Source: Candidatus Bathyarchaeota archaeon (GTDB lineage Archaea; Thermoproteota; Bathyarchaeia; Bathyarchaeales; WUQV01). From it: a stretch of DNA of 64,000 nucleotides. Where the stretch lies: assembly GCA_021158125.1 (NCBI GenBank), contig JAGGVF010000008.1, positions 3,827 to 67,826 of the forward strand, given 5' to 3'. Within the stretch, counting starts at the first letter, position 1; each line of letters starts with the position of its first letter. The notes below the pieces were generated by a model, which did not search any database, was not told the DNA's origin, and saw only the letters and a program-made list of their open reading frames with translations. Position numbers and translations under genes: made by a program. Below, in pieces: positions 1-64,000 of the stretch.

Positions 1-1
1 C

Positions 2-2593
2 CAAACTGTTCAAACTAAAAAAGAAAAAACTTTTCCGCCAGAAACCCCTGAAAATCTTCCCCCTTCCTACTTCGTTTCAATTTTTTATGACGGAAAAAGA
101 AAAAGTGCGTGTATAAAACTTTACGAACCGTCTTCTAGGCGAATTTATTTCTGGTACGATAACACTGGGCATAAACCCTACTGCTTCACCAACCTGTCTC
201 CTCTAAAACTTGACAAAATTGAGAAGTTAAAACTGCACCCCGGATTTGACTATTTTGAAGTTGTAGAGAAATATGATGGCCTAAAGGATAAACCGATAAA
301 AGTAACGAAAATCGTTGCAAAGGATCCGTTAGCCATTGGTGGAAGGCCAAGGGGATGTATAAGGGACATTATACCTGAAGAATACCCGAAGGTTGCAGTT
401 GGTGTCCAAGAGCCGGAAGTGAAGGTTTGGGAAGCCAGAATCAAATATTACGAATCTTACATTTACGATAGGGAACTCTACCCCGGAATGCTGTATAAGA
501 TTGAAAATGGAAATCTAAAGCCAGTTATTGACAAGCAAGCTGAAGAAATGATTCAGAGTCTCCTAGACTTATTTAAGGGTGAAACCTCCGAGGAGCTTGA
601 GTATGTTGAACGTTGGGCTAGACTTTTAGAGTACCCAGCAGCGAAGTTTAGACGTGTAGCACTCGACATAGAAGTTTTGTCTCCAATCCCCACAAGAGTC
701 CCAGACCCTAGGGAGGCAGCCTACCCAGTCATTTGCGTTTCCCTTGTTGATTCAGATGGAAATAAACGTGTTTTACTCTACAAACGTGAAGGAGTAAAAG
801 AGGGAGTTCCAAAACTGCCGCCAGAAGTGAAAATTGAATATTTCAATTCTGAAGAGCAACTTATCAGAGCAGTGTTTGATGTTCTTTGGGAATACCCGTT
901 CGTAATAACTTTTAACGGCGACGACTTCGACCTAAGATATTTGCTTCACAGAGCAGAAAACTTCGGAATCAAAAGGGACGAAATCCCAATAGAACTTGGA
1001 AGAAGAGTGTGCACATTAAAGTATGGAGTTCACATAGACCTCTACAAGTTCTTCTTCAACCGCTCAATCCAAGTATACGCCTTTGGAAACAGCTACCGAG
1101 ACGTAACTCTAGACGAGGTGGCGGAAGCCCTAATTGGAAGAAAGAAGATTCCATTAGAAAAGCCCCTATCAGAACTAACCTATATGGAACTAGCTGAATA
1201 CTGCCTAAGAGATGCTGAAATAACCTATGAACTAACAAGTTTCAACGACGACCTCGTCATGAAGCTAATCCTAGTTCTCAGCAGAATAAGTAAAATGCCG
1301 ATGGAAGATGTAAGCCGTCAAGGAGTTTCAAGATGGATAAGAAGCTTCCTCTACCATGAACATAGAAGAAGAAACATGCTGATTCCAAACACTGAAGACA
1401 TACTTGCAATGAAGGGAAAAACAGCTACTAAGGCAATAATTAAAGGAAAGAAGTATAAAGGCGCCATAGTAGTTGAACCAGTTCCAGGCGTACACTTTAA
1501 CGTCGCAGTCTTAGACTTCGCAAGTCTATATCCATCCATAATAAAAGTTTGGAATTTAGGGTATCAATCAGTTTTATGTCCGCATCCAGAATGCAGAGAC
1601 AACTTAATCCCAGACACGCCACATTGGGTTTGCAAGAAAAAACGGGCGCTTGAAAGCCTAATAATAGGGGCATTAAGAGACTTAAGAGTAAAATGGTACA
1701 AGCCAAAATCGAAGGATAAAACGTTACCAGCCGACGTCAGAAACTGGTACAGCGTAATTCAAAGCGCTTTAAAAGTCATTTTAAACGCAAGCTACGGAGT
1801 CTTCGGAGCTGAAAGCTTCGACTTGTACTGCCCTCCAGTAGCTGAGGCAACAGCAGCCATCGGTAGACATTCGCTAACGCAAATTATTGAAAAGGCAAGG
1901 CAACTCGGCATAGAAGTTGTCTACGGAGACACAGACAGCGTCTTCCTAAAAAACCCAACTGAAGAGCAAATTCAAGAACTCATCACTTGGTCAGAGAAAG
2001 AACTGAAAATGGGCTTAGACGTAGACAAAATGTACCGCTACGCAGTTTTCAGCTCACGAAAAAAGAATTACCTAGGAGTAATGCCCGACGGAAGGGTAGA
2101 CGTTAAAGGATTAACAGGCAAGAAGAGGCATATACCACTCATAATAAAGAAAGCCTTCGACCAAATGAAAGAAACACTCGCAAAAGTTAAAAGCCCAGCA
2201 GACTTCGAAGAAGCAAAAAAGGAAATTAGAAAAATAGTTTTAGACTGCTACTTGAAACTTAAGCAAAGAAAATGGGAAAAACTTGAAGATTTAGCCTTCC
2301 ACGTTGTCCTTGGAGAAACACCGAAAAACTACGTTAAAACTACACCTCAACACGTAAAGGCTGCAAGACTACTAGAAGAAAGGGGAATGGAACTGAAAGC
2401 CGGAGACCTAATAAGTTTCGTCAAAGTAGTCAAAGAACCACATGTCAAGCCTGTTCAGTTGGCAACCAGCAACGAAATAGACGTAGACAAATACATCGGA
2501 TATTTACAGTCAACCTTCGAACAGATACTAGATGCATTAGGCCTAGACTTCAACGAAATAATAGGCTTAACCAAACTTGAAAGATTCATGTAA
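2..2593 (+). CDS. polB: Family B DNA polymerase; the 5' end runs off the window
   Basis: The frame is open from nt 2, well upstream of the track's GTG at 419 (..FYDGKRKSACIKLYEP..YFWYDNTGHKPYCF..). Exonuclease motifs ALDIEV, FNGDDFDLRYL, YCLRDAEITYEL. Polymerase motifs DFASLYPSI, KVILNASYGVFG, YGDTDS. Confidence 0.9.
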   Translation, partial: QTVQTKKEKTFPPETPENLPPSYFVSIFYDGKRKSACIKLYEPSSRRIYFWYDNTGHKPYCFTNLSPLKLDKIEKLKLHPGFDYFEVVEKYDGLKDKPIKVTKIVAKDPLAIGGRPRGCIRDIIPEEYPKVAVGVQEPEVKVWEARIKYYESYIYDRELYPGMLYKIENGNLKPVIDKQAEEMIQSLLDLFKGETSEELEYVERWARLLEYPAAKFRRVALDIEVLSPIPTRVPDPREAAYPVICVSLVDSDGNKRVLLYKREGVKEGVPKLPPEVKIEYFNSEEQLIRAVFDVLWEYPFVITFNGDDFDLRYLLHRAENFGIKRDEIPIELGRRVCTLKYGVHIDLYKFFFNRSIQVYAFGNSYRDVTLDEVAEALIGRKKIPLEKPLSELTYMELAEYCLRDAEITYELTSFNDDLVMKLILVLSRISKMPMEDVSRQGVSRWIRSFLYHEHRRRNMLIPNTEDILAMKGKTATKAIIKGKKYKGAIVVEPVPGVHFNVAVLDFASLYPSIIKVWNLGYQSVLCPHPECRDNLIPDTPHWVCKKKRALESLIIGALRDLRVKWYKPKSKDKTLPADVRNWYSVIQSALKVILNASYGVFGAESFDLYCPPVAEATAAIGRHSLTQIIEKARQLGIEVVYGDTDSVFLKNPTEEQIQELITWSEKELKMGLDVDKMYRYAVFSSRKKNYLGVMPDGRVDVKGLTGKKRHIPLIIKKAFDQMKETLAKVKSPADFEEAKKEIRKIVLDCYLKLKQRKWEKLEDLAFHVVLGETPKNYVKTTPQHVKAARLLEERGMELKAGDLISFVKVVKEPHVKPVQLATSNEIDVDKYIGYLQSTFEQILDALGLDFNEIIGLTKLERFM

Positions 2594-2611
2594 CCTTTTA
2601 TTGTCCAAGAG

Positions 2612-3040
2612 CTAAGCTATACCAGCTTTCTTTAAAGCTTGAATCAAAGGAAAGCCAATTCCGCAAATGCTTATCGTAGACCCGATTCCCACTCCAATCC
2701 ACCATAGCCAAACTTCCATCTGAGTTAAAATTGCCAAGTAAGTCCCAACAACGAACGTTACAGTTACAGCAGCCGCAATGCATCCCAGCAGTTCTCGACC
2801 AACTGCATTCCTTCTTGAAGCAGCAATTTTCCACGCAAGAAAACTTGCAACAAAATTGGCTAATGACCCAAAGGTTATATCCGCAATAACGCTTGGCATA
2901 GGACTCAGAACATTTGAAATGGCACAGCCCGCCGAAACGCCCACTACTGCTGGCCACCCAAACAGTATAGACAAAGGAATTAAGGCGTCTGCCACTCGGA
3001 CCTGCGTAAGCTCAAAGCTAATCGGAGCCAAAAACACCAC
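2612..3040 (-). CDS. queT: QueT-family (queuosine/archaeosine precursor) transporter; the true N-terminus probably extends to about 3097
   Basis: Small polytopic membrane protein with the QueT-like pattern APISF..TQVRVADALIPL..G..ISN..D..FGSLANF. The in-frame upstream codons encode a matching first TM helix (NIGSRDVALTIVFAGLYAVL) but contain no ATG/GTG/TTG. Confidence 0.6.
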   Translation of the reverse strand: MVFLAPISFELTQVRVADALIPLSILFGWPAVVGVSAGCAISNVLSPMPSVIADITFGSLANFVASFLAWKIAASRRNAVGRELLGCIAAAVTVTFVVGTYLAILTQMEVWLWWIGVGIGSTISICGIGFPLIQALKKAGIA

Positions 3041-3101
3041 TAAAACAGCGTAAAGCCCAGCGAAAACAATTGTTAAGGCAACATCCCTACTTCCAATATT
3101 T

Positions 3102-3160
3102 TCACCTCCCTACACCGGGGTTTATATGGCGGAACGGGTGGGAGGCCCCACTCACCCGCC
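3102..3160 (-). promoter_or_regulatory. GC-rich structured 5' leader of queT with an anti-SD segment (candidate cis-regulatory RNA)
   Basis: Minus strand reads GGCGGGTGAGTGGGGCCTCCCACCCGTTCCGCC, a nested hairpin, then ATATAAACCCCGGTGTA and GGGAGGTGA (the SD). CCTCCC in the hairpin is complementary to the GGGAGG of the SD. Confidence 0.3.
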
Positions 3161-3263
3161 AACAACAGCAACTCAACTCCCAAACTATTAAATTTTTCCA
3201 AAAACATCAACAACACTTATTTAGTTTTTCACAAAAGAATACAGAAAAGCGAGGCTGAACCAG

Positions 3264-4931
3264 TTGATGAACAAAAAGGCAATTTCCTCTCTTGCACTTA
3301 TAATCCTCATGCTAGTTTCCGCAGTTATAGGCGGAATAATCGCATACATGCTAACAATAGCACCTTATGTTGAAATGGAATATGCCATTCCATCTGGCAA
3401 GACGACGCTGGTTATAACTGATGTATACTTTAACCCCGAAGATGCAAGGGCATTTATCATTAACGTTATGAACCCATCTTATTCCGTTTCAAATGCAACC
3501 ATCACCAAGATAGCAATCAACGTTAAAAACGAGTCGACATTATACGATGTAGTTGAAACAGAGCCAAGTTTACTTACCGGAATCACCGTTGCTAAGGGAA
3601 AATCTGTCAACATAACATGTTTAAAAGTTCAGTATAAAGGCGCTGAGATAAGCTGGGGAAGATTCGTTGGAGAATTTGCAGGAAGAACCATAGTTATACA
3701 TGTTTTTTCACCGAACGCCTCTGCAGCAAACAAAGAGTTCACCCTCCCAAATGCAAAACTTGAAATAAAACCAACTTTTGACCCAACAGTATCATTTTCA
3801 AAATTCAACCTAACAGTTAAAAATTCTGGATCAGAAAATTTAACAATAACCAACATACTTTTTGAATATTCCCTTATACCTACTGAAAAAATAACCCCGG
3901 ACATTTCTGAAGGCCTAACACTACCAGCTGGGGAAACCGTAGAATTCACCTGCAAAATAAACTGGCAAGGAAGAATAGAAGCTCCAGTAATCGTAAAGAC
4001 AAGAGAAGGCTACGAATTTGTTAAAAAAGAAAAAATTCCAGACGTTTTTATGTCAATCAGCGACGTAATCTTTAATGAAAATGAAACTGAAAGTTTTGAA
4101 GTAACATTAAATATAGACGCATATAGAATAGAATACGGCTATGTTAACGTAACTTCTGTAGTTTTAACATTAGATAATGGAACAGAAAAAACAATTCCGA
4201 TTTCCTTAAGCGTAGAGTACAACTCAAGCTTAACATTCGAAGTCCCATGGGAATGGAAAGAATACAGAGGAAGAAAACTCGATTTAATAGTTCAAACTTT
4301 ACAAGGGCCTACAGCGTCCAGAGAGAACATATACACCCCTGAATTAGTAATTCTCAAAGTTTTAAACAAAAATGAAGCTTTCAATCTAAAAGATAAACAA
4401 CATTTTAACATTACGCTGCAAAATCATCCGTCATCACTTGAAACAGTTAACATAACAAAAATAGTTATTGAAGAAAAAGGCGTTACCATATTCACAAACT
4501 GTACATTAAAACCTGGGCAATCAGCTTCGCTCTATTGCACCTACAATTGGGTAGAACACGCTGGACAGAATCTCACCTTAACTATATATACAAATGCAAC
4601 ATCGCAACCATTCAGCTTCATTTTTCCTATACCAGCTGCAGAACTAAACATAACCAATGTAAAACGTGTTCTAATCAATGGAAACACATATTTGAACATA
4701 ACAATTCAAAACATGAACTACTCAATATGGAACCTAACCATTTCAAAAGTAGTAGTAACCTTCGAAAATCAAACAAAAATATTTGAACAAAATTTTGCAA
4801 ATCAAATAACAGTGGAAATCGGTCAGCAAAGATTTTTGATATGCTCTGTAGATCCTTTAGATGAATACGTTACCATACTTGTAGAAACAGAAGAAGGAAT
4901 CAAAGCCTCATGGAGCGGAATTGTAAGCTAG
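3264..4931 (+). CDS. Extracellular repeat glycoprotein with an archaeal class III (type IV pilin-like) signal peptide
   Basis: N-terminus MMNKKA/ISSLALIILMLVSAVIGG resembles prepilin-type signals. Five tandem modules of about 100 aa each. About 20 N-x-S/T sequons counted by eye. ATG at 3267 is an alternative start. Confidence 0.6.
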   Translation: MMNKKAISSLALIILMLVSAVIGGIIAYMLTIAPYVEMEYAIPSGKTTLVITDVYFNPEDARAFIINVMNPSYSVSNATITKIAINVKNESTLYDVVETEPSLLTGITVAKGKSVNITCLKVQYKGAEISWGRFVGEFAGRTIVIHVFSPNASAANKEFTLPNAKLEIKPTFDPTVSFSKFNLTVKNSGSENLTITNILFEYSLIPTEKITPDISEGLTLPAGETVEFTCKINWQGRIEAPVIVKTREGYEFVKKEKIPDVFMSISDVIFNENETESFEVTLNIDAYRIEYGYVNVTSVVLTLDNGTEKTIPISLSVEYNSSLTFEVPWEWKEYRGRKLDLIVQTLQGPTASRENIYTPELVILKVLNKNEAFNLKDKQHFNITLQNHPSSLETVNITKIVIEEKGVTIFTNCTLKPGQSASLYCTYNWVEHAGQNLTLTIYTNATSQPFSFIFPIPAAELNITNVKRVLINGNTYLNITIQNMNYSIWNLTISKVVVTFENQTKIFEQNFANQITVEIGQQRFLICSVDPLDEYVTILVETEEGIKASWSGIVS

Positions 4932-5548
4932 TAGAAAAATTGAACAAAGCTCCTCAGTCTAAGTGGAACCCCTAAAGATTCAGCAAGTTTTTCCATTTCT
5001 CTTAAATTTAGTTCCGGAATTTTTACCGCAGTCACTTCTACTTTAAGCAGTTTTTTCGCGTTTTCTATAAATTGCAAGGTTTCATTGAAGGCATTACTAA
5101 AAATTGGCCTACAAACTTCGTTATAGACTTCTTCATTTGGAGCATTTAAACTAACGCTGACATGAGTAACTCCAGCATTTCGCATTTCCTCGACAACTTT
5201 ACGGTTCGGGTTTAGAAGATAACCATGCCCATTTGTGTCAACTCTTATTGGCACGGCATAACATTTTGTTATCCATTCGGCGACTTCTAATAGACAGTTA
5301 AAATTGGCAGTTGGTTCTCCGAAACCACAGAAGACTATTTCTTTCCAGTGTTTTACATTTATGTAATTAATAAGCTGTTTAATAACATCCTTTGAATATG
5401 GTTCATAATTAAGTCTGAGCTTAAACCCGGCTATCCCGTCCACGAAGTTTCTTAAGCAGAAATAACAGTTGTTTGAACACTTGTTCGTTATGTTTAGGTA
5501 TAAGCTTTCTCCTAGCCAGTAAACTAGAGCAGGCTTAACTTTTCTCAT
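4928..5548 (-). CDS. Radical SAM protein (resembles the TatD-associated radical SAM family)
   Basis: LYLNITNKCSNNCYFC carries the CxxxCxxC cluster motif near the N-terminus. Size about 200 aa. The 3' end overlaps the convergent gene by 4 nt. Confidence 0.75.
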   Translation of the reverse strand: MRKVKPALVYWLGESLYLNITNKCSNNCYFCLRNFVDGIAGFKLRLNYEPYSKDVIKQLINYINVKHWKEIVFCGFGEPTANFNCLLEVAEWITKCYAVPIRVDTNGHGYLLNPNRKVVEEMRNAGVTHVSVSLNAPNEEVYNEVCRPIFSNAFNETLQFIENAKKLLKVEVTAVKIPELNLREMEKLAESLGVPLRLRSFVQFFY

Positions 5549-5667
5549 AACAATAACAAACTATGGTTAAACGCCTTTTTAACTGATTGGTAAAGCAAAA
5601 TTAGCCAAATATTCGTAAAAACCCATAAAATTTAATACATGTCAAGACAGTTTTCTTTTGATTTCAT

Positions 5668-6039
5668 ATGTCCCTCCGTGATTATCTTCATGAAAAAGCT
5701 GAAGAATCAAGACACAACGAGACTATAGGCTACTTAATAGCAATAATGGGTTCAATCTTCATGATAGGCGGCATCTTGGAGACCTTAATAGCCGTAGAAA
5801 AGCCTCACAGCTGGTTCCTATTCTTTCCATATAACAGTGAAAAGTTTATGGGAGACCCCTACAGCCTCTTAGGTTTATCACTAGACCTAGTAGGCCTAGT
5901 GCTTTTAGCCTTAGGAATAATACTCTGCGTACATTATGCTCTAGAAAGAGCATGGTATATGAATGAACTCCGTAAAACTCAATCAGCCGAAGAAGAGAAA
6001 ATGTTTAAAAGAAAAAGAAAGAAACTAAAGATTAAGTGA
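5668..6039 (+). CDS. Hypothetical small membrane protein (2 TM, Lys-rich tail)
   Basis: Two hydrophobic helices (IGYLIAIMGSIFMIGGILETLIAV and LLGLSLDLVGLVLLALGIILCV) and a basic C-terminus. No family recognised. Confidence 0.45.
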   Translation: MSLRDYLHEKAEESRHNETIGYLIAIMGSIFMIGGILETLIAVEKPHSWFLFFPYNSEKFMGDPYSLLGLSLDLVGLVLLALGIILCVHYALERAWYMNELRKTQSAEEEKMFKRKRKKLKIK

Positions 6040-6919
6040 CCCTATCTTTACTCATCACTGCCGACTCAATTTGTTCTTCAAGCCAGCCTAGGCCTAAGAA
6101 AAGCTTTCGCCTAACTCTTCTAAAGGCTAAACGTCTAATTTTACGAATAAATGATATAATATCGGAAAAATATGCAGTAATTTCCCTTGTCTTGAAGTTT
6201 CCCATTATTTCTTCAACTTTCTTTTCGATTTCCTTGAACAACACTACTTTTTCCATGTCGTTCTTTAGATTTTCTATCCATTCCAAAAAATTCTTCTGCA
6301 AATTTTCTTCAAATCTTCCTTGCAGATTAATCCCATTTAACGTACTCCTTTTGTTTATGATTAAATGATTATTTTTAATCAGAGTGTAAACAACGTATCC
6401 TCTTACTATCCGTTCAATTATCTCTACGCTGTCGTTTGGAAGTACTTCAACTTCTAAACTTTCAACTGTTAACTTTTCAGATGGAACAGAAAAAAGCGGA
6501 AACAACCGGGAATTAGCTGAAATTTCTAAATTAAAGGGCGTTATAGTTCCGCATTTCTTGCATTTTCCCTCAATTCTAGTTGTGGCGGCTTGTTTGATTT
6601 GCAGCTCCTTACCAGTAAAAACCAGATATTTTGCCTTTAATTCAGCCTTTTTAAATAAGAAAGATATCAAATCACGCTTTGACTTAATCAATTTGTTAAG
6701 TTCCTTAAGATAAGTTGCTCCCCTTACAACTTGGCTCCAAATGTCTCCTCCTCCAAACTCATAGGGCAAATCTTCGAACTTAATATAATTTTTTCCATTA
6801 CATTTTGGGCAAATCCACTCGATTTTCCGTCCTCTTGCTTTAATTCGAACTTTTCCTAATAGGCGATAATCCGCCGGCAAAACTTGAAGCATGCAATTTT
6901 GAAAGTTGAAACTTGCCAT
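6032..6919 (-). CDS. Hypothetical protein with two CxxC pairs (possible zinc ribbon)
   Basis: 295-aa ORF with CPKCNGKNY and CKKCGTI about 85 residues apart and a helical Lys/Glu-rich C-terminal half. No family recognised. Confidence 0.5.
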   Translation of the reverse strand: MASFNFQNCMLQVLPADYRLLGKVRIKARGRKIEWICPKCNGKNYIKFEDLPYEFGGGDIWSQVVRGATYLKELNKLIKSKRDLISFLFKKAELKAKYLVFTGKELQIKQAATTRIEGKCKKCGTITPFNLEISANSRLFPLFSVPSEKLTVESLEVEVLPNDSVEIIERIVRGYVVYTLIKNNHLIINKRSTLNGINLQGRFEENLQKNFLEWIENLKNDMEKVVLFKEIEKKVEEIMGNFKTREITAYFSDIISFIRKIRRLAFRRVRRKLFLGLGWLEEQIESAVMSKDRVT

Positions 6920-7098
6920 TTATCCACCTTTGCCTAACTATTTATTGAAACTCGCTATTCCAAAATAAATCTAATTTAATAAATTCAAGGAATTATTGAA
7001 AATTGGGGAGAAATTATGAATGGATGCAAAGATATGATTGAAAAGGTTAAAATAAGTTTAGAAGTTTCTTTTAAAGATCAGTTAAATGTGGCCTCAGT

Positions 7099-8049
7099 GT
7101 GGAGATCAAATTGTCTAAAGCCTTAGTAACTGGCGGGGCAGGTTTTATTGGAAGCCATCTCGTGGATAAATTAATGGAAAAAGGGTTTGAAGTTGTTGTT
7201 TTGGATAATTTTTCCACTGGTAATTTAGAAAATTTACGTTTACATGTAGGGAAAGAAAATTTCCGCATAATAAGGGGAGATATTCGAAACAAAGCGGATG
7301 TTAAAAAAGCTGTGAAAGATGTGGACTACATTTTTCATTTAGCCGCTATCATAAGCGTTGAACTGTCCATTAAAAACCCTTCGTTGGTTAATGAAGTTAA
7401 TGTCTGTGGAACTTTAAATATTTTGGAAGAAAGCCTAAAATTAAATTTAAAAAGGTTTGTATACCTATCGTCTTGCGCTGTTTACGGCAACCCCGTATAT
7501 TTACCTATTGATGAAGAACATCCAACTAGGCCGTTATCACCTTATGGTGTCAGCAAACTTACTGCTGAACATTACTGCATGGTTTTCTACAGGATTTATG
7601 GGGTTCAAACTGTTTGTTTAAGGCTTTTTAACGTTTATGGCCTCCGACAAAGCAGCGGACCTTACAGCGGAGTAATAACTAAGTTTATTGATAGGCTAAA
7701 ATGTGGAAAGTCTCCCATCATTTATGGAGATGGAGAGCAGACTAGAGACTTCATTTTTGTTGGTGATGTTGTTGATGCTTGTTTGCATGCGATAAGTTGT
7801 AGAAATTGCGTTGGTGAAGCCATTAATGTAGGTTCTGGTATGGAAACATCAATTAACGAACTTGCACGAATTATTAGCGGTCTCTTCGGAATGCGGAAGA
7901 TTAAGCCTGTCTACACTAAACCAAGGATTGGTGAGGTAAGGCGTAGCTGCGCAGATATAAGTAAGGCTGAAAAACTTCTAGGTTTAAAGCCTAAAGTTTC
8001 CTTGGAAGAAGGATTAAGAAAGCTTGTGGCTGAGGCTTGTGCGAAATGA
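7099..8049 (+). CDS. NAD-dependent nucleotide-sugar epimerase/dehydratase (SDR family)
   Basis: TGGAGFIGSHL Rossmann motif and SPYGVSKLTAEHY (YxxxK). GTG start at 7099, or TTG at 7111. Confidence 0.85.
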   Translation: MEIKLSKALVTGGAGFIGSHLVDKLMEKGFEVVVLDNFSTGNLENLRLHVGKENFRIIRGDIRNKADVKKAVKDVDYIFHLAAIISVELSIKNPSLVNEVNVCGTLNILEESLKLNLKRFVYLSSCAVYGNPVYLPIDEEHPTRPLSPYGVSKLTAEHYCMVFYRIYGVQTVCLRLFNVYGLRQSSGPYSGVITKFIDRLKCGKSPIIYGDGEQTRDFIFVGDVVDACLHAISCRNCVGEAINVGSGMETSINELARIISGLFGMRKIKPVYTKPRIGEVRRSCADISKAEKLLGLKPKVSLEEGLRKLVAEACAK

Positions 8050-8144
8050 AAATTGTAATGGTGAACGATTGCGCGCATGTAGGTGAAACGCTTATTAAGT
8101 ATTTGCCGGAAGAATTTAAATTGCAATATAAAAACCGTAATTAG
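8046..8144 (+). pseudogene. Possible truncated remnant of a glycosyltransferase N-terminus (32 codons)
   Basis: An ATG overlapping the epimerase stop (ATGA) opens MKIVMVNDCAHVGETLIKYLPEEFKLQYKNRN*. This looks like the first beta-alpha unit of a GT-B enzyme. It stops inside the 3' end of the convergent GT2 gene. Confidence 0.25.
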
Positions 8145-8935
8145 GTAATCTTCATGTTATCATTCAAGTAAAATTGTCTTTCGCCGATGGTGTTCCGTCT
8201 TGCATGCATATAACCAACAAATACCATTGGACGCAAATATACTAGGCTATGTAGAAAAACTCTCCATAATGGATCGTGCTTTATCCACCATCTAGAAACT
8301 CCTTTGGAGTAATGACGTTTTTTATCTTCCCTTGGTCTTAAATGAATGTTATTTGTTCTGATAAACTTTGTTTTGTACTTTTTAGAGATCATAATGTGAA
8401 TATAAGTATCCTCAGCAGAATGTATCTGTTTCATAAACTTTTCATTTATAGTTTCATGTAATGCCTTTTTTGAAAAAGCGTAGGTGCCAGCAAACCCGAT
8501 CGTTGGTATTATTGCAGAAATAAGATTTGATACAAAGTTTTGAAAGGTAAACGGATATTCCTTGCGACTAAAGCTTATTAATCCAATATTGTTTTTTCCT
8601 ATTAACTTAAGATAATCTTTGATTTTAGGGTCAAGTATAATGTCTGCATCGGTGTTTAAGATTATATCGTTGCTGGCCAATTTGAAGGCATACATCCTTA
8701 GAAAAGCTATTCTGGAAGCCCATTCTGGACTGGGGTTATTAACTTCGATGAATTTAATAACACCTTTATAGTTAATATGCTCACTTATTTTTCGAGAAAT
8801 AGGTATACTTTTGTCTGTACACCTATCAAAAATAAGAATCACTTCATTCGGATCTAATCTAAAAATAGATGGTAAGGTATAGGGAAGAAATTTTTCTTCA
8901 TTATGAATAGGCACTGCAACGCTAAATCTTACCAA
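8141..8935 (-). CDS. Glycosyltransferase family 2
   Basis: N-terminal VAVPIHNEEKFLPYTLPSI and the DxD-type NTDADIILD motif. Confidence 0.8.
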   Translation of the reverse strand: MVRFSVAVPIHNEEKFLPYTLPSIFRLDPNEVILIFDRCTDKSIPISRKISEHINYKGVIKFIEVNNPSPEWASRIAFLRMYAFKLASNDIILNTDADIILDPKIKDYLKLIGKNNIGLISFSRKEYPFTFQNFVSNLISAIIPTIGFAGTYAFSKKALHETINEKFMKQIHSAEDTYIHIMISKKYKTKFIRTNNIHLRPREDKKRHYSKGVSRWWIKHDPLWRVFLHSLVYLRPMVFVGYMHARRNTIGERQFYLNDNMKIT

Positions 8936-9324
8936 TTTTTCTCTTTTAAATATATTCTAAAAACAGTGGTATAAGCTTATAGTTTAATATCTCTCTTGCG
9001 CATTGTATGTAAAGCTATGGACTGGAGCTGCAAGAATGCCGAACAAGAAGTTGAAGGGATTGTTTAATAATAAACTTTAGTCAGGTTGAAATATTATATT
9101 CAATTCAAGGATAAAATGGATGGTTGATAAATTTACACGAACACATTCAGAGATGCCTATTACTAGAGAAAAATACGGAGCAATATTTTAAACAGCGAAT
9201 ATTTTCAAACCACATGGTGGTAGAGACGATGGATAATATTATAAAGCTTAAGTTCAGTTGTTCTACAATTTCCGGGAAAACGAAATGAATTAGTTTTCCA
9301 TTTAATTACAATAAATAAGAAGGG

Positions 9325-10563
9325 ATGAACATGAAGAAAATTTTGATGATAACCTATAACTTTCCTCCATTCGTAACTGTAGGTGCTATTAGGCCTCTTA
9401 AATTTGCTAAGTACCTGCCAAAGTTTGGATGGGACCCCGTAATATTAACAGTTAATCATCCTGGTCCTTTTACACGTAAACTAGACCATCAATTTATGAA
9501 AAATGACGTAAAAAACATCAAAGTCTATAAAAGTTTTGGGTTTCCATTAGTCTGGGTAGCTAAAGGGCTAAGGCTCTTTAGGATTAATAGTAAATGGTTC
9601 TTTATCCCAGATCCACATTATGGATGGTTTCTCCATTCTGTTCTTTTAGGAAAAAGAATCATTAAAAAAGAAAAAATAGACGTTATTTATGCAACAAGTC
9701 CACCGCCAACTTCTTTACTTATAGGAGTTTTCTTGAAAAAAATTTGCAATAAACCCTTAATAATTGATTATAGAGATTTATGGACTGGTAATCCATTTGT
9801 TTCATATCCTACAAAGTTTCACTTCGATTTTGAGAAAAAAATAGAGGGATGGGTTTTAAAACATGCTGAAATCATCAGCGTGGTGAACAATAATATGAAA
9901 CGAAAGCTACTACGAACTTTTCCTTTCCTAGATGAATCGAAAATTGTTGTAATTCCAAACGGTTACGACCCAGAAGACTTTAAAAAAGTAACTCCGCAAA
10001 AGTTTAAAAAGTTTACAATTCTTCATGCGGGGTCTATTTACGGTCATCGAGTGAAGTATTTTAAACTGTTGTTAGAGGTCATAAATGAACTTATTCAAGA
10101 AGGGTCTGTTTTGATAGAGGATTTTCAGCTGATTTTTGTTGGATATCTGGCTAGAGCTGCCAAAAAAATTTTAAACAGAATGCATTTGCCTAATGTTTAT
10201 TATCTTGGAGTTAAAAATCATGAAGAAACTATTAGGTTCATGTTAGGTGCAGATGTGTTATTGTTAATACCGGGTACAAGTGAAACTTTAACGTCAAAAA
10301 TTTTTGAATATTTGGCTGCTAAAAAGTTTATTTTAAACATTTCCGATGAGAACGGTCAAGCTTCCCGTTTTATTGAAAGAATGAAAGCTGGAAAGACTGT
10401 CACTCCTTTAACATTATATAAAACACTTCGTGACATTTTAACTTCCAAAAATGTTAGGGTAACGCTGAACAGTAATGAGCTGGATAAATTCTCAAAACCT
10501 AATTTAACGAAACTCCTGGCTTCAAAGCTTGAGTTAATTTATTTAAAAACCTTAAGAAAATAA
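9325..10563 (+). CDS. GT-B fold glycosyltransferase (family 4 / group 1-like)
   Basis: MKKILMITYNFPPF N-terminus and a C-terminal half with TSKIFEYLAAKKFIL, typical of GT4 enzymes. Confidence 0.7.
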   Translation: MNMKKILMITYNFPPFVTVGAIRPLKFAKYLPKFGWDPVILTVNHPGPFTRKLDHQFMKNDVKNIKVYKSFGFPLVWVAKGLRLFRINSKWFFIPDPHYGWFLHSVLLGKRIIKKEKIDVIYATSPPPTSLLIGVFLKKICNKPLIIDYRDLWTGNPFVSYPTKFHFDFEKKIEGWVLKHAEIISVVNNNMKRKLLRTFPFLDESKIVVIPNGYDPEDFKKVTPQKFKKFTILHAGSIYGHRVKYFKLLLEVINELIQEGSVLIEDFQLIFVGYLARAAKKILNRMHLPNVYYLGVKNHEETIRFMLGADVLLLIPGTSETLTSKIFEYLAAKKFILNISDENGQASRFIERMKAGKTVTPLTLYKTLRDILTSKNVRVTLNSNELDKFSKPNLTKLLASKLELIYLKTLRK

Positions 10564-10590
10564 TTCTGGATCGTAATTTAATTTAAAACA

Positions 10591-11691
10591 TTAATTAATG
10601 CTGTTCATGTAATGGTCGATTATACCTTTTATTTTTCCGGCCGCATCCCCGTTTCCTAATGCCTTTCTTGGTTTATTGCTCTTTGGTTCAAAAAATTTCA
10701 CGGCCTCTACTATCTTTTTGGTGGATGTACCTACTAACTTGTTCCATCCTTCTTTTACCGTTTCTATAGTTCCTGTTGTCAATAATAGGGTGATGCATGG
10801 TATCCCAAGTACGTATGCTTCCTTTTGAATCCCGCCCGAATCTGTTACTATTTTTTGAGAGTTTTTTTCCAGTTTTATAAAGTCCAAATAGTTTAAGGGA
10901 GGTATGATCTCAACATTATCTGATTTTTCCAATTTTTCCAGTAAATTATATTTTTCTAGAAACTTTTTGGTTCTTGGATGTATTGGAAACACGATTTTGT
11001 ATTCTTTTAGTTCTAATAATGCTTCTATTATGCTCTCAGCTTTTCTTCTTTCTTCAGTGTTTTCTTCCCTATGGAATGTTATTGTTATATATTCTTTAGG
11101 TTTTAGGTCCAGTTTCTTAAGTATTCTCGATTTTTCCTCTGCTATTTTCACATAATCTAGTAGAACATCTACCATAACATCTCCCGTTAAGTGGATTTTT
11201 CCTCGCGCGTTTTCTCTTTTTAGGTTTTTTACTGCGGTTTTTGTTGGCGCAAATAATAAATCTGAGATTGCGTCCGTCAGCATCCTATTTACTTCTTCAG
11301 GCATTTTTTTGTCGAAACTTCTATATCCTGCTTCTACATGAGCTACTTTCATATGAAGTTTTACTGCTGCAAGTGACCCCGCCAAAGTTGAGTTGCAATC
11401 ACCATATACTATTACTAAATCTGGCTTTTCCTTCATTAAGACTCTTTCCGTCCTCTTTACCATCTCTCCTAGTTGATAGGCATGAGTTCCTGAACCTACT
11501 TCTAGATTATAATCTGGTTCTGGGAGTTCTAAGCATTCAAAGAACGCTCTTGAAAGTTCATAATCATAGTGTTGACCAGTGTGAACAATTATGTGATCGT
11601 AATCTTTCTCCAAGAATTTATGTAAAGCTGCTAACTTAACGAAATTAGGCCGAACACCAACCACAGACACTATCTTATTATATGTTTTCAT
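10591..11691 (-). CDS. wecB: UDP-N-acetylglucosamine 2-epimerase (non-hydrolysing)
   Basis: VVGVRPNFVKLAALH..IVHTGQHYDYELS..VIVYGDCNSTLAGSLAA..HVEAGYRSFD..DSGGIQKEAYVLGIPCITL. Confidence 0.9.
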   Translation of the reverse strand: MKTYNKIVSVVGVRPNFVKLAALHKFLEKDYDHIIVHTGQHYDYELSRAFFECLELPEPDYNLEVGSGTHAYQLGEMVKRTERVLMKEKPDLVIVYGDCNSTLAGSLAAVKLHMKVAHVEAGYRSFDKKMPEEVNRMLTDAISDLLFAPTKTAVKNLKRENARGKIHLTGDVMVDVLLDYVKIAEEKSRILKKLDLKPKEYITITFHREENTEERRKAESIIEALLELKEYKIVFPIHPRTKKFLEKYNLLEKLEKSDNVEIIPPLNYLDFIKLEKNSQKIVTDSGGIQKEAYVLGIPCITLLLTTGTIETVKEGWNKLVGTSTKKIVEAVKFFEPKSNKPRKALGNGDAAGKIKGIIDHYMNSIN

Positions 11692-11835
11692 AGATATTTC
11701 TCACTACGTTGTTATTTATCATTAAGCTTTTTCTACACCTCAGCAGTAGTAATTACAACCCTTGCAGATTATTTTTTCTATAAGTAACCAACAATAGAGC
11801 AATGAACTAGCATAGATAGCGTTACCAGGAAAAAA

Positions 11836-12354
11836 TTAGCGTGGTTTTAACTTAAACATTACATGAGAAAATTTTATCTGTGGAATAACCTTTAGCAGAG
11901 GCTCTAGTATTTTTAGCTTATGTTTCCCTCTCGGGTACCAGTTAAGAAATCTAACGTTAACCACTTTGAACCCAGCATGATAAGCCAAACTAGAAAATTC
12001 AAATACATCCCAAGCTTGCTTATGTCCTGTGCTCGGAATTTCATCGAAGATCTCGTGTCTCTTCATAAAAAACCTTAAAATCCTTCGCCAATACCAGACG
12101 TTAGGTACGCTTACTATTACATCTCCATCATCCTTTAATACTCTTCTAAACTCTTTCAAAGCATTAAAAGGTGAATCTAGATGTTCTAAGACTTCAAAAC
12201 AAACAATTCTGTCAAAAGTGGAATCCCTAAAGGCTAGAAAGTGAGCATCCATTAATATAGTGACAGAAGGAAATCTTTTTACATCAATTCTCACATCCCC
12301 AAAGTAGCTGGCCCTATCACACTCTCTTCCTCCACATCCAACGTTAAGTATCAT
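11836..12354 (-). CDS. Class I SAM-dependent methyltransferase
   Basis: ILNVGCGG motif I, FDRIVCFEVLEHL, and a small 172-aa Methyltransf_11-like architecture. Confidence 0.8.
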   Translation of the reverse strand: MILNVGCGGRECDRASYFGDVRIDVKRFPSVTILMDAHFLAFRDSTFDRIVCFEVLEHLDSPFNALKEFRRVLKDDGDVIVSVPNVWYWRRILRFFMKRHEIFDEIPSTGHKQAWDVFEFSSLAYHAGFKVVNVRFLNWYPRGKHKLKILEPLLKVIPQIKFSHVMFKLKPR

Positions 12355-12390
12355 AATACTTACCCGGATTTAATACACCAAAATTTAGTC

Positions 12391-13941
12391 TTAAGTTTTT
12401 ATCGGACGCCCTCTTAATAGCTTAGTCTTGTTAACTTCAAGTTTGATTTCGTTTAGAATTTCTTTAACTAAGCTCCTGGCGTCTTTGTCTATAATCAGTA
12501 AAATTGCAAAGTATATGGCCCCTGCAATAACAGTATACAACAAAACAGTCGAAATCCTAGTTGGATGATCTATTAAGAGAAGAAAAACCGCCATAATCGC
12601 TGAAGCGAACGAATATTTCAGCAAGTTTTTCCATGGGAAAATAAAATCTAACGTCTTTTTAACAAGAATACATCTTATAATCAAAAGAATTATTTCTGCA
12701 ATGAACATCAATACTGCAATGTACAGGGCGGAAGTTAAAGGGTCATCTCTAAAAATTGGAAGGAAAAAAAGCAACGCAGGCAAAATAATTGCTGCTTTAA
12801 TATACGACAACGTGAAAACAACGAATATTTTACTTTTAACCAATTTTTTAAGATGAATTCTTGCTTCTAAGTCTATTTTTTCGGTCCCAAACAGAATGGA
12901 GTTAAGAACTTGAGAAATACTTAAGGCAAGCATAGCGAAAGCCAATAAACGTAAAACAGGAGTCGCAACAGAGTAATCAACGAATTCTCCATCAATTTTT
13001 CCCTTACCAAGAATTGTTAAATAAGAATCAGCAAGTACAAATATGCCAGCAGTCATGGGCAAGGCAAACATGAAAAAAAGTTTGAAGGACTCTGAAACGT
13101 CTTCTGGATTCTTTAAAATTAGAAGTCTAGGATACAACGCGAAAACTAAATACATTGAATACGTTATTACGGTTGCTATTTGAGATGACGCACCATAGTA
13201 AGCTCTTGCTTTTAATCCGACTTCGCCGCAGATTATGATGAGTAAAATAAAACTGAAAGTAGCCAGTCTCTGACCAATTATGTTGTATAAATTGGCAAGC
13301 GAACCCTTCGTCCATTCTTTAACGTATTCCCATTCAATTTTTCCTTTCAAGCTCTTTCTGCTCATATATAGGAAAAAAAGTGTTTGCGCCAAGAATCCGC
13401 ATATTAAAGCAAACATAGCGCCTTGAAGCCCCATTCTCAATTGCATTACAAACAAATACGCTAGAGCTACTCTGACAACTTCCTCTAATAGTAAGCCATA
13501 ACTAAGAGATTCAATATTAACCACCCGCAAAACCGATTGAAAAGCCGACAGCATATAAAGTTCAACTATTTGAAACGACGCTAACAAGTACACCGGAAGA
13601 TAATTCATACTTATACCTAGCAGCGGAAGAATAAACGGTATTAGGAAAACATAAAGTGCTGATGAAATTATTCCCAAAAGTAAGTTGGCAATAACTCCAG
13701 TTTTTGCTGAACCCTCATGACCTCGGGCAACAAAACGCATAATCCAAAAAGGAAAAATCGCCGACAATAACGTGAAATATATAATTATGTCAGAGTTAAT
13801 GTTTCTCCAAACTCCATACTCTTCAACGGGAACATTTCTAGTAATCATAATGGTGAAAGCCATACCCGTGGCTATGCTTAGGATACGAGACAAAAACAGT
13901 ACTAACCCTGAACGCACTAACCGCGGCGCTTCTGTTTCCAA
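12391..13941 (-). CDS. Oligo/polysaccharide flippase (MOP/Wzx-like)
   Basis: 516 aa and highly hydrophobic with about 12-14 predicted TM helices. Lies inside a glycan biosynthesis cluster. Confidence 0.7.
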   Translation of the reverse strand: METEAPRLVRSGLVLFLSRILSIATGMAFTIMITRNVPVEEYGVWRNINSDIIIYFTLLSAIFPFWIMRFVARGHEGSAKTGVIANLLLGIISSALYVFLIPFILPLLGISMNYLPVYLLASFQIVELYMLSAFQSVLRVVNIESLSYGLLLEEVVRVALAYLFVMQLRMGLQGAMFALICGFLAQTLFFLYMSRKSLKGKIEWEYVKEWTKGSLANLYNIIGQRLATFSFILLIIICGEVGLKARAYYGASSQIATVITYSMYLVFALYPRLLILKNPEDVSESFKLFFMFALPMTAGIFVLADSYLTILGKGKIDGEFVDYSVATPVLRLLAFAMLALSISQVLNSILFGTEKIDLEARIHLKKLVKSKIFVVFTLSYIKAAIILPALLFFLPIFRDDPLTSALYIAVLMFIAEIILLIIRCILVKKTLDFIFPWKNLLKYSFASAIMAVFLLLIDHPTRISTVLLYTVIAGAIYFAILLIIDKDARSLVKEILNEIKLEVNKTKLLRGRPIKT

Positions 13942-13997
13942 AGTCCTTAAACGCTCCAGTGAAGTTTAGGAATAATTTCATAAGAGCCAGTTATAAT

Positions 13998-15383
13998 TTA
14001 TCCTCTTCCTAAGCTTATGAGAAGTATACCCTTTTCTTCGGCCTCTTCTGGGTCTAAAATACGGCTTAGATCTACTATCACAGACAACGATTTCATTAAA
14101 ACCTTGATATTTTCTAATCTTATTTTCTTGAAATAATCATGCCCAATCGTTATTAAGAGGCAGTCAGCACCTTTTATTGCAGTTTTCCAAGAATTTTCAG
14201 CTGGACATCCTAGCTTTGAAAGTTCCTTTTTGCTGAAAAACGGGTCATAAACTTTTACTTTGGCTCCTTTAGACTCAAGCGTTTTTACAAGGTTGACTGT
14301 TTCAGGATTTATGGAAGTTTTTATGTTTGCCTTGCAAGATATGCCGAAAATGGTTATTCGGCTTCCTCTTAAAGGTTTTTCGCAACGTTTTAACGCCTTC
14401 CTTACAAGTTTAACAACATGTTTGACCATGTTTTCATTAACTTCTCTCGCAAGTCTAGTTATTCTTAGCTTAGCTGCAAAGTCTTCAGCTTCTTTTAGAA
14501 GCAAATACGGGATTTTCTGTGCGCATTTACTTGTAACTTCAGGGGCAAGAAGACGGCATTGTGGATTGGCATTTGCGGCTTTATAAACTTCTGCATAGTC
14601 TATTCCTGCTTTTTCACAGAAAACTGCAAGTTCGTTACTTAAGGCTAAGACGACGTCTCTATATACATTTTGGAAGAGACAAGCTGTTTCGGCGGCTTTT
14701 ATACTGCTCAATGGGATAATTGCCGATTTACCCATGCTGCTAAAGATTAAAGTGGCTGCTTTAAGACTTTCATTGTTTATGCCAGCAACCAATCTTGGGT
14801 TATGAGAAATGTCATGAAGAACTCTTCCTACGGTAGCCTCTGTTGAGCTGAATGCTAAACCAAAGTCAGTTCCAGCTTTTAGTCCCGAAGAGTTTTCCAC
14901 CCAGTTTTTAACCAGCGTTTCGGTCACTCCAGGGCCAACAATGGTTGCCATAATAATTAATGTGCCCTTTTGCAGTGCTTTTCCAATTTCCCTACATGTT
15001 CTTTCAAGTTTAGAGTAGTCGGGTCTCCCCTTTTTATCAACAAGTATATCGTCAACTATTATTATAACATCGCTTTGGAAAACTGCTTGTTTGATGTTAG
15101 TAGAGACGGCCAATCTGCCATTCTTAACATTTTTTGACACTAGATCTTCTAAACCTTGCTCGTGGAAGGGACTTTTACCGCTCTTTATTGTCTCTATAAT
15201 TTTTATGTTCTTATCGGCCCCAATGACTTTAAAACCAGCTTCAGCGAGGAGACAAGCAGTTGAGAGCCCTATTTCATTACATTTAATAACACATATTTTG
15301 GTTTTACTTCTCTCTTCAAATGAATTCAGCGTTTGCTTGCTAAGATTCATTCCATGGATTTTTTGCAGTTTTCTCCTCCCCAT
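13998..15383 (-). CDS. UDP-sugar/nucleotide-sugar dehydrogenase family paralogue with degenerate cofactor and active-site motifs
   Basis: Collinear with the neighbouring paralogue, but GLGKMG is replaced by KCNEIG and GVGGHCIP is replaced by TSKCAQKIP. Confidence 0.7.
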   Translation of the reverse strand: MGRRKLQKIHGMNLSKQTLNSFEERSKTKICVIKCNEIGLSTACLLAEAGFKVIGADKNIKIIETIKSGKSPFHEQGLEDLVSKNVKNGRLAVSTNIKQAVFQSDVIIIVDDILVDKKGRPDYSKLERTCREIGKALQKGTLIIMATIVGPGVTETLVKNWVENSSGLKAGTDFGLAFSSTEATVGRVLHDISHNPRLVAGINNESLKAATLIFSSMGKSAIIPLSSIKAAETACLFQNVYRDVVLALSNELAVFCEKAGIDYAEVYKAANANPQCRLLAPEVTSKCAQKIPYLLLKEAEDFAAKLRITRLAREVNENMVKHVVKLVRKALKRCEKPLRGSRITIFGISCKANIKTSINPETVNLVKTLESKGAKVKVYDPFFSKKELSKLGCPAENSWKTAIKGADCLLITIGHDYFKKIRLENIKVLMKSLSVIVDLSRILDPEEAEEKGILLISLGRG

Positions 15384-15463
15384 CTTACTCTATATATGCG
15401 ATTTTGATGAACAACGCCAAATTTTTCTAAAGTTTTCCATTGGCATGGGTTTAGTAGATATGC

Positions 15464-16798
15464 CTACTTTTGCGGTCGGCCTATACCCTTATCTGCGTCT
15501 TTTAATCTGTTTCTACCATCTATAATTATGCAATCGCGTTTTATTTTTTCTTTGACATGTTTGAACTTTTCGTACATTGTTGCAATTATTATACAGTCGG
15601 CTTTTTTCAGGAGACTTTCGTATTCTCCGCTTTGGGCACCAGTAATCTTCTCTGTTTCTTCTTTGGTGAAAATCGGGTCGTAAACTGAAACGTTGACGCC
15701 GCTTTTCTTCAATATCTTTACCATGTCAAGTGTAGGCGAGTTTAGCGTTTCTTTTATGTGTGGGCGGTAAGCTAGGCCAAGAATAACTATGTTAGTGCCT
15801 TCTAAAGTTTTACCTTTCTTCTCTAGTTCTTTTTCCGCCAGTTTTACGGTGTATTCAGGCATACTTTCATTCGTTTTTCTCGCAGCTTTAATTAACGGAA
15901 CTACACCATCTGCATCTTTCAAATTACTAATTATGAAATAAGGGTAGACTGGGATGCAGTGGCCTCCTACACCGCAGCCTGGCTCTAGCATGAGTCTTCG
16001 AGGTGAAGAATTAACTGCTTTAATGACTTCCATAATATCGATATTGTACATGTCAGCTAGTTTTGCCATTTCGTTTGCAAAGGCAATGTTTACATCTCGC
16101 CATATTCCCGCCGCGAGTTTTATCATTTCGGCTGTCCTTGGGTTTGAAACGATTTCTACTCCGGCCGGGCAAATTGTTTTGTAAATTTCGCTGGCGATGA
16201 AAGCTGTCTTTTTATCTATAGCCCCTATTATTTTCTTTAATTCTCTGAGTCTAGAAAAGAATTTTCCAGCCATTAGTCTTTCAGGCGAGTAAAATAGCCC
16301 GAAGTCTTTTCCAGCTTTAAGTCCGGACTTTTCTAAAATTGGCTTTAGCATATTCTCAGTTGAACCTATAGGCAGAGTGGTCTCATAGCCTACAATATGC
16401 CCCTTATCGAGATTTTCTGATATTATTTTAGTAACTTCGATAATCGTTGAAAAAATTGGTTTTTTCCTCTTGTCTAAAATTAGAGGAACTATAACTATAA
16501 TGAAATCGCTGTTTTTTACTGCATCCTCTCCATTTAATGTTGCAGTTAACTTTTTGTTCTTAATTGCTTTCGTTAATTTTTCGTCAAGTTCCGGCTCTTT
16601 AAACCATGTAACTCCATTGTTCACGTTCTGTACAACCTTGGAGTTTGTGTCTACGCCAATTACCTTAAAGCCTGCATCTGCAAATGCGCATGCGAGTGGC
16701 AGCCCCATTTTGCCGAGTCCGAAAACGCATAATGTAACTTTTCTTTGTTGAATTTTTGTTTTGATTTCTTCTATGCTAAGGGTGAACAAGCTTTTCAC
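15464..16798 (-). CDS. wecC: UDP-N-acetyl-D-mannosamine (nucleotide-sugar) dehydrogenase
   Basis: VFGLGKMGLPLACAFADAGFKVIGVD (GxGxxG), catalytic GCGVGGHCIPVYPYF. Lies in the same locus as wecB. Confidence 0.8.
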   Translation of the reverse strand: MKSLFTLSIEEIKTKIQQRKVTLCVFGLGKMGLPLACAFADAGFKVIGVDTNSKVVQNVNNGVTWFKEPELDEKLTKAIKNKKLTATLNGEDAVKNSDFIIVIVPLILDKRKKPIFSTIIEVTKIISENLDKGHIVGYETTLPIGSTENMLKPILEKSGLKAGKDFGLFYSPERLMAGKFFSRLRELKKIIGAIDKKTAFIASEIYKTICPAGVEIVSNPRTAEMIKLAAGIWRDVNIAFANEMAKLADMYNIDIMEVIKAVNSSPRRLMLEPGCGVGGHCIPVYPYFIISNLKDADGVVPLIKAARKTNESMPEYTVKLAEKELEKKGKTLEGTNIVILGLAYRPHIKETLNSPTLDMVKILKKSGVNVSVYDPIFTKEETEKITGAQSGEYESLLKKADCIIIATMYEKFKHVKEKIKRDCIIIDGRNRLKDADKGIGRPQK

Positions 16799-16825
16799 TT
16801 TGGTTAATGGCTTTGGATTGGTTAG

Positions 16826-17332
16826 TTAAATTTTTTCCGCTAGTCGTTTTATTGCGTTGGCCAGTGGGCCTTCTTCAAATCTTAAGGAGACTATAGGTAT
16901 GTCTACTACTTTCTCAAGAGTTGTCGCAGCAATTGGTCCGCAGATTAGTCCTTTCACCCCTTCCTTTTGGGCTCTTATTCCTTGGATTATTTCTTCTTCA
17001 ATTGTTGTAGCTGGAAATTCCTTTATTTTGATTTCTTTATTACCAATTTTTACGGTTTTTCCAATGCTGTCTAGGGCGCCTCTGGCGGTTACTACACCGA
17101 TAATGAATTCATGCTCATAGCCTTCCATTTTCTTTACTGTGCGAATTATTTGCCTTAAAGTTGATATTCTAAAGTCTTTTCTTTCGCCTGAAATTATTTT
17201 GTAGAGTGTGCCTTTTGGTATTTGACTTATCTCGGCGAATTCGCCGATAGTCATTCCTAGTTTTGTTATTGTGTCTTTTAGTTTTTCTTCGAAGTTGTTT
17301 TCTATTATGCTGTGTAGTAACTCTAGCCACAT
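16826..17332 (-). CDS. XRE-type helix-turn-helix transcriptional regulator with a C-terminal sensor-like domain
   Basis: MTIGEFAEISQIPKGTLYKIISGERK HTH segment. Divergent from the ABC transporter operon. Confidence 0.6.
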   Translation of the reverse strand: MWLELLHSIIENNFEEKLKDTITKLGMTIGEFAEISQIPKGTLYKIISGERKDFRISTLRQIIRTVKKMEGYEHEFIIGVVTARGALDSIGKTVKIGNKEIKIKEFPATTIEEEIIQGIRAQKEGVKGLICGPIAATTLEKVVDIPIVSLRFEEGPLANAIKRLAEKI

Positions 17333-17448
17333 GAGTTTTTCTTTAGGAAAAACAGCATATAAAGTTTTCCTTTTTGTACTATAATTTGGTCATAAAAGGA
17401 AATAAATAAATATGAGAAAATCCAGTATCTCTGCGTTGGTGGAACAAG

Positions 17449-18456
17449 ATGGAAATAAAAACAAAAATGGTTTTGGCCATAGTCTTGATAGCCGTAGTTG
17501 CTATTGCAGGCTGGCAAACATGGGTTTACTTTAACCGTGAAACAGTGGACATACGCTATGGAGGACAGTACTACCCGGGTGAGTTCCTGTTGCTTGGAAT
17601 GCCGGAACTGTGGGAAAAATATGGCATTAAAGTTCAACATATACTGTTTAGCTCTGGAGCGGAAGGAAATGAAGCGTTAATTTCTGGAAAAGTCGACATC
17701 AACTGTGGAGCTGACTCTAAAACTATAGCGTTATTTAACGCCATACCCGACCAAGCGCTCATTATTGGCACGTTGCAGAGAGGAGACCGATACGCAACAG
17801 TTGTTCGAGCTGATTCAAACATCACATCTTGGGACGACTTAATAGGGAAAAAAGTAGCCACAAGATTCGGAACAGGAGCAGAAGGAGTGCTAAGAAAATA
17901 CTTTAACCGAACTTATTCTGAAAAACTTGGTAGAAATTACAAATGGGAAGACTTTGACTGGGTAGACCTTAAAATTGAAGATATGATAGCCGCCTTGGAA
18001 AGCGGACAAATTGAAGCCTTTACGGCGTGGGAGCCAACTCCAGCAATAGCTGAAGCTCAAAGGGTAGGCAAAGTAATGATGACCTATGGAGATATAGCAC
18101 TTGTTCCCGTAAGCTTACATACAACAAAACAATTTGCATATAGCCACCGTGATCTCATCGTCAGATTTCTTGCAGCTCATCTTGAGAAGGCAAAGATGAT
18201 AAAAGAGAACCCAGACCAGTGCGCTCAGATAGCTGCTCAAGCTGCCGCAAAAATGGGAATAGAAGTTTCACCTGAAGCCTTTAAAATAGTGTTTCAACGT
18301 ATTGATTTCACTATTGAGTTCAACCAGACAATAATAGACGCCATATACGACACAGCAGAGTTTCTATATCAACAGGGAAAGATAGATAAAAAACCAACAT
18401 TAGTATGGGACACAAGCTTCCTTGAAGAAGCCAAGCAGTTAGCGGGCATAACCTAA
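17449..18456 (+). CDS. ABC transporter substrate-binding protein (NMT1/THI5-SsuA/TauA-like)
   Basis: N-terminal anchor helix followed by a periplasmic-binding fold resembling NitT/TauT-family binding proteins. First gene of a 4-gene transporter operon. Confidence 0.75.
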   Translation: MEIKTKMVLAIVLIAVVAIAGWQTWVYFNRETVDIRYGGQYYPGEFLLLGMPELWEKYGIKVQHILFSSGAEGNEALISGKVDINCGADSKTIALFNAIPDQALIIGTLQRGDRYATVVRADSNITSWDDLIGKKVATRFGTGAEGVLRKYFNRTYSEKLGRNYKWEDFDWVDLKIEDMIAALESGQIEAFTAWEPTPAIAEAQRVGKVMMTYGDIALVPVSLHTTKQFAYSHRDLIVRFLAAHLEKAKMIKENPDQCAQIAAQAAAKMGIEVSPEAFKIVFQRIDFTIEFNQTIIDAIYDTAEFLYQQGKIDKKPTLVWDTSFLEEAKQLAGIT

Positions 18457-18482
18457 AAGCCGTATACAACAGAGGAACTTAC

Positions 18483-19286
18483 ATGAAACTGAAAGAATCT
18501 ACTGAAACCGTAATCTACTTCTTTATTTCAATAGGAATCATACTGGTAGGATGGGAAGCTTTCTCCAGACTTAACATATTAAATCCTTCACTGATTTCCC
18601 GGCCAAGCGAAATATTCACCGTTTTGTATGATCTCCTCAGTAAAACAGCGCCTTCAGGTATGCCTCTTCTGCTTGCTCATATCTATTCGAGTTTATATAG
18701 GCTGTTATACGCATACTTGATTGCACTTGCAATTGGGATAGGACTTGGAATACTCATGGGACAAAACGATAAAGTCTACTGGTTTTTTGAGCCGTTAATT
18801 ACTTTGGCATTACCTATTCCTGGAATAGCGTGGGCGCCTATCTTCATGGTTTGGTTAGGGTTCGGCGACCCCACAATAATTACGGTAGGTATACTTGCCG
18901 CTTTTTTCCCAATAGTTTATAACACTGCGGCTGGAGTAAGAAGCATAAAAAAGGAGTTGATATGGGCAGCTCAGTCTATGGGAGCCAACGGAAAAACTAT
19001 ATTTTTCAAAGTTTTACTTCCAGCTTCCCTAGGCTACATTTTTACTGGAATTAAACTTGGCCTGGCCAGAAGTTGGCGAACAATAATTGCCGTTGAAATG
19101 ATAGCAGGAACTCTCTGGGGATTAGGCTTCATGATCTACGACGCCAGAGAATACTTACGGCCATCAATCATTTACGCAGGAATAATAGTGCTTGCAGTCA
19201 CCTATTTTGTTATTGAGGGTTTAATTAAGCTTTTAGAAAAAAGAACTATTGAAAAGTGGGGCATGGTTCGAAAGGAGGCCATTTAA
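18483..19286 (+). CDS. ABC transporter permease (NitT/TauT family), copy 1
   Basis: BPD-type permease. Similar along most of its length to the next ORF and shares the C-terminus KRTIEKWGM with it. Confidence 0.85.
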   Translation: MKLKESTETVIYFFISIGIILVGWEAFSRLNILNPSLISRPSEIFTVLYDLLSKTAPSGMPLLLAHIYSSLYRLLYAYLIALAIGIGLGILMGQNDKVYWFFEPLITLALPIPGIAWAPIFMVWLGFGDPTIITVGILAAFFPIVYNTAAGVRSIKKELIWAAQSMGANGKTIFFKVLLPASLGYIFTGIKLGLARSWRTIIAVEMIAGTLWGLGFMIYDAREYLRPSIIYAGIIVLAVTYFVIEGLIKLLEKRTIEKWGMVRKEAI

Positions 19287-20077
19287 TGACTGCTCCAAAA
19301 CTTAGACTCAAAAAATTGCTTCGTTTCCTTTTCCCAATTTTGGTTCTTCTAATAGTTTGGGAATTACTTGTTGATTTCAAAATTTTGAACCCTAAACTTC
19401 TCCCTTCTCCTAGCAATATAGCTGTCACCATGTATCAATTATCAATTCCTAATTTCCTACTCATAATCTATCTGCTTAGAAGTCTCTACCGTTTAGCAAT
19501 AGGCTACGGAATAGGCATAGCAATCGGCATCCCGCTGGGAATTTTAATGGGAACAAGTAAGCATCTTTACAAACTTGTATCTCCTGTTCTCAGCATGTTA
19601 ATCTCCATTCCCACGATTGCTTGGGTTCCACTCTTTCTAATAATAATAGGGATAGGCGATGAAACAATCATCTTAACTATTTTTCTCGGATGTTTCTTCT
19701 GTATAGTTTATAATACAATGCATGGAGTAAGAAGTGTAAACAAAGAATTGATATGGGCGGCCAAGATGACTGGGGCAAATAAGATAACTATTTTCGCTAA
19801 AGTTATTCTGCCTGGAGCTTTAGTTTCCATAATAACTGGGTTACGCCTCGCCGTTGGGTACTCTTGGAGGGCGTTAGTTGGAGCAGAAATGTTAGCTTCC
19901 ATCACTGGAGGAATAGGATTTATGATATACGCTGCGAGAGCTACTTTCGCCACTAACATAATGTTTACCGGATTATTCATCATTGCGCTGGGCGGGCTTC
20001 TAATAGACCGTTTCATTCTTGGAACCGTCGAGAAAAGAACTATTGAAAAGTGGGGCATGATCAGGAGGATAGAATGA
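19286..20077 (+). CDS. ABC transporter permease (NitT/TauT family), copy 2
   Basis: Start moved to ATG 19286 (AGGAGG 8 nt upstream, TAATG overlap with the previous stop). Paralogue of copy 1. Confidence 0.85.
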
Positions 20078-20868
20078 CCTTGGGAGAAAAAATTAAATTG
20101 AAAGCAGTTGACATAACGAAAATTTTCGAAGACGGAGATAGAAAGGTTGTAGCCATTAAAGACTTCAATTTAGAAGTAAAAGAAAATGAGTTCACCGTAA
20201 TAGTTGGGCCTTCAGGATGTGGAAAATCAACTTTTCTCTACATGGTTGCCGGGTTTGAAAAACCGACTAAAGGAAAAATTCTGCTTAACGGCAAACCAAT
20301 CACAAAACCGGGGCCAGATAGAGGAATAGTTTTCCAAGAACCAGCTCTTTACCCTTGGAGAACAGTTCTCGGCAACATAATGTTTGGACTTGAAGTAGCC
20401 GGTGTGCCTAAAGACAAGGCAAAAAAGAAAGCTATGCAATACGTCAAAATGGTCGGATTAACAGGATTTGAAAATGCTTATCCACACACTCTTTCAGGCG
20501 GAATGAAACAACGAGTAGGCATCGCCCGCGCACTTGCCTATGACCCAGAAATTTTATTAATGGATGAACCCTTCGGTGCACTTGACGCTCAAACACGTAA
20601 AATTATGCAACAAGAACTCATAAGAATATGGGAAAAAACCAAGAAAACAGTCATTTTCGTAACACATTCGGTTATTGAAGCAGTCTATCTTGCCGACACC
20701 ATAGTTGTTATGACTGCAAGACCGGGAAGGGTAAAGGGAATAATAAATGTTGATTTACCCAGACCTAGAAGCTATACAGATCCAGACTATCTTAAGATAA
20801 GGGAGAAAGTTTTAAGCCTTTTGGAAGAAGAAGTCAAGAAAAGCCTAGAACTAGAAAGAAAAATTTAA
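20074..20868 (+). CDS. ABC transporter ATP-binding protein
   Basis: Walker [10 protein letters not shown], signature LSGGMKQRV, Walker [13 protein letters not shown]. Start moved to ATG 20074 (AGGAGG upstream, ATGA overlap). Confidence 0.9.
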
Positions 20869-20870
20869 TT

Positions 20871-21887
20871 TTAAATTTTCACAGCAACCGGTTCGATATC
20901 TATTCCTCTAATCCATAATATTTTTTCCTTGAAAGCGTTAAACTTAGGCAGTTCAGGAATAGGCTCGTCGAAGGCCAGTTTTAAGTAGATTTCTGGGAGA
21001 TTTACTCCGGCTTTTACATACATATATGAAGGAGTAAAGAATCTTCCAGGATTTATTTCTGTAACGCAGGGAATTCCCTCCTTATTTTCCTTGAAGTCTA
21101 TCGAAAAAATTCCGTTCGGCCTATTTGACGCTGAATTTACAGTTTTTAAGGCAATTTCGTCGACTCTTTGGTCAGTTATTATTCTTGCAATAGATGGAGT
21201 CCCAGTAATGCCCGATGGGCTTACATGAGAGATTATATATTCAAGTCTTTCCCAAACTAAGCTGGTGATTAATTCTCCGTTTTTGAAAATGCTCTGCCAA
21301 GCTATATTTCTTCCAGGTAAGTATTCTTCTGCAACAAAGTTTCCCCAACCGTTCCAATAGTCAATCCAAGCTTTTGCATGTTCAAATTTCTCTACGGGCA
21401 GAGAACCTTTTCCACCAGCTCCTCTAATTGCCCGCAGCCAAATCCTTTGGCCAAACTCTTCGAAGGCTAATTTAATGTCTTCTTCCTTTGTTATTAGAAT
21501 ATTCCTTGCTGTCGGTATTTTTCTTTCTCTCAGATGTCTTATTAGTTCATACTTGTTATGGCAAAGTTTTACGGCTTTCTTGTCAGGAAGAAATGTTTTT
21601 GCCTTCAACTTCTCTCGGTCTTCGCTTATTCTTCCAACTTCCACATCTGGTTGTGCATGAACGAACTGAATGCTCTCTTTTTCAATGATTTCGTTTAGTT
21701 TCTCAATGTAATCCGCTTGGTCGTATCTTGGTACGACGTATCTTTTGTCAGCTTCTCGGGCCAAGTATATATGGTAAGGGTTACAATCCACGCCGACTAT
21801 GTATATTCTCTCATTTGACTCTCTAAGTGCTCTCATAAAGTTGACAGCAGCTGTTCCACCTGCTCCGCAGACCAGAATTCTCTTCAC
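20871..21887 (-). CDS. ATP-grasp domain ligase (substrate unknown)
   Basis: N-terminal Rossmann-like ILVCGAGG, central WLRAIRGAGGKGS, AEEYLPGRN, and C-terminal PCVTEINPGRF, all typical of ATP-grasp enzymes. Confidence 0.75.
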   Translation of the reverse strand: MKRILVCGAGGTAAVNFMRALRESNERIYIVGVDCNPYHIYLAREADKRYVVPRYDQADYIEKLNEIIEKESIQFVHAQPDVEVGRISEDREKLKAKTFLPDKKAVKLCHNKYELIRHLRERKIPTARNILITKEEDIKLAFEEFGQRIWLRAIRGAGGKGSLPVEKFEHAKAWIDYWNGWGNFVAEEYLPGRNIAWQSIFKNGELITSLVWERLEYIISHVSPSGITGTPSIARIITDQRVDEIALKTVNSASNRPNGIFSIDFKENKEGIPCVTEINPGRFFTPSYMYVKAGVNLPEIYLKLAFDEPIPELPKFNAFKEKILWIRGIDIEPVAVKI

Positions 21888-21917
21888 TTCATCCTCCCCA
21901 AAATTTTCTTGGCTAAT

Positions 21918-22913
21918 TTAATTTTTGCTTTCATTAATCTCTTCTTTAATAACCCTTTCTATAACGTCAACTGGATTTTCAAGCTTTTCCAGCAGCGGCT
22001 TCGTATCCCATTTTTTACCCAGATATTTTTTAGCATAATCTGTTGCAGCCGAGGGGCTGACGCTGAATATTGGAAAGCCCTTTTCCGCTAAGTACTTGTT
22101 AACGTACTGTTTCCCAAACAACTGAACTATTATACTTGGCGTTCCCATCAATGCAGCCTCTCTGGATAATGTTCCGCCTACGCTGACTACTAAATCCGCT
22201 TCGGCGACAAGACTTGCTGAATCTACAAATGTTTTGGGAACTATTAAGCCTCTTCTTGGTTTTCTTTTGTAACGTGGGAGAAAGACGACGTTAGCTAAGG
22301 AGCTTAATTTTTTAGCTATTTTCTCCGTTATATTGCTTACTCCCTCGGCATATGCAGCTTTAACCTCGGTTTCCCTCACTACGATAAACGGTTTTTCGAA
22401 GTCAAATCTCATTTTAGGTTTGAAATCTTTAATCCACGCTACTTCGTCCACTCCGTCAAATTGTACTAATTTTTTTGCTCCATACTGATAAACAGCTTGA
22501 GGAGGAATTGCTTTAGAAGCAATTACCATATCTGTTAGTGGAACAGTCAATCTACACTGGGCCTCTGCATGTGGGGTATCAAATGTTGAAATTAATGGTA
22601 TTCCAAGGCCGAATGCTACTCTGGCACACTCAATTGAAACGTGCATTATCGCAAGGTCAGGCTTATCTTTCTCAAACATTTTACAGAAAAGTAATTGTCT
22701 TCTTGCGCTTGCTTTAAGTCTTGTCATTTTTGAAGTTGGTGCATACTTTCCGACAACTATGGGTTTTTCGTTCAAAAGCTTTGCTAATAGTAAAGTGTCA
22801 GGGTGTTTTCTAGTCGTTAGTATAACCTTGTGACCAAGTTTCCGTAAACGTTCAGCTATTGCTACTCCATACCGAATATGTTTGCCTGTGCAAGCGTCAT
22901 ACCAAATTCGCAT
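21918..22913 (-). CDS. DUF354-family protein (predicted GT-B/epimerase-like fold)
   Basis: MRIWYDACTGKHIRYGVAIAERLRKLGHKVILTTRK..GIPLISTFDTPHAE..GGTLSREAALMGTPSI matches my memory of the archaeal DUF354 profile. Confidence 0.65.
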   Translation of the reverse strand: MRIWYDACTGKHIRYGVAIAERLRKLGHKVILTTRKHPDTLLLAKLLNEKPIVVGKYAPTSKMTRLKASARRQLLFCKMFEKDKPDLAIMHVSIECARVAFGLGIPLISTFDTPHAEAQCRLTVPLTDMVIASKAIPPQAVYQYGAKKLVQFDGVDEVAWIKDFKPKMRFDFEKPFIVVRETEVKAAYAEGVSNITEKIAKKLSSLANVVFLPRYKRKPRRGLIVPKTFVDSASLVAEADLVVSVGGTLSREAALMGTPSIIVQLFGKQYVNKYLAEKGFPIFSVSPSAATDYAKKYLGKKWDTKPLLEKLENPVDVIERVIKEEINESKN

Positions 22914-23032
22914 TGGAAACCCTCTGTATGCACATCTGCTTCCAGGTTAGACAGTATAGAAGTTAGACTTTAAACATTATTAACTTTCATATGACTACTA
23001 ACTGGAACGTTAGATCTAAAAGTTCAATAAAA

Positions 23033-23935
23033 TTAAAATAATAAACTTACAAGAACCGCAAGTCCCGAAAAAACAGCGATTATAAGTGAAACTATCGAGA
23101 CAAGCTGACGTTCAGACAGTTGTTTATAGTAAGCGATTAATGTTAAAAGGCTCCATCTATGATCTGCGAATAGTTTATTATTTCTTAATTTTAATGCTGG
23201 TGTTCTTTTGAAGAATAATATGTTTAACAATTTTAATGAAGAATTGAATATGTAGGGTAGAATGGAAATAAGTAATGTTTGTTCGATGTTTGCAATAATT
23301 GCGTAGGACGCGAGTGTAATTCCGATCGCAAAAGAACCAGTATTACCAACGAAAATTTTACCTTGAAAATTAAAGAAAGCTAACACAAGGTAAACTGCCA
23401 ATGGTACATAAAGCAATGCCCTATACTCTGGATTTGAAACTAGCATTAAGGCTATCAAAACTATGGAGGGGCAAATTGTTTCAAGTCCATTTAATCCTCC
23501 AAGCTGATTGACAGTGTTAGTTGTGACTGTTACAATTAACGGAATGACCCCAAAATAGAAAATTAACTCGCCAGGTATTATCCAAAAAGTAATTTGAGTG
23601 AAGTTTATCTTTCCAAATATGTAAGTAGACATTATGGGCGTTCCCTGCCTCAAAACTCCCAGCGGCAAAGCAGCAAAAATTGGAAGAAACGCCTTGTAAC
23701 GCCATCTTAGGTCAATCCAGTCGTCCAGTAAACCCATAAAACCGCCGAAAAGTATGCAGACAGCTAAATTTAAGGCAGGAGAGTTCTGGCTTTCGGCGAA
23801 ATTTATGCTATAAAAGCCATGTAACAAAAAAAGGTAGATTACCGAAAAAAGAACATAAAAAACTCCAAAACCGTTCGGAACAAGAGGGTTTCCAGGCTTA
23901 TGTCTGTCTGGAACCTTTGGGAACAACATCATCAC
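23033..23935 (-). CDS. aglH: Dolichyl/polyprenyl-phosphate N-acetylhexosamine-1-phosphate transferase (MraY/WecA-type glycosyltransferase family 4)
   Basis: About 10 TM. GLLDDWIDL, NQLGGLNGLE and FVGNTGSFAIG motifs. Starts 5 nt downstream of the aglB stop. Confidence 0.8.
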   Translation of the reverse strand: MMMLFPKVPDRHKPGNPLVPNGFGVFYVLFSVIYLFLLHGFYSINFAESQNSPALNLAVCILFGGFMGLLDDWIDLRWRYKAFLPIFAALPLGVLRQGTPIMSTYIFGKINFTQITFWIIPGELIFYFGVIPLIVTVTTNTVNQLGGLNGLETICPSIVLIALMLVSNPEYRALLYVPLAVYLVLAFFNFQGKIFVGNTGSFAIGITLASYAIIANIEQTLLISILPYIFNSSLKLLNILFFKRTPALKLRNNKLFADHRWSLLTLIAYYKQLSERQLVSIVSLIIAVFSGLAVLVSLLF

Positions 23936-23940
23936 TTACA

Positions 23941-26211
23941 TCATCTTATCAATTCATTGTTATAATGCACCTTGTAAATAGCAATAATAGGCAAAAATCC
24001 GTAATACGTCTTTATGTCGTTTCCATCCTTGGGATAAACAAGTTCAAAATGAGAACTAAAGAATTGATCTTCAGCAGTTGGATCTGTTACATTCGCATAG
24101 GAATGTCTATCCAAAATCAATTTGCATCTAGCATGCTCCATAAGAAGATAAATAAATGAATCATAAAATCTTCCGCCTTTCTCGCGAGGAATAATTGCAA
24201 AATTTGTTAAGTTTAAGTAATCACTTACATAAAGACGTCCCATACCCATATGTTCACATAAATCCTGCACCTTGCTACTTGAATTGCTTATTCGAAGCAT
24301 CCAAGTCCATTTTCCAAAATCTCCATATCCTACAATAGGATAATCTCTTGGAGTATCAGCTATAAAGTTAGGCCACCCACGATAACTGGACTCAATTTGC
24401 TGCCTAGTATAGTCGTAAACCACAAAGAAAACAAGCACGTAATCCGGAGGCCTATCAAATCTTGAACCCTTACTTGGATCTTTAATAATACTTAATACTT
24501 TAAAGGCGTTCGTTTCGTTTTCAACAAATGCTCTTCCAATTAACGCTATATGAGTTGTGTTAAATGTATTGTTATCTGCAACTGATGTTCTATTCGCTTC
24601 AACAGTTATCCAGTAGCCGTAATCCCACCAGCTAAAAACAACGGCATCCTTCGGAAGATTAGTTTTCATCCAGTGTAAGGCGTCCATCCATTCGGTTACT
24701 GGTTGCGATGGTGTAAGAGGGAGACTTCCAGAGAAAAGAGTAACCGGAGTATACGCATGATTAAAGACCCTTGGATACGGAAAGGCAAAGTTAGCCATTA
24801 AGAGCAAAAAGCACATAATTATTGGAACTGCGCTAAATTCTCTTCCTATGGTTCCAGCAAAAGCCTTCTTTTTAGGAATGACCCTACGTTCCTTCGCCAA
24901 GGTTATAAAGGGTTTTACAAGCCTTGTTATGCCTATACCCGCGATAAGTCCAACTGCTGGTGCAGATAAAACTAGAACTCTAACCATCGAACTTGAAAAG
25001 TACAATGCGGTTAAGCCGAAAATTATGAGGAAAATGTTTCGATTCGTCAAGTTTCCAGCAATGAAGAAGAAGCCCAGTACCATAAAGACTGCGACAACGC
25101 CAAATTCATAGTAAAGTGAAGACCAAGAAGTTACGCGATGCTCCTGCACTGACATTATTATTGGCGACGATTCTCTGGCAAAGGGGTTTAGAACAGATAT
25201 AAATTTCCCCGCAATACCACTTACATAGCCTAGCTGGTACAAGGTTAAAAAGCCCACGACAAGCATTGATGTAAAGGCTGCTACATATACTACCTTCCAT
25301 TTCGTGGTATGCGTTCTTTTAACAACTTCATTTAAACATAACAGCAAAAATACTCCTGCAACAATTAAAATTGCCCATGATTTTAAAAATCCTATACCGA
25401 GCTTTGGAACGTTCATTGCAATAAATAATCCGATTCCGAACAGTAGGCTGTAACTCAGAAGGAAGCGCGTGTTATATCTGCGTAATAAGATAATTACAAA
25501 TGCAAAGAGAGTAATTATTCCCACAGGGTAAAGTGCCGCTCCCCACGCGGAAAATATGTATCCTAACGCTGCCCCGGATAATATTCCATACATTATGGAA
25601 GATCTAATGGGCTTATCCTCTTCGATGGCTCTTAGGAAGAATAGGAAGCACAGTATGACTCCGAGAAGCCCTACTGTTTCGTCATCAAAGAAGCCGATGG
25701 ATGTTCTTGAGATGTAGGTTGGGCTTAGGGCAAGTATGAGAGCTGAAAGAAGCCCGACGTCCTTTCCGCCCACGTCTTTGCCGAGGAAGTAGAGTGCTAT
25801 GCAGGTTATGGCTCCCATGATTGCTGGGAACAGTATGCAGAAATCTTTGAGGGATATTTGTATCCCTAGCATGGATATTATGGTGTAAAATGTTGCAGCT
25901 GTCAATGGGAGACCTGGAAGGTTGGTTTTCGGAACATAAGCACCCCAAGGATACCAACGTTGATAGTCTCTCCAATCTACCCATGACAAGAAACCTTTGT
26001 TAACTACATGTTCAGTAAAGTGGTATTGCACGTACGGGTCGAATTCGGAGAGAGCCATTCCCCACCGCATTGGAAGAAGCCTAACAACCAATGCTACGAG
26101 AAAGATCAGGAAGAGAGCGGAAAAAACAAGTATCGTCTCATGGGAGATTTTTGGTCGAACTTTCCACAAGCTTTTTATGCTTTCGACAATTTTCTCCTTT
26201 CTAAGTTTCAC
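23941..26211 (-). CDS. aglB: Archaeal oligosaccharyltransferase (STT3 homologue)
   Basis: Multi-TM N-terminal half with the soluble-domain motif SWWDYGYWI (WWDYG). Confidence 0.9.
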   Translation of the reverse strand: MKLRKEKIVESIKSLWKVRPKISHETILVFSALFLIFLVALVVRLLPMRWGMALSEFDPYVQYHFTEHVVNKGFLSWVDWRDYQRWYPWGAYVPKTNLPGLPLTAATFYTIISMLGIQISLKDFCILFPAIMGAITCIALYFLGKDVGGKDVGLLSALILALSPTYISRTSIGFFDDETVGLLGVILCFLFFLRAIEEDKPIRSSIMYGILSGAALGYIFSAWGAALYPVGIITLFAFVIILLRRYNTRFLLSYSLLFGIGLFIAMNVPKLGIGFLKSWAILIVAGVFLLLCLNEVVKRTHTTKWKVVYVAAFTSMLVVGFLTLYQLGYVSGIAGKFISVLNPFARESSPIIMSVQEHRVTSWSSLYYEFGVVAVFMVLGFFFIAGNLTNRNIFLIIFGLTALYFSSSMVRVLVLSAPAVGLIAGIGITRLVKPFITLAKERRVIPKKKAFAGTIGREFSAVPIIMCFLLLMANFAFPYPRVFNHAYTPVTLFSGSLPLTPSQPVTEWMDALHWMKTNLPKDAVVFSWWDYGYWITVEANRTSVADNNTFNTTHIALIGRAFVENETNAFKVLSIIKDPSKGSRFDRPPDYVLVFFVVYDYTRQQIESSYRGWPNFIADTPRDYPIVGYGDFGKWTWMLRISNSSSKVQDLCEHMGMGRLYVSDYLNLTNFAIIPREKGGRFYDSFIYLLMEHARCKLILDRHSYANVTDPTAEDQFFSSHFELVYPKDGNDIKTYYGFLPIIAIYKVHYNNELIR

Positions 26212-26291
26212 TTCGGTTTCCCCATGCCGTGTTATTTGTTCGCGAAATTGTTAATTATATTGCTTTATTTAGGCATTTTGTTACATTTATT

Positions 26292-26714
26292 TTATTCTGT
26301 TTGTTCAAGCGTCTTTAGGTAATCTCTATATGCTTTTGAATCCATTAAGTTTTTTATTTCTTCGTTTATGTTTTCAGGCTGGATTTTCGCTATCCAGCCT
26401 TTTCCGTAGGGGTCTTGATTTACAAATTCGGGGTTTTCCGCAAGTTTGTCATTTACTTGGATTACTTCTCCAGATATTGGAGTGTATATTTCTGAAACTG
26501 CCTTTACGGATTCAACTGTTCCGATTGGTTCCATTTGCTTAACTCTTTTTCCTACTTCGGGCAAGTCAACGAATACTATTTCATGTAGGGCTTTTTGAGC
26601 ATAATCTGTTATTCCTACTGTAGCCATAGTATTATCAATTTTTAGCCATTCATGCTCTTTTGTGTAATAGAGGTTTTCAGGAACTATGTATTTTTCATTG
26701 CTCATTTCAATCAT
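26292..26714 (-). CDS. gcvH: Glycine cleavage system H protein
   Basis: YTKEHEWLK.. and the lipoyl-lysine motif VESVKAVSEIYTPISGEV. Confidence 0.9.
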   Translation of the reverse strand: MIEMSNEKYIVPENLYYTKEHEWLKIDNTMATVGITDYAQKALHEIVFVDLPEVGKRVKQMEPIGTVESVKAVSEIYTPISGEVIQVNDKLAENPEFVNQDPYGKGWIAKIQPENINEEIKNLMDSKAYRDYLKTLEQTE

Positions 26715-26751
26715 CTCTTTTCGGTTATTTTATATGCTGCATGTGTTTGGC

Positions 26752-27939
26752 TTAAGCTTTTAGTGTGGAAATTAACTTTCTTGCTTCTTCTATTGGATAT
26801 TTTTTCCCGTAAAGTATGACCGTGTCGTGGCTTCTTCGTTGATAGAACGGTAGTTTAACGATTTCTGCTTTGAGTAATTTGTCTCTGATTTTTACTTTGA
26901 CTTCTTCTCCTTCTTTGTACTCCTTCTTTACGTAGGCCATTCCTATTCCTATTTTTAAGAAGGGTGCGAAAGTTCCGCTTGTTATTTCTCCTATTTTTTT
27001 GCTGTTCTTGCAAACTTCATGATGCTGTCTCGGTATTCCTTTTTCAATCATTTTTATGCCTACTCTTCTTCGTTTTAGTCCTTCTTCCTTTTGTCTTAGC
27101 AATGCTTCTTTTCCGATGAAGCTTTCCTTGTTAAATTTTACCACGAAGCTTATTCTAGCTTCCAAAGGAGTGGTGTTTTCGTCTATGTCGTTTCCGTAGA
27201 GGCACATTCCCGCTTCTAAACGCAGTGTGTCTCTGGCTCCTAACCCGCATGGCTCTATTTGGAACTCTTTTCCAGCTTCAAGTATTGCGTTCCATACTTT
27301 GTGGGCTTTTTCTGGGTTGGTTACTGGCGTATTCCAAACGAATACTTCGAATCCGTCTTCTCCGGTGTAACCTGTTCTTGAAACAAAGGTTTGGGTTTCT
27401 GCAAGTTTTGTCCATCCGCATTTGAATCTTCCTATTTGGCTTAGATCTTCGGTGGAGATTTTCTGCAGTGTTTCTTGAGCTTTTGGCCCTTGAACTGCGA
27501 ACATTGCGATGTTTTCTGAAACATCTTCGATTTTTACGTTAAAGCCTTCTGCATGTTTTGTTAACCATTTGAAGTCTTTTTCTCTGTTGCTTGCGTTGTA
27601 TACCATTAAGAATTTTTCCTCTTCAAGTCTTGAAACCACAAAATCATCTATTATTCCGCCTTTCTCGTTGCATAGAGTTGAATATTGGGCGCTTAGAGGC
27701 GTCAGTAACGAAACATCGTTTGTAGAAACGTAGTTTAGGAATCTTTCTGCTTCTGGACCGATTATTAGGGCTCGGCCCATGTGGGTTATGTCGAATATTC
27801 CAACGTTGTTTCTAACGGCTAAGTGTTCCGGAATTATGCCCTTATACCATAGGGGCATTTCAAATCCAGCGAATAATGTCATTTTTGCATGTTGCCTATG
27901 AAAATTGTAGAGATGAGTTATTTTCCCCCTCTGATTCAC
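26752..27939 (-). CDS. gcvT: Glycine cleavage system T protein (aminomethyltransferase)
   Basis: FAGFEMPLWY..EHLAVRNNVGIFDITHMGR..RTGYTGEDGFEV. GTG start with GGAGG 7 nt upstream. Confidence 0.9.
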   Translation of the reverse strand: MNQRGKITHLYNFHRQHAKMTLFAGFEMPLWYKGIIPEHLAVRNNVGIFDITHMGRALIIGPEAERFLNYVSTNDVSLLTPLSAQYSTLCNEKGGIIDDFVVSRLEEEKFLMVYNASNREKDFKWLTKHAEGFNVKIEDVSENIAMFAVQGPKAQETLQKISTEDLSQIGRFKCGWTKLAETQTFVSRTGYTGEDGFEVFVWNTPVTNPEKAHKVWNAILEAGKEFQIEPCGLGARDTLRLEAGMCLYGNDIDENTTPLEARISFVVKFNKESFIGKEALLRQKEEGLKRRRVGIKMIEKGIPRQHHEVCKNSKKIGEITSGTFAPFLKIGIGMAYVKKEYKEGEEVKVKIRDKLLKAEIVKLPFYQRRSHDTVILYGKKYPIEEARKLISTLKA

Positions 27940-27959
27940 TCCTAAGCCTCCAGAATAAT

Positions 27960-28124
27960 TTATTTTGCTGGTTTAACCTCAACATCTGTGGGAATGTTCG
28001 AGAGTTTCCGGCCGCATTTTGGACATCTGCCATTATAACGTTGAACAATTTCTTCCGGCGGTTTTAAATCGTTCCCTTTGTATAATATTTCTCCACAATT
28101 TTGACAAACAACTATCTGGGGCAT
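27960..28124 (-). CDS. Small zinc-ribbon protein (54 aa), absent from the supplied ORF track
   Basis: My own translation: MPQIVVCQNCGEILYKGNDLKPPEEIVQRYNGRCPKCGRKLSNIPTDVEVKPAK*. Two CxxC pairs, a GGAG upstream, and a stop 20 nt before the gcvT start. Confidence 0.5.
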   Translation of the reverse strand: MPQIVVCQNCGEILYKGNDLKPPEEIVQRYNGRCPKCGRKLSNIPTDVEVKPAK

Positions 28125-28223
28125 AGCCTAGCTCTCCAAATTAACTTTGATATTGTGAATTGAATAAGCAAACTATTTATAGGTTCCGTGCATTTCATTG
28201 AATCCACAAAGGAGCCTCCTCCG

Positions 28224-30317
28224 ATGGAAAAGTACACATTAATAGTTACAGAAAAACCTGAAGCAGCTAGACGAATTGCCGAAGCGCTAAACTTAAAGGG
28301 TAAACCGAAAAAGCATGAAGAAAATGGGGTTCCTTACTATATTGCTGAAAGAAATAAGAAAATAGTTATTGTTCCCGCCTTAGGACATCTTTTCACAGTA
28401 ACTCACGAGAGAGGTGGAAGAAACTATTATCCAGTCTTCAATTTTATGTGGGCTCCCAGATATAAGGCTGAGCGAGGCGCACAACAAATTCGAACATGGA
28501 TAGAAACCATATCTAAACTTGCCGAAAACGCTAATGAATTCATCGACGCATGCGACTATGACATAGAAGGAAGCGTAATAGGCTATTGCATACTTAAATA
28601 CGCATGCAAAAGTAAGGAATCAGTAGCTAAGAGAATGAAGTTTTCAACGTTAACTAAGGCTGAACTGGAGAATGCCTACGAGAATCCGCTGCCAAAACTG
28701 GATTTTGCTTTAATAGAAGCGGGTAGAACGAGGCATGAAGTAGATTGGCTTTACGGCGTAAACTTAACGCGGGCCTTAACCCTAGCGGCAAGTAGGTCAA
28801 GCGGAAAATATGCCACCCTCAGCACCGGGAGAGTTCAAGGGCCAACCTTAAAGTTTCTTGTAGCCAGAGAAAAAGCCATAAGAAGTTTTGTTCCAATACC
28901 TTACTGGTCTATTAGAGCTGAAGTTGAAATTAAAGGTAAAATATACGAAGTTGAATATGAAAAGGAAATAATCAAGAAGAAAATAGAAGCAGACAAAATA
29001 ATTGAAGCTTGCCAGGGAAAAACTGGCAAAATTGAGAAAATAGAAGTTAGAAAGTTTAAGCAAGCGCCTCCTATTCCGTTTGATATTGGAGGTTTGCAGA
29101 CAGAAGCCTACAGCCTTTTCGGGTACACGCCGAGAAGAACGCTGAACATAGCTGAACGGCTCTATTTAAGCGCATTAATATCATATCCGAGAACAAGCAG
29201 TCAAAAACTACCGCCAGTGATAAATTACGAAAACATTCTGAAAGGATTAAGCAAAAACCCATCATACAGAAAATTAACTGCAGAATTGTTAGGAAAAGAA
29301 AAGCTTACACCAAGAGAAGGGAAGAAAGAAGACCCTGCGCATCCAGCCATATATCCAACCGGCAACATGCCCGACAGAGAGCTAAGCGAACCTGAAAGGA
29401 GAATATGGGACCTTGTGGTTAGGCGTTTTATGGCAGTTTTCGGCGAACCAGCAATCAAAGAAAGCATGAAAGTTACGATAGACGTTAATGGACACCGCTT
29501 CTTCCTTCGTGGGAGAAGAGTTCTAAAAGAAGGATGGACAAAGTTTTACGCTCCTTACATTAGAAGCGAAGAAATAATTCTCCCTTCATTAAAAGAGGAA
29601 GAAGAAGTAAAAATTGTAAGAGTAATAAGGGATGATAAGTTTACAAAGCCTCCTGCAAGGTATAATCCAAGCAGCTTGCTCAAAAAGATGGAAGAAGAAG
29701 GAATAGGAACTAAAGCGACAAGGGCGGACATAATTCAAACCCTCTATAACCGAAGATATATACGTGAAGAAAGAATAGTTGTAACAGATTTAGGCTTCGA
29801 CATAATAGAAGTTTTAGAAAAATACTGCCCACAAGTCATAAGCGTCCAGTTAACACGTGAACTAGAAAGCAAAATGGAAAAAATTCAAAGCAACGGCGAA
29901 AAAAGAGAAAACGTACTATTCGAAGCAGTTAACTTCCTCAAACCAATTCTTGAAGAAATCAAGAGCAAAGAGGCAGCCATAGGTAAAGCCTTAAACCAAG
30001 CTGTAAAAAAGGCGAGAATAGAAGAAAGAATAATTGGAAAGTGCCCAAACTGCGGAACAGGGCAATTAATGATTCTATATTCAAGAAAAACCAGAAAACG
30101 CTTCATTGGATGCACAAACTACTTTAAAGGACTATGCAAAACCTCCTTCCCGCTTCCGCAAAGGGGAACCTTAAAACCAACAGGTGCACAATGCAAACAA
30201 TGCGGATGGCCAACAATACAAGTCAGAATGAAGGGAAGAAGGCCATGGACCTTGTGCTTTAATCCCCAATGCCCCTCCAGAGAAAGGAGGAAAAAAGTTG
30301 AAGTGCAAAATATGTGA
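28224..30317 (+). CDS. topA: Type IA DNA topoisomerase
   Basis: Toprim N-terminus YTLIVTEKPEAARRIAEAL, SYPRTSSQKLP active-site Tyr region, and C-terminal Zn-ribbons CPNCG../CKQCG... Start moved to ATG 28224. Confidence 0.9.
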   Translation: MEKYTLIVTEKPEAARRIAEALNLKGKPKKHEENGVPYYIAERNKKIVIVPALGHLFTVTHERGGRNYYPVFNFMWAPRYKAERGAQQIRTWIETISKLAENANEFIDACDYDIEGSVIGYCILKYACKSKESVAKRMKFSTLTKAELENAYENPLPKLDFALIEAGRTRHEVDWLYGVNLTRALTLAASRSSGKYATLSTGRVQGPTLKFLVAREKAIRSFVPIPYWSIRAEVEIKGKIYEVEYEKEIIKKKIEADKIIEACQGKTGKIEKIEVRKFKQAPPIPFDIGGLQTEAYSLFGYTPRRTLNIAERLYLSALISYPRTSSQKLPPVINYENILKGLSKNPSYRKLTAELLGKEKLTPREGKKEDPAHPAIYPTGNMPDRELSEPERRIWDLVVRRFMAVFGEPAIKESMKVTIDVNGHRFFLRGRRVLKEGWTKFYAPYIRSEEIILPSLKEEEEVKIVRVIRDDKFTKPPARYNPSSLLKKMEEEGIGTKATRADIIQTLYNRRYIREERIVVTDLGFDIIEVLEKYCPQVISVQLTRELESKMEKIQSNGEKRENVLFEAVNFLKPILEEIKSKEAAIGKALNQAVKKARIEERIIGKCPNCGTGQLMILYSRKTRKRFIGCTNYFKGLCKTSFPLPQRGTLKPTGAQCKQCGWPTIQVRMKGRRPWTLCFNPQCPSRERRKKVEVQNM

Positions 30318-30528
30318 CAAGGAAACAGAAAGCGAATTCTGCAGTTTCCACCAGAAAGCCTACGAAAATTTAATAAAAAACTACGAAGAATGGAAGAAAG
30401 CTTTAGAAATAAGCTGGGAAGACTATTTAAATGAGATAATAAAAAATCCATATAGCGGAAAATGGGTAAAAGAGGTAGCCGAATATTTGACTAAACACGG
30501 AGGGAAAACGCCACGGCAAGAAAAATGA
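30298..30528 (+). CDS. Small Cys/His-knuckle protein (76 aa, TTG start)
   Basis: MKCKICDKETESEFCSFHQ (CxxC-x8-CxxH). AGGAGG 7 nt upstream of the TTG. Overlaps the topA 3' end by 20 nt, and its stop overlaps the next ATG. Confidence 0.5.
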   Translation: MKCKICDKETESEFCSFHQKAYENLIKNYEEWKKALEISWEDYLNEIIKNPYSGKWVKEVAEYLTKHGGKTPRQEK

Positions 30529-30932
30529 AAAGAAAGGCGAAATCCTTCTCCTTTAGGCTCAGAAAACTTTGGGATAGAATAATTACCTATAAACCTTCAA
30601 TCTGGATTATTGGAGGAACAATTATGGCAATCTGTATATTCTTTTTAGGAGGAGGAATCTACGATATACTAGTAAAACCCGGAATACTTGGACAATGGCA
30701 AGGACGCATACTAACCTTTTATCCACAGAGAATTAACGAGCAATTTTTGATGGAAAGCATACTTGTTTCAATACTTTACGCTTTAGGAGCAGTTGGCTTA
30801 ATTTTAACTTATCAAAGCACAAAGTATGTTTACAAGCCAAGACAAGCCTATATAATGCTAATAGTTGGAGTATCAATGGTTACAGTGGTGTATATTCTCA
30901 TCGAAATAAGCCTAAGAAATAAAATAGGATAA
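30525..30932 (+). CDS. Small multi-pass membrane protein resembling eukaryotic OSTC/DC2 (Ost3/6 membrane core)
   Basis: FLGGGIYDILVKPGILG and FYPQRINEQFLMESILVSILYALGAVGLILTYQS align by eye with human OSTC ITGGIIYDVIVEPPSVG and [32 protein letters not shown]. Length and TM layout are similar. Confidence 0.5.
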   Translation: MKRKAKSFSFRLRKLWDRIITYKPSIWIIGGTIMAICIFFLGGGIYDILVKPGILGQWQGRILTFYPQRINEQFLMESILVSILYALGAVGLILTYQSTKYVYKPRQAYIMLIVGVSMVTVVYILIEISLRNKIG

Positions 30933-30962
30933 TAAGACATGAAAACGTCAAAGATAAACGCC

Positions 30963-31454
30963 CTAAAAAGGATGACTTTTTAATTTAAGCAGGTACGCTA
31001 AAAAATTAGTTATTAAATGAACTGGTGGAGTAATTACAATTATGGTGATGAAAACTTCTAATGTTGGAGGCATTAACAGAAAAGAAAAAAGCGTAGCCCC
31101 TAAAACAAAGTCAAGTTGGTCTGCTACTGGAAGCATTTTTCCGGGTTTTAATCCTATTCTTCTTTTGAAAAAGGATTTTACTAGGTCTCCGGTTAGGGCG
31201 CCGAGGGAAGTGATAAATCCGAAAAGTATGGGGTAACCGAAAAATAGATTTTCGGCAATACCAACAAGTGAGCCTATAATTAATCCTGAGAAGAAACCTC
31301 TGAAAGTCTTGTTTTCTCCAAAGATTCGACGGCCATCTTTGTAATTTTTCCCTAAGTCGAGGGGTTTTCCTCCGCCGATTATTACTGGTGTGGCATTGGC
31401 GCAGTAGGCGGGAAGTATGAATTTTAGGGCTTCTATTATTGTCTCTATTATCAA
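30963..31454 (-). CDS. carS: CDP-archaeol synthase
   Basis: ILPAYCANATPVIIGGGKPLDLG..GENKTFRGFFSG..GDLVKSFFKRR, the CarS (DUF46) signature. Five TM, 163 aa. Confidence 0.85.
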   Translation of the reverse strand: MIIETIIEALKFILPAYCANATPVIIGGGKPLDLGKNYKDGRRIFGENKTFRGFFSGLIIGSLVGIAENLFFGYPILFGFITSLGALTGDLVKSFFKRRIGLKPGKMLPVADQLDFVLGATLFSFLLMPPTLEVFITIIVITPPVHLITNFLAYLLKLKSHPF

Positions 31455-32194
31455 GTTTGTTCATCTATGGCGGTTATGCCTCTTTGGGTGATTTTCAGAA
31501 AGCACGTTTTAAGTTTTTTCTGTTCTGGATGTTTCTCCAGAACGGCTTTTATTACATATGGACGTGTTGTCGGCTTCAGATTTATAACGGTGTCTGCCCA
31601 GAATTTTAGGACTCTTGTCGCAACGGGTTCAACAATCATTTCTTCGGTTTGGAGGACGCTTCTAACTTGGCTTGTTAATAGGACTGTCATTTTTCTTGTT
31701 TTTGCCAGCTGCGATAGATATGCTAGTTGTCTGTTTAGTTCTCTGTTTAATTTGAAAATTTTCTTTGAGTTTTCGGCGAGTTCGGCTCTGTATAGCGATG
31801 TAACTGTGTCAATTGCTATTAAACGGACTTTTTCTGTAATTAAGTTTTCAAGTTGGTCGATTAAGTAGGATTGCTGTTTAAAATTTTCTGGTTTTGCTAG
31901 GATTATTTTTTCTGCGATTTCTTCGTAGTCTTCGGGGGCTATTTGGATTAAACGTTGGGTTGAGAAGCTTCCGTCGCAGTCGACCAGTATTGTTTTTAGT
32001 TTCATTCTTCCGCAGTTGACAGCGCACTGGATAGTCAGAGTGGTCTTCCCTGTTTCAGCTTCTCCATAGATTAAATTTAGAGTTTCAGCTGTTAGTCCTC
32101 CCATTAGTAATCTGTCGAGCGAACTGCACCCTGTTGAGATTACCAGTCTCAATGCTGTTTCACACGTCAAAGCCAAAATAGTTAAGCTTAACAT
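31451..32194 (-). CDS. radB: RadB-like RecA-family ATPase
   Basis: ISTGCSSLDRLLMGGL, Walker A GEAETGKTT, Walker B LIAIDTV. The longest ORF (TTG at 32245) would overlap the divergent gene, so ATG 32194 is preferred. The start remains uncertain. Confidence 0.7.
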   Translation of the reverse strand: MLSLTILALTCETALRLVISTGCSSLDRLLMGGLTAETLNLIYGEAETGKTTLTIQCAVNCGRMKLKTILVDCDGSFSTQRLIQIAPEDYEEIAEKIILAKPENFKQQSYLIDQLENLITEKVRLIAIDTVTSLYRAELAENSKKIFKLNRELNRQLAYLSQLAKTRKMTVLLTSQVRSVLQTEEMIVEPVATRVLKFWADTVINLKPTTRPYVIKAVLEKHPEQKKLKTCFLKITQRGITAIDEQT

Positions 32195-32234
32195 TAATAA
32201 CTTTGTTCTACTAAACATTAAGTGAAAGAAGCTT

Positions 32235-32879
32235 ATGAAAGCCAAAATTGCCCTTGCAACAGTTTCAGGGAAGGCATACTACTTGCTAGTTAGCGAGCTT
32301 AAGCGAAGAAAAATAAATTTCTTAAGCCTCACCCCCTTCGAGCAAATACCCGCTAATGTAAAGGTGGTAATCACAACCGCAAAGGAGCGGAATCTAATTT
32401 CTCACAGCAACGTGCTTGCCTTTCACGAGGACGACGACCCAGCAGAAATAGTTGAAGAGGCAGAAAGGATTGCTGAAGGGAAGGAGTCATATGAAAAGCT
32501 GGTTATAGGAGTTGACCCCGGGAAAAACTTTGGAATCGCAGTGCTTGGTGACGGCAAGGTAATTGAGGCATTAAACTGCTCCAATATCTATGAAACTGTA
32601 AACGTTATCAAAAAAGCAATAGAAAGGGAACCAGCCGAAAAAGTCTACGTAAAAGTTGGAGACGGAACACCGGAATATACTAACGCCCTAATGCAACTAC
32701 TAGATAAAGCTTTGCCCGAAACCGTTATAATTGAAAAAGTTCATGAAGCCGGAACAAGCCGTTATTCAATTGAAGAAAAGCATAGACGAGGATTACGAGA
32801 TGTTATGTCTGCAATAAAAATTGCTGGGCGAAACGGTCAAAAACTGAGCAGAAAGGGAGGAAAAGAAAGTGAAATGTGA
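32235..32879 (+). CDS. RNase H-fold (RuvC/YqgF-like) putative nuclease
   Basis: LVIGVDPGKNFGIAVLGDGKVI is the typical first beta-hairpin with a catalytic Asp. Preceded by an extra N-terminal domain of about 90 aa. Confidence 0.45.
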   Translation: MKAKIALATVSGKAYYLLVSELKRRKINFLSLTPFEQIPANVKVVITTAKERNLISHSNVLAFHEDDDPAEIVEEAERIAEGKESYEKLVIGVDPGKNFGIAVLGDGKVIEALNCSNIYETVNVIKKAIEREPAEKVYVKVGDGTPEYTNALMQLLDKALPETVIIEKVHEAGTSRYSIEEKHRRGLRDVMSAIKIAGRNGQKLSRKGGKESEM

Positions 32880-34155
32880 CGTTGATGCGGGAAAAACCTT
32901 ACTTGTTGACGGCCCCGCGTCAATAGACATTGTTTCAGGAGAAGTTGAAGTTTTAGCCGCCCCTATGAAGGCTGGAACCCGAATAATTGTTAGGGAAGGG
33001 AAAAGAATTCCGTTAGAGGTTAAGTCCAACGCTTCCTTTGAAATAATGCTTGGAGAAGGTGCCTCATACGAAGAGGTTGAAGGCTCAACCATTCCTGAAA
33101 ACTGGATAAAAACTGCAAAGGAGATAGTTTCCGAAGCTTCTTCAAAACTCGGATTTGTAGCCACAATTATGGGCGAAGTAGATTCCGGAAAAACGAGCTT
33201 TTGCACTTACTTAGCGAATACAGCCATAAAAGAGAAATTGAAAGTAGCCATCATCGACGGAGATTTAGGGCAATCCGACATAGGGCCGCCTTCTACAATC
33301 GGCTACTCAATACTCAAAGGACACGTTAAAGACCTTTTCGACGTTAACGCTGAAGATGCATACTTTATTGGTTTAACAAGTCCTGGAGCAGCAACAAAAG
33401 AGGTTATCGAGGGGCTATGTAAGCTTAAAGAGAAGGTTATGATGGAAGAGGCCGAACTGGTAGTGGTGAACACTGACGGTTGGATTGAGGGGGAGGACGC
33501 TGCAAGTTATAAACTGAGACTTGTGGATGCCTTAAAACCGGACGCAGTTGTGGGAATCCAGCAAAACGATGAACTACTGCATATTTTAAGCGGAATTGGA
33601 GGAGCAAAAGTCTACATAATTGATTCCCCTTCGGCAATTAAGAAGAGAGACAGAGAAAAAAGGAAGATTTTGAGGGAGCTTAGCTATAAGAAGTATCTGC
33701 GCGGGGGAAAGGTTCAATCGTTCCTGATAAACTGGATAAATCTTGAGGGAACCCTTCTCGGTAAAGGAATTCAACCATCCAAGGAAAGAATGAGGCAGAT
33801 AGAAAATCTTTTAGGAGTTAAACCGTGGTATTGCGAGGAAACTCAAAAAACAATTTTGATAGTTTTAGGCAGAGGAAAATGGGTAGCTGAGGAAAACATC
33901 AGAAAACTTGAGGAAAACATTAAAAAACGAATTAAAATTTTCCGTGAAGGAGAAGAAACAGGACTTCTTGTCTCTTTGAAGGATATTAACGGAAAATTTT
34001 TGGGGATAGGTGTTTTGCAGGGTATAGATTATAAACGTAAGGCCATCAAGATTTACACTCCAGTTAAGGAAGGAATACACACCGTTCATATAGGCCAGGT
34101 TAAGCTTGACAAGGAAGGGAAGGAAATAGGAATCTGCACAATTTTCACAAATTAA
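32869..34155 (+). CDS. clp1: Clp1/Grc3-family polynucleotide 5'-hydroxyl kinase (archaeal COG1341 type)
   Basis: Walker A GEVDSGKTSF followed by IIDGDLGQSDIGPPSTIG. GTG start overlapping the upstream gene by 11 nt. Confidence 0.7.
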   Translation: MKCDVDAGKTLLVDGPASIDIVSGEVEVLAAPMKAGTRIIVREGKRIPLEVKSNASFEIMLGEGASYEEVEGSTIPENWIKTAKEIVSEASSKLGFVATIMGEVDSGKTSFCTYLANTAIKEKLKVAIIDGDLGQSDIGPPSTIGYSILKGHVKDLFDVNAEDAYFIGLTSPGAATKEVIEGLCKLKEKVMMEEAELVVVNTDGWIEGEDAASYKLRLVDALKPDAVVGIQQNDELLHILSGIGGAKVYIIDSPSAIKKRDREKRKILRELSYKKYLRGGKVQSFLINWINLEGTLLGKGIQPSKERMRQIENLLGVKPWYCEETQKTILIVLGRGKWVAEENIRKLEENIKKRIKIFREGEETGLLVSLKDINGKFLGIGVLQGIDYKRKAIKIYTPVKEGIHTVHIGQVKLDKEGKEIGICTIFTN

Positions 34156-34173
34156 CCCGGTAAGTAAAATAGC

Positions 34174-36120
34174 CTAATTACGACCTGTTGTTGGAAAACC
34201 GAAGAAAAGCATCAACTCTTTTGCTATTCTCCCATCTTCGTCCGGAAGTGTCTTGATATTTCTCCTAATCCAGTTTGGAAGGAACCTCTGACAGTAGATT
34301 GTGGCAAAGCGGTAGTCCAAGAATATTATTGCCCCTTTATCGTCGAGGGTCCTTATGGGTCTCCCGGCGGCTTGTGATGCCTTTTTTAACGCTGGAAGGA
34401 TATAGCCGTATTCTCTGCCTTTCCCTGGAAAACGGCTCTCATAATATCTCACTTGAGACTTTACTCTTGGAGTTGGCTCTGCGTAGGGAACGCCGACTAT
34501 AACAACAGCGTTCATACTATCACCGGGATAATCAACCCCTTCGCTTGACCGACCGCCTTGAACACCGAGCAAAACTGCTCCTCCCTTTTTCGAGTAGTCT
34601 TTAAACCGTTTAATGAGTTGTTCATTATCCTTCGATCTCATTCCTTTCCTTTCATAAAATAGTGGTTTTTCAATTAAATCCTCTACTCCGGCGGCGAGTA
34701 TTCCTTCTAGAACGTCGAAGGAGGCGGTGAAAACTCCTACGTTGGCTGGTGTGAACCTTGCAACTTCAGCTATTCTTAACGCTAGTTTCCGGTACATTTC
34801 ATCTGTTCGCTTTTGCATAGCCGTCGTTACTCCTCTACAGACAAGTGCTAGTATATGCTCATGTGGAAAAGGTGAGGAAACCGCATGTAAAACTGTTTGT
34901 TTGGGCATTGATGTCACTTGCATGTAAGCTTCTAAAGGTTCCAAGGTCCCTGACATGACAACGCTTGCATAAACTGTGGAGAAAACAGGTTCAGTTATCT
35001 TTGCCGGGTCTAAAGCCACGATTTCAAGCTTAGCCGAAGTTTTTCCCGCTTTTGTCTGATACTTACTTATAACATGTGTAAAGGATGGGTCTTCGCTTGT
35101 TTCCATCCATTTTATGAGAAATTCGGCTATTCTGCGGATATATGAGCGGGGATACTTCCCTTTTGCCAGAAGGTTATGGCGAATTATCTCGCCTAGACTT
35201 AAAAGCTCCTCAAAAAATGTTAGGGGCTGAGAAACATCTGCCTTTGTCTTTAATAGGTCTAAAAAGAATTTTGGCGGCAATTGAGCTTCATCTTTTACTG
35301 ATTCGGCTATTCTCTCAACAATTTTATGTAGTTTTTTGCAGAAAACTGCAGCATCCTCGTAGCCTTGCTCCTTCGCTTCCCTTTCACCTTGCCTAATTGT
35401 GAAAAGGGAAAGTTCGTCGCTTGCGATTTCTATAGCTGTGTCTGGAAGGTTATGGGCTTCGTCAACGATTAAAATGAACCTTTCCATGGGAGTTTCTAAT
35501 TTTTTGAAGAAAACACTTCTTATCAACGGGTCAAATATGTAGAGATAACTTAAGGCGATAACATCAACCTCTTCCAGCATAAGTTTTGTGAATTCATATG
35601 GACAAAATCCTTGAGACTTGCATATTTTGAGGATTTCACTTGCTTTTAAAGTTTCATTAGATAATTCGTAGAGAAGTTCAGCGCAAGAGTTGAATTCCTC
35701 CTCAATTTTCGCATAATATGGGCATTCTTTTCTCGCCCTTAACAATCTGCATATTTCCATTACTGAACGTGTATCCCTTGCATGTCTCAAAACAAACGGA
35801 TGTAGACACATTTCGCTTCGTCCACGTATGGAAATCCCTGAAACTGGCTGTTTCCTCGATATTGCCTTTAACTCTTCTATTACACGGTCATGCTGCCTAT
35901 GGGTTTTAGCCAAATAAAGGATACGTAAGTTTTTTTCCTTGGCAACTGGGAGACACGCAGAAAGCGCCGATACAGTTTTTCCTAACCCATTGCTTCCTTC
36001 AATTAAAATGCTCTTCCCTTCAGATACAGCCCCGTAAACCGCCTGTATGAACTCGTCTTGAAACGGCCTAACAGACTTGTAAGGGAAGTACTCAGCAGCC
36101 ATTTTCGGGATTTCAAGCAT
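34174..36120 (-). CDS. xpd: XPD/Rad3-family 5'-3' DNA helicase with an Fe-S domain
   Basis: GSNGLGKT Walker A, VDEAHNL (DEAH), and a Cys cluster region (EMCLHP..ECPYY..GFCPYE). Confidence 0.9.
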   Translation of the reverse strand: MLEIPKMAAEYFPYKSVRPFQDEFIQAVYGAVSEGKSILIEGSNGLGKTVSALSACLPVAKEKNLRILYLAKTHRQHDRVIEELKAISRKQPVSGISIRGRSEMCLHPFVLRHARDTRSVMEICRLLRARKECPYYAKIEEEFNSCAELLYELSNETLKASEILKICKSQGFCPYEFTKLMLEEVDVIALSYLYIFDPLIRSVFFKKLETPMERFILIVDEAHNLPDTAIEIASDELSLFTIRQGEREAKEQGYEDAAVFCKKLHKIVERIAESVKDEAQLPPKFFLDLLKTKADVSQPLTFFEELLSLGEIIRHNLLAKGKYPRSYIRRIAEFLIKWMETSEDPSFTHVISKYQTKAGKTSAKLEIVALDPAKITEPVFSTVYASVVMSGTLEPLEAYMQVTSMPKQTVLHAVSSPFPHEHILALVCRGVTTAMQKRTDEMYRKLALRIAEVARFTPANVGVFTASFDVLEGILAAGVEDLIEKPLFYERKGMRSKDNEQLIKRFKDYSKKGGAVLLGVQGGRSSEGVDYPGDSMNAVVIVGVPYAEPTPRVKSQVRYYESRFPGKGREYGYILPALKKASQAAGRPIRTLDDKGAIIFLDYRFATIYCQRFLPNWIRRNIKTLPDEDGRIAKELMLFFGFPTTGRN

Positions 36121-36122
36121 TT

Positions 36123-36797
36123 TTAGGCCTCTCTATACTTTGGACATAAATCATTGATTGGGCAGCCTTTACAGTTCGGTTTTCTGGCCTTACAGTATTT
36201 TCTACCGAGCATTATTAGAAGAATGTGAACGTCAAAATAGTCTTTGGGACTGTATAAAGCTTGAAGTTTTTCTCTAATTTCCTCATAATCAGCGTCTTTC
36301 GGCGCAAAACCAAGTCTTTTTGAAACCCGCTTAATATGAGTATCAATCGGTATAGTTGGTTTTTTAGCTCTAAACAACAGAAGAACATCAGCTGTCTTCG
36401 GCCCTATTCCAGGCAATTCTAGGAGAGTTCTGCGGGCTTCTTCAAATGGCAACTCATGTATAAAATTGAGCGCTCCCCCAAAATTCTCCATGACTATCTT
36501 TGCAAGTCTTTTTATTGTTCGAGCCTTGTTTCGGTAAAGCCCCGCCACTTTCAATGATTCTTCAATTTCTGAGAGTGGAGCTTTCGAAAGGGCTTCGGGG
36601 GTTATTGGAAATTTCTTCGATAAATTTTCGAAGGCACGAGCGGTGTTGCGGTCGGCAGTGTTCTGGGAAATAACAGTAACGATTAACGTTTCAAAATCGC
36701 TACTTCTTGAAGAGACCCACTTTGGAAGGGCGAAATTTTCACGTAGCACATTTAGTATCTTATTGGCTCTTTCAACCTCAGACTGCATAATCCTCAC
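36123..36797 (-). CDS. nth: Endonuclease III (HhH-GPD glycosylase/lyase)
   Basis: LPGIGPKTADVLLLF helix-hairpin-helix and a C-terminal CKARKPNCKGCPINDLC (C-x6-C-x2-C-x5-C) 4Fe-4S loop. Confidence 0.9.
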   Translation of the reverse strand: MRIMQSEVERANKILNVLRENFALPKWVSSRSSDFETLIVTVISQNTADRNTARAFENLSKKFPITPEALSKAPLSEIEESLKVAGLYRNKARTIKRLAKIVMENFGGALNFIHELPFEEARRTLLELPGIGPKTADVLLLFRAKKPTIPIDTHIKRVSKRLGFAPKDADYEEIREKLQALYSPKDYFDVHILLIMLGRKYCKARKPNCKGCPINDLCPKYREA

Positions 36798-36918
36798 TCA
36801 ATAGTAAGAGCACGGCCAATATGAAAGTTGTTGAAGTCTAATTGCTGTATGTAACATACTCTCTCGCACAAGCTCATTTCAAAAACTAGCCAGAGTGTAG
36901 AATTGAGGAAGAGTCTAA

Positions 36919-38034
36919 TTGAAAACAGAAAAAATAGCATTTTTAATACCCTTCCTTTTCTTAGCCATAATGATTATTCTGCCTATTGCCAACTATTCTA
37001 CATCAAGCCAAGAAAGCATAGCTAATGATGCGCCAGAAACTTCGGGGTTAAGCGCAGACTATATAATCTATGAGAACGAAACAAAATTTTACGCCGTAAA
37101 CGACAAACTGCAGCAAGTAGAGTTTGAAAGCGAAAATTTCAGCGAACTAATAAACAATGTTTTTTCTTCAGCCAAGGAAGGGGCAATAATAATCATAAGC
37201 TCAGGAGAATACAGTGTTTCAACCACTTTAAAAGTGCTAAAACCTTTACACATTTACGCCTATGGTGCAACGCTCCAAGTTAATGCATCCTCAACGTCCG
37301 TCGCCATTCAAATCGGCGATAAAGAACATCCAATTTTCAGTCCTCATAGCTTTAAAGGGGCCAAAATCCTAAATGTAGGAAAAAAGGGAGAAGGAATAGG
37401 CGTTCTTCTTTATGATTCACATTTCGGCGTTCTAGAAGACCTTGAAGTTTGGTTTTTTAATTTTGCAGTTTATTCTAAGGGAAGTTGGGACTATAACGTT
37501 AGAAACTGCATTCTAAGAGTTAACAAAGTAGGCCTCAGACTGGATCAAGATGACGAAGAGGTAAACCGAAGTAATCATTTCAGAATTTCAGGCGGGTACA
37601 TAGGATGCGAAACTGGTATACATATTACCGGAAAAAGTGAAAACGTAATAATAGAAGCCGTTAACATTTGTGACTCCTCAGACTTAGACGCCGGAGTATG
37701 GATAGAACATGCGGAACACACCATAATAAGAGGATGCTACTTTGAAAATAACCCAAATATAGACATAAAAATTGGAAGCGAAAAAATACAAGCGACAGCT
37801 ACACAAATTGAAGAATGCTTCTTCCTTGTGAAGAAAACAGCTATAAAAATTGAAAACGCTCAATACACAAAAGTTGAGGGATGCATGGCAATAAACGATA
37901 GCGGAGACGGCTCCGCCCTATTCATAAACATGACAGAAAAAGCAATTAAGCTAGTATGCGCCCATAATTATGTCCAAAATCTAGAAAACAACCTATATTT
38001 TGGACTTGATGGAACGAATATTGAAATCTACTAA
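36919..38034 (+). CDS. Secreted or anchored protein, probably a right-handed parallel beta-helix
   Basis: N-terminal hydrophobic signal/anchor (IAFLIPFLFLAIMIILPIA). Periodic short repeats with G/N/I turns (ILRVNKVG, FRISGGYIG, IHITGKSEN, IIRGCYFEN). Confidence 0.5.
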   Translation: MKTEKIAFLIPFLFLAIMIILPIANYSTSSQESIANDAPETSGLSADYIIYENETKFYAVNDKLQQVEFESENFSELINNVFSSAKEGAIIIISSGEYSVSTTLKVLKPLHIYAYGATLQVNASSTSVAIQIGDKEHPIFSPHSFKGAKILNVGKKGEGIGVLLYDSHFGVLEDLEVWFFNFAVYSKGSWDYNVRNCILRVNKVGLRLDQDDEEVNRSNHFRISGGYIGCETGIHITGKSENVIIEAVNICDSSDLDAGVWIEHAEHTIIRGCYFENNPNIDIKIGSEKIQATATQIEECFFLVKKTAIKIENAQYTKVEGCMAINDSGDGSALFINMTEKAIKLVCAHNYVQNLENNLYFGLDGTNIEIY

Positions 38035-38173
38035 ATTAGTAGATAATGCCATTGCCTTGCTGAAGGCTATTTTCGGTAGATACCACTCATAGCCGGATAG
38101 AAGTTTTTTCCAGAAATTTAAAATTCTACCTTTTGATATTAGATATTGCTGTTAAGTTTGGAGGAAAAGAAAA

Positions 38174-40609
38174 ATGAATTATGTCGCTTTGGGCCTCTTT
38201 AGGGGAAAACATGCATCTCTAATGCTGATTTCACTGCTTATGATTTCCTCCTTTGCCTTTGCCATTCCCATGACAGCCAACATGTCGCTTTCGGCTAACT
38301 ACGGGAAAATTTCGCATAAACTACTTAGCCTAATAGAAACTGAGGGTAACGCTCCTATTAACGTACTGATTAGCACTGTTTCAAACGACTACAGTAGTGT
38401 TATAACGGATATTCAAAGGTTAGGCGGAGAGGTTAGAAGACAATTCCAGTATGTTAATGCTTTGGCAGCGTCTGTTCCTGCCGACAAAATTTTAGCCTTG
38501 GCTGAAAATGAGAATATACTGAAAATTTACTATGATGAGCCGCGAACTTTAGCTGGAGTTATTCCTCCAGTGCCAGAGCTTGACGTGAAGCCCGAAACCG
38601 CTTCTGCTTACTTAAGCGGTTTCGAAACTATCGTTGCAACGCCGGAAGTTATTGCTGAATTGCAGCCGTGCAACTACTGGAACCCCGTAGCCATGGGCGC
38701 TGAACCAGTATGGGAAATCGGCGACTATGGTCAAGGAACATTGGTAGTAATTATTGATACAGGTCTGTGGGCGGGTCACTTCTTGTTTGCTGGCACTTCC
38801 ATAATTGGCGGCGTTGACCTAAGCCCAGATGTAGGCACAGAATATGAGGGATGGAACAGAACAGACAACCACTGGCACGGCACACACGTAGCAGGAATAA
38901 TCGCAAGTACAGGCGGAATAATAGTAAATGAAACTGATTTGCTTGTCCAGAGCATTGAATTGTACACCGGGCAGGAATTGCCTTCCGCCGAGCCCTATGG
39001 CTATCCAGGCTGTAAAATAATCTGGTTGCTGGGTATGGCGCCGTTCGCCGATTTATTCGCCATAAAAGTATTTCCGCATACCGGAGAGGGTGTTCCAGAA
39101 TCCTACGTCCTCGCGGGAATGGAGTATGCGCTAAACATGAAGCTTGAGCAGGGATATGACGTTGACGTTATAAGCATGAGCCTCGGCGGTCCAACCCTGT
39201 TTGATGGAAGAGACGTAGAAGACCAGTTGGTTGATACCATAACATCCTACGGAATAACAGTGGTAGCTGCCGCTGGAAACGAAGGTCCAGCTCCGATGAC
39301 CGTTGGCAGTCCAGGTTCTGCAAATACCGCAATAACTGTTGGGGCTGCCGCAACTCCTGTGCAAACACGAGTCTTTTGGGATCAACAGTATGAACAACTT
39401 GGAATTGGTTACTATCTGTTTACAAGTGAAACGCCTCAAATCTACGCCTTTAGCAGTCGCGGACCAACATCAGATGGTCGTTTGAAACCAACATTGGCAG
39501 CTACAGGCATCTTTGTGTTATCGGCTTATCATGAACCAGGGCTTCCGCAAGCCATAGCTTGGGCTTCCGGCACTTCGATGGCTACCCCCGCAGTTTCAGG
39601 CGCTGTTGCCCTCTTAAACACTTACGCAGAATCCTATATTCCAGACGCTACGCCAGAGGACTACAAACAAGCACTACAGAACGGTGCCGTATGGCTGGAA
39701 GGTTATAATGAATACGATCAAGGAGCAGGCTTCCTAAACGCTTGGAATGCGCTTGTCGCCTTAACGGAGGATACTTCGATCGGCGATGTGGCAGAGCCTC
39801 TACCTCCATGCGACTGGCTTGAAGATATAAGCAACATACCAATCTTTAGCGCCGGAACCTATGAAACAGACATCATTGACTTGCCGCCGGGCCACAAGAA
39901 AGACTTCATATTCAGAGTAACCCACCTAACAGGCTCAATAGAACTTGAAATAACTAACGTAGAATTGGGCGTTGATCTAGGCTTAAACAGCCTCGAAGTC
40001 TACATTCAAAGCGCCAAAAGGACAACTTACGCCTACTTCATAGACAGCGCCAACGTTTGGGGCGACGCCTCATTCCTAATCACCGACTATGAAACCACAT
40101 GGTCAGGAGAAGTAACAGGCGTCTACATGGATGATCTAACCCGTTTGGCGCCCATAGAGCCAGGCTACGTCAAAATAGTAATAGAAAATGACTGGACAAG
40201 CTACGATAACATTTCATGCCACATCAAAATTACAGTAAAACATCAACGATGGCAGCCCGGCCTCTACAAATACGTAATATTAACGGGCAAAATCGCTGAA
40301 GGCGAAAACACTGGATGGATAGAAATTGAAGTGCCGAAAAGAGCGGTCTCCGCAGAAATCACCCTATTCTGGCTGAGAGACTGGAGCGTATACCCAACAT
40401 CCGATCTCGATTTAATCGTTTATTGGAACGAAGGATACAACTTTGACGGTGCAACGTTAAACTCGCCAGAACGCGTGATACTAGAAAATCCAAAAACGCT
40501 CTCTGTGCTAATAGATGGCTATTCAATATATGCAGAAAATGAACCCTATGTGCTGATCATAAAATTCACTCTGAAATGCAACTATAGGCTTTGGTTCAAC
40601 ATGCGCTAG
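38174..40609 (+). CDS. Subtilisin-like serine protease (S8) with an I9 propeptide and a long C-terminal extension
   Basis: Signal peptide and an I9-like propeptide. Catalytic triad residues are VVIIDTGLW (Asp), HWHGTHVAGIIAS (His) and SGTSMATPAVSGAVALL (Ser); AAGNEGP carries the oxyanion-hole Asn. About 330 aa follow the Ser. Confidence 0.9.
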   Translation: MNYVALGLFRGKHASLMLISLLMISSFAFAIPMTANMSLSANYGKISHKLLSLIETEGNAPINVLISTVSNDYSSVITDIQRLGGEVRRQFQYVNALAASVPADKILALAENENILKIYYDEPRTLAGVIPPVPELDVKPETASAYLSGFETIVATPEVIAELQPCNYWNPVAMGAEPVWEIGDYGQGTLVVIIDTGLWAGHFLFAGTSIIGGVDLSPDVGTEYEGWNRTDNHWHGTHVAGIIASTGGIIVNETDLLVQSIELYTGQELPSAEPYGYPGCKIIWLLGMAPFADLFAIKVFPHTGEGVPESYVLAGMEYALNMKLEQGYDVDVISMSLGGPTLFDGRDVEDQLVDTITSYGITVVAAAGNEGPAPMTVGSPGSANTAITVGAAATPVQTRVFWDQQYEQLGIGYYLFTSETPQIYAFSSRGPTSDGRLKPTLAATGIFVLSAYHEPGLPQAIAWASGTSMATPAVSGAVALLNTYAESYIPDATPEDYKQALQNGAVWLEGYNEYDQGAGFLNAWNALVALTEDTSIGDVAEPLPPCDWLEDISNIPIFSAGTYETDIIDLPPGHKKDFIFRVTHLTGSIELEITNVELGVDLGLNSLEVYIQSAKRTTYAYFIDSANVWGDASFLITDYETTWSGEVTGVYMDDLTRLAPIEPGYVKIVIENDWTSYDNISCHIKITVKHQRWQPGLYKYVILTGKIAEGENTGWIEIEVPKRAVSAEITLFWLRDWSVYPTSDLDLIVYWNEGYNFDGATLNSPERVILENPKTLSVLIDGYSIYAENEPYVLIIKFTLKCNYRLWFNMR

Positions 40610-40707
40610 AACATGAACTAAAGCAAATCCCCCATTTTTTTATGACACAACCTTGGGAATTATTATGTTATAAAGTTAATTAAGTTGTTACTTAAAGAAA
40701 GAAAACA

Positions 40708-41244
40708 TTAACCATTTCCCTTCTTTTTGAGGATTTCATCAAAATATTTTCTCTGTAAAGTTAATATTTCACTGCTACTCCTTGCAGCTACATATTCCTC
40801 TAAAAGTTTTTCATTTAACTCTAGGAAGACTTTTCCCCATTTAAATATGGTAATTAAGCGTTTTGCTTCTTCTTTGAAGCCAGCTATGTAAAGAGCGGCT
40901 GACAACGCTTCAACCGTGCTAAGCTTAGTTGGTACTCCATAATTTACTGGATTCGCCGCAACCAAGTATGGTAGACACCTTGAATACTTTCTCATTTTAA
41001 GGCTTGATTCAAGTATTTTCTGGGCTTTCTCCCAGCTGCAGTCTAAGGCACAGAGGCCGTATCTTTCGATTCTTGCTTTGTCTTCTGGTGAAAAGGCTTT
41101 TTCGGCAAGCGGGTTGAGAACTATGGCTCCTTTTGGCAGAAGCTTTATTCTTCTAACTATTTCAATTAGACCGTGACGTTTTAGCTTTAACGCCGTGCAT
41201 TTTTTAGGGTCGCATTGGCCAGCGTGATATACAACTATTCTCAA
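40708..41244 (-). CDS. tsr3: rRNA aminocarboxypropyltransferase Tsr3
   Basis: YHAGQCDPKKCTALKL..LDCSWEKA.. is typical of Tsr3 (DUF367). Confidence 0.8.
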   Translation of the reverse strand: MRIVVYHAGQCDPKKCTALKLKRHGLIEIVRRIKLLPKGAIVLNPLAEKAFSPEDKARIERYGLCALDCSWEKAQKILESSLKMRKYSRCLPYLVAANPVNYGVPTKLSTVEALSAALYIAGFKEEAKRLITIFKWGKVFLELNEKLLEEYVAARSSSEILTLQRKYFDEILKKKGNG

Positions 41245-42788
41245 ATTCTACTCACTTTACCTTTCACTTCCAAATGGCTCATTGGATCATTGAAAACCTT
41301 CGGAATCCATTTTAAGAGATCTGTAGAGACTATGTGGAATCCTTTTTCATTGTAGGCGAAGTCGCCTGCAGCTCCGTTAACGAAGGCTCCTGCAACGGCT
41401 GCTTCAAAGGGAGTGATTCCTTGAGCCAGAAGGGCGCCCACAATCCCTGATAGAACATCTCCTGTTCCGCCAACCGTCATGGCCGGGTTTCCGGTGAAGT
41501 TGAATTTTAGTCTTTCACCGTCTGAAATTATGTCTATGTGACCTTTCAGGAGGATGGTAGCATTTAATTCTGCAGCTGTTTTCCTAACTTTTTCCGCTCT
41601 TTCTTTAAGCTCTTGAGGTAACTCGTGTCCAGAAAGAAGTTTAAACTCTCCGGCATGAGGGGTTAAAACTGACGGGGTTCCCAGTTTCCTCTTTTCCTCG
41701 GCGAAGGCTTTTAGTCCGTCTGCATCTAAAATAAGGGGTTTTTTCAATTTTTCAGATATTCTAACGATTTCTTTTACAGCTGAAATTGTTTCTGGATGAA
41801 GACCAAGTCCAGGCCCCAATACTATGGCTGTCGCCTTTTCCATTTCCCTCCCTATCACCGGAACATTCTTGAGGTTTAGATTGTTTCCCTCCAGTTTTAT
41901 TGTTATCAAATTTGGTGAAAATGAGGAAATTGAATAAGCCGTTTTTTCAGGGGCTGCTATGTAGGTTAGGTCCACTCCAGTTCTTAGTGCTGCCAGTGCA
42001 ACTAATGCGGGAGCCCCTGAGTAGGTTTCGCTTCCTCCAATTATGAGTAGACGGCCGAAGTCTCCCTTATGAGAGTTAGAAGGCCGCGGTTTCACAATTG
42101 CTGAGACATCGCCTGGCCCAGCATAATATTCAAATTCGATAGGTAGTCCGATGTCTTTCACAATTATTTCGCCTACATGTTCTTTGGCAACAAGTAGGCC
42201 GGGTTTAGCTTTATGAAAGGTTATGGTTAAGTCGGCTTTTACAGCTTCTTCCAAAACTTGTCCAGTGTCAGAATCTATTCCAGTGGGTATGTCTACAGCC
42301 ACCTTAAACGCTTTAGTCTCGTTAATTTTTTTCACAAATTGCAGAATAGGTGGTCTAAGATGGCCTTTTAGCCCTATTCCAAGGAGAGCATCTACGATTA
42401 CATCTGCGTTAAGGTTGGGAATTATGGATGAATCATAAATTTCCAGAATCTCTATTTTATCCCTTAGATTTCGTAAAGCTTCCAAATTTTTTCTGGCGCA
42501 CTCATCTCTGATATTTGCAGCCTTTCCAGCAATCATAACTGTTACTTTGAAGCCTCTATTTGATAGATGGCGGGCGGCTACAAATCCGTCTCCCCCGTTT
42601 CCGCCTAGCCCGCATAAAATGAGAATTCTGGATGTTTCTGGATTGAATCTTGCAGAAATTTCGTCTGCAATGCTTTTTCCAGCGTTCTCCATTAATTGTA
42701 ACCTAGAAACCCCGTAGTATTCAGAGTTCAGTTCTAACGCTTTCATTTCTCGGCTTGTGATATTTTGCACTTTGTTCCCTTCCAACAT
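41241..42788 (-). CDS. nnr: Bifunctional NAD(P)H-hydrate repair enzyme (epimerase + ADP-dependent dehydratase)
   Basis: YjeF N-terminal domain (LCGLGGNGGDGFVAARHL) plus a C-terminal carbohydrate-kinase domain (GGTGDVLSGIVGALLAQG). Overlaps tsr3 by 4 nt. Confidence 0.9.
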   Translation of the reverse strand: MLEGNKVQNITSREMKALELNSEYYGVSRLQLMENAGKSIADEISARFNPETSRILILCGLGGNGGDGFVAARHLSNRGFKVTVMIAGKAANIRDECARKNLEALRNLRDKIEILEIYDSSIIPNLNADVIVDALLGIGLKGHLRPPILQFVKKINETKAFKVAVDIPTGIDSDTGQVLEEAVKADLTITFHKAKPGLLVAKEHVGEIIVKDIGLPIEFEYYAGPGDVSAIVKPRPSNSHKGDFGRLLIIGGSETYSGAPALVALAALRTGVDLTYIAAPEKTAYSISSFSPNLITIKLEGNNLNLKNVPVIGREMEKATAIVLGPGLGLHPETISAVKEIVRISEKLKKPLILDADGLKAFAEEKRKLGTPSVLTPHAGEFKLLSGHELPQELKERAEKVRKTAAELNATILLKGHIDIISDGERLKFNFTGNPAMTVGGTGDVLSGIVGALLAQGITPFEAAVAGAFVNGAAGDFAYNEKGFHIVSTDLLKWIPKVFNDPMSHLEVKGKVSRI

Positions 42789-42883
42789 ACATTTAACTAG
42801 GAACTATTTAATTAGTGCATTCATTCTGTATTTGGCAAAATATTTTAATCTAATATTCATAGAATTAAGCGAGGAGTGTTATT

Positions 42884-43123
42884 ATGCCATCAGCTTTCGT
42901 GCTTATAAACACGGAGATTGGTGCTGAAAGCGAAGTGCTGAAACTGCTAAAAGGTATTGAGGGTGTTGAAGAGGCTCATGCAGTCTACGGTGTCTATGAC
43001 ATAGTTGCAAAAGTGAAAGCCGAAACCATGGATAAACTTAAGGAAATAGTCACATGGAACATTAGAAGACTTGACAAGGTTAGGTCAACTCTAACAATGA
43101 TAGTAATAGAGGAATCATCATAA
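42884..43123 (+). CDS. Stand-alone Lrp/AsnC ligand-binding (RAM) domain protein
   Basis: 79 aa. AFVLINTEIGAESEVLKLLKGIEGVEEAHAVYGVYDIVAKV matches the RAM-domain pattern. No HTH. Confidence 0.7.
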   Translation: MPSAFVLINTEIGAESEVLKLLKGIEGVEEAHAVYGVYDIVAKVKAETMDKLKEIVTWNIRRLDKVRSTLTMIVIEESS

Positions 43124-43189
43124 CTTCTCTCTTCTTTTTCTAGAACCGCTCCATTCATATATTATAACGCTCTACTCATCTTCAATAAA

Positions 43190-44533
43190 ATGGAAAATGA
43201 AATGTTAAATCTGCACATTGGAATAGACGACACAGATTCTCCGAGAATGGGATGCACAACTTACGTGGCTGCTCTTCTAGTGGAAAAACTAAACGATTTA
43301 GGTGCAAGGTTCGCAGATTACCCAAACTTGGTGAGGTTAAATCCGAACGTTCCTTGGAAAACAAGGGGGAATGGGGCATTATGTCTTAGAATACAACTTA
43401 AAGAAAGCCTATTAGACAAAGTGAAGGAACTAACGATAGATACCGTCGAAGAAAATGCGGATTTAGAATATGAAGGAACAGACCCAGGCATTGTTTTCTT
43501 TACCGGCAGAGAAATTCCAGAAGAACTGAAAATTTTTGCAAAAAACACAATTCAAGGTGTTGTTAAGTTTGAAACGGCTTTAAAACTGATTAAAAAATTT
43601 AAGGCTGAAGCTTTTGGCTTCAAAAAGTGTAGGGGAATAATCGGTGCCTTAGCAGCAGTAGGTGAGACACTGGATGGAGACCATACTTATGAGATTATAG
43701 CTTACAGAAAGCCTGAAAATTGCGGGAAACCGAGGAAATTAGATGTTGAATCTGTGTATGAAATGGATGAGGCTACTAAACCCTACACATTTAACAATGT
43801 TGACCCCAACACGGGAAGGATATTAATAACTCCTCGTGGGCCGGACCCCATTCTTTACGGAATTAGAGGTGAAACACCAGAAATAGTTAAGAAAGCTCAT
43901 GAAATGGTTAAGGCATTGGAGCCTATTGAACGCTGGGTCATATTTAGAACAAATCACGGTACAGACGCCCATTTGCGTAGAGTAGAGAGTATAAGTCAGA
44001 TTAAACCTTATTACCCGGTTATCGCCAAGGGAACAGTTAGCAAACCTCCACGGATTGTACCCCGCAGACACGTAATTTTCGCGGTAAAGGATGAAACTGG
44101 AGAAATTGACTGTGCAGCATATGAGCCGACTGGGAACCTTAGGAAAGTAGCGAGAAAACTCATGGTTGGCGATTTAGTTGAGGTTTATGGGGGAGTTCGC
44201 CCTCCGTCCGAGAGGAATCCCGTAACAGTTAATTTGGAAAAACTTAAGATTTTGAAGTTGGCTCCGCATGTTAGCTTTTCTAATCCTATTTGTCCAAAAT
44301 GCGGGAAAAGGATGAAGTCTATGGGGGATGGTAAGGGTTTTAGATGTAAGAAATGTGGTTTTCGTTCTAAGGAGTTGAAGAAGGTTGCTTTTGTGAAGGA
44401 GAGGGATTTAAAGGAGGGAATTTATGTTTCTGATCCTAGGTCTGAGAGGCATTTAACTAAGCCTCTTCAACGTTACGGTATGGAGAAGAGTAAAGCTGAA
44501 GTTGTTTTAATTGATGGTTGGTACGGCCTATAG
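43190..44533 (+). CDS. tiaS: tRNA(Ile2) 2-agmatinylcytidine synthetase
   Basis: LHIGIDDTDSPRMGCTTYVAALL N-terminus, an OB region, and a C-terminal Zn-ribbon CPKCGKRM..CKKCG. Confidence 0.85.
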   Translation: MENEMLNLHIGIDDTDSPRMGCTTYVAALLVEKLNDLGARFADYPNLVRLNPNVPWKTRGNGALCLRIQLKESLLDKVKELTIDTVEENADLEYEGTDPGIVFFTGREIPEELKIFAKNTIQGVVKFETALKLIKKFKAEAFGFKKCRGIIGALAAVGETLDGDHTYEIIAYRKPENCGKPRKLDVESVYEMDEATKPYTFNNVDPNTGRILITPRGPDPILYGIRGETPEIVKKAHEMVKALEPIERWVIFRTNHGTDAHLRRVESISQIKPYYPVIAKGTVSKPPRIVPRRHVIFAVKDETGEIDCAAYEPTGNLRKVARKLMVGDLVEVYGGVRPPSERNPVTVNLEKLKILKLAPHVSFSNPICPKCGKRMKSMGDGKGFRCKKCGFRSKELKKVAFVKERDLKEGIYVSDPRSERHLTKPLQRYGMEKSKAEVVLIDGWYGL

Positions 44534-44534
44534 C

Positions 44535-44780
44535 CTATTCTTCTTGAACCTTGAATATTTCGCAGAGAAGCCTATAGAGTTCCTCTCCTCCTTCAACTTT
44601 TGTGAACAAGTCTTTTTCAGCCTTTAAGATTTTGCCTACTGTTCGGTAGGTTTCTTTCCATTCCAGTTCCTTCCACATCATCTTGTAGTTTTTCAGTTCT
44701 ATCCAAGCCCTAAAAATTAGAACTATGAACATGCCGACAGTTACTACTAGGTTTAGCAGATATATTGAAAGTAGGTCCAT
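44535..44780 (-). CDS. Hypothetical single-pass membrane protein
   Basis: 81-aa ORF with one TM (LLNLVVTVGMFIVLIF). No family recognised. Coding status uncertain. Confidence 0.3.
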   Translation of the reverse strand: MDLLSIYLLNLVVTVGMFIVLIFRAWIELKNYKMMWKELEWKETYRTVGKILKAEKDLFTKVEGGEELYRLLCEIFKVQEE

Positions 44781-44856
44781 TCGGGTTCCCTCTCTGCTAG
44801 TTGAGATATATTCATTTATAACAGTTAAGTCTAATAGTTTAGCCTTGGAAGAGAAG

Positions 44857-45165
44857 ATGAGTGAACTGCTTCCTCCAATAATTTATCAGCTTGGATTAGG
44901 AGCCCTAGGCGGGTTTATAGTCGGATTTGCAGTTAAAAAAGCTATAAAAATTTTGATAAGTCTAGCTATGATTTTCTTTCTAATTTTAATCTATTTAGGA
45001 TTTTCAGGAATTATAACCATAAATTTTGACAAATTGATGGAAGCAGTTAAAAAAGCATTCGGTTTAGGGCAAGAAGCTTCAGGATGGCTTATTCCCATAA
45101 TCTCCACTCTTCCATTGACCGGAAGTTTTCTGGTAGGATTTATTTTGGGGTTTAAAGTAGGCTGA
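44857..45165 (+). CDS. FUN14-family membrane protein
   Basis: Start moved to ATG 44857. LGLGALGGFIVGFAVKKAIK and C-terminal GFILGFKVG are FUN14-like. Confidence 0.55.
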   Translation: MSELLPPIIYQLGLGALGGFIVGFAVKKAIKILISLAMIFFLILIYLGFSGIITINFDKLMEAVKKAFGLGQEASGWLIPIISTLPLTGSFLVGFILGFKVG

Positions 45166-45231
45166 CGTAAATGTAAATTGTTAAATGTTTCTTTTGCTAT
45201 TTTGAGGCTGGAGTTGGTTGGAGGCTGAAGA

Positions 45232-48021
45232 TTGAAAACGTTTCCGGAGAATGAGTATCACCTACCATTTTTCGATGAGCAAGGTTATGTTAGAAAAAAA
45301 TGTCCAAGATGCGGAGAATATTTTTGGACGCTTAACCCAGATCAGGAACTCTGCGGAGAATCGACAAGTGCTGGTTGCGCAACTTATACGTTTATTGGAA
45401 AGCCCCCAACAAACAGAAAGTTTAGCGTAAGGGAAATGCGTGAAGCTTTCCTTTCCTTCTTTGAAAGGCACGGTCATGAAAGGATTAGGCCTTACCCAAT
45501 AGTGGCACGTTGGAGAGACGACCTCTACTTTACGCATGCCAGCATAATAGATTTTCAGCCTTACGTTACTGAAGGGATAATTCCGCCTCCAGCCAACCCG
45601 CTCGTCATATGTCAACCATGCCTACGTTTCGTCGACATAGACAATGTAGGTCCAACCTTTGGAAGACACCTAACAATTTTTGAAATGGGAGGCCATCATG
45701 CGTTCAACTACCCAGACAAGGAAGTTTACTGGAAAGATCAAACGGTGCGTTATCACCATGAATTCGTAACAGAGATTCTAGGAGTTTCACCTGAAGAAGT
45801 AATTTACAAGGAAGGAGTTTGGATAGGTGGAGGAAACGCTGGGCCAGACCTAGAAACAATCATTGGAGGATTGGAAGTTGCAACGCTTGTCTTCATGAAC
45901 TACAAGGTTGTAAACGGAAAATTCATGCAGCTATCCATAAGAACGGTTGATACTGGCTACGGGATTGAACGTTACGCTTGGCTTTCGCAAGGAGCCTTAA
46001 GCGGTTTCCACGTGATTTATGGAAGACTTCTGGACAAAATTTTCAGTATGGCTGGGATAACAAATTTAGATGAAAAACTGCTCGGCGAAGTCAGCGTTTA
46101 CTCTGGAATGTTAAGCCTAGAAAAGGTTGCAAACAGATTGAAAGCTAGAAAAATAGTTGCTGAAAAAGTTGGAATAGACGTCAATGAACTTGACGGGTTT
46201 CTTTCCCCAATTGAGAACGTTTTTGCCGTGGCTGACCATACTAAGGCTTTGGCTTTTATGCTTGCAGAAGGTGTTGTTCCATCAAACGTTAGGGAAGGCT
46301 ACTTAGCCAGACTCCTAATCAGAAGAACTTACAGGCTTCTCAAACTTTTAGGAATAGAAGAAAGACTATTTGACATAGTTGACATGCAAATCGACTACTG
46401 GTCACCGGACTTTCCCCACCTCAAGGAGATGAGAGACAAAATTCTGGAAATGCTCACAGTTGAAAGAGAAAAGTATGAACAAACACTGCAGAGAGGCGGA
46501 ATGCTCATAAAACGAATAGCAAGAGAACTGAAAACAGAAGGAAAAGAGAAAATTCCAACCGAAACCCTCGTTGAACTTTACGATTCTCACGGTTTACCGC
46601 CTGAAATCGTTAAAGAATATGCAGAAAAAGAAAGCGTGAAGGCTGAAGTACCGGACAATTTCTATAGGATAGTCGCTGAAAGACATGTTCAAGCTCCAAA
46701 ACAGGCTGAAGACGAGTTCGTTAAGGCTCTAGAAGCGAAAGTTGAAGGGCTGCCAGAAACTCGAAGGCTCTATTATGAGGACCAGTACATGCGAAGGTTT
46801 AAAGCTAAAGTTCTCAAGGTAATTAACAAGAAATATGTCGTTTTAGATCAGACAGCCTTCTATCCTGAAGGAGGAGGTCAACCCTCGGATAGGGGCTGCT
46901 TACGATTTAACGGTGAAGAATGCGAGGTTGTAGACGTTCAGAAGGTTGGCAAAGTAATAGTTCATGAAGTAAAGGGTGAAAAGCTGCCTAGTGAAGGAGA
47001 AGATGTTGAAGGAGAAATCAGCTGGGATTGGCGATACAGCCTAATGAAGGCTCACACTGCAACGCATATCGTAATGGGTGCTGCACGTAGAGTTTTAGGT
47101 GAACATGTTTGGCAGTCTGGAACCCAAAAAGGAGTTGAAAGCTCAAGGCTTAACATATCGCATTATAAACGGCTAACATTCGAAGAAGTGAAGAAAATCG
47201 AGGAATTAGCCAACCAAGTCGTATTCCAGAACGTTCCAGTCGAAATAAAGTGGATGCCAAGAGGAGAAGCCGAAAAACTTTATGGATTCAGACTTTATCA
47301 AGGAGGAGCGGTTCCAGGAAAGGAAATACGTGTTGTAAAGGTTGGCGACTGGGAAGTTGAAGCTTGCGGAGGAACCCATGTTAAGAATACTGGCGAAATA
47401 GGCTTCATAAAAATAGTTCATACAGAAAGAGTCCAAGACGGTGTAGAAAGAATCGACTACAGCGTAGGCTTACAAGCAGTTAAGGCCGTTCAAAAAGAGG
47501 AAGAAATATTACGCAAAACAGCAGAGATACTCGAAGCCCCAATAGATAAACTCCCAAAAACCGCAGAAAAAATTCTAAACGAACTTAAAGAAACAAGAAA
47601 AAGAGAAAAACAACTACTTAAGGAGTTGGCGGAGAAAGAAACAGGAGTTTTTGCATTAACCGAAGAAACAGTCGAAATTGAAGGAATAAAAGTTGTAAAG
47701 AGAAAGTTTGACGACTTAAACATCGAAAGAATGATTCAAACAGCAAGCCAAACAATAAAGAAGGAACCAAAAACAGTCACATTGTTCTATGCTTCTGACG
47801 AGAAAACAGCTAGGATAGTTGTGATGGCTGGAAAAGAAGCCGTCGAAAAAGGAGTTCACGCAGGAGAAATAGCGAAAGCAGCTGCTTCGATAATTGGCGG
47901 CGGCGGAGGAGGAAGACCGGACTTTGCACAAGGAGGAGGAACAAAACCGGAAAAAATAGAAGAAGCAGTAAAAAAGGCAGAAGAAACCTTGCAAAAACAA
48001 CTGGTTAAAAATAAAAACTGA
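45232..48021 (+). CDS. alaS: Alanine--tRNA ligase
   Basis: Archaeal-type N-terminus (CPRCGEYFW), the editing-domain motif HTATH, and a C-terminal DHHA1 with GGGGGGRPDFAQGGG. TTG start with GGAGG upstream. Confidence 0.95.
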   Translation: MKTFPENEYHLPFFDEQGYVRKKCPRCGEYFWTLNPDQELCGESTSAGCATYTFIGKPPTNRKFSVREMREAFLSFFERHGHERIRPYPIVARWRDDLYFTHASIIDFQPYVTEGIIPPPANPLVICQPCLRFVDIDNVGPTFGRHLTIFEMGGHHAFNYPDKEVYWKDQTVRYHHEFVTEILGVSPEEVIYKEGVWIGGGNAGPDLETIIGGLEVATLVFMNYKVVNGKFMQLSIRTVDTGYGIERYAWLSQGALSGFHVIYGRLLDKIFSMAGITNLDEKLLGEVSVYSGMLSLEKVANRLKARKIVAEKVGIDVNELDGFLSPIENVFAVADHTKALAFMLAEGVVPSNVREGYLARLLIRRTYRLLKLLGIEERLFDIVDMQIDYWSPDFPHLKEMRDKILEMLTVEREKYEQTLQRGGMLIKRIARELKTEGKEKIPTETLVELYDSHGLPPEIVKEYAEKESVKAEVPDNFYRIVAERHVQAPKQAEDEFVKALEAKVEGLPETRRLYYEDQYMRRFKAKVLKVINKKYVVLDQTAFYPEGGGQPSDRGCLRFNGEECEVVDVQKVGKVIVHEVKGEKLPSEGEDVEGEISWDWRYSLMKAHTATHIVMGAARRVLGEHVWQSGTQKGVESSRLNISHYKRLTFEEVKKIEELANQVVFQNVPVEIKWMPRGEAEKLYGFRLYQGGAVPGKEIRVVKVGDWEVEACGGTHVKNTGEIGFIKIVHTERVQDGVERIDYSVGLQAVKAVQKEEEILRKTAEILEAPIDKLPKTAEKILNELKETRKREKQLLKELAEKETGVFALTEETVEIEGIKVVKRKFDDLNIERMIQTASQTIKKEPKTVTLFYASDEKTARIVVMAGKEAVEKGVHAGEIAKAAASIIGGGGGGRPDFAQGGGTKPEKIEEAVKKAEETLQKQLVKNKN

Positions 48022-48126
48022 CTTAAACACAATAATCTTTTAATGTAACTTCCGTATTTTATTGTTTGGTGCTTTAAATGAGGGATCGTTTCCTCTCAAG
48101 AGCCTAACAAAACCTTTAATAAGCAA

Positions 48127-51027
48127 ATGGCTAGTCCAGAAAGTTTTATGGAGTTTTTAAAAAAAGTCGAGGGCAAATGGCAAAAAAGATGGGAGCAAAA
48201 TCACGTCTTCGAAGCTGACCCAGACCCGGCTAAGCCGAAAATCTTTGTGACGTTTCCATACCCCTACATGAATGGGCCGCTCCACGTTGGACACGGCTTC
48301 ACAGCAACCCGCCTAGACGTTTACGCCCGCTTCAAAAGGATGCAAGGCTACAACGTACTTTTCCCATGGGCGTGGCACTGGACGGGAGGCCCACTGGCTG
48401 GAGCGAGCCAAAGAGTGAGAGAGGGAGACCAAAACTTCATAAGGGCATTAATGGAAATCGACGGAGTTCCAAAAGAGGAAATTGAAAAGTTCGTTGACCC
48501 AGTTTACATGGCAACTTACTACACGAAGGAAGGAAAAATCGCAGCTAAAAAAATGGGGTTCTCAATAGACTGGCGGAGAGAATTTCACACAACAAGCCCA
48601 ACCTTCAACAAGTTCATCGAATGGCAATACTTGAGACTAAGAGAGAAAGGCTACGTAACTAAGGGAACCCACCCGGTTGTTTGGTGTCCAAAATGTCAAA
48701 GCCCAACCGGCGACGCAGACCGCCAAGAAGGGGAAGGAGTAACACCAGAAGAATACACCCTAATCAAATTCCCATACGAAGACTCCTACTTAACGGCAGC
48801 CACGTTCAGACCGGAAACAATCTACGGAGTAACAAACCTTTGGGTCCATCCAGAAGCTAAATACGTCAAGGCTAAAGTTAACGGAGAAAAATGGATAATA
48901 AGCAAACAAGCAGCTGAAAAACTAAAAGAACAAGCAAAAAAGGTCGAGGTAATTTCAGAATTAAAAGGAAAGGAAATTATAGGAAGATACTGCTTGAACC
49001 CAGTTAACAGCAAGAAACTGCTAATCTTACCGGGATGGTTCGTTGACCCAACCCATGCAACAGGAGTAGTCTACAGTGTGCCAGCCCACGCACCCTACGA
49101 CTGGCTAGCACTAAAAGACTTAATGGAAAAACCAGAAATCCTAAAAGAGTACGGAATAAACCCAGCAGAAGTTAAAGCCATAAAGCCGATCTCTATGATT
49201 AAAGTTGAAGGCTTCGGTGAATACCCAGCCATCGAACTTGTCGAAAAACTCGGAGCAAAAAACCAGTATGACCCCAAAGCCGAAGAAGCAACAAAAATCA
49301 TTTATAAAAAGGAGTTTCATAGCGGACTTCTTAAGGAAAACTGCGCTGAATATGCCGGCAAACTTGTCAGAGAAGTTAAAGAAAAGCTAATTGAAGATTT
49401 TAAAGTAAAAGGCATAGCAGACTCCATGTACGACTTGCCCCAACGTGTAGTCTGCAGATGCATGACAGAATGCATAGTAAAAGTCCTCGAAGACCAGTGG
49501 TTTCTGAAATATTCAGATCCAAAATGGAAGGAAAAAGTCAAGGAAGCACTAAGTAGAATGAAAATTTACCCGGAAACCGCTAGACAGTGGTTCCTAGACG
49601 TAATAGACTGGCTTAAAGAATGGGCATGTGCAAGAAAAACCGGACTGGGCACACCGTTACCGTGGAACCCCGAATGGATAGTTGAAACCCTAAGCGACTC
49701 AACAATATATATGGCGTTTTACACAATAAACAAGCACATTAGACAACACGAAATAAAGCCGGAACAACTAACCCCGGAAGTCTTCGACTACATATTCTAC
49801 GGAAAAGGAGACAAAAACATAATCTCTTCAACAACGGGAGTAAAATCGGAAATACTGGAGGAAATGCGGAAAGAATTCCTATACTGGTACCCAGTTGACC
49901 TGCGAAACTCAGCTAAAGAACTTGTTCCAAACCACCTAACATTTTTCATATTCCACCACGTTGCATTGTTCCCGCCGGAACACTGGCCGAAAGCAGTAGG
50001 CGTAAACGGAATGCTGATGATAGAAGGAAAGAAAATGTCCAAGTCAAAAGGAAACTTCATAACTTTGAAAAACGCTGTTGAAGAGTACGGCGCAGATGCA
50101 ACAAGAATGGCGCTACTGCTCGGCGCAGAAGGCATGGACGACCCAGACTGGAGAAAAGAAAACCTAATCAACCTAAAAGGAAAAATAGAAGCCTTCTACA
50201 GATTCGCCGAAGAAATAATCGAAAACGCCAAAGAAGAAGATGAAACTCATCTAGAAAAGTGGCTTATAAGCAGAATTCAGAGAAAAATAAAGAAAATAAC
50301 AGATAACTTAGAAGTTCTCAAAACTAGAACAGCGCTTGACACAGCCTTCTTCGAAATATGGAACGACATAAGGTGGTATATAAGACGAAAGGGAACAACC
50401 AAAAACAAGGTTTTACTCAAAGTTTTAAACGTTTGGACACGGCTCTTAGCACCATTTGCACCTCACATATGCGAAGAAATATGGGAAAAAATGGGACAGA
50501 AAGGCTTCATATCACTCGCAGAATGGCCAACCTACCAAGCCGAAAAAGTTAATATAAAAGCGGAAGAAAACGAAGCCTTCATCCAAAACCTCCTCGAAGA
50601 TATCCACAATGTGATAAAAGCCACAAAAATAACACCCCGAAAAATACACTTTTACACAGCAGCCTCATGGAAATGGAAAGTTTTCCTAAAAGCAGTTGAA
50701 AAAGCCGTCTCCAAAGTTTTAACAATGAAAGAACTAATGGAAGAATTACTGAAAGACCCAGAACTAAAAAATAGGGCAAAGGAAACTTCAAAATTTGCGT
50801 CTCAGATAATCAATGAAGTAAACCAAATGCCCCTTGACAGAAAAGAAAAAATAATTCAGATAAAAGAAACAAACGAAGCTCAAATAATCACCGAAGCCAA
50901 AGACTTCTTTGAACAAGAGCTTAAAGTAAAAATTCATGTCTGGAAGGAAGAAGACAGAAATAAGTACGACCCTAAGAATAGGGCTTCGTTAGCCAAGCCT
51001 TACAGACCAGCAATCTACATGGAATAG
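48127..51027 (+). CDS. leuS: Leucine--tRNA ligase
   Basis: PYMNGPLHVGH (HIGH), KMSKSKGN (KMSKS), and a CP1 editing insertion. Confidence 0.95.
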   Translation: MASPESFMEFLKKVEGKWQKRWEQNHVFEADPDPAKPKIFVTFPYPYMNGPLHVGHGFTATRLDVYARFKRMQGYNVLFPWAWHWTGGPLAGASQRVREGDQNFIRALMEIDGVPKEEIEKFVDPVYMATYYTKEGKIAAKKMGFSIDWRREFHTTSPTFNKFIEWQYLRLREKGYVTKGTHPVVWCPKCQSPTGDADRQEGEGVTPEEYTLIKFPYEDSYLTAATFRPETIYGVTNLWVHPEAKYVKAKVNGEKWIISKQAAEKLKEQAKKVEVISELKGKEIIGRYCLNPVNSKKLLILPGWFVDPTHATGVVYSVPAHAPYDWLALKDLMEKPEILKEYGINPAEVKAIKPISMIKVEGFGEYPAIELVEKLGAKNQYDPKAEEATKIIYKKEFHSGLLKENCAEYAGKLVREVKEKLIEDFKVKGIADSMYDLPQRVVCRCMTECIVKVLEDQWFLKYSDPKWKEKVKEALSRMKIYPETARQWFLDVIDWLKEWACARKTGLGTPLPWNPEWIVETLSDSTIYMAFYTINKHIRQHEIKPEQLTPEVFDYIFYGKGDKNIISSTTGVKSEILEEMRKEFLYWYPVDLRNSAKELVPNHLTFFIFHHVALFPPEHWPKAVGVNGMLMIEGKKMSKSKGNFITLKNAVEEYGADATRMALLLGAEGMDDPDWRKENLINLKGKIEAFYRFAEEIIENAKEEDETHLEKWLISRIQRKIKKITDNLEVLKTRTALDTAFFEIWNDIRWYIRRKGTTKNKVLLKVLNVWTRLLAPFAPHICEEIWEKMGQKGFISLAEWPTYQAEKVNIKAEENEAFIQNLLEDIHNVIKATKITPRKIHFYTAASWKWKVFLKAVEKAVSKVLTMKELMEELLKDPELKNRAKETSKFASQIINEVNQMPLDRKEKIIQIKETNEAQIITEAKDFFEQELKVKIHVWKEEDRNKYDPKNRASLAKPYRPAIYME

Positions 51028-51034
51028 TAAAACG

Positions 51035-51487
51035 TCAAATGAATCCTCTAAATGCACGCAAGGTGGAGGAGTTAAGTCTTACATGATAGTTTCTACGTCC
51101 ACGTGCACTTGTTGTAACGTAGAAGTCCTCTCCCTTTTTCAAATTAGTTCCATAGAAGAAAGCTAGAATTGTCCGACAAATGTTGGTTGTTGTAAGTTTT
51201 TCGCTTTTCAGCTTCTCTTCAATTTCGCTTTGAAGCCTTCGAGGATTAATGGTATAAATGACTTCACTAGAACCAGCTTTATTATAGTGATGTTCCATAT
51301 CTCGGAGAATATGCTTAATCACATCGTAATAGGGATATCTTCTCTCTCTTATGAGATTAATATAATTAGATATGGGAACAGGTATCTCATTTTGAGGACG
51401 AGATATAGAAACCTCAGACAATAAGACCCCTTCCCCTATATAAATGAACCCTAAGCATAATTTAAAGTTTCGGAAAAGGTTCCACAT
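51035..51487 (-). CDS. Hypothetical protein
   Basis: 150-aa ORF divergent from the tRNA gene. No motif recognised. Confidence 0.4.
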   Translation of the reverse strand: MWNLFRNFKLCLGFIYIGEGVLLSEVSISRPQNEIPVPISNYINLIRERRYPYYDVIKHILRDMEHHYNKAGSSEVIYTINPRRLQSEIEEKLKSEKLTTTNICRTILAFFYGTNLKKGEDFYVTTSARGRRNYHVRLNSSTLRAFRGFI

Positions 51488-51500
51488 AAACTAAAAATTG

Positions 51501-51510
51501 TTATATTTAT
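51501..51510 (+). promoter_or_regulatory. TATA-box-like element for the tRNA-Arg gene
   Basis: TTATATTTAT centred about 27 nt upstream of tRNA position 1, with an A-rich BRE-like stretch just upstream. Confidence 0.4.
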
Positions 51511-51531
51511 GGCTACTACTGAAATACTGTA

Positions 51532-51620
51532 GGGCCCGTGGCGCAGCCTGGATAGCGCGTCGGCCTTCTAACACGGAAGAAAGCCGGAGATCCGGGGTTC
51601 AAATCCCCGCGGGCCCGCCA
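51532..51620 (+). tRNA. tRNA-Arg(UCU) with an 11-nt intron at the canonical 37/38 site and a genomically encoded CCA
   Basis: Hand-folded cloverleaf. Acceptor GGGCCCG/CGGGCCC, D arm GCGC-AGCCTGGATA-GCGC, anticodon stem TCGGC/GCCGG, loop CTTCTA[intron 51571-51581 ACACGGAAGAA]A, T arm CGGGG-TTCAAAT-CCCCG, discriminator G, CCA. Confidence 0.85.
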
Positions 51621-51729
51621 TTAACATGGCTGTGGAAACGCTTTGCTTATGCCTTTGACCGTTTGGCTTATCAAGTAAATCAGTACATTTAATTTTGACG
51701 ATGAAGCTATCCATCAACTGTGACCTTAA

Positions 51730-53685
51730 ATGGAAGTGAAAATTTCTAGTAATCCGTTTGCTGAATTACGTAAAGAATGCGAAGGCTTACTGCAGAAGGT
51801 CTTGGAGAAAAATTTTCCTAAGTTTTCTCTTAGGGTCACTTTAGATTTGCCTCCAAATCCAGAGTTTGGTGAACTTTCATCTTCAATCTGTTTTGAGTTG
51901 GCGAAGAGAGTAGGTGAAAATTCCAAACAGCTTGCGGAAAGATTTGTTAAAGATATTGATTTGTCCGATGCGCTTCTTGTTGAACGTGTTGAGGCTGCTG
52001 GGGGAGGTTACATAAATTTTTACGCTGATTATGCAGAGTTTTCTAGTTTAACTTTGGAGTCTGCTAGAAAAATTGATAAAGAATACGGCCTGATTAAAAC
52101 TGGTAGCCCTCGAAAGGTTATTGTTGAGCACACTAGTGTTAATCCTGTTCATCCAATACACGTTGGACAAGCTAGAAATCCTGTTCTTGGAGATGCGCTT
52201 GCGAGGATTTTGAAGGCTAGGGGTCACATCGTTTATAGGCACTATTATATTGATGATGTTGGAAGGCAAACAGCCGTAATAGCATATGGTTACAAGAAGC
52301 TTGGGAAACCGAAGCCGGAGGGAAAACCCGACCATTTTATAGGTGTAATCTATACGATAACGAATTGTATAGTTGAAATTCAGAGGTTAAAGAAGGAGAT
52401 TGAGGAGGCAAGGGAGAAGGCTGATAATAAAAAACTGCAGAAACTTCAACGTCAACTTGACGAATGGGCAGCGATAGCGGTAGAACTTGAAAACAGGTAT
52501 GGAAAAATTTTCAATAAGCTTCTAGATGAAATAATGAAGGATGAAAATCCGGAAGAAGAAATAAGTCGGCTTAACAGAAACTACGAAAGAGGAGAAGAGG
52601 AAGCCAAGAGACTTATAAGAGAAGTTTGTGAGCTCTGCCTTGACGGTTTTAGGCAAACTTTGGGCAGAGCTGAAATATTCTTTGACTCTTGGGACTGGGA
52701 AAGCGAACTAGCATGGGCAAGCAAAGTTCGAGATGTTGTTGCAAGGCTGGAAAAGACTCCTTACGTGTTCTATGAAGGCGGTGTTCTCGAATTTGACGCT
52801 GAAAAAGTTGCAAGGGACTTAAATTTGAAAAGAACTTTTGGAATAAAAGATGATTATGAGGTTCCTTCGCTTACTTTGATTAGGGCTGATGGCACAACTC
52901 TCTACACTACAAGGGATATCGCATACAGCATAGAGAAGCTCCGCAAGGCCGACTGGGTTATAAACGTAGTTGGGATGGAGCAGTCGCTTCCCCAACTGCA
53001 AATTAAGTTTGCGCTTTGCGCCCTCGGATACGTTGATTACGCAAAGAATTTGACGCATTTCGCATATAACTTGGTGACTTTGCCTGGATACAAGATGTCT
53101 AGTAGAAGGGGACGTTACATAACGTTTGATCAGGTGATGGATGAAGCTGTTGAAAAAGCTTTTCAGGAGGTTTCGAAGCGTTCTCCGCATTTGTCAGAGG
53201 AGAAGAGGCGAGAAATTTCAAATTTTGTTGGAATCGGCGCAGTTAAATATGCTCTAGTTGAAGTTGACCCTGTGAAGCCTGTTGTTTTCACTTGGGAGAG
53301 GGTTCTAAACTTTGAGAGGAACAGTGCGCCTTATATTCAGTATTCTCACGCAAGGGCTTGCAGTATTTTAAGGAAGGCTGGTAGAAAAGTGGAGAATCCA
53401 AATTATGCCTTGCTAACTCATGGATTAGAGAAAGAGCTTGTGCTAATGATTGCTAGATGGCCTGAAATTTTTGTGGATGCTGCTGAAAATCTTAAGCCTC
53501 ATGTTATAGCTGAATATGCAAACATTCTTGCAGACAAGTTTAACAGTTTTTATAATGCGTTACCAGTGATAAAGGCTAAACCAAAAGAGTTGGCCGACGC
53601 AAGACTTGCGCTTACAGAAGCCGTAAGAATAGTTTTGAGAAACGCATTAAATCTTATTGGCATTAAGGCGCCGGAGAGAATGTAG
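51730..53685 (+). CDS. argS: Arginine--tRNA ligase
   Basis: SVNPVHPIHVGQARN (HIGH region), KMSSRRG, and a C-terminal DALR anticodon-binding domain. Confidence 0.95.
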   Translation: MEVKISSNPFAELRKECEGLLQKVLEKNFPKFSLRVTLDLPPNPEFGELSSSICFELAKRVGENSKQLAERFVKDIDLSDALLVERVEAAGGGYINFYADYAEFSSLTLESARKIDKEYGLIKTGSPRKVIVEHTSVNPVHPIHVGQARNPVLGDALARILKARGHIVYRHYYIDDVGRQTAVIAYGYKKLGKPKPEGKPDHFIGVIYTITNCIVEIQRLKKEIEEAREKADNKKLQKLQRQLDEWAAIAVELENRYGKIFNKLLDEIMKDENPEEEISRLNRNYERGEEEAKRLIREVCELCLDGFRQTLGRAEIFFDSWDWESELAWASKVRDVVARLEKTPYVFYEGGVLEFDAEKVARDLNLKRTFGIKDDYEVPSLTLIRADGTTLYTTRDIAYSIEKLRKADWVINVVGMEQSLPQLQIKFALCALGYVDYAKNLTHFAYNLVTLPGYKMSSRRGRYITFDQVMDEAVEKAFQEVSKRSPHLSEEKRREISNFVGIGAVKYALVEVDPVKPVVFTWERVLNFERNSAPYIQYSHARACSILRKAGRKVENPNYALLTHGLEKELVLMIARWPEIFVDAAENLKPHVIAEYANILADKFNSFYNALPVIKAKPKELADARLALTEAVRIVLRNALNLIGIKAPERM

Positions 53686-54363
53686 CTATTCTGGTGCACC
53701 TTCGATTATTGTTACCGCCGTGCTTGTTCCTATGCGGTTGGCTCCAGCTTCAATCATTTTTACGGCGTCTTCGTAGGTTCTTATTCCTCCGGCTGCTTTA
53801 ACTCCAAAATTTTCGCCGACTGTTTTTCGCATTAGGCGGATATCTTCAACTGTTGCTTTTCCAAAGGTTCCAACGGAGGTTTTAACGAAGTCTGCTCCGG
53901 CTTCCTTAACGAGTTTACATGCAGTTATTTTTTCTTTTTCTGTTTTTAATAGGCCGGTTTCAATAATTACCTTCACTATGACGTCTGGCTTCGGTTTTTT
54001 AGCTGCTGAAACTACGGCTTCTATGTCTCTCTTTACAAGTTCGTAGTCTTTTGATTTGAAAGCGCTTATGTTCATGACCATGTCTATTTCCTGCGCTCCG
54101 AGGTCGATTATTCTTTTAGCTTCGTAGGCCTTAACCTCTGGAAGCGTGGCTCCATAAGGGAAGCCGACAGTTGAGCAAACTTTAATTTCAGTGCCCTTAA
54201 CGAGCTGGACAACTAATGGAACATATGCTGGATTAACAACTACGCATCCAAAACAGTACTTTTTCGCGTCTTGGCAGAGCTTGATTATCTGCTCTTTAGT
54301 TGCGTCGGGTTTTATGTTTGTGGAATCAATCATTTTTGCCAGTTCTGCTCTTGAAATTTTCAT
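53686..54363 (-). CDS. deoC: Deoxyribose-phosphate aldolase
   Basis: VVNP..VCSTVGFPYG..DMV..KVIIETGLL..FVKTSVGT (Schiff-base Lys region). The stop abuts the argS stop with no spacer. Confidence 0.9.
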   Translation of the reverse strand: MKISRAELAKMIDSTNIKPDATKEQIIKLCQDAKKYCFGCVVVNPAYVPLVVQLVKGTEIKVCSTVGFPYGATLPEVKAYEAKRIIDLGAQEIDMVMNISAFKSKDYELVKRDIEAVVSAAKKPKPDVIVKVIIETGLLKTEKEKITACKLVKEAGADFVKTSVGTFGKATVEDIRLMRKTVGENFGVKAAGGIRTYEDAVKMIEAGANRIGTSTAVTIIEGAPE

Positions 54364-54398
54364 TTTACATACCTACTTGATGTTGTTTTAGCTCTTAT

Positions 54399-56198
54399 TT
54401 AGGCTATTTCCTTAACTGGATAACGTTCATACTGCAGTTCATAAAGTTTTGTAAGCTTCTCGATGGTATCTATTTCTTCAACCGATTTGTCGGGTCGGAA
54501 GCGAACAACTTTAGGCACTCTTAAAGCGAATCCGCTTGTATATTCATCTGTCTGCTGAATTTCTTGGAAGGTTACTTCAACAACTATTGACGGACTTACA
54601 TAGACTCCGTCTCTGTCCTCGTTAATTTTTGTCTTTTCGATTATTTGGGTTAAAGTTTCCATGGCTTCTTCTGAAAGATTGGAAACTCTTCCAACCGTGT
54701 ACAGTTTTTTCTGTTTTGGGTCTCTTACTGCAAGCAGAAATGAGGAGTAGACTCCGGCTCTTTTCCCTTTTCCGTATAATGCTTTGACAATTGTGCAGTC
54801 AAGCGTGTCTCTTTCAGGTTTGAGTTTTAGCCAAGTATGAGTGCGTTTTCCAATTTCATATTTTGCTTCGAGGTTTTTTACAACTAGTCCCTCGAAGCCT
54901 TTTTTGAGAGCTTCATCGTAAAAGCTCATTAATTCAACTTCGTTTCGGCATTCCCTTCCTTCCATTAGAAACTCTTTCGGAACAACTTCTTCTAAATATT
55001 TTATTCTTTCTCGTAGGGGCAGGTCTGTTAAAACTTGGCCGTTTAGGTAGAGGATGTCGAACGCCCTTATTGTAACGCCTATTCGCCGCTTTCTTTCTTC
55101 TAGTTCTTCTGGCTTAAGCTTCCTAGGAACAGTTCTCTCAAGCAAGAACTGGAACGGAAGGAAGTTTCCATCTTTGTCTATTGCAACTACTTCGCTGTCA
55201 ACTATGCAGCTCTGAGCCTTAAAGCCATTAGCTATTTCAACTATTTCTGGAAGAGTTTCTGATTTTTCTATCCCTCTCCTTGAGAAAAGCCATATTTTTG
55301 TTCCCCACTTGTGTATTTGAAGCCTACTTCCATCCACTTTGTATTCAGCTCTAACTGGAAAAACAACCTTGTCTGGCTCGTATAAATGTGCAAGTTGGGG
55401 CTTTATGAACTGTCCAGGCCGGAGCTTGACGGCGGATAAGGCTTCTATGCCCTTTGGAGCCAGCATTAAGCCGTCTGTTATGCCTAAAACTGCACATGCA
55501 CTTTCAATAAGTTCAACTGGAACGTTGTAGGCTCTTGAAACCGCGCGGATAACGGTGCCTTGTTTAACTCCAAGTTTTAAATCGCCCAAAAGAAGCCTAA
55601 CAATGTACTTTGCTTCGTCTCTGTTCGCCCTCTTAAGCAGACTAGCCACAATTCTTTCACGTTCATGAATTTTCTTTAGGTTGGGAAGAAGCCGAATTGC
55701 TTCATAAACTTCTTCAACGGTTAGTTCGCCTTGTTTAGGCTCTTTTAAGAGATAAGCAACCTCTCCGTGTTCACCGTAATCGATAAGAAGACGTCTAATC
55801 TCTTGCAGGCTTTTTCCAGTTGCAATGCTTAATGCCCTTTCAATAGTGCCTGGACCGATCTTTAAGCTTTCATCAACAATTTTTCCAAGTGTAAGTCTAA
55901 CTTTGAATTCTAAGCTTAAGTCTTTACGTTGGAAAAATTTTGTTAATTCTGTCTCTTTTCCCTTTTTGCTTCTTAGAAGAGCGATTCTATCATAAAGGCT
56001 GACTATTTCTGAAAATAACGTTTTGCCTTTCGGCTCAAATCCTTCCATGTACAAGCGTATAAGGTAGTATGGCAGCCTAAACCTCCACTCTATTTGTTCA
56101 GGTGTGAACCCAGACTTGATTAAGTGAAGTACAGCTGCTTTTTCACTTCCATAAGTTTTAATCAGTTCTTCCATCGTAGGAGGCTTAACTATCGACAT
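54399..56198 (-). CDS. lig: ATP-dependent DNA ligase with an extra N-terminal segment
   Basis: Adenylation motif I AEYKVDGSRLQIH, an OB domain, and C-terminal GFALRVPKVVRFRPDK. Start taken at ATG 56198, 4 nt after the upstream stop. The longest ORF starts at 56237. Confidence 0.9.
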   Translation of the reverse strand: MSIVKPPTMEELIKTYGSEKAAVLHLIKSGFTPEQIEWRFRLPYYLIRLYMEGFEPKGKTLFSEIVSLYDRIALLRSKKGKETELTKFFQRKDLSLEFKVRLTLGKIVDESLKIGPGTIERALSIATGKSLQEIRRLLIDYGEHGEVAYLLKEPKQGELTVEEVYEAIRLLPNLKKIHERERIVASLLKRANRDEAKYIVRLLLGDLKLGVKQGTVIRAVSRAYNVPVELIESACAVLGITDGLMLAPKGIEALSAVKLRPGQFIKPQLAHLYEPDKVVFPVRAEYKVDGSRLQIHKWGTKIWLFSRRGIEKSETLPEIVEIANGFKAQSCIVDSEVVAIDKDGNFLPFQFLLERTVPRKLKPEELEERKRRIGVTIRAFDILYLNGQVLTDLPLRERIKYLEEVVPKEFLMEGRECRNEVELMSFYDEALKKGFEGLVVKNLEAKYEIGKRTHTWLKLKPERDTLDCTIVKALYGKGKRAGVYSSFLLAVRDPKQKKLYTVGRVSNLSEEAMETLTQIIEKTKINEDRDGVYVSPSIVVEVTFQEIQQTDEYTSGFALRVPKVVRFRPDKSVEEIDTIEKLTKLYELQYERYPVKEIA

Positions 56199-56202
56199 CA
56201 GC

Positions 56203-57426
56203 TTATCCTGCTGTTGCAGTTTCCGATATAGGTTCAACCGGTCTTACAAATCCGTCCGGTGTTATGTCCACTCGTATTCTTCTCCTTATGAAGTTGCACA
56301 TTCTGCAGTCGAGAACGCGAACTATTCGGACGAACTCTCCTCTACTCGCTTGCAGATCCATCTGTTGGTCTTGCCAGTACACCCTACCATAGTCGACGAT
56401 TATTGTTCCGTCTAGGTTGTGGGCTAAGCCTATTCCGCCAGCCATATCGTAGCTGTCCCAAGTTTCTGCGCTTCTTTGGTTGACAAATATGCCTGTAACT
56501 CCGTGAAGCTGGTTATATCTTGCGAGCTCCATAACTCGATACTTTAAGGCTCCACGGTAGGCTTCGAGTACGGTGACGGAGTCCACTATTGCTAAGTCTA
56601 TCCGTTCCTTTTCAACAACGTAACGGTAGGTTTCGGCGAATGTGTTCCATTCTCGAAGTTCAGGATAGGCAACAGTGTCTAGAATGAAGAGGTTTTCCCT
56701 TATTTTTTCCCAGTCTAAGCCTAAGATGTCGGCTTTCTGCTTCATTCGAGACTGCAAGTCGAAGCGTGGAGTTGAACTCTTCCAAACGTCTTCTGCTGTA
56801 GCGTATAGAACCTTCTTTCCGGAAGCCGCAACTCTTACTGCTATTTCCTCGACAAGAATCGATTTTCCAGCTCCCGGAAGCCCTGTAATTGCAAATTGTC
56901 CGCAAATAGGAATCCCGTTTAGCGGCTTTCCTTCAGGCGTTATAAAAAGCTGGTCTAGGAACGTTCCTGTTTTAAAACCTACTAGGGGTTTTTTAGCTTC
57001 AACAGCTTCGTCTGGCCTAAGAACAAACGCGCTGAGCTTTTCCTCTTCCTTTTTAATTTCAGTTTTCATAGGCTTTGTTGCAAGTTCCCACTGGTCAGGT
57101 GGTGGAGGACTAACTTTCATTGCCTCAGCTAAAGTTTTCGCCATTGCTTGAACTAACGTTTCAACATTTTGCGTTGGAGCAGGAGCTTCCTCAGCTGCTG
57201 CAGGTTTTGTAGGCTGTGGAGCAGCAGGTTTTTCTATCTCCGCAGAGGTTAGAACCCACATTTCGCCTTTACGGTCAACAATTCCCTTAGACTTTAGGGA
57301 CTGCAGTAAAGCATAGGCTGAGTTAGGGCCATACTTAGAGATTCCAAGGCCGAGAGCGACGTCATTTAACGAGGCTTGGCCGCCCCTATCTTTCAGAAAA
57401 TCAATAACGTCTGATTCTTCGACCAT
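56203..57426 (-). CDS. wHTH-fused KaiC/RecA-superfamily ATPase
   Basis: N-terminal winged-helix-like segment (LNDVALGLGISKYGPNSAYALLQSLKSKGIV), a Pro/Ala linker, then Walker A GLPGAGKS and Walker B LAIVDSV. Confidence 0.7.
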   Translation of the reverse strand: MVEESDVIDFLKDRGGQASLNDVALGLGISKYGPNSAYALLQSLKSKGIVDRKGEMWVLTSAEIEKPAAPQPTKPAAAEEAPAPTQNVETLVQAMAKTLAEAMKVSPPPPDQWELATKPMKTEIKKEEEKLSAFVLRPDEAVEAKKPLVGFKTGTFLDQLFITPEGKPLNGIPICGQFAITGLPGAGKSILVEEIAVRVAASGKKVLYATAEDVWKSSTPRFDLQSRMKQKADILGLDWEKIRENLFILDTVAYPELREWNTFAETYRYVVEKERIDLAIVDSVTVLEAYRGALKYRVMELARYNQLHGVTGIFVNQRSAETWDSYDMAGGIGLAHNLDGTIIVDYGRVYWQDQQMDLQASRGEFVRIVRVLDCRMCNFIRRRIRVDITPDGFVRPVEPISETATAG

Positions 57427-57633
57427 AAGCTTTCTCCAGACTATATAAATGGAAAATAGCAGACTATAAACTTTCTTGAACTAAACGGACAACCCAAACC
57501 CTAAAATAAAATTCTAAAACAGAAAAACCCCATTTCTACAAATCATAGAACATTCGCGTTGCATCTTGTAAAGAATCACCATTAAACTTAATCAGAATAA
57601 ATCGTACTTAATAATCACAAAAAGGTGTTGTAA

Positions 57634-58167
57634 ATGGACCTGTTTGAGGCCATTGAAAAAAGAAGAAGCATACGACGTTACAAGCCTGACCCGGTTTCTG
57701 ATGAACATTTGAAGAAAATTCTGGAAGCAGCTAGGTTAGCGCCTTCTGGCAAGAACCTTCAGCCTTGGCGTTTCGTAATTGTTAGAGATGCTGAAAGAAA
57801 GAAGATGTTGGCGAAGGCTTCTATGAATCAGATGTTCATCGCAGAAGCCGATGTCGTAGTCGTAATTCTAAGCGACCCAACCATCTACTCCTCACCCGGT
57901 ACTAAGAGGAGAATCCCATACTTGCAGGACCCCATGATTGCCGTTGAACACATGGTTTTGGCTGCAACTGCACTTGGATATGGAACCTGCTGGATAGGCG
58001 CCTTCGACGGAGACGAGGTTAAGCGTATAGTGAAAGCCCCGGAAAGGTTGGCTGTTATTGCTTTACTTCCAATAGGAGTCCCAGATGAAAGCCCTCCGCC
58101 GAAGCCTAGGAAACCTTTCGAAGAAATATTCTTTAAAGAAGAATACGGTGTCCCGCTTTCACTTTAA
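57634..58167 (+). CDS. Nitroreductase-family protein
   Basis: IEKRRSIRRYKPDPV..ARLAPSGKNLQPWRFVIV. Confidence 0.85.
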   Translation: MDLFEAIEKRRSIRRYKPDPVSDEHLKKILEAARLAPSGKNLQPWRFVIVRDAERKKMLAKASMNQMFIAEADVVVVILSDPTIYSSPGTKRRIPYLQDPMIAVEHMVLAATALGYGTCWIGAFDGDEVKRIVKAPERLAVIALLPIGVPDESPPPKPRKPFEEIFFKEEYGVPLSL

Positions 58168-59550
58168 TTGGTGAATGGCATGAACGAGTTGGATGAAGTG
58201 TACTCTTACATTAATGAGAATTCAGAAGAGTTTGTGAAAGAACTCGTAAGTTTAGTGAGAAAACCCAGCGTCTCCGCAACTGGTGAAGGCATCGATGAAT
58301 GCGCTGAAGCAGTTAAACAACTTATGGAGAATATAGGGCTTAAGGTTCAAGTTATCCCCGAAAAGGATGGAAATCCAGTTATTTACGGTGAAATAAAATC
58401 AGAGGATTCAAACAAGACTCTGCTTTTTTATGACCATTACGATGTTCAACCACCAGACCCAATTGAAGAATGGAAAAGCGGCCCCTTCAGCGGTGAAATA
58501 AGAGAAGGAAAAATCTACGGTCGCGGTGCTTCCGATAACAAGGGCAATTTAGTTTCTAGACTTATGGCAGTTAAGGCCTTATTAGAAACTAGAGGTAGGG
58601 TTCCCGTTAATGTGAAGTTTGTTGTTGAAGGAGAGGAAGAGATAGGAAGCCCTCATTTCGCTTCCGTTGTCAAAGACTACGCCGACCTCTTCTCCGCAGA
58701 CGCATGCATATGGGAATTCGGCGGAATCAATAGACATGGAAATCCATGCCTCTACTTAGGTTTAAAGGGAGTCCTCTCAGTTGAGCTAAGAGCCAAATGC
58801 GCAACGAGAGATGTTCATTCAGCTAACGCCCCTTTAATTCCGAACCCTGCGTGGCGTCTAGTTTGGGCCCTAAACACCATTAAAAACTCGAAAGATGAAA
58901 TACTAATTGAAAAATTCTACGAAAACGTTCAAGAGCCAACAAAAGAGGAGATTGAGTGTTTAAAGGAGATTCCGTTTGAAGAAGAAGAGGAGAAAAGGGA
59001 ACTAGGCCTTAAAGAATTTCTTCACGGCCTAACCGGCCTAGAGGCATTGAAGGCTTTGCTTTTCAATCCAACATGCACAATTAACGGTTTTCTTTCCGGA
59101 TATACTGGCGCCGGCTCAAAAACTGTTTTGCCCCATAAAGCCTTTGTTAAACTTGACTTTAGACTAGTTCCAAGGCAAATGCCAAACGAAATACTTGAGA
59201 AGCTAAAATCCCATTTGAAGAAGAAGGGTTTTGAAGACATCGAAGTTGTATGTTATGGCTCCACCGAGCCTACTAGGACACCAGTGAATCATCCATTTGT
59301 TCGTTTAGTCGCTGCAACTGCAGAGAAAGTTTACGGTAAAAGAGCTGTTATTTATCCAACCAGCGCTGGCTCTGGACCCATGCATCTTTTCAGAAACTGG
59401 CTGAATATTCCAGTAGTTTCAGCTGGTTGCAGCTACCCCGATGCTAGGGCACACGCACCTAACGAAAATCTCCCAGTGAATCTTTTCATTAAAGGTGTAA
59501 AATTTATGGCTACCCTACTAACAGATTTTGGTTCAAGTGAAAAATTTTGA
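58168..59550 (+). CDS. M20-family metallopeptidase / deacylase
   Basis: YDHYDVQP, GRGASDNKG, EGEEEIGS metal-binding motifs. TTG start at 58168 or ATG at 58180. Confidence 0.85.
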   Translation: MVNGMNELDEVYSYINENSEEFVKELVSLVRKPSVSATGEGIDECAEAVKQLMENIGLKVQVIPEKDGNPVIYGEIKSEDSNKTLLFYDHYDVQPPDPIEEWKSGPFSGEIREGKIYGRGASDNKGNLVSRLMAVKALLETRGRVPVNVKFVVEGEEEIGSPHFASVVKDYADLFSADACIWEFGGINRHGNPCLYLGLKGVLSVELRAKCATRDVHSANAPLIPNPAWRLVWALNTIKNSKDEILIEKFYENVQEPTKEEIECLKEIPFEEEEEKRELGLKEFLHGLTGLEALKALLFNPTCTINGFLSGYTGAGSKTVLPHKAFVKLDFRLVPRQMPNEILEKLKSHLKKKGFEDIEVVCYGSTEPTRTPVNHPFVRLVAATAEKVYGKRAVIYPTSAGSGPMHLFRNWLNIPVVSAGCSYPDARAHAPNENLPVNLFIKGVKFMATLLTDFGSSEKF

Positions 59551-60551
59551 GTTTAAAGGCTGGAATAACTAGAAAAGGCGCCATATTGTTAGGTAAATAT
59601 GTAGCATGCGACGGATTTGACGAGTCTAGACCCCTAAGAGTAGTTACACATATGCATGCAGACCACACGCTTGGCCTAGGAAGAAGCCTCAGCCAATGCG
59701 AAGCTGTGTTAATGACGCCAGCCACCAGAGACTTACTTTCAATCTTAAGGGGCAAACTTTTCCTCCTAAAAGGAAATGTTGTAACCCTTGACTACGGAAA
59801 GCCATTCCAATATAAAAATGAACAAATAACTTTCTTTTTCGCCGACCACATTCTTGGCTCCGCACAAGTTTTAGTAGAAGACGCTGAGTCTACACGTATA
59901 GTCTATACAAGCGATTTCCGCATGCCGAAAACTCCAGTAATTGAATGCGACATTTTAGTTATGGAAGCAACCTATGGAAGCCCCCACTGCATTAGAAACT
60001 TTAAAGATAAAGTGGAAAACTTAATTGTTGAAATCGTCGATAAGGGGCTTAACGAAGGACCAGTTTACATATTTGGTTACCATGGAAAGCTTCAAGAAGT
60101 TATGGAGATTCTCTGGAAAAACGGTGTTAGAGTCCCCTACATCGCGCCGGAAAGAGTTTTTCAAGTTTGCAAAATTTATGAGAAATATGGAAAAAGACTC
60201 GGTCGTTTTTGGCATTCCAGAGATAACTACGCCAAAAAACTTATCGAAGAGAATGAACAGTTCGTCGGTTTTTATCACATGAATTCCAGAAGATTTGTTG
60301 GCAAAGGACACTTCCGAGTTATCATCAGCGGATGGGAATTCACCGAACCCTATAAGCAAATAAACAAAAAAGAATATGTAATTGCCCTAAGCGACCACTC
60401 CGATTTCGAAGACTTAATCGAATACGTTAGGCGTTGCAGACCCAAACTTGTCCTAACAGACAATTACCGCATTGGATACGCAAAAGTTTTGGCAAAAGAA
60501 ATAAGACGAAGACTTGGAACAAAGGCAATAGCAGCCCCACCCAAAAACTAA
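59547..60551 (+). CDS. Metallo-beta-lactamase fold, beta-CASP-like nuclease (resembles ligase-associated exonucleases)
   Basis: THMHADH (HxHxDH), FADHILGSAQ, SDF, EATYG, and C-terminal LSDHSDFEDLIEYV. TTG start overlapping the M20 stop (TTGA). Confidence 0.65.
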   Translation: MSLKAGITRKGAILLGKYVACDGFDESRPLRVVTHMHADHTLGLGRSLSQCEAVLMTPATRDLLSILRGKLFLLKGNVVTLDYGKPFQYKNEQITFFFADHILGSAQVLVEDAESTRIVYTSDFRMPKTPVIECDILVMEATYGSPHCIRNFKDKVENLIVEIVDKGLNEGPVYIFGYHGKLQEVMEILWKNGVRVPYIAPERVFQVCKIYEKYGKRLGRFWHSRDNYAKKLIEENEQFVGFYHMNSRRFVGKGHFRVIISGWEFTEPYKQINKKEYVIALSDHSDFEDLIEYVRRCRPKLVLTDNYRIGYAKVLAKEIRRRLGTKAIAAPPKN

Positions 60552-60600
60552 ACAGAAAACATTGAAAATTTGATGGTGGGCCGGGCCGGACTAATACCCG

Positions 60601-60653
60601 AAAGGGTTCAAGTCTACAAGATGTTGTAAAGATTTGTTTATGAAGAACCCTTT
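60601..60653. terminator. 9-bp inverted repeat between convergent genes (possible bidirectional terminator structure)
   Basis: AAAGGGTTC (60601-60609) and GAACCCTTT (60645-60653) are perfectly complementary. T-runs follow on both strands. Confidence 0.25.
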
Positions 60654-60667
60654 TAGTGCCTCTCCTT

Positions 60668-62371
60668 CTATTTTCTGTTTTCTCTTTTTTGTTTTCTTGA
60701 AGAGCGATAGGTGTAAATGCTGTATATAGTAGCGGTCGCTACTGTAATTGAAATAACCGCTATCAGCCATATCCATAGCGGATCACCCTCTATACCTGTG
60801 GTTTCGGGGGCAGGATTTTGCTGATTTTGCTGAATATTCTCGCTAGCTATTAGGTCAAAATCCAATGTCACTTCGTCTGTTACTGTTCCAGCGTCATTAG
60901 TTATTGTGAATGTTATCGTTGAGGTTTGATTAGTTTGTGTCCCCAAATTTTTTATTTCAAATTGGAAAGTATGCACAGCGTTTGGATCCACTATAGCACT
61001 ATCCATTTGTGGCAAAACTGAAACTGGAACGTTTGCTGGAATCGAGGGTGTTACAGTAATCTTTGAGGATTGTGCGGCATATTGTTTAACTTTGAGAACT
61101 ACGATGTCCTTATCTCTTATTATGGCTTTTGTTGTTTTTGTAGAATTCCAGAAGGCCTGTTCAATTTTGCCATTCGCTACAACTGGTTGATAGACAACCG
61201 AGTCAGCTAATTCTGACGAGATTTTTATAGTTATAAGACTTGAAGCCGCCCCACTCGGCATATAGATACGTAGTCTATTATCGCTTGTGATTGTCCATCC
61301 TTCTTTCCAGAGATCTAAGTTTTGAATGTTTGAGGGAAACGTTTTATTTAAATACTCTATTAGGTCCGATAGGTCTGCTTGTACGGGTATTACTCGTTCG
61401 TCCCAAAAATTAGGGCCATCTTGGCGATAAGATCCTGGGAAATCGTCGTTAGACACGAGCACATGATATGCAACAGGTTCTACACCACGCCAAAACCAAT
61501 GTGCTGGTGATTTATCGTCTTCCCAGCATTGAACCTCTTCAGTTCTATCCCCTGTGAGGCCTTTAGCAAGATACTCCTTTCCTCCGCCGAACCAGTAAAA
61601 GGCGAAGTTTTCGTTTTGTATTATTCGGCCTGTTTGAAGATCTCTCCCATATTCGATTGCTTTTACTAGCTGATCCGTCTTTTCAAAAGCAACAGTCTTA
61701 TTTATTATAAGCAAACCACTAGTAGGTGGCTGGCCATAACCAGTGCCAATTTTTCCAAGGTCTACGATCATAAGTTTCTCAGAAGAGTCAAATGGATTCG
61801 TCACAACTACTGCCTCAGCACCACCTACTGTGTCGACCGAAATCGTTTTTGTGAAAGAATTGTTACCCCCAATTTTTTCAACTGTTATGTCGAATGGTGT
61901 ATGTAAAGTCCATACAGCAGAACTATCACACTCCAGTACATTAACGGTAAATGATGGCACATACGTATCCAAGAGTTTGCTCACTTGTTTGCTCATTAAA
62001 TTGCGATATGTCCCATAAGTTTTCGGGTAAACTAGATAGCTTTTTAAATTTAAGTGTCGCTCCCAGTAAGGTTTTCTCGGAGTTATTGTAATCTTTATTG
62101 TGGCTGTAGGGATAATGGTTTTGTTATCAACTTTATTTTGCCCATATGAACTGACCTCAGCCTCATTAAACTTATAAAATAGAAAGGATTCTTTGGTGTC
62201 AGCTATTGCTGTTACAATCCAAAATGAGCCCTTCCATTCATGTGTTGAAGGATCTTCATAGCCTGTTGGCTCAATATAGATGTTAGATATGCTTAAAGGT
62301 GCACTTTGTCCATATGTAACTAGTAAAAGGGTGGCAATAAGAAAAACCAATGTTAATGCTAAAAATCGCAT
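60668..62371 (-). CDS. Surface glycoprotein candidate (signal peptide + C-terminal TM anchor)
   Basis: Start moved to ATG 62371 (MRFLALTLVFLIATLLLVTYG). C-terminal PLWIWLIAVISITVATATIYSIY followed by a basic tail. Several N-x-S/T sequons. Confidence 0.6.
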   Translation of the reverse strand: MRFLALTLVFLIATLLLVTYGQSAPLSISNIYIEPTGYEDPSTHEWKGSFWIVTAIADTKESFLFYKFNEAEVSSYGQNKVDNKTIIPTATIKITITPRKPYWERHLNLKSYLVYPKTYGTYRNLMSKQVSKLLDTYVPSFTVNVLECDSSAVWTLHTPFDITVEKIGGNNSFTKTISVDTVGGAEAVVVTNPFDSSEKLMIVDLGKIGTGYGQPPTSGLLIINKTVAFEKTDQLVKAIEYGRDLQTGRIIQNENFAFYWFGGGKEYLAKGLTGDRTEEVQCWEDDKSPAHWFWRGVEPVAYHVLVSNDDFPGSYRQDGPNFWDERVIPVQADLSDLIEYLNKTFPSNIQNLDLWKEGWTITSDNRLRIYMPSGAASSLITIKISSELADSVVYQPVVANGKIEQAFWNSTKTTKAIIRDKDIVVLKVKQYAAQSSKITVTPSIPANVPVSVLPQMDSAIVDPNAVHTFQFEIKNLGTQTNQTSTITFTITNDAGTVTDEVTLDFDLIASENIQQNQQNPAPETTGIEGDPLWIWLIAVISITVATATIYSIYTYRSSRKQKRENRK

Positions 62372-62477
62372 TTTGGTGCTTCTCCCCCGATAAATTTTTT
62401 CGATTAACTTTATAAGTTTTACCACCAGTAAAAATATTATTCTAGTCGGATAACCCAACTAAAGAAGGGAAGCAAAT

Positions 62478-62936
62478 ATGACTCGCCGAAAGAAAATCGC
62501 TCTTGTCATTTTACTTTCTATCCTAATCATACTCATCAGCTTGGGCATATACTATAATAACGCTTACAGAAGGCTGAAACTTAATCTAGTTGGTGTTGGA
62601 TTAGGAAGCGTGACGTACACATCAGCAGAAATAAGGCTAATTATCGAAGTGCAGAACCCTAATGTCTTACCTATCTATGTCCCAAGCGGCGACTTTGATG
62701 TTTACATAAACAACCAACACTTTTGCGACGGAAATTTTGGTTCTTTCACAGTGGCTGGCAACGGTCGAACACGTATAACAGTCCCGGTAACTTTTTACAT
62801 TACCGACGTCCCCGCAGTATTATATGGTCTTATCACCGGTGGTGGAACTGTAACAGTAACACTCGAAGGAGTGGTTCATGTCATATTATCTGATGTACCG
62901 TTCAGCACTACATTATACAACGCTAAATTTACGTGA
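62478..62936 (+). CDS. LEA_2 / NDR1-HIN1-like (LEA14-type) domain membrane-anchored protein
   Basis: N-terminal anchor, then IEVQNPNVLPIYVPSGDFDVYINNQ..G.., typical of the LEA_2 beta-sandwich. Confidence 0.6.
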   Translation: MTRRKKIALVILLSILIILISLGIYYNNAYRRLKLNLVGVGLGSVTYTSAEIRLIIEVQNPNVLPIYVPSGDFDVYINNQHFCDGNFGSFTVAGNGRTRITVPVTFYITDVPAVLYGLITGGGTVTVTLEGVVHVILSDVPFSTTLYNAKFT

Positions 62937-63117
62937 AACTTAATTAGATAAAACTATTTCTTGCTCAGAGACAAAGTCTAAATAATTTTGAGAAAAAATG
63001 AAAAGAGTAACAATTTTCGAAGATTTGATTTCATCTAGATTTTAGTCTTACAATAGAAAATATTTCCACAAACATTATTTTTGAGTTTAACAATTTGCAA
63101 CTTGGGAGACCAAAAAG

Positions 63118-64000
63118 TTGCCAGTAAAATGCTTTGTAGGGTATATTGCGATTTTTTTGCTCATAGTTGCATTCATATTAGCTACTGATATTTCATCAGT
63201 TGTTAATGCTCAAGATGTTATTATCGATCGACAAGTAAACTTCAATATAGGTGACTGTTGGTGTTCGACTAAATATCCAAACTTACCCGCGGGGGCTACC
63301 ATACAAGTTTCATGGAAAGCAAATCTCGATTACGGAGCAATCGGAAAAATTTTTCTGGTGGCTGAAAGCGAACTTAAGTGGATGCATAACGAGCTATATC
63401 CAATTCAGTCAGCTCACAGCCTTACTGAAGCTGATATAGAAGATGGTATAGAAGGTAGTTTTTGTTACACTCTTCCTGCATCGGGTAATTACTATGTGTG
63501 GATAGAAAATTATGCGTGGAGTCACTTAGATCTTTTGGGTCCATATATACGCATGAACTACTATGAGGTAAAACTTTTAGATAAAACACCGCCAGAAATC
63601 CATATAATATCACCTGAAAATACAACTTATTCATCAAGCACTATCCCGTTAATCTTTACGGTCAATGAGCCAGTTTCATGGATCGGCTATAGTTTAGATA
63701 AAGCATCAAACATAACAATTATGGGAAATGTAACTCTAACCAATTTAACGGAAGGGCTACATTCTATAATAGTCTATGCAAATGATACCAGCGGAAATAT
63801 GGGTGCTTCTAATGAGATTTTATTTACTGTTCAGATACCTCCAGAGAAGTTCAGAATCACAATTTATAGTTCTCCCATAGAAGTAACATTTACAGTAAAT
63901 GGTGAATCCCACACAACTCCGTGGTCGTGGGACTATGATGAAGGAACCTTTCTTACCATAATTATGCCAGAAACTTACGTTGTTAATGACGCTAGGTATT
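63118..64000 (+). CDS. Secreted Ig-like repeat protein; the 3' end runs off the window (not in the supplied track)
   Basis: I read this frame as open from TTG 63118 (GGGAG at 63104-63108) to the window end: MPVKCFVGYIAIFLLIVAFILATDISSVVNAQ.. then ..PPEIHIISPENTTYSSSTIPLIFTVNEPVSWIGYSLDKASNITIMGNVTLTNLTEGLHSIIVYANDTSGN... Confidence 0.6.
   Translation, partial: MPVKCFVGYIAIFLLIVAFILATDISSVVNAQDVIIDRQVNFNIGDCWCSTKYPNLPAGATIQVSWKANLDYGAIGKIFLVAESELKWMHNELYPIQSAHSLTEADIEDGIEGSFCYTLPASGNYYVWIENYAWSHLDLLGPYIRMNYYEVKLLDKTPPEIHIISPENTTYSSSTIPLIFTVNEPVSWIGYSLDKASNITIMGNVTLTNLTEGLHSIIVYANDTSGNMGASNEILFTVQIPPEKFRITIYSSPIEVTFTVNGESHTTPWSWDYDEGTFLTIIMPETYVVNDARY

Follow-up and report, generated by a model that had tools for sequence, protein, structure and literature searches.

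Three riboswitch folds are already known for the 7-deazaguanine ligand family. The preQ1-I aptamer, which comes in types 1 to 3 and has a minimal length of ~34 nucleotides (nt), is an H-type pseudoknot in which a 5-bp helix (P1) is followed by an A-rich linker and by a 3′ tail. This tail forms a second helix of 3 to 4 bp with the loop and holds nucleotides of the Shine-Dalgarno (SD) sequence; its specificity bases are an AC or UC before the 3′ strand of P1 (PMC11625349), and the genes under its control are queT and those for preQ0/preQ1 synthesis. The preQ1-II riboswitch, also called the COG4708/queT motif and found in Streptococcaceae and Lactobacillales, folds into an HLout pseudoknot that has U-A-U triples and in which a P4 hairpin is embedded (PMC11625349), and the whole SD lies in its pseudoknot helix. 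The preQ1-III riboswitch is rare, spans ~100 nt, and combines an HLout core with an anti-SD:SD helix that lies far from the ligand pocket and forms as a pseudoknot in an aptamer-dependent manner. Both preQ1-II and preQ1-III are confined to bacteria. For archaea, reviews list only a handful of classes, namely TPP and fluoride and, rarely, FMN, Mg2+-I, and guanidine-II riboswitches (PMC5473149), and a 2024 review of the preQ1 family makes no mention of archaea (PMC11625349). None of the known archaeal classes is specific to archaea. Our full-text searches of the literature found no description of an archaeal preQ0 or preQ1 riboswitch, in line with an earlier note on the DNA analyzed here, which had been made from the sequence alone and knew of none.

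We analyzed the minus-strand leader of a queT gene in a 64,000-nt stretch of DNA from a Candidatus Bathyarchaeota archaeon (the window), and we find it to be a strong candidate for a member of a riboswitch class that would be new, mainly archaeal, and responsive to preQ0, a precursor in tRNA modification. Direct reading of the window places a TATA-like box, TTTAATAG, at 3192-3185, a nested-hairpin block, GGCGGGTGAGTGGGGCCTCCCACCCGTTCCGCC, at 3160-3128, an ATATAAA at 3127-3121, CCCCGGTGTA at 3120-3111, and GGGAGGTGA at 3110-3102, and each of the leader elements that the earlier note had located between 3192 and 3102 was found at its position. The GC content is 0.63 across 3110-3169 and 0.25 to 0.30 across 3170-3259, in keeping with the GC island in AT-rich flanks that the note had described. 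The note had also suspected that the leader matches no preQ1 riboswitch consensus, and the models for preQ1-I (RF00522), preQ1-II (RF01054), and preQ1-III (RF02680) indeed gave no match at E ≤ 10 in positions 2900-3400 of the window or in 19 other copies of the motif. When the families of Rfam 15 were searched with the window, these 19 copies, and an alternative long leader, only chance-level matches were obtained at E ≤ 10.

The open reading frame (ORF) downstream of the leader encodes a QueT transporter (Pfam PF06177, E = 1.3e-27), the family to which the earlier note had assigned it, with profile positions 2-141 matching from residue 7 when residues are counted from an ATT codon at 3097. 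This ATT is the sole queT start in the window that keeps the first transmembrane segment. Since an in-frame TAG lies at 3112-3110 and initiation at the next canonical in-frame start, the GTG at 3040, would remove that segment, queT most likely starts at ATT 3097, giving a predicted coding sequence on the minus strand from 3097-3095 to a stop at 2614-2612. The distance from the end of the SD core to the ATT is 7 nt, the modal spacing among copies of the motif. Among 145 queT leaders, the start codon is TTG in 67 (46%), ATG in 31, and GTG in 28, while 19 have only a near-cognate or nonstandard codon in the start window, including ACG in 7, CTG in 7, ATA in 2, and ATT in 1; together, ACG, CTG, ATA, and ATT account for ~12% of the leaders. 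This set of start codons is unusually weak and would make initiation strongly dependent on an exposed SD.

In the window, queT is monocistronic, since an ORF on the plus strand (2-2593), identified as family B DNA polymerase-like from its translation, converges on its 3′ end. Nearby are a minus-strand gene (4928-5548) for a 206-aa radical SAM protein of unassigned type, whose motif is not QueE-like, and a divergent plus-strand gene (3264-4931) for a 555-aa protein with an N-terminal membrane anchor and weak matches to Ig-like repeats. Elsewhere, two same-strand queT genes (L016, at G018:C1:395350-396944, and L017) are ~1.1 kb apart, with the motif before the first only. In two genomes (L007 and L008), QueT lies inside open frames of 241 to 256 aa, each with two separate query matches, as might result from a partial duplication or from an insertion within the frame.

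Of 60 related genomes, 53 encode QueT, and the same block precedes nearly every copy. With a covariance model built from 37 copies, the copy in the window scored 87.3 bits (E = 2e-25), while the next best match in its own 1.37-Mb genome had an E value of 0.05 and nothing else there was credible. Of 401 Bathyarchaeia genomes searched with the model, 292 contain the motif, mostly as a single copy, as do 175 of the 219 that are of high quality. One copy (L102) is in the genome of Ca. Bathyarchaeum tardum (CP122380.1). The model also detected the motif in 24 further genomes from other classes of Thermoproteota, where its sequence stays almost identical at loci with GC contents between 0.35 and 0.61. 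When GTDB species genomes were scanned with a pattern, the hosts were Bathyarchaeia together with Methanomethylicota, Promethearchaeota (Asgard), and "Nitrososphaerota" metagenome-assembled genomes; five matches on bacterial contigs (L099, L110, L118, L125, and L163) were not recognized by the covariance model and were discarded as chance hits. Taken as a single sequence, the 121-nt leader folds no better than its shuffles (z = +0.66), and the 33-nt core does not differ significantly from them (z = -1.66), so the evidence against chance is comparative. This evidence indicates that the leader is a copy of a very highly conserved RNA element and not a chance hairpin. The earlier note had staked its proposal on conservation and covariation before orthologous genes, and both were found upstream of queT orthologues.

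The conserved pairing comprises two helices. P1 has 5 bp, GGCGG (3160-3156) with CCGCC (3132-3128), and its outermost pair covaries, being G:C in 139, G:U in 10, A:U in 7, U:A in 7, and C:G in 2 of 169 copies; the second pair is A:U in 1 copy. The other helix crosses P1 and coexists with it. In this helix, CCUCCCACCC (3145-3136), made up of two extra cytosines and the inner hairpin's 3′ half, is complementary to GG-n-GU-n-GGGAGG (3116-3105) in the SD region. In full, the helix has 10 to 11 bp between the anti-SD strand GCCUCCCACCC (3146-3136) and GG-U-GU-A-GGGAGGU (3116-3104), the strand that carries the SD GGGAGGUGA (3110-3102). Its pairs are C3136:G3116, C3137:G3115, C3138:G3113, A3139:U3112, C3140:G3110, C3141:G3109, C3142:G3108, U3143:A3107, C3144:G3106, C3145:G3105, and G3146.U3104, so that the SD GGGAGG at 3110-3105 is wholly paired and the element as a whole spans ~57 nt (3160-3104). 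The earlier note had seen the anti-SD:SD pairing, which exists, but had drawn it too short: C3136 and C3137 also pair with G3116 and G3115, and C3138 and A3139 with G3113 and U3112.

In the MAFFT alignments (A1 and A2), four divergent copies were out of place and the GGAGG and GGGAGG forms were out of register; we replaced these alignments with a subset of copies free of gaps (A3) and with an alignment fitted to the model (A4). In the gapless alignment of 42 copies, 97.3% of P1 and pseudoknot cells are paired, compared to 93.8% in column shuffles, none of 500 of which reached the observed value, and sliding the partner strand lowers the figure to 42 to 50%. In 95 further copies, 97.0% of the cells are paired, compared to 89.1% after shuffling, with two-sided changes at 10 pairs, part of which reflect a register shift between CCUCCC and CCUCC in an alignment that had been fitted to the structure model. 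Because of this shift, we gave more weight to an alignment-free duplex test, in which native anti-SD/SD combinations gave -14.86 kcal/mol compared to -13.64 kcal/mol for cross-paired ones (0 of 5,000 permutations). The same register was recovered by RNAduplex in most of the tabulated variant types. We also gave weight to these discrete compensatory types, which include CCUCCU with AAGGAGG, UCUCCU with GGGAGA, CCUCCAC with GUGGGGG, (U/C)CACCUCC with GGAGGUG(A/G), AUCC with GGA where other copies have ACCC with GG-n-G, UCACCUCC with GGAGGUGA as against CCACCUCC with GGAGGUGG, and CCACCCCC with GGGAGGUGG. In one further type, GUCUCU with AGAGAC, the pairing is kept while the canonical SD is absent, so the complementarity is not a mere by-product of both strands resembling 16S rRNA pairing. 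Most paired positions are invariant, and the covariation rests on ~8 to 10 variant types, some of which are probably single clades. The G.U combinations number 58 and the A.C combinations 19, an excess that points to a sense-strand RNA. Thus, an H-type pseudoknot made of P1 and the crossing anti-SD:SD helix is supported by the comparative data.

We also found a promoter signal at a fixed distance from this structure. In 167 copies, an A-rich run lies at -40 to -36 and a T/A box at -34 to -28 from the first base of P1; in the window, TTTAATAG begins at -32 and forms, with a BRE-like A-rich run at 3199-3193, a predicted archaeal promoter (3199-3185). From this fixed distance we infer that transcription starts a few nt 5′ of P1. 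The internal ATATAAA is unlikely to be a promoter and is instead the A-rich linker of the pseudoknot, since its AAA alone is invariant (its counterpart in many copies is CAAACAAA, CTAGAAA, or GTAGCAAA), the length and sequence of the linker vary, and a separate promoter signal lies 28 to 40 nt upstream of P1. These data bear on whether the block could act as DNA, that is, as an operator whose inverted repeat is recognized by a transcription factor, in which case queT would have a leaderless transcript with ATATAAA as its TATA box. The GGCGG...CCGCC of P1 is an inverted repeat, and ATATAAA lies 24 to 30 nt before the ATT in the window, which is the canonical distance. However, besides the variable box, the linker of ~7 to 25 nt among copies, and the separate upstream promoter signal, a canonical SD is conserved at the modal 7-nt spacing, which a leaderless mRNA would not need, and the anti-SD/SD complementarity is nonpalindromic and bulged and tolerates G.U three times more than A.C, so we consider an operator highly improbable. 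A leader peptide was also rejected, because the 47-aa ORF at 3073-3216 begins upstream of the predicted TATA box and because the insertions and deletions in loops and linker are not multiples of three.

The anti-SD strand has a second possible partner. In an inner hairpin, P2, GUGGG (3151-3147) pairs with CCCAC (3142-3138), and 97% of the cells in its four-pair core are paired, with variation that is almost all from G:C to G:U. The lone compensatory case is GCGG:CCGU (L100), and P2 is missing from some copies (L037, L104, L128, and L174). Since positions 3142-3138 are common to P2 and the pseudoknot, the two are mutually exclusive, as the earlier note had argued for the two folds it proposed, both of which are present in the sequence. 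The computed energies are -17.9 kcal/mol for P1 with P2 and, for the parts of the other fold, -8.2 (P1) and -13.1 kcal/mol (pseudoknot helix), so that the two folds are predicted to be of similar stability.

Outside the helices, ~20 unpaired nucleotides in three segments (GUGAG, GUU, and AAACCCC) are near-invariant. The joining segment GUGAG (3155-3151), the core of loop L1, is unpaired in both folds except for G3151, and in 169 copies it reads GTGAG in 139, GTAGG in 19, and GTAAG in 5. The GUU of L2 (3135-3133), between the pseudoknot strand and the 3′ strand of P1, lies in a stretch, CCGTTCCG, that is invariant in alignments A1 to A3. The linker L3, AUAUAAACCCC (3127-3117), has an A-rich, length-variable 5′ part and a near-invariant end, AAA(C/U/A)CCC, which is AAACCCCGG in 117 copies, AAAACCCGG in 26, and AAATCCCGG in 25 of the same 169. 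No covarying partner for the invariant CCCC was found among the G-runs of L1 or positions 8/9. RNAalifold predicts a small local hairpin between the CCCC and the SD that would blur the ON state; we rejected this hairpin, as it has no compensatory support and as AAAACCCGG, found in 26 of 169 copies, would make its first pair A.G. The hairpin fold gives the conserved 3′ tail no reason, while the pseudoknot brings the three loops together at its junction with P1; we therefore infer that the pseudoknot is the ligand-bound form, with the pocket at that junction.

The genes behind the motif narrow the choice of ligand. Among 145 ORFs that follow a copy, 135 encode QueT, 3 a QueE-like radical SAM protein, and 2 QueC, and the motif heads operons with the gene orders queC-queT (L137:209-1460), queE-queC (L106:731-2267), and queE-GATase/QueC-DUF2848 (L161:4493-7415). 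The counts and the makeup of these operons show that the motif is confined to genes for preQ0 uptake and synthesis, and its presence before queE and queC operons makes preQ0 the likely ligand. We note that DUF2848 is thereby linked to 7-deazaguanine metabolism. The genome that contains the window (G000), which is 98.4% complete, encodes an archaeal-type tRNA-guanine transglycosylase (arcTGT; E = 3e-89, C12:5113-6084). No QueC was found in it, and it has only generic radical SAM similarity to QueE. Since arcTGT is present and QueC absent, this organism would have to import or salvage preQ0, and it looks like a preQ0 auxotroph in which QueT is the sole candidate importer that we saw.

A conserved, structured 5′ leader that shows covariation and precedes the genes of one pathway, as seen here, is the generic mark of a riboswitch. 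The same structure could in principle mask the SD without sensing a small molecule, as a constitutive brake, an RNA thermometer, or a site for a protein or tRNA, such as a factor that reports archaeosine status. Masking of the SD and two alternative folds fit such a device, and so does the abundance of weak start codons (TTG in 46% of leaders and ACG, CTG, ATA, or ATT in ~12%), which is consistent with expression held low by several means. A simple mask, however, would have no need of ~20 near-invariant unpaired nucleotides, kept across classes and across loci with GC contents from 0.35 to 0.61, and the restriction to genes of preQ0 uptake and synthesis is the usual signature of metabolite feedback. 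In addition, we noticed no candidate regulator gene beside the element, although we made no systematic search. We regard a structure that does not sense a metabolite as unlikely.

Of the described classes, preQ1-I most invites comparison. Both RNAs are H-type pseudoknots with a 5-bp P1, an A-rich linker, and a loop-pairing 3′ tail that holds SD nucleotides, and both control queT and preQ0/preQ1 synthesis genes, here presumably as an OFF switch. These shared features could mean that the element is a very divergent preQ1-I member, with the same H-type pocket to which a hairpin and a long SD helix have been added, and not a new class. If P1 is read as 4 bp, a U-C precedes its 3′ strand, as in type I (PMC11625349); this requires that the invariant pair G3156:C3132 be unformed, and covariation is silent on an invariant pair. 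In contrast, a P1 of 5 bp has an invariant U, part of the GUU, just before its 3′ strand, in place of the specificity C of the AC or UC in preQ1-I. The second helix is 10 to 11 bp rather than 3 to 4 bp, the element is ~57 nt long compared to ~34 nt for the minimal preQ1-I aptamer, its 10-nt L1 can form a competing hairpin, and the conserved GUGAG and CCCC have no preQ1-I counterpart. The hosts also differ, being archaea, for which the usable ligand is preQ0 rather than preQ1 and from which preQ1-I is unreported (PMC5473149; archaea are unmentioned in PMC11625349), and RF00522 found no match at E ≤ 10 in the window and 19 copies. We therefore judge membership in preQ1-I to be very unlikely. The element shares with preQ1-II its queT context and the placement of the whole SD in the pseudoknot helix, but it has no sequence in common with that bacterial class, and its linker, which varies in length and sequence, lacks an embedded hairpin such as the P4 insert of the HLout fold. 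With preQ1-III it shares an anti-SD:SD helix that forms as a pseudoknot, but not the length, the HLout core, or the distance of the SD helix from the pocket.

On the balance of this evidence, the leader is probably a cis-acting riboswitch that turns translation OFF in response to preQ0 (7-cyano-7-deazaguanine) or a very close 7-deazaguanine. In the mechanism that we propose, the queT mRNA would begin a few nt before P1. When preQ0 is scarce, P2 (GUGGG:CCCAC) would hold the anti-SD and leave the SD free, which would allow ribosomes to initiate from the weak ATT. With preQ0 in abundance, the anti-SD would pair with GG-U-GU-A-GGGAGG in an H-type pseudoknot atop P1, with GUGAG, GUU, and AAACCCC meeting at the P1/pseudoknot junction as the proposed ligand pocket. 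The SD would then be buried and QueT synthesis would stop, and the same logic would apply to the queE and queC operons.

Whether the element also constitutes a fourth structural class of 7-deazaguanine riboswitch, the first native to Archaea, we regard as evenly balanced. Such a class would be tuned to preQ0, from which archaeosine is made, instead of preQ1, and would be old, with members in Bathyarchaeia, other Thermoproteota, Methanomethylicota, and some Asgard archaea. By burying the SD in a long pseudoknot, it would control uptake through queT as well as synthesis through queE and queC. If this is correct, archaea have evolved metabolite-sensing RNAs of their own, a ligand family with three folds gains a new one, SD-based translational control by RNA structure is demonstrated in archaea, and preQ0 salvage is a regulated trait in uncultured Bathyarchaeia. 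As the RNA is short (~60 nt), these predictions can be tested in vitro without culturing the organism.

We also found that five genomes of one genus (g21) have a different queT leader of ~105 nt (L012:1388-1495, L009:1378-1485, and L217 to L221), for which Rfam 15 gave no match above chance level at E ≤ 10. It contains a hairpin, GGCGGGUUGAGCUCCGCC, another stem-loop in which compensatory changes occur, and a conserved AAAUCAACC, and its SD is sequestered by a local hairpin, GCCUCCGC...GUGGAGGU. This leader may represent a second queT leader type.

Follow-up and report, generated by a model that had tools for sequence, protein, structure and literature searches.

The gene at positions 30525–30932 (+ strand) of the window, the whole 64,000-nucleotide stretch of DNA that was analysed, is an archaeal representative of the OSTC/Ost3/Ost6 membrane-core family in a minimal OSTC/DC2-like form, with a short basic N-terminus and three transmembrane (TM) helices. 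The similarity of this Bathyarchaeia ORF to human OSTC/DC2 is genuine homology. OSTC/DC2 is the neighbor of STT3A, the translocon-docked isoform of the N-glycosylation enzyme, and Ost3/Ost6 and TUSC3/MagT1 are oxidoreductase subunits of the oligosaccharyltransferase (OST); in the usual account of archaeal N-glycosylation, AglB is the sole enzyme of the reaction. We infer that the protein most likely functions as an accessory subunit on the membrane domain of AglB, and we give a probability of about 60% to the explanation as a whole, namely that the gene encodes a homologue serving as an AglB-bound accessory subunit.

Sequence homology to human OSTC

The window protein matched the Pfam family PF04756 (OST3_OST6, which includes OSTC) with 30.5 bits (E = 3.2e-7; profile positions 167–282 of 294), above the curated gathering threshold of 27 bits, and human OSTC aligned to the same part of the profile (37.8 bits; positions 168–292). 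A phmmer search of the PDB matched OSTC alone (E = 3.9e-9), aligning residues 24–134 of the query on residues 28–143 of human OSTC, and the two proteins share ~24% identity. The original prediction had lined up two blocks of the protein with human OSTC by eye, and both were recovered in this HMMER alignment. A profile built from 47 Bathyarchaeia homologues also retrieved OSTC as its sole PDB match (2e-10), and a profile of 63 more distant archaeal homologues matched OSTC at 2.6e-19 (72 bits), MagT1 at 3e-8 (36 bits; residues 208–325 of 335) and yeast Ost3 at 0.31. The proposed relationship to the OST3_OST6/OSTC family is therefore significant at the profile level.

Spurious low-level matches are common among short hydrophobic proteins, and an unrelated hydrophobic protein, or a stretch that is not a gene, could resemble OSTC through its TM composition. 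However, the Smith-Waterman score against OSTC was 126, as compared with 30.7 ± 5.5 (maximum 59) for 2000 shuffled OSTC sequences (z = 17), and the separation was similar when shuffling was confined to 20-residue windows that preserve the transmembrane layout (z = 18). The family HMM gave 44 bits to the real OSTC and at most 11.6 bits across 2000 shuffles. The similarity therefore goes beyond that of shuffled TM sequences, as the original prediction implied. A first AF2 model, based on 47 close homologues, was of low confidence (pLDDT 68.8) and recovered OSTC only at E ~0.07–0.2 with a TM-score of ~0.5, which could speak for a chance resemblance; this model was superseded by the 75-sequence model described below. 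The shuffles, the Pfam score above the curated cut-off, the specific Foldseek matches followed by a sharp fall and the 20 positions that are invariant over the 47 homologues refute a chance resemblance, whose probability we consider negligible.

Protein layout and conserved motifs

The ORF exists as originally described, with an ATG start and 135 codons for amino acids, and its assignment draws on the reading frame, PF04756, the human OSTC match and Foldseek. Its hydropathy profile presents three peaks and hence three TM segments, which correspond to those of OSTC in order, spacing and layout, as had been claimed. All the following segments are on the + strand. An AF2 helix at residues 8–21 (30546–30587) lies in a Lys/Arg-rich N-terminal segment that is predicted to be cytoplasmic. 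TM1 (residues 26–49; 30600–30671; AF2 helices 26–41 and 44–49) carries FLGGGIYD at its end, to be compared with ITGGIIYD of OSTC, and is followed by a predicted extracellular loop with a short beta-hairpin (residues 50–74; 30672–30746; AF2 strands 56–58 and 61–63). The motif Q73-x3-E77 (30741–30755), defined on an 11-sequence alignment, stands at the outer end of TM2 (residues 75–97; 30747–30815; AF2 helix 75–97, hydropathy peak 75–93). A predicted cytoplasmic loop motif, YQSTKYVYKPRQA (residues 96–108; 30810–30848), delimited by its conservation in the archaeal family, leads into TM3 (residues 105–134; 30837–30926; AF2 helix 105–134, hydropathy peak 110–128), and the very short C-terminal tail is predicted to face outward. 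Nine Lys/Arg residues are found in residues 1–23 and three in the loop 97–107; by the positive-inside rule, we infer that the N-terminus is probably cytoplasmic and the C-terminus outside. The protein contains a single cysteine (C37) and no CxxC, and ~25 residues precede TM1. Besides PF04756, neither a thioredoxin domain nor any other domain scored above threshold in a Pfam scan of the protein, and no paralogue of the gene was found within the window.

The invariant positions of the 47 Bathyarchaeia homologues include G43, G44 and Y46 at the end of TM1, P52 and P67 in the extracellular loop, and Y96, S98, T99, K100, R106, Q107 and A108 in the cytoplasmic loop. Q73 and E77 are nearly invariant (≥90%) in the 11-sequence alignment, which comprises the window protein, seven archaeal homologues, human OSTC, and fragments of MagT1 and yeast Ost3; at these positions, the 63 diverse archaeal sequences present an invariant E and a nearly invariant Q. 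The cytoplasmic loop has the consensus STxxxYxPRxA in the same 63 sequences. Human OSTC carries DRSNAPNIPKLNRF at the position of this loop and the archaeal motif is absent there. Since the most conserved motif of the archaeal family has no OSTC counterpart, part of the function may differ.

Predicted structure

The AF2 model obtained from a diverse alignment of 75 sequences reached a pLDDT of 86.1 and a pTM of 0.70. When this predicted model was compared with solved structures using Foldseek, the first four matches were OSTC chains (TM-score 0.69–0.86; rmsd 1.7–2.5 Å): 8pn9_H (0.72/0.86, rmsd 1.7), 6s7o_H (0.69/0.84, rmsd 1.9), 8b6l_J (0.73/0.80) and 9n9j_J (E = 1.4e-5). Ranks 5–9 were chains of yeast Ost3/Ost6 and human MagT1 from OST complexes, and the next match fell to a TM-score of 0.29. 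The fold of the model is that of OSTC and the predicted topology appears compatible with it, in line with the structural expectation of the original prediction.

Genomic neighborhood

The OSTC-like gene is the last of a co-directional string that begins with topA, a type IA topoisomerase gene (28188–30317, +; Pfam Topoisom_bac 2.3e-123, plus Toprim), and continues with a separate, overlapping ORF of 76 aa of Cys/His (zinc-finger) type (30298–30528, +). The ATG of the OSTC-like ORF overlaps the TGA of the 76-aa ORF as ATGA (30525–30528, +), in agreement with the translational coupling proposed earlier, and the same geometry occurs in L001 and L002, the two closest relatives, where the OSTC-like gene starts 3 nt ahead of the point at which the upstream stop codon ends. 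The small Cys/His ORF that had been noted after topA is indeed present and resembles the C-terminal end of topoisomerase I: it aligned to positions 605–670 of 677 of NF004438 (DNA topoisomerase I; E = 2e-13, 49 bits), a partial match that scores far under the model's full-length cut-off. A sequencing frameshift of topA at an A6 run was considered as the origin of this ORF and rejected: 70 of 71 loci show the same split and frame offset, and the homologues possess their own TTG/ATG/GTG start in 62 of 67. A GGAGG-like purine tract precedes the start of the small ORF in the junctions listed.

Among the best 80 of 253 matches in related genomes, topA is adjacent upstream in 72 loci and CarS (CDP-archaeol synthase) is the immediate convergent neighbor in 79. 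The adjacency of CarS is lineage-specific, being absent at three loci of distant homologues (L081, L086 and L088). The surrounding genes (CarS, RadB, Clp1-like, XPD and GcvT/H) are unrelated housekeeping genes, and the block they form is found again in other lineages, whether STT3 is present or not.

The presumed partner, AglB, is a eukaryote-type STT3 (23941–26211, −; PF02516 STT3, 8.5e-45) with WWDYG at residue 528 and the double sequon DNNTFNTT at residue 546. An AglH-like phosphosugar transferase of the GT4 family is encoded directly downstream (23033–23935, −; PF00953 Glycos_transf_4, 5.9e-21). The best PDB match of AglB is human STT3A (2.4e-83, 284 bits), with 263 bits for STT3B; the AglB of A. 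fulgidus and the window AglB match with 28.8 bits. Judged by these scores, the window AglB is far nearer human STT3A than euryarchaeal AglB. The original prediction had placed an aglB-aglH pair ~4.3 kb from the OSTC-like gene: both genes were recognized by Pfam and the start of aglB is 4.3 kb upstream, but the tie to the OSTC-like gene is a conserved neighborhood and not an operon. The pair is on the opposite strand, and gcvH, gcvT, a small zinc-ribbon ORF and topA intervene. AglB was found at most 8 kb away in 36 of the 53 Bathyarchaeia loci with sufficient upstream sequence and was missing from the 8-kb upstream flank in the remaining 17. At L086, an STT3 gene starts 4.8 kb downstream of the OSTC-like gene; none was found in the 6–8 kb flanks read on each side at L081 (Lokiarchaeota), L083 and L088.

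Distribution and previous knowledge

The host is an archaeon of the class Bathyarchaeia (TACK) and not an Asgard archaeon. A scan of species-representative genomes yielded 253 matching stretches, the best 80 of which are all from Bathyarchaeia; the patterns used were Bathyarchaeia-specific peptides, so that the scan is silent on other phyla. These sequence matches indicate that the OSTC-like gene is conserved across the class. The 63-sequence profile gave at least 29 matches, and almost no names beyond Bathyarchaeia appear among the matches listed. Informative names were available for three of the clusters of 20 distant representatives, one being Lokiarchaeota and two Bathyarchaeota/Bathyarchaeia.

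A literature search on OSTC in archaea or Bathyarchaeota returned no match. The statement of the original prediction that OST3/6-like genes have been noted mainly in Asgard lineages calls for a correction, since their occurrence in TACK and Asgard archaea is already in print (PMC11417166; 2024). It is likewise already known that Pfam recognizes the OST3_OST6 family in Bathyarchaeia genomes. Because the gene family is on record for Asgard archaea, with a mention in TACK as well, the Bathyarchaeia gene adds a member rather than a new system. What is new here is the confirmation at the level of structure and the synteny data, and the practical gain is modest.

Possible functions

In the favored explanation, the OSTC-like protein would form part of a small archaeal oligosaccharyltransferase complex, as an accessory subunit with no catalytic role. 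It would attach to the side of the STT3A-like AglB, on its membrane domain, at the site taken by DC2 or Ost3 on eukaryotic STT3, where it may stabilize AglB and shape the membrane face beside the entry of lipid-linked oligosaccharide and substrate. The outer Q-x3-E motif, common to OSTC, MagT1 and Ost3, could belong to the shared accessory function, and the archaeal-specific cytoplasmic loop STKYxYRPRQA might contact an archaeal partner. The oxidoreductase job of Ost3/6 is impossible for this protein, since it possesses no thioredoxin domain. Partnership with AglB is argued against by the location of the gene, which belongs to no agl operon but follows, co-directionally and in a coupled arrangement, topA and the topoisomerase-like zinc-finger ORF, as well as by the recurrence of the housekeeping neighborhood with or without STT3 and the 17 of 53 flanks that lack AglB.

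The same partnership could take a more specific form, in which the protein bridges AglB to SecYEG like mammalian DC2, so that glycosylation would be co-translational, by scanning of the emerging chain, and the cytoplasmic loop and basic N-terminal helix would serve as contact sites for SecY/SecE or the ribosome. The sequence is much nearer OSTC/DC2 than Ost3/MagT1, as the 72 bits for OSTC and 36 bits for MagT1 indicate, the thioredoxin domain is missing, the partner AglB scores best against the translocon-docked isoform, and the loop motif is strongly conserved, as a protein contact predicts. In mammals, OST-translocon docking is mediated by DC2 and KCP2; the stability of DC2 requires STT3A and its C-terminus is lumenal (PMC5674889). 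However, the loop motif is not common to DC2, which indicates that the docking surface is not conserved, the preference of AglB for STT3A over STT3B is small, and linkage to secY was seen in none of the loci examined. We consider such a translocon adaptor unlikely. A true OSTC/Ost3-family homologue could also act independently of AglB, in another membrane process such as cation (Mg2+) transport or lipid metabolism with the adjacent CDP-archaeol synthase. Mg2+ transport was once proposed for MagT1/TUSC3, Pfam labels PF04756 a 'transporter family', CarS is a more constant neighbor than AglB, and no STT3 was found around the gene at L081, L083 and L088. This option appears slightly less probable still: every solved structure with this fold among the Foldseek matches is an OST complex in which the fold sits on STT3, the adjacency of CarS is lineage-specific, and a three-helix protein of 135 aa, in which no charged residue is conserved within the membrane, makes an unlikely transporter.

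Evolution of the family

The presence of a conserved OSTC-like protein in a non-Asgard class, near an STT3A-like AglB, suggests that multi-subunit OST is older and more widespread in archaea than the single-enzyme picture implies. We may speculate, at rather long odds, that the thioredoxin-less three-helix form is ancestral to OSTC, Ost3 and Ost6 and predates the TACK/Asgard split, and that Bathyarchaeia use a two-subunit OST docked on SecYEG. If so, translocon-coupled, co-translational N-glycosylation would have been invented in archaea before the Asgard-eukaryote lineage arose, and would not be a late metazoan/plant innovation, as proposed for STT3A/DC2/KCP2. Ost3/6/TUSC3/MagT1 would then have been derived later, through the acquisition of a thioredoxin domain and one more helix.

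Comparison with known systems

Human OSTC/DC2 is close to the window protein in length (149 and 135 aa, respectively), and both consist of three TM helices in the same order and spacing without a lumenal or extracellular domain. GG-x-YD at the end of TM1 and Q-x3-E at the start of TM2 are found in both, and an STT3A-like catalytic subunit is present in both cases, as the OST-A partner in human and as the nearby AglB here. However, the N-terminal segment differs (LKLKKPPW in OSTC and SFSFRLRKLWDRI in the window protein), the loop STKYxYRPRQA is archaeal and absent from OSTC, and the C-terminal tail of the window protein is shorter. The archaeal host has no ER, which would place the complex in the cell membrane.

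Yeast Ost3/Ost6 and human TUSC3/MagT1 belong to the same Pfam family, PF04756. The helices of the window protein superpose on Ost3, Ost6 and MagT1 chains (6ezn_C, 8agc_H, 7oci_C and 6s7t_H) with TM-scores of 0.61–0.73, the archaeal profile aligns only on the C-terminal part of MagT1, and the Q-x3-E motif is shared with MagT1 and Ost3. In contrast to Ost3/Ost6/TUSC3/MagT1, the window protein has neither the N-terminal thioredoxin domain nor CxxC and presents three TM helices instead of four. Its sequence similarity to Ost3/MagT1 is much weaker than to OSTC, with no PDB match to them by the Bathyarchaeia profile. Lacking a thioredoxin domain and a fourth helix, both of which Ost3/6 possess, the protein is OSTC-like rather than Ost3-like.

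Regarding Asgard OST3/OST6, the Bathyarchaeia profile retrieved P0247 (E = 1.7e-11), which scores 48.3 bits on PF04756 and whose cluster holds a Lokiarchaeota protein of 183 aa named 'OST3 / OST6 family protein' (TXT65921.1). The Asgard proteins (TXT65921.1 and MK-D1 OST3/6; PMC11417166) share the three-helix core, with no recognized thioredoxin domain, and GcvH and a Rad51-like gene recur as neighbors at the Lokiarchaeota locus L081. They differ by a longer Lys-rich N-terminal extension, whose RKPKIKFP resembles LKLKKPPW of OSTC. The Asgard-type protein scores 61.6 bits against human OSTC (blastp) and the window protein ~40 (phmmer), a rough comparison as the programs differ, and the Bathyarchaeia branch appears more divergent than the Asgard type. 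This comparison shows that archaeal proteins filed as "OST3/OST6" resemble DC2 and not Ost3, a likeness that bears on the ancestral form of the family and on the timing of translocon-coupled glycosylation.

Sequence relationship to OSTC

The OSTC-like ORF (30525..30932, + strand) encodes 135 residues, and its ATG start overlaps the TGA of a preceding 76-aa ORF (30298..30528) as ATGA; the ORF and the overlap both read as the original prediction had described. Two alignment blocks with human OSTC (DC2), quoted in that prediction, were reproduced by HMMER, which aligned residues 24-134 of the query with residues 28-143 of the human OSTC chain in the cryo-EM structure of OST-A (E = 3.9e-9, 39.6 bits). 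The Smith-Waterman score (126) was far beyond those of 2000 OSTC shuffles (30.7 +/- 5.5, maximum 59; z = 17), the comparison with shuffled TM sequences that had been proposed as a check, and remained so when shuffling was restricted to 20-residue windows, which preserves the hydrophobic layout (z = 18). With an HMM of 47 homologues, the real OSTC scored 44 bits and 2000 shuffles scored at most 11.6 bits. The human OSTC sequence used in these controls agrees with the PDB alignment over residues 28-143. The match is not due to composition, and chance resemblance is excluded by the shuffle controls. No paralogue of the gene was found elsewhere in the 64-kb window.

The comparison with family profiles was also significant, as predicted: the window protein matches Pfam PF04756 (OST3_OST6) with 30.5 bits, above the curated cut-off of 27, at profile positions 167-282 of 294. 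Human OSTC matches the same part of the model (37.8 bits, positions 168-292). When searched against the PDB, the profile of the 47 Bathyarchaeia homologues (alignment A1) had OSTC as its sole match (E = 2e-10). A second profile, built from 63 archaeal relatives that are more distant, matched OSTC with E = 2.6e-19, residues 208-325 of MagT1 (its C-terminal part) with E = 3e-8 and yeast Ost3 with E = 0.31. Because of these Pfam and profile matches, we regard the archaeal family, on sequence grounds, as homologous to the entire OSTC/Ost3/MagT1 membrane core and clearly nearest to OSTC.

All named close homologues come from Candidatus Bathyarchaeota/Bathyarchaeia MAGs. Most Bathyarchaeia homologues carry a precomputed PF04756 tag in the database, and their NCBI name is "hypothetical protein". 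A scan of one genome per species showed relatives encoded in 253 stretches, and the 80 that match best are all from Bathyarchaeia; the scan patterns are specific to the Bathyarchaeia subfamily, and these counts cover that subfamily rather than other phyla. Exhaustive searching of 1.84 billion representative proteins with a profile returned 317 clusters (50% identity) at E <= 0.001, including 141 at E <= 1e-10, and the proteins among the 150 matches listed are small (mostly about 110-190 aa). One cluster holds the Lokiarchaeota protein TXT65921.1, named "OST3 / OST6 family protein" at NCBI, and two further divergent subfamilies bear Bathyarchaeota/Bathyarchaeia labels. Against human OSTC, Loki-type proteins scored 61.6 bits (blastp) and the window protein about 40 bits (phmmer), the programs being different. 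This order of scores fits vertical descent, with Asgard nearer to eukaryotes, and, as far as scores from different programs can be compared, argues against a recent gene transfer from a eukaryote.

Predicted structure and conserved positions

A first AlphaFold2 model of the window protein was poor (pLDDT 68.8), and a second, based on a more diverse alignment of 75 sequences, reached a pLDDT of 86.1 and a pTM of 0.70. The latter comprises an N-terminal helix (residues 8-21), TM1 (26-49), TM2 (75-97) and TM3 (105-134), with a short beta-hairpin in the loop that joins TM1 to TM2. The Foldseek comparison suggested with the original prediction placed OSTC chains at ranks 1-4 of the PDB matches (TM-scores 0.69-0.86, rmsd 1.7-2.5 Å, best E = 1.4e-5), followed at ranks 5-9 by Ost3 and Ost6 chains (yeast) and MagT1 chains (human) of OST complexes; at the tenth match, TM drops to 0.29. 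The window protein is homologous to OSTC and shares its fold, and the OSTC/DC2-like interpretation is supported by PF04756, the OSTC match and Foldseek alike.

In an alignment with OSTC, MagT1 and Ost3 fragments, G43, Q73, E77, G91 and G115 are nearly universal, from which two motifs emerge: GG where TM1 ends, and Q-x3-E on the outer side at the tip of TM2. The family is under strong purifying selection. The most conserved archaeal motif, YQSTKYxYRPRQA, lies in a predicted cytoplasmic loop, with seven positions invariant in A1, and has no counterpart in OSTC. Unlike Ost3/6, which have four helices, the window protein has three, and it lacks the thioredoxin domain and a CxxC (its sole Cys is C37). 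It is OSTC/DC2-like rather than Ost3-like.

Gene neighborhood

The OSTC-like gene is the last of a co-directional string formed with topA (28188..30317) and the 76-aa ORF, and is directly followed by a convergent CDP-archaeol synthase (CarS) gene. Across 80 Bathyarchaeia loci, its neighbors are CarS (79/80), a RadB-like gene (77/80), ORF214, which has a faint DUF460 match (76/80), a Clp1-like gene and the 76-aa ORF (74/80 each) and topA (72/80). A 54-aa CxxC...CxxC zinc-ribbon ORF (27960-28124, - strand), divergent from topA, occupies the same position in 56 of the 80.

The 76-aa Cys/His ORF (30298-30528, + strand) shares 20 nt with the end of topA and is read in a different frame. It aligns with positions 605-670 of 677 in the topoisomerase I model NF004438, at the C-terminal end of that model. 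The arrangement resembles a stable fission that turned the topoisomerase C-terminus into a separate gene: the split is kept in 70 of 71 Bathyarchaeia loci (the genes are fused in frame in locus L016 only), a separate TTG/ATG/GTG start is present for the ORF in 62 of 67, and a GGAGG-like tract precedes this start at the junctions listed. The conserved split and the separate starts argue against a sequencing error.

An STT3A-like AglB co-occurs in the neighborhood (23941-26211, - strand). It carries WWDYG (residue 528) together with a double sequon of eukaryote type, DNNTFNTT (residue 546), a feature described for TACK and Asgard AglBs (PMC8993221). Its best PDB match is human STT3A (2.4e-83, 284 bits), compared with 263 bits for STT3B, 240 bits for yeast Stt3 and only 28.8 bits for the solved euryarchaeal AglB of A. 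fulgidus. The window AglB is strikingly eukaryote-like. It belongs to a glycosylation gene island (about 7099-26211) that also encodes an NAD-dependent sugar epimerase/dehydratase (7099-8049), a GT4 glycosyltransferase (9325-10563), a UDP-GlcNAc 2-epimerase (10591-11691), two UDP-sugar dehydrogenases (13998-15383 and 15464-16798), a methyltransferase, an ATP-grasp protein, DUF354 and AglH, and is interrupted by an ABC transporter operon (17449-20868). Within the island, a 516-aa polytopic membrane protein (12391-13941, - strand; about 12-14 hydrophobic segments) had no Pfam match at E <= 0.001 and is possibly of the flippase or polymerase type.

In the 53 loci whose upstream flank covers at least 7 kb, the OSTC-like gene has AglB within 8 kb in 36 cases and AglH in 28. 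The OSTC-like gene belongs to an old block of housekeeping genes, of which STT3 is sometimes a part, rather than to a dedicated agl operon, because more distant homologues retain portions of this gene order: NAD kinase, GcvH, MptE-like and Rad51-like genes in a Lokiarchaeota locus (L081); GcvT/GcvH directly upstream in L083; a divergent topA, GcvT, GcvH and NAD kinase in L086, where a 903-aa STT3 begins 4.8 kb downstream; and NAD kinase, an MptE-like gene, topA and a Rad51-like gene in L088. The block spans 21918-36120 in the window and recurs in these four loci and L084, covering Bathyarchaeia, Lokiarchaeota and other archaeal lineages. Its content varies by lineage (topA, OSTC-like, RadB/Rad51-like, XPD helicase, GcvT/GcvH, NAD kinase, MptE-like and sometimes STT3/AglB), and its synteny is unusually deep for functionally unrelated genes.

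Possible function

We propose, with a probability of roughly 60%, that the OSTC-like protein is a structural accessory subunit. It would bind the AglB membrane domain at the DC2/Ost3 site of STT3, because all solved structures in which Foldseek found this fold place it there and the stability of DC2 depends on STT3A (PMC5674889). Its topology would be N-in/C-out, since nine basic residues precede TM1 and three lie in the TM2-TM3 loop; this agrees with the lumenal C-terminus of DC2 (PMC5674889). Lacking a thioredoxin domain, it would be incapable of oxidoreductase activity. A more specific and more interesting version, in which the accessory subunit is a DC2-like bridge to SecYEG, seems unlikely. 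A role independent of AglB would accord with the loose genomic linkage to AglB and appears slightly less probable still, the fold being always found on STT3 in solved structures.

In P0258, a 341-aa relative from a JGI metagenome, the OSTC-like three-helix core is preceded by a zinc ribbon and HEAT repeats in the same chain, which would lie in the cytoplasm. Such a natural fusion is a hint that family members engage cytoplasmic partners through their N-terminal side.

Discussion

OST3/6 homologues of Asgard archaea have been reported as eukaryotic signature proteins (PMC10307638; bioRxiv 10.1101/2021.04.02.438162), and the occurrence of OST3/6 in TACK as well as Asgard archaea is already on record (Carilo et al.; PMC11417166). 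We found no paper linking OSTC/DC2 by name to Bathyarchaeota or archaea in the literature searched. Shrimal et al. 2017 (PMC5674889) argued against a relationship between DC2 and MagT1/TUSC3 and linked STT3A/DC2/KCP2 to multicellularity in metazoans and plants. In sequence, the archaeal family bridges OSTC and MagT1, and its architecture is DC2-like; for this reason the DC2-like form may be ancestral, contrary to the direction of Shrimal et al. 2017. That a translocon-coupled, multi-subunit OST with an ancestral DC2-like form predates the TACK/Asgard split is a doubtful extension. Relative to known systems, the ancestral-form view is a modest refinement and implies no new kind of system; what is new is that a known family gains a well-supported member from a lineage in which it has received little discussion.
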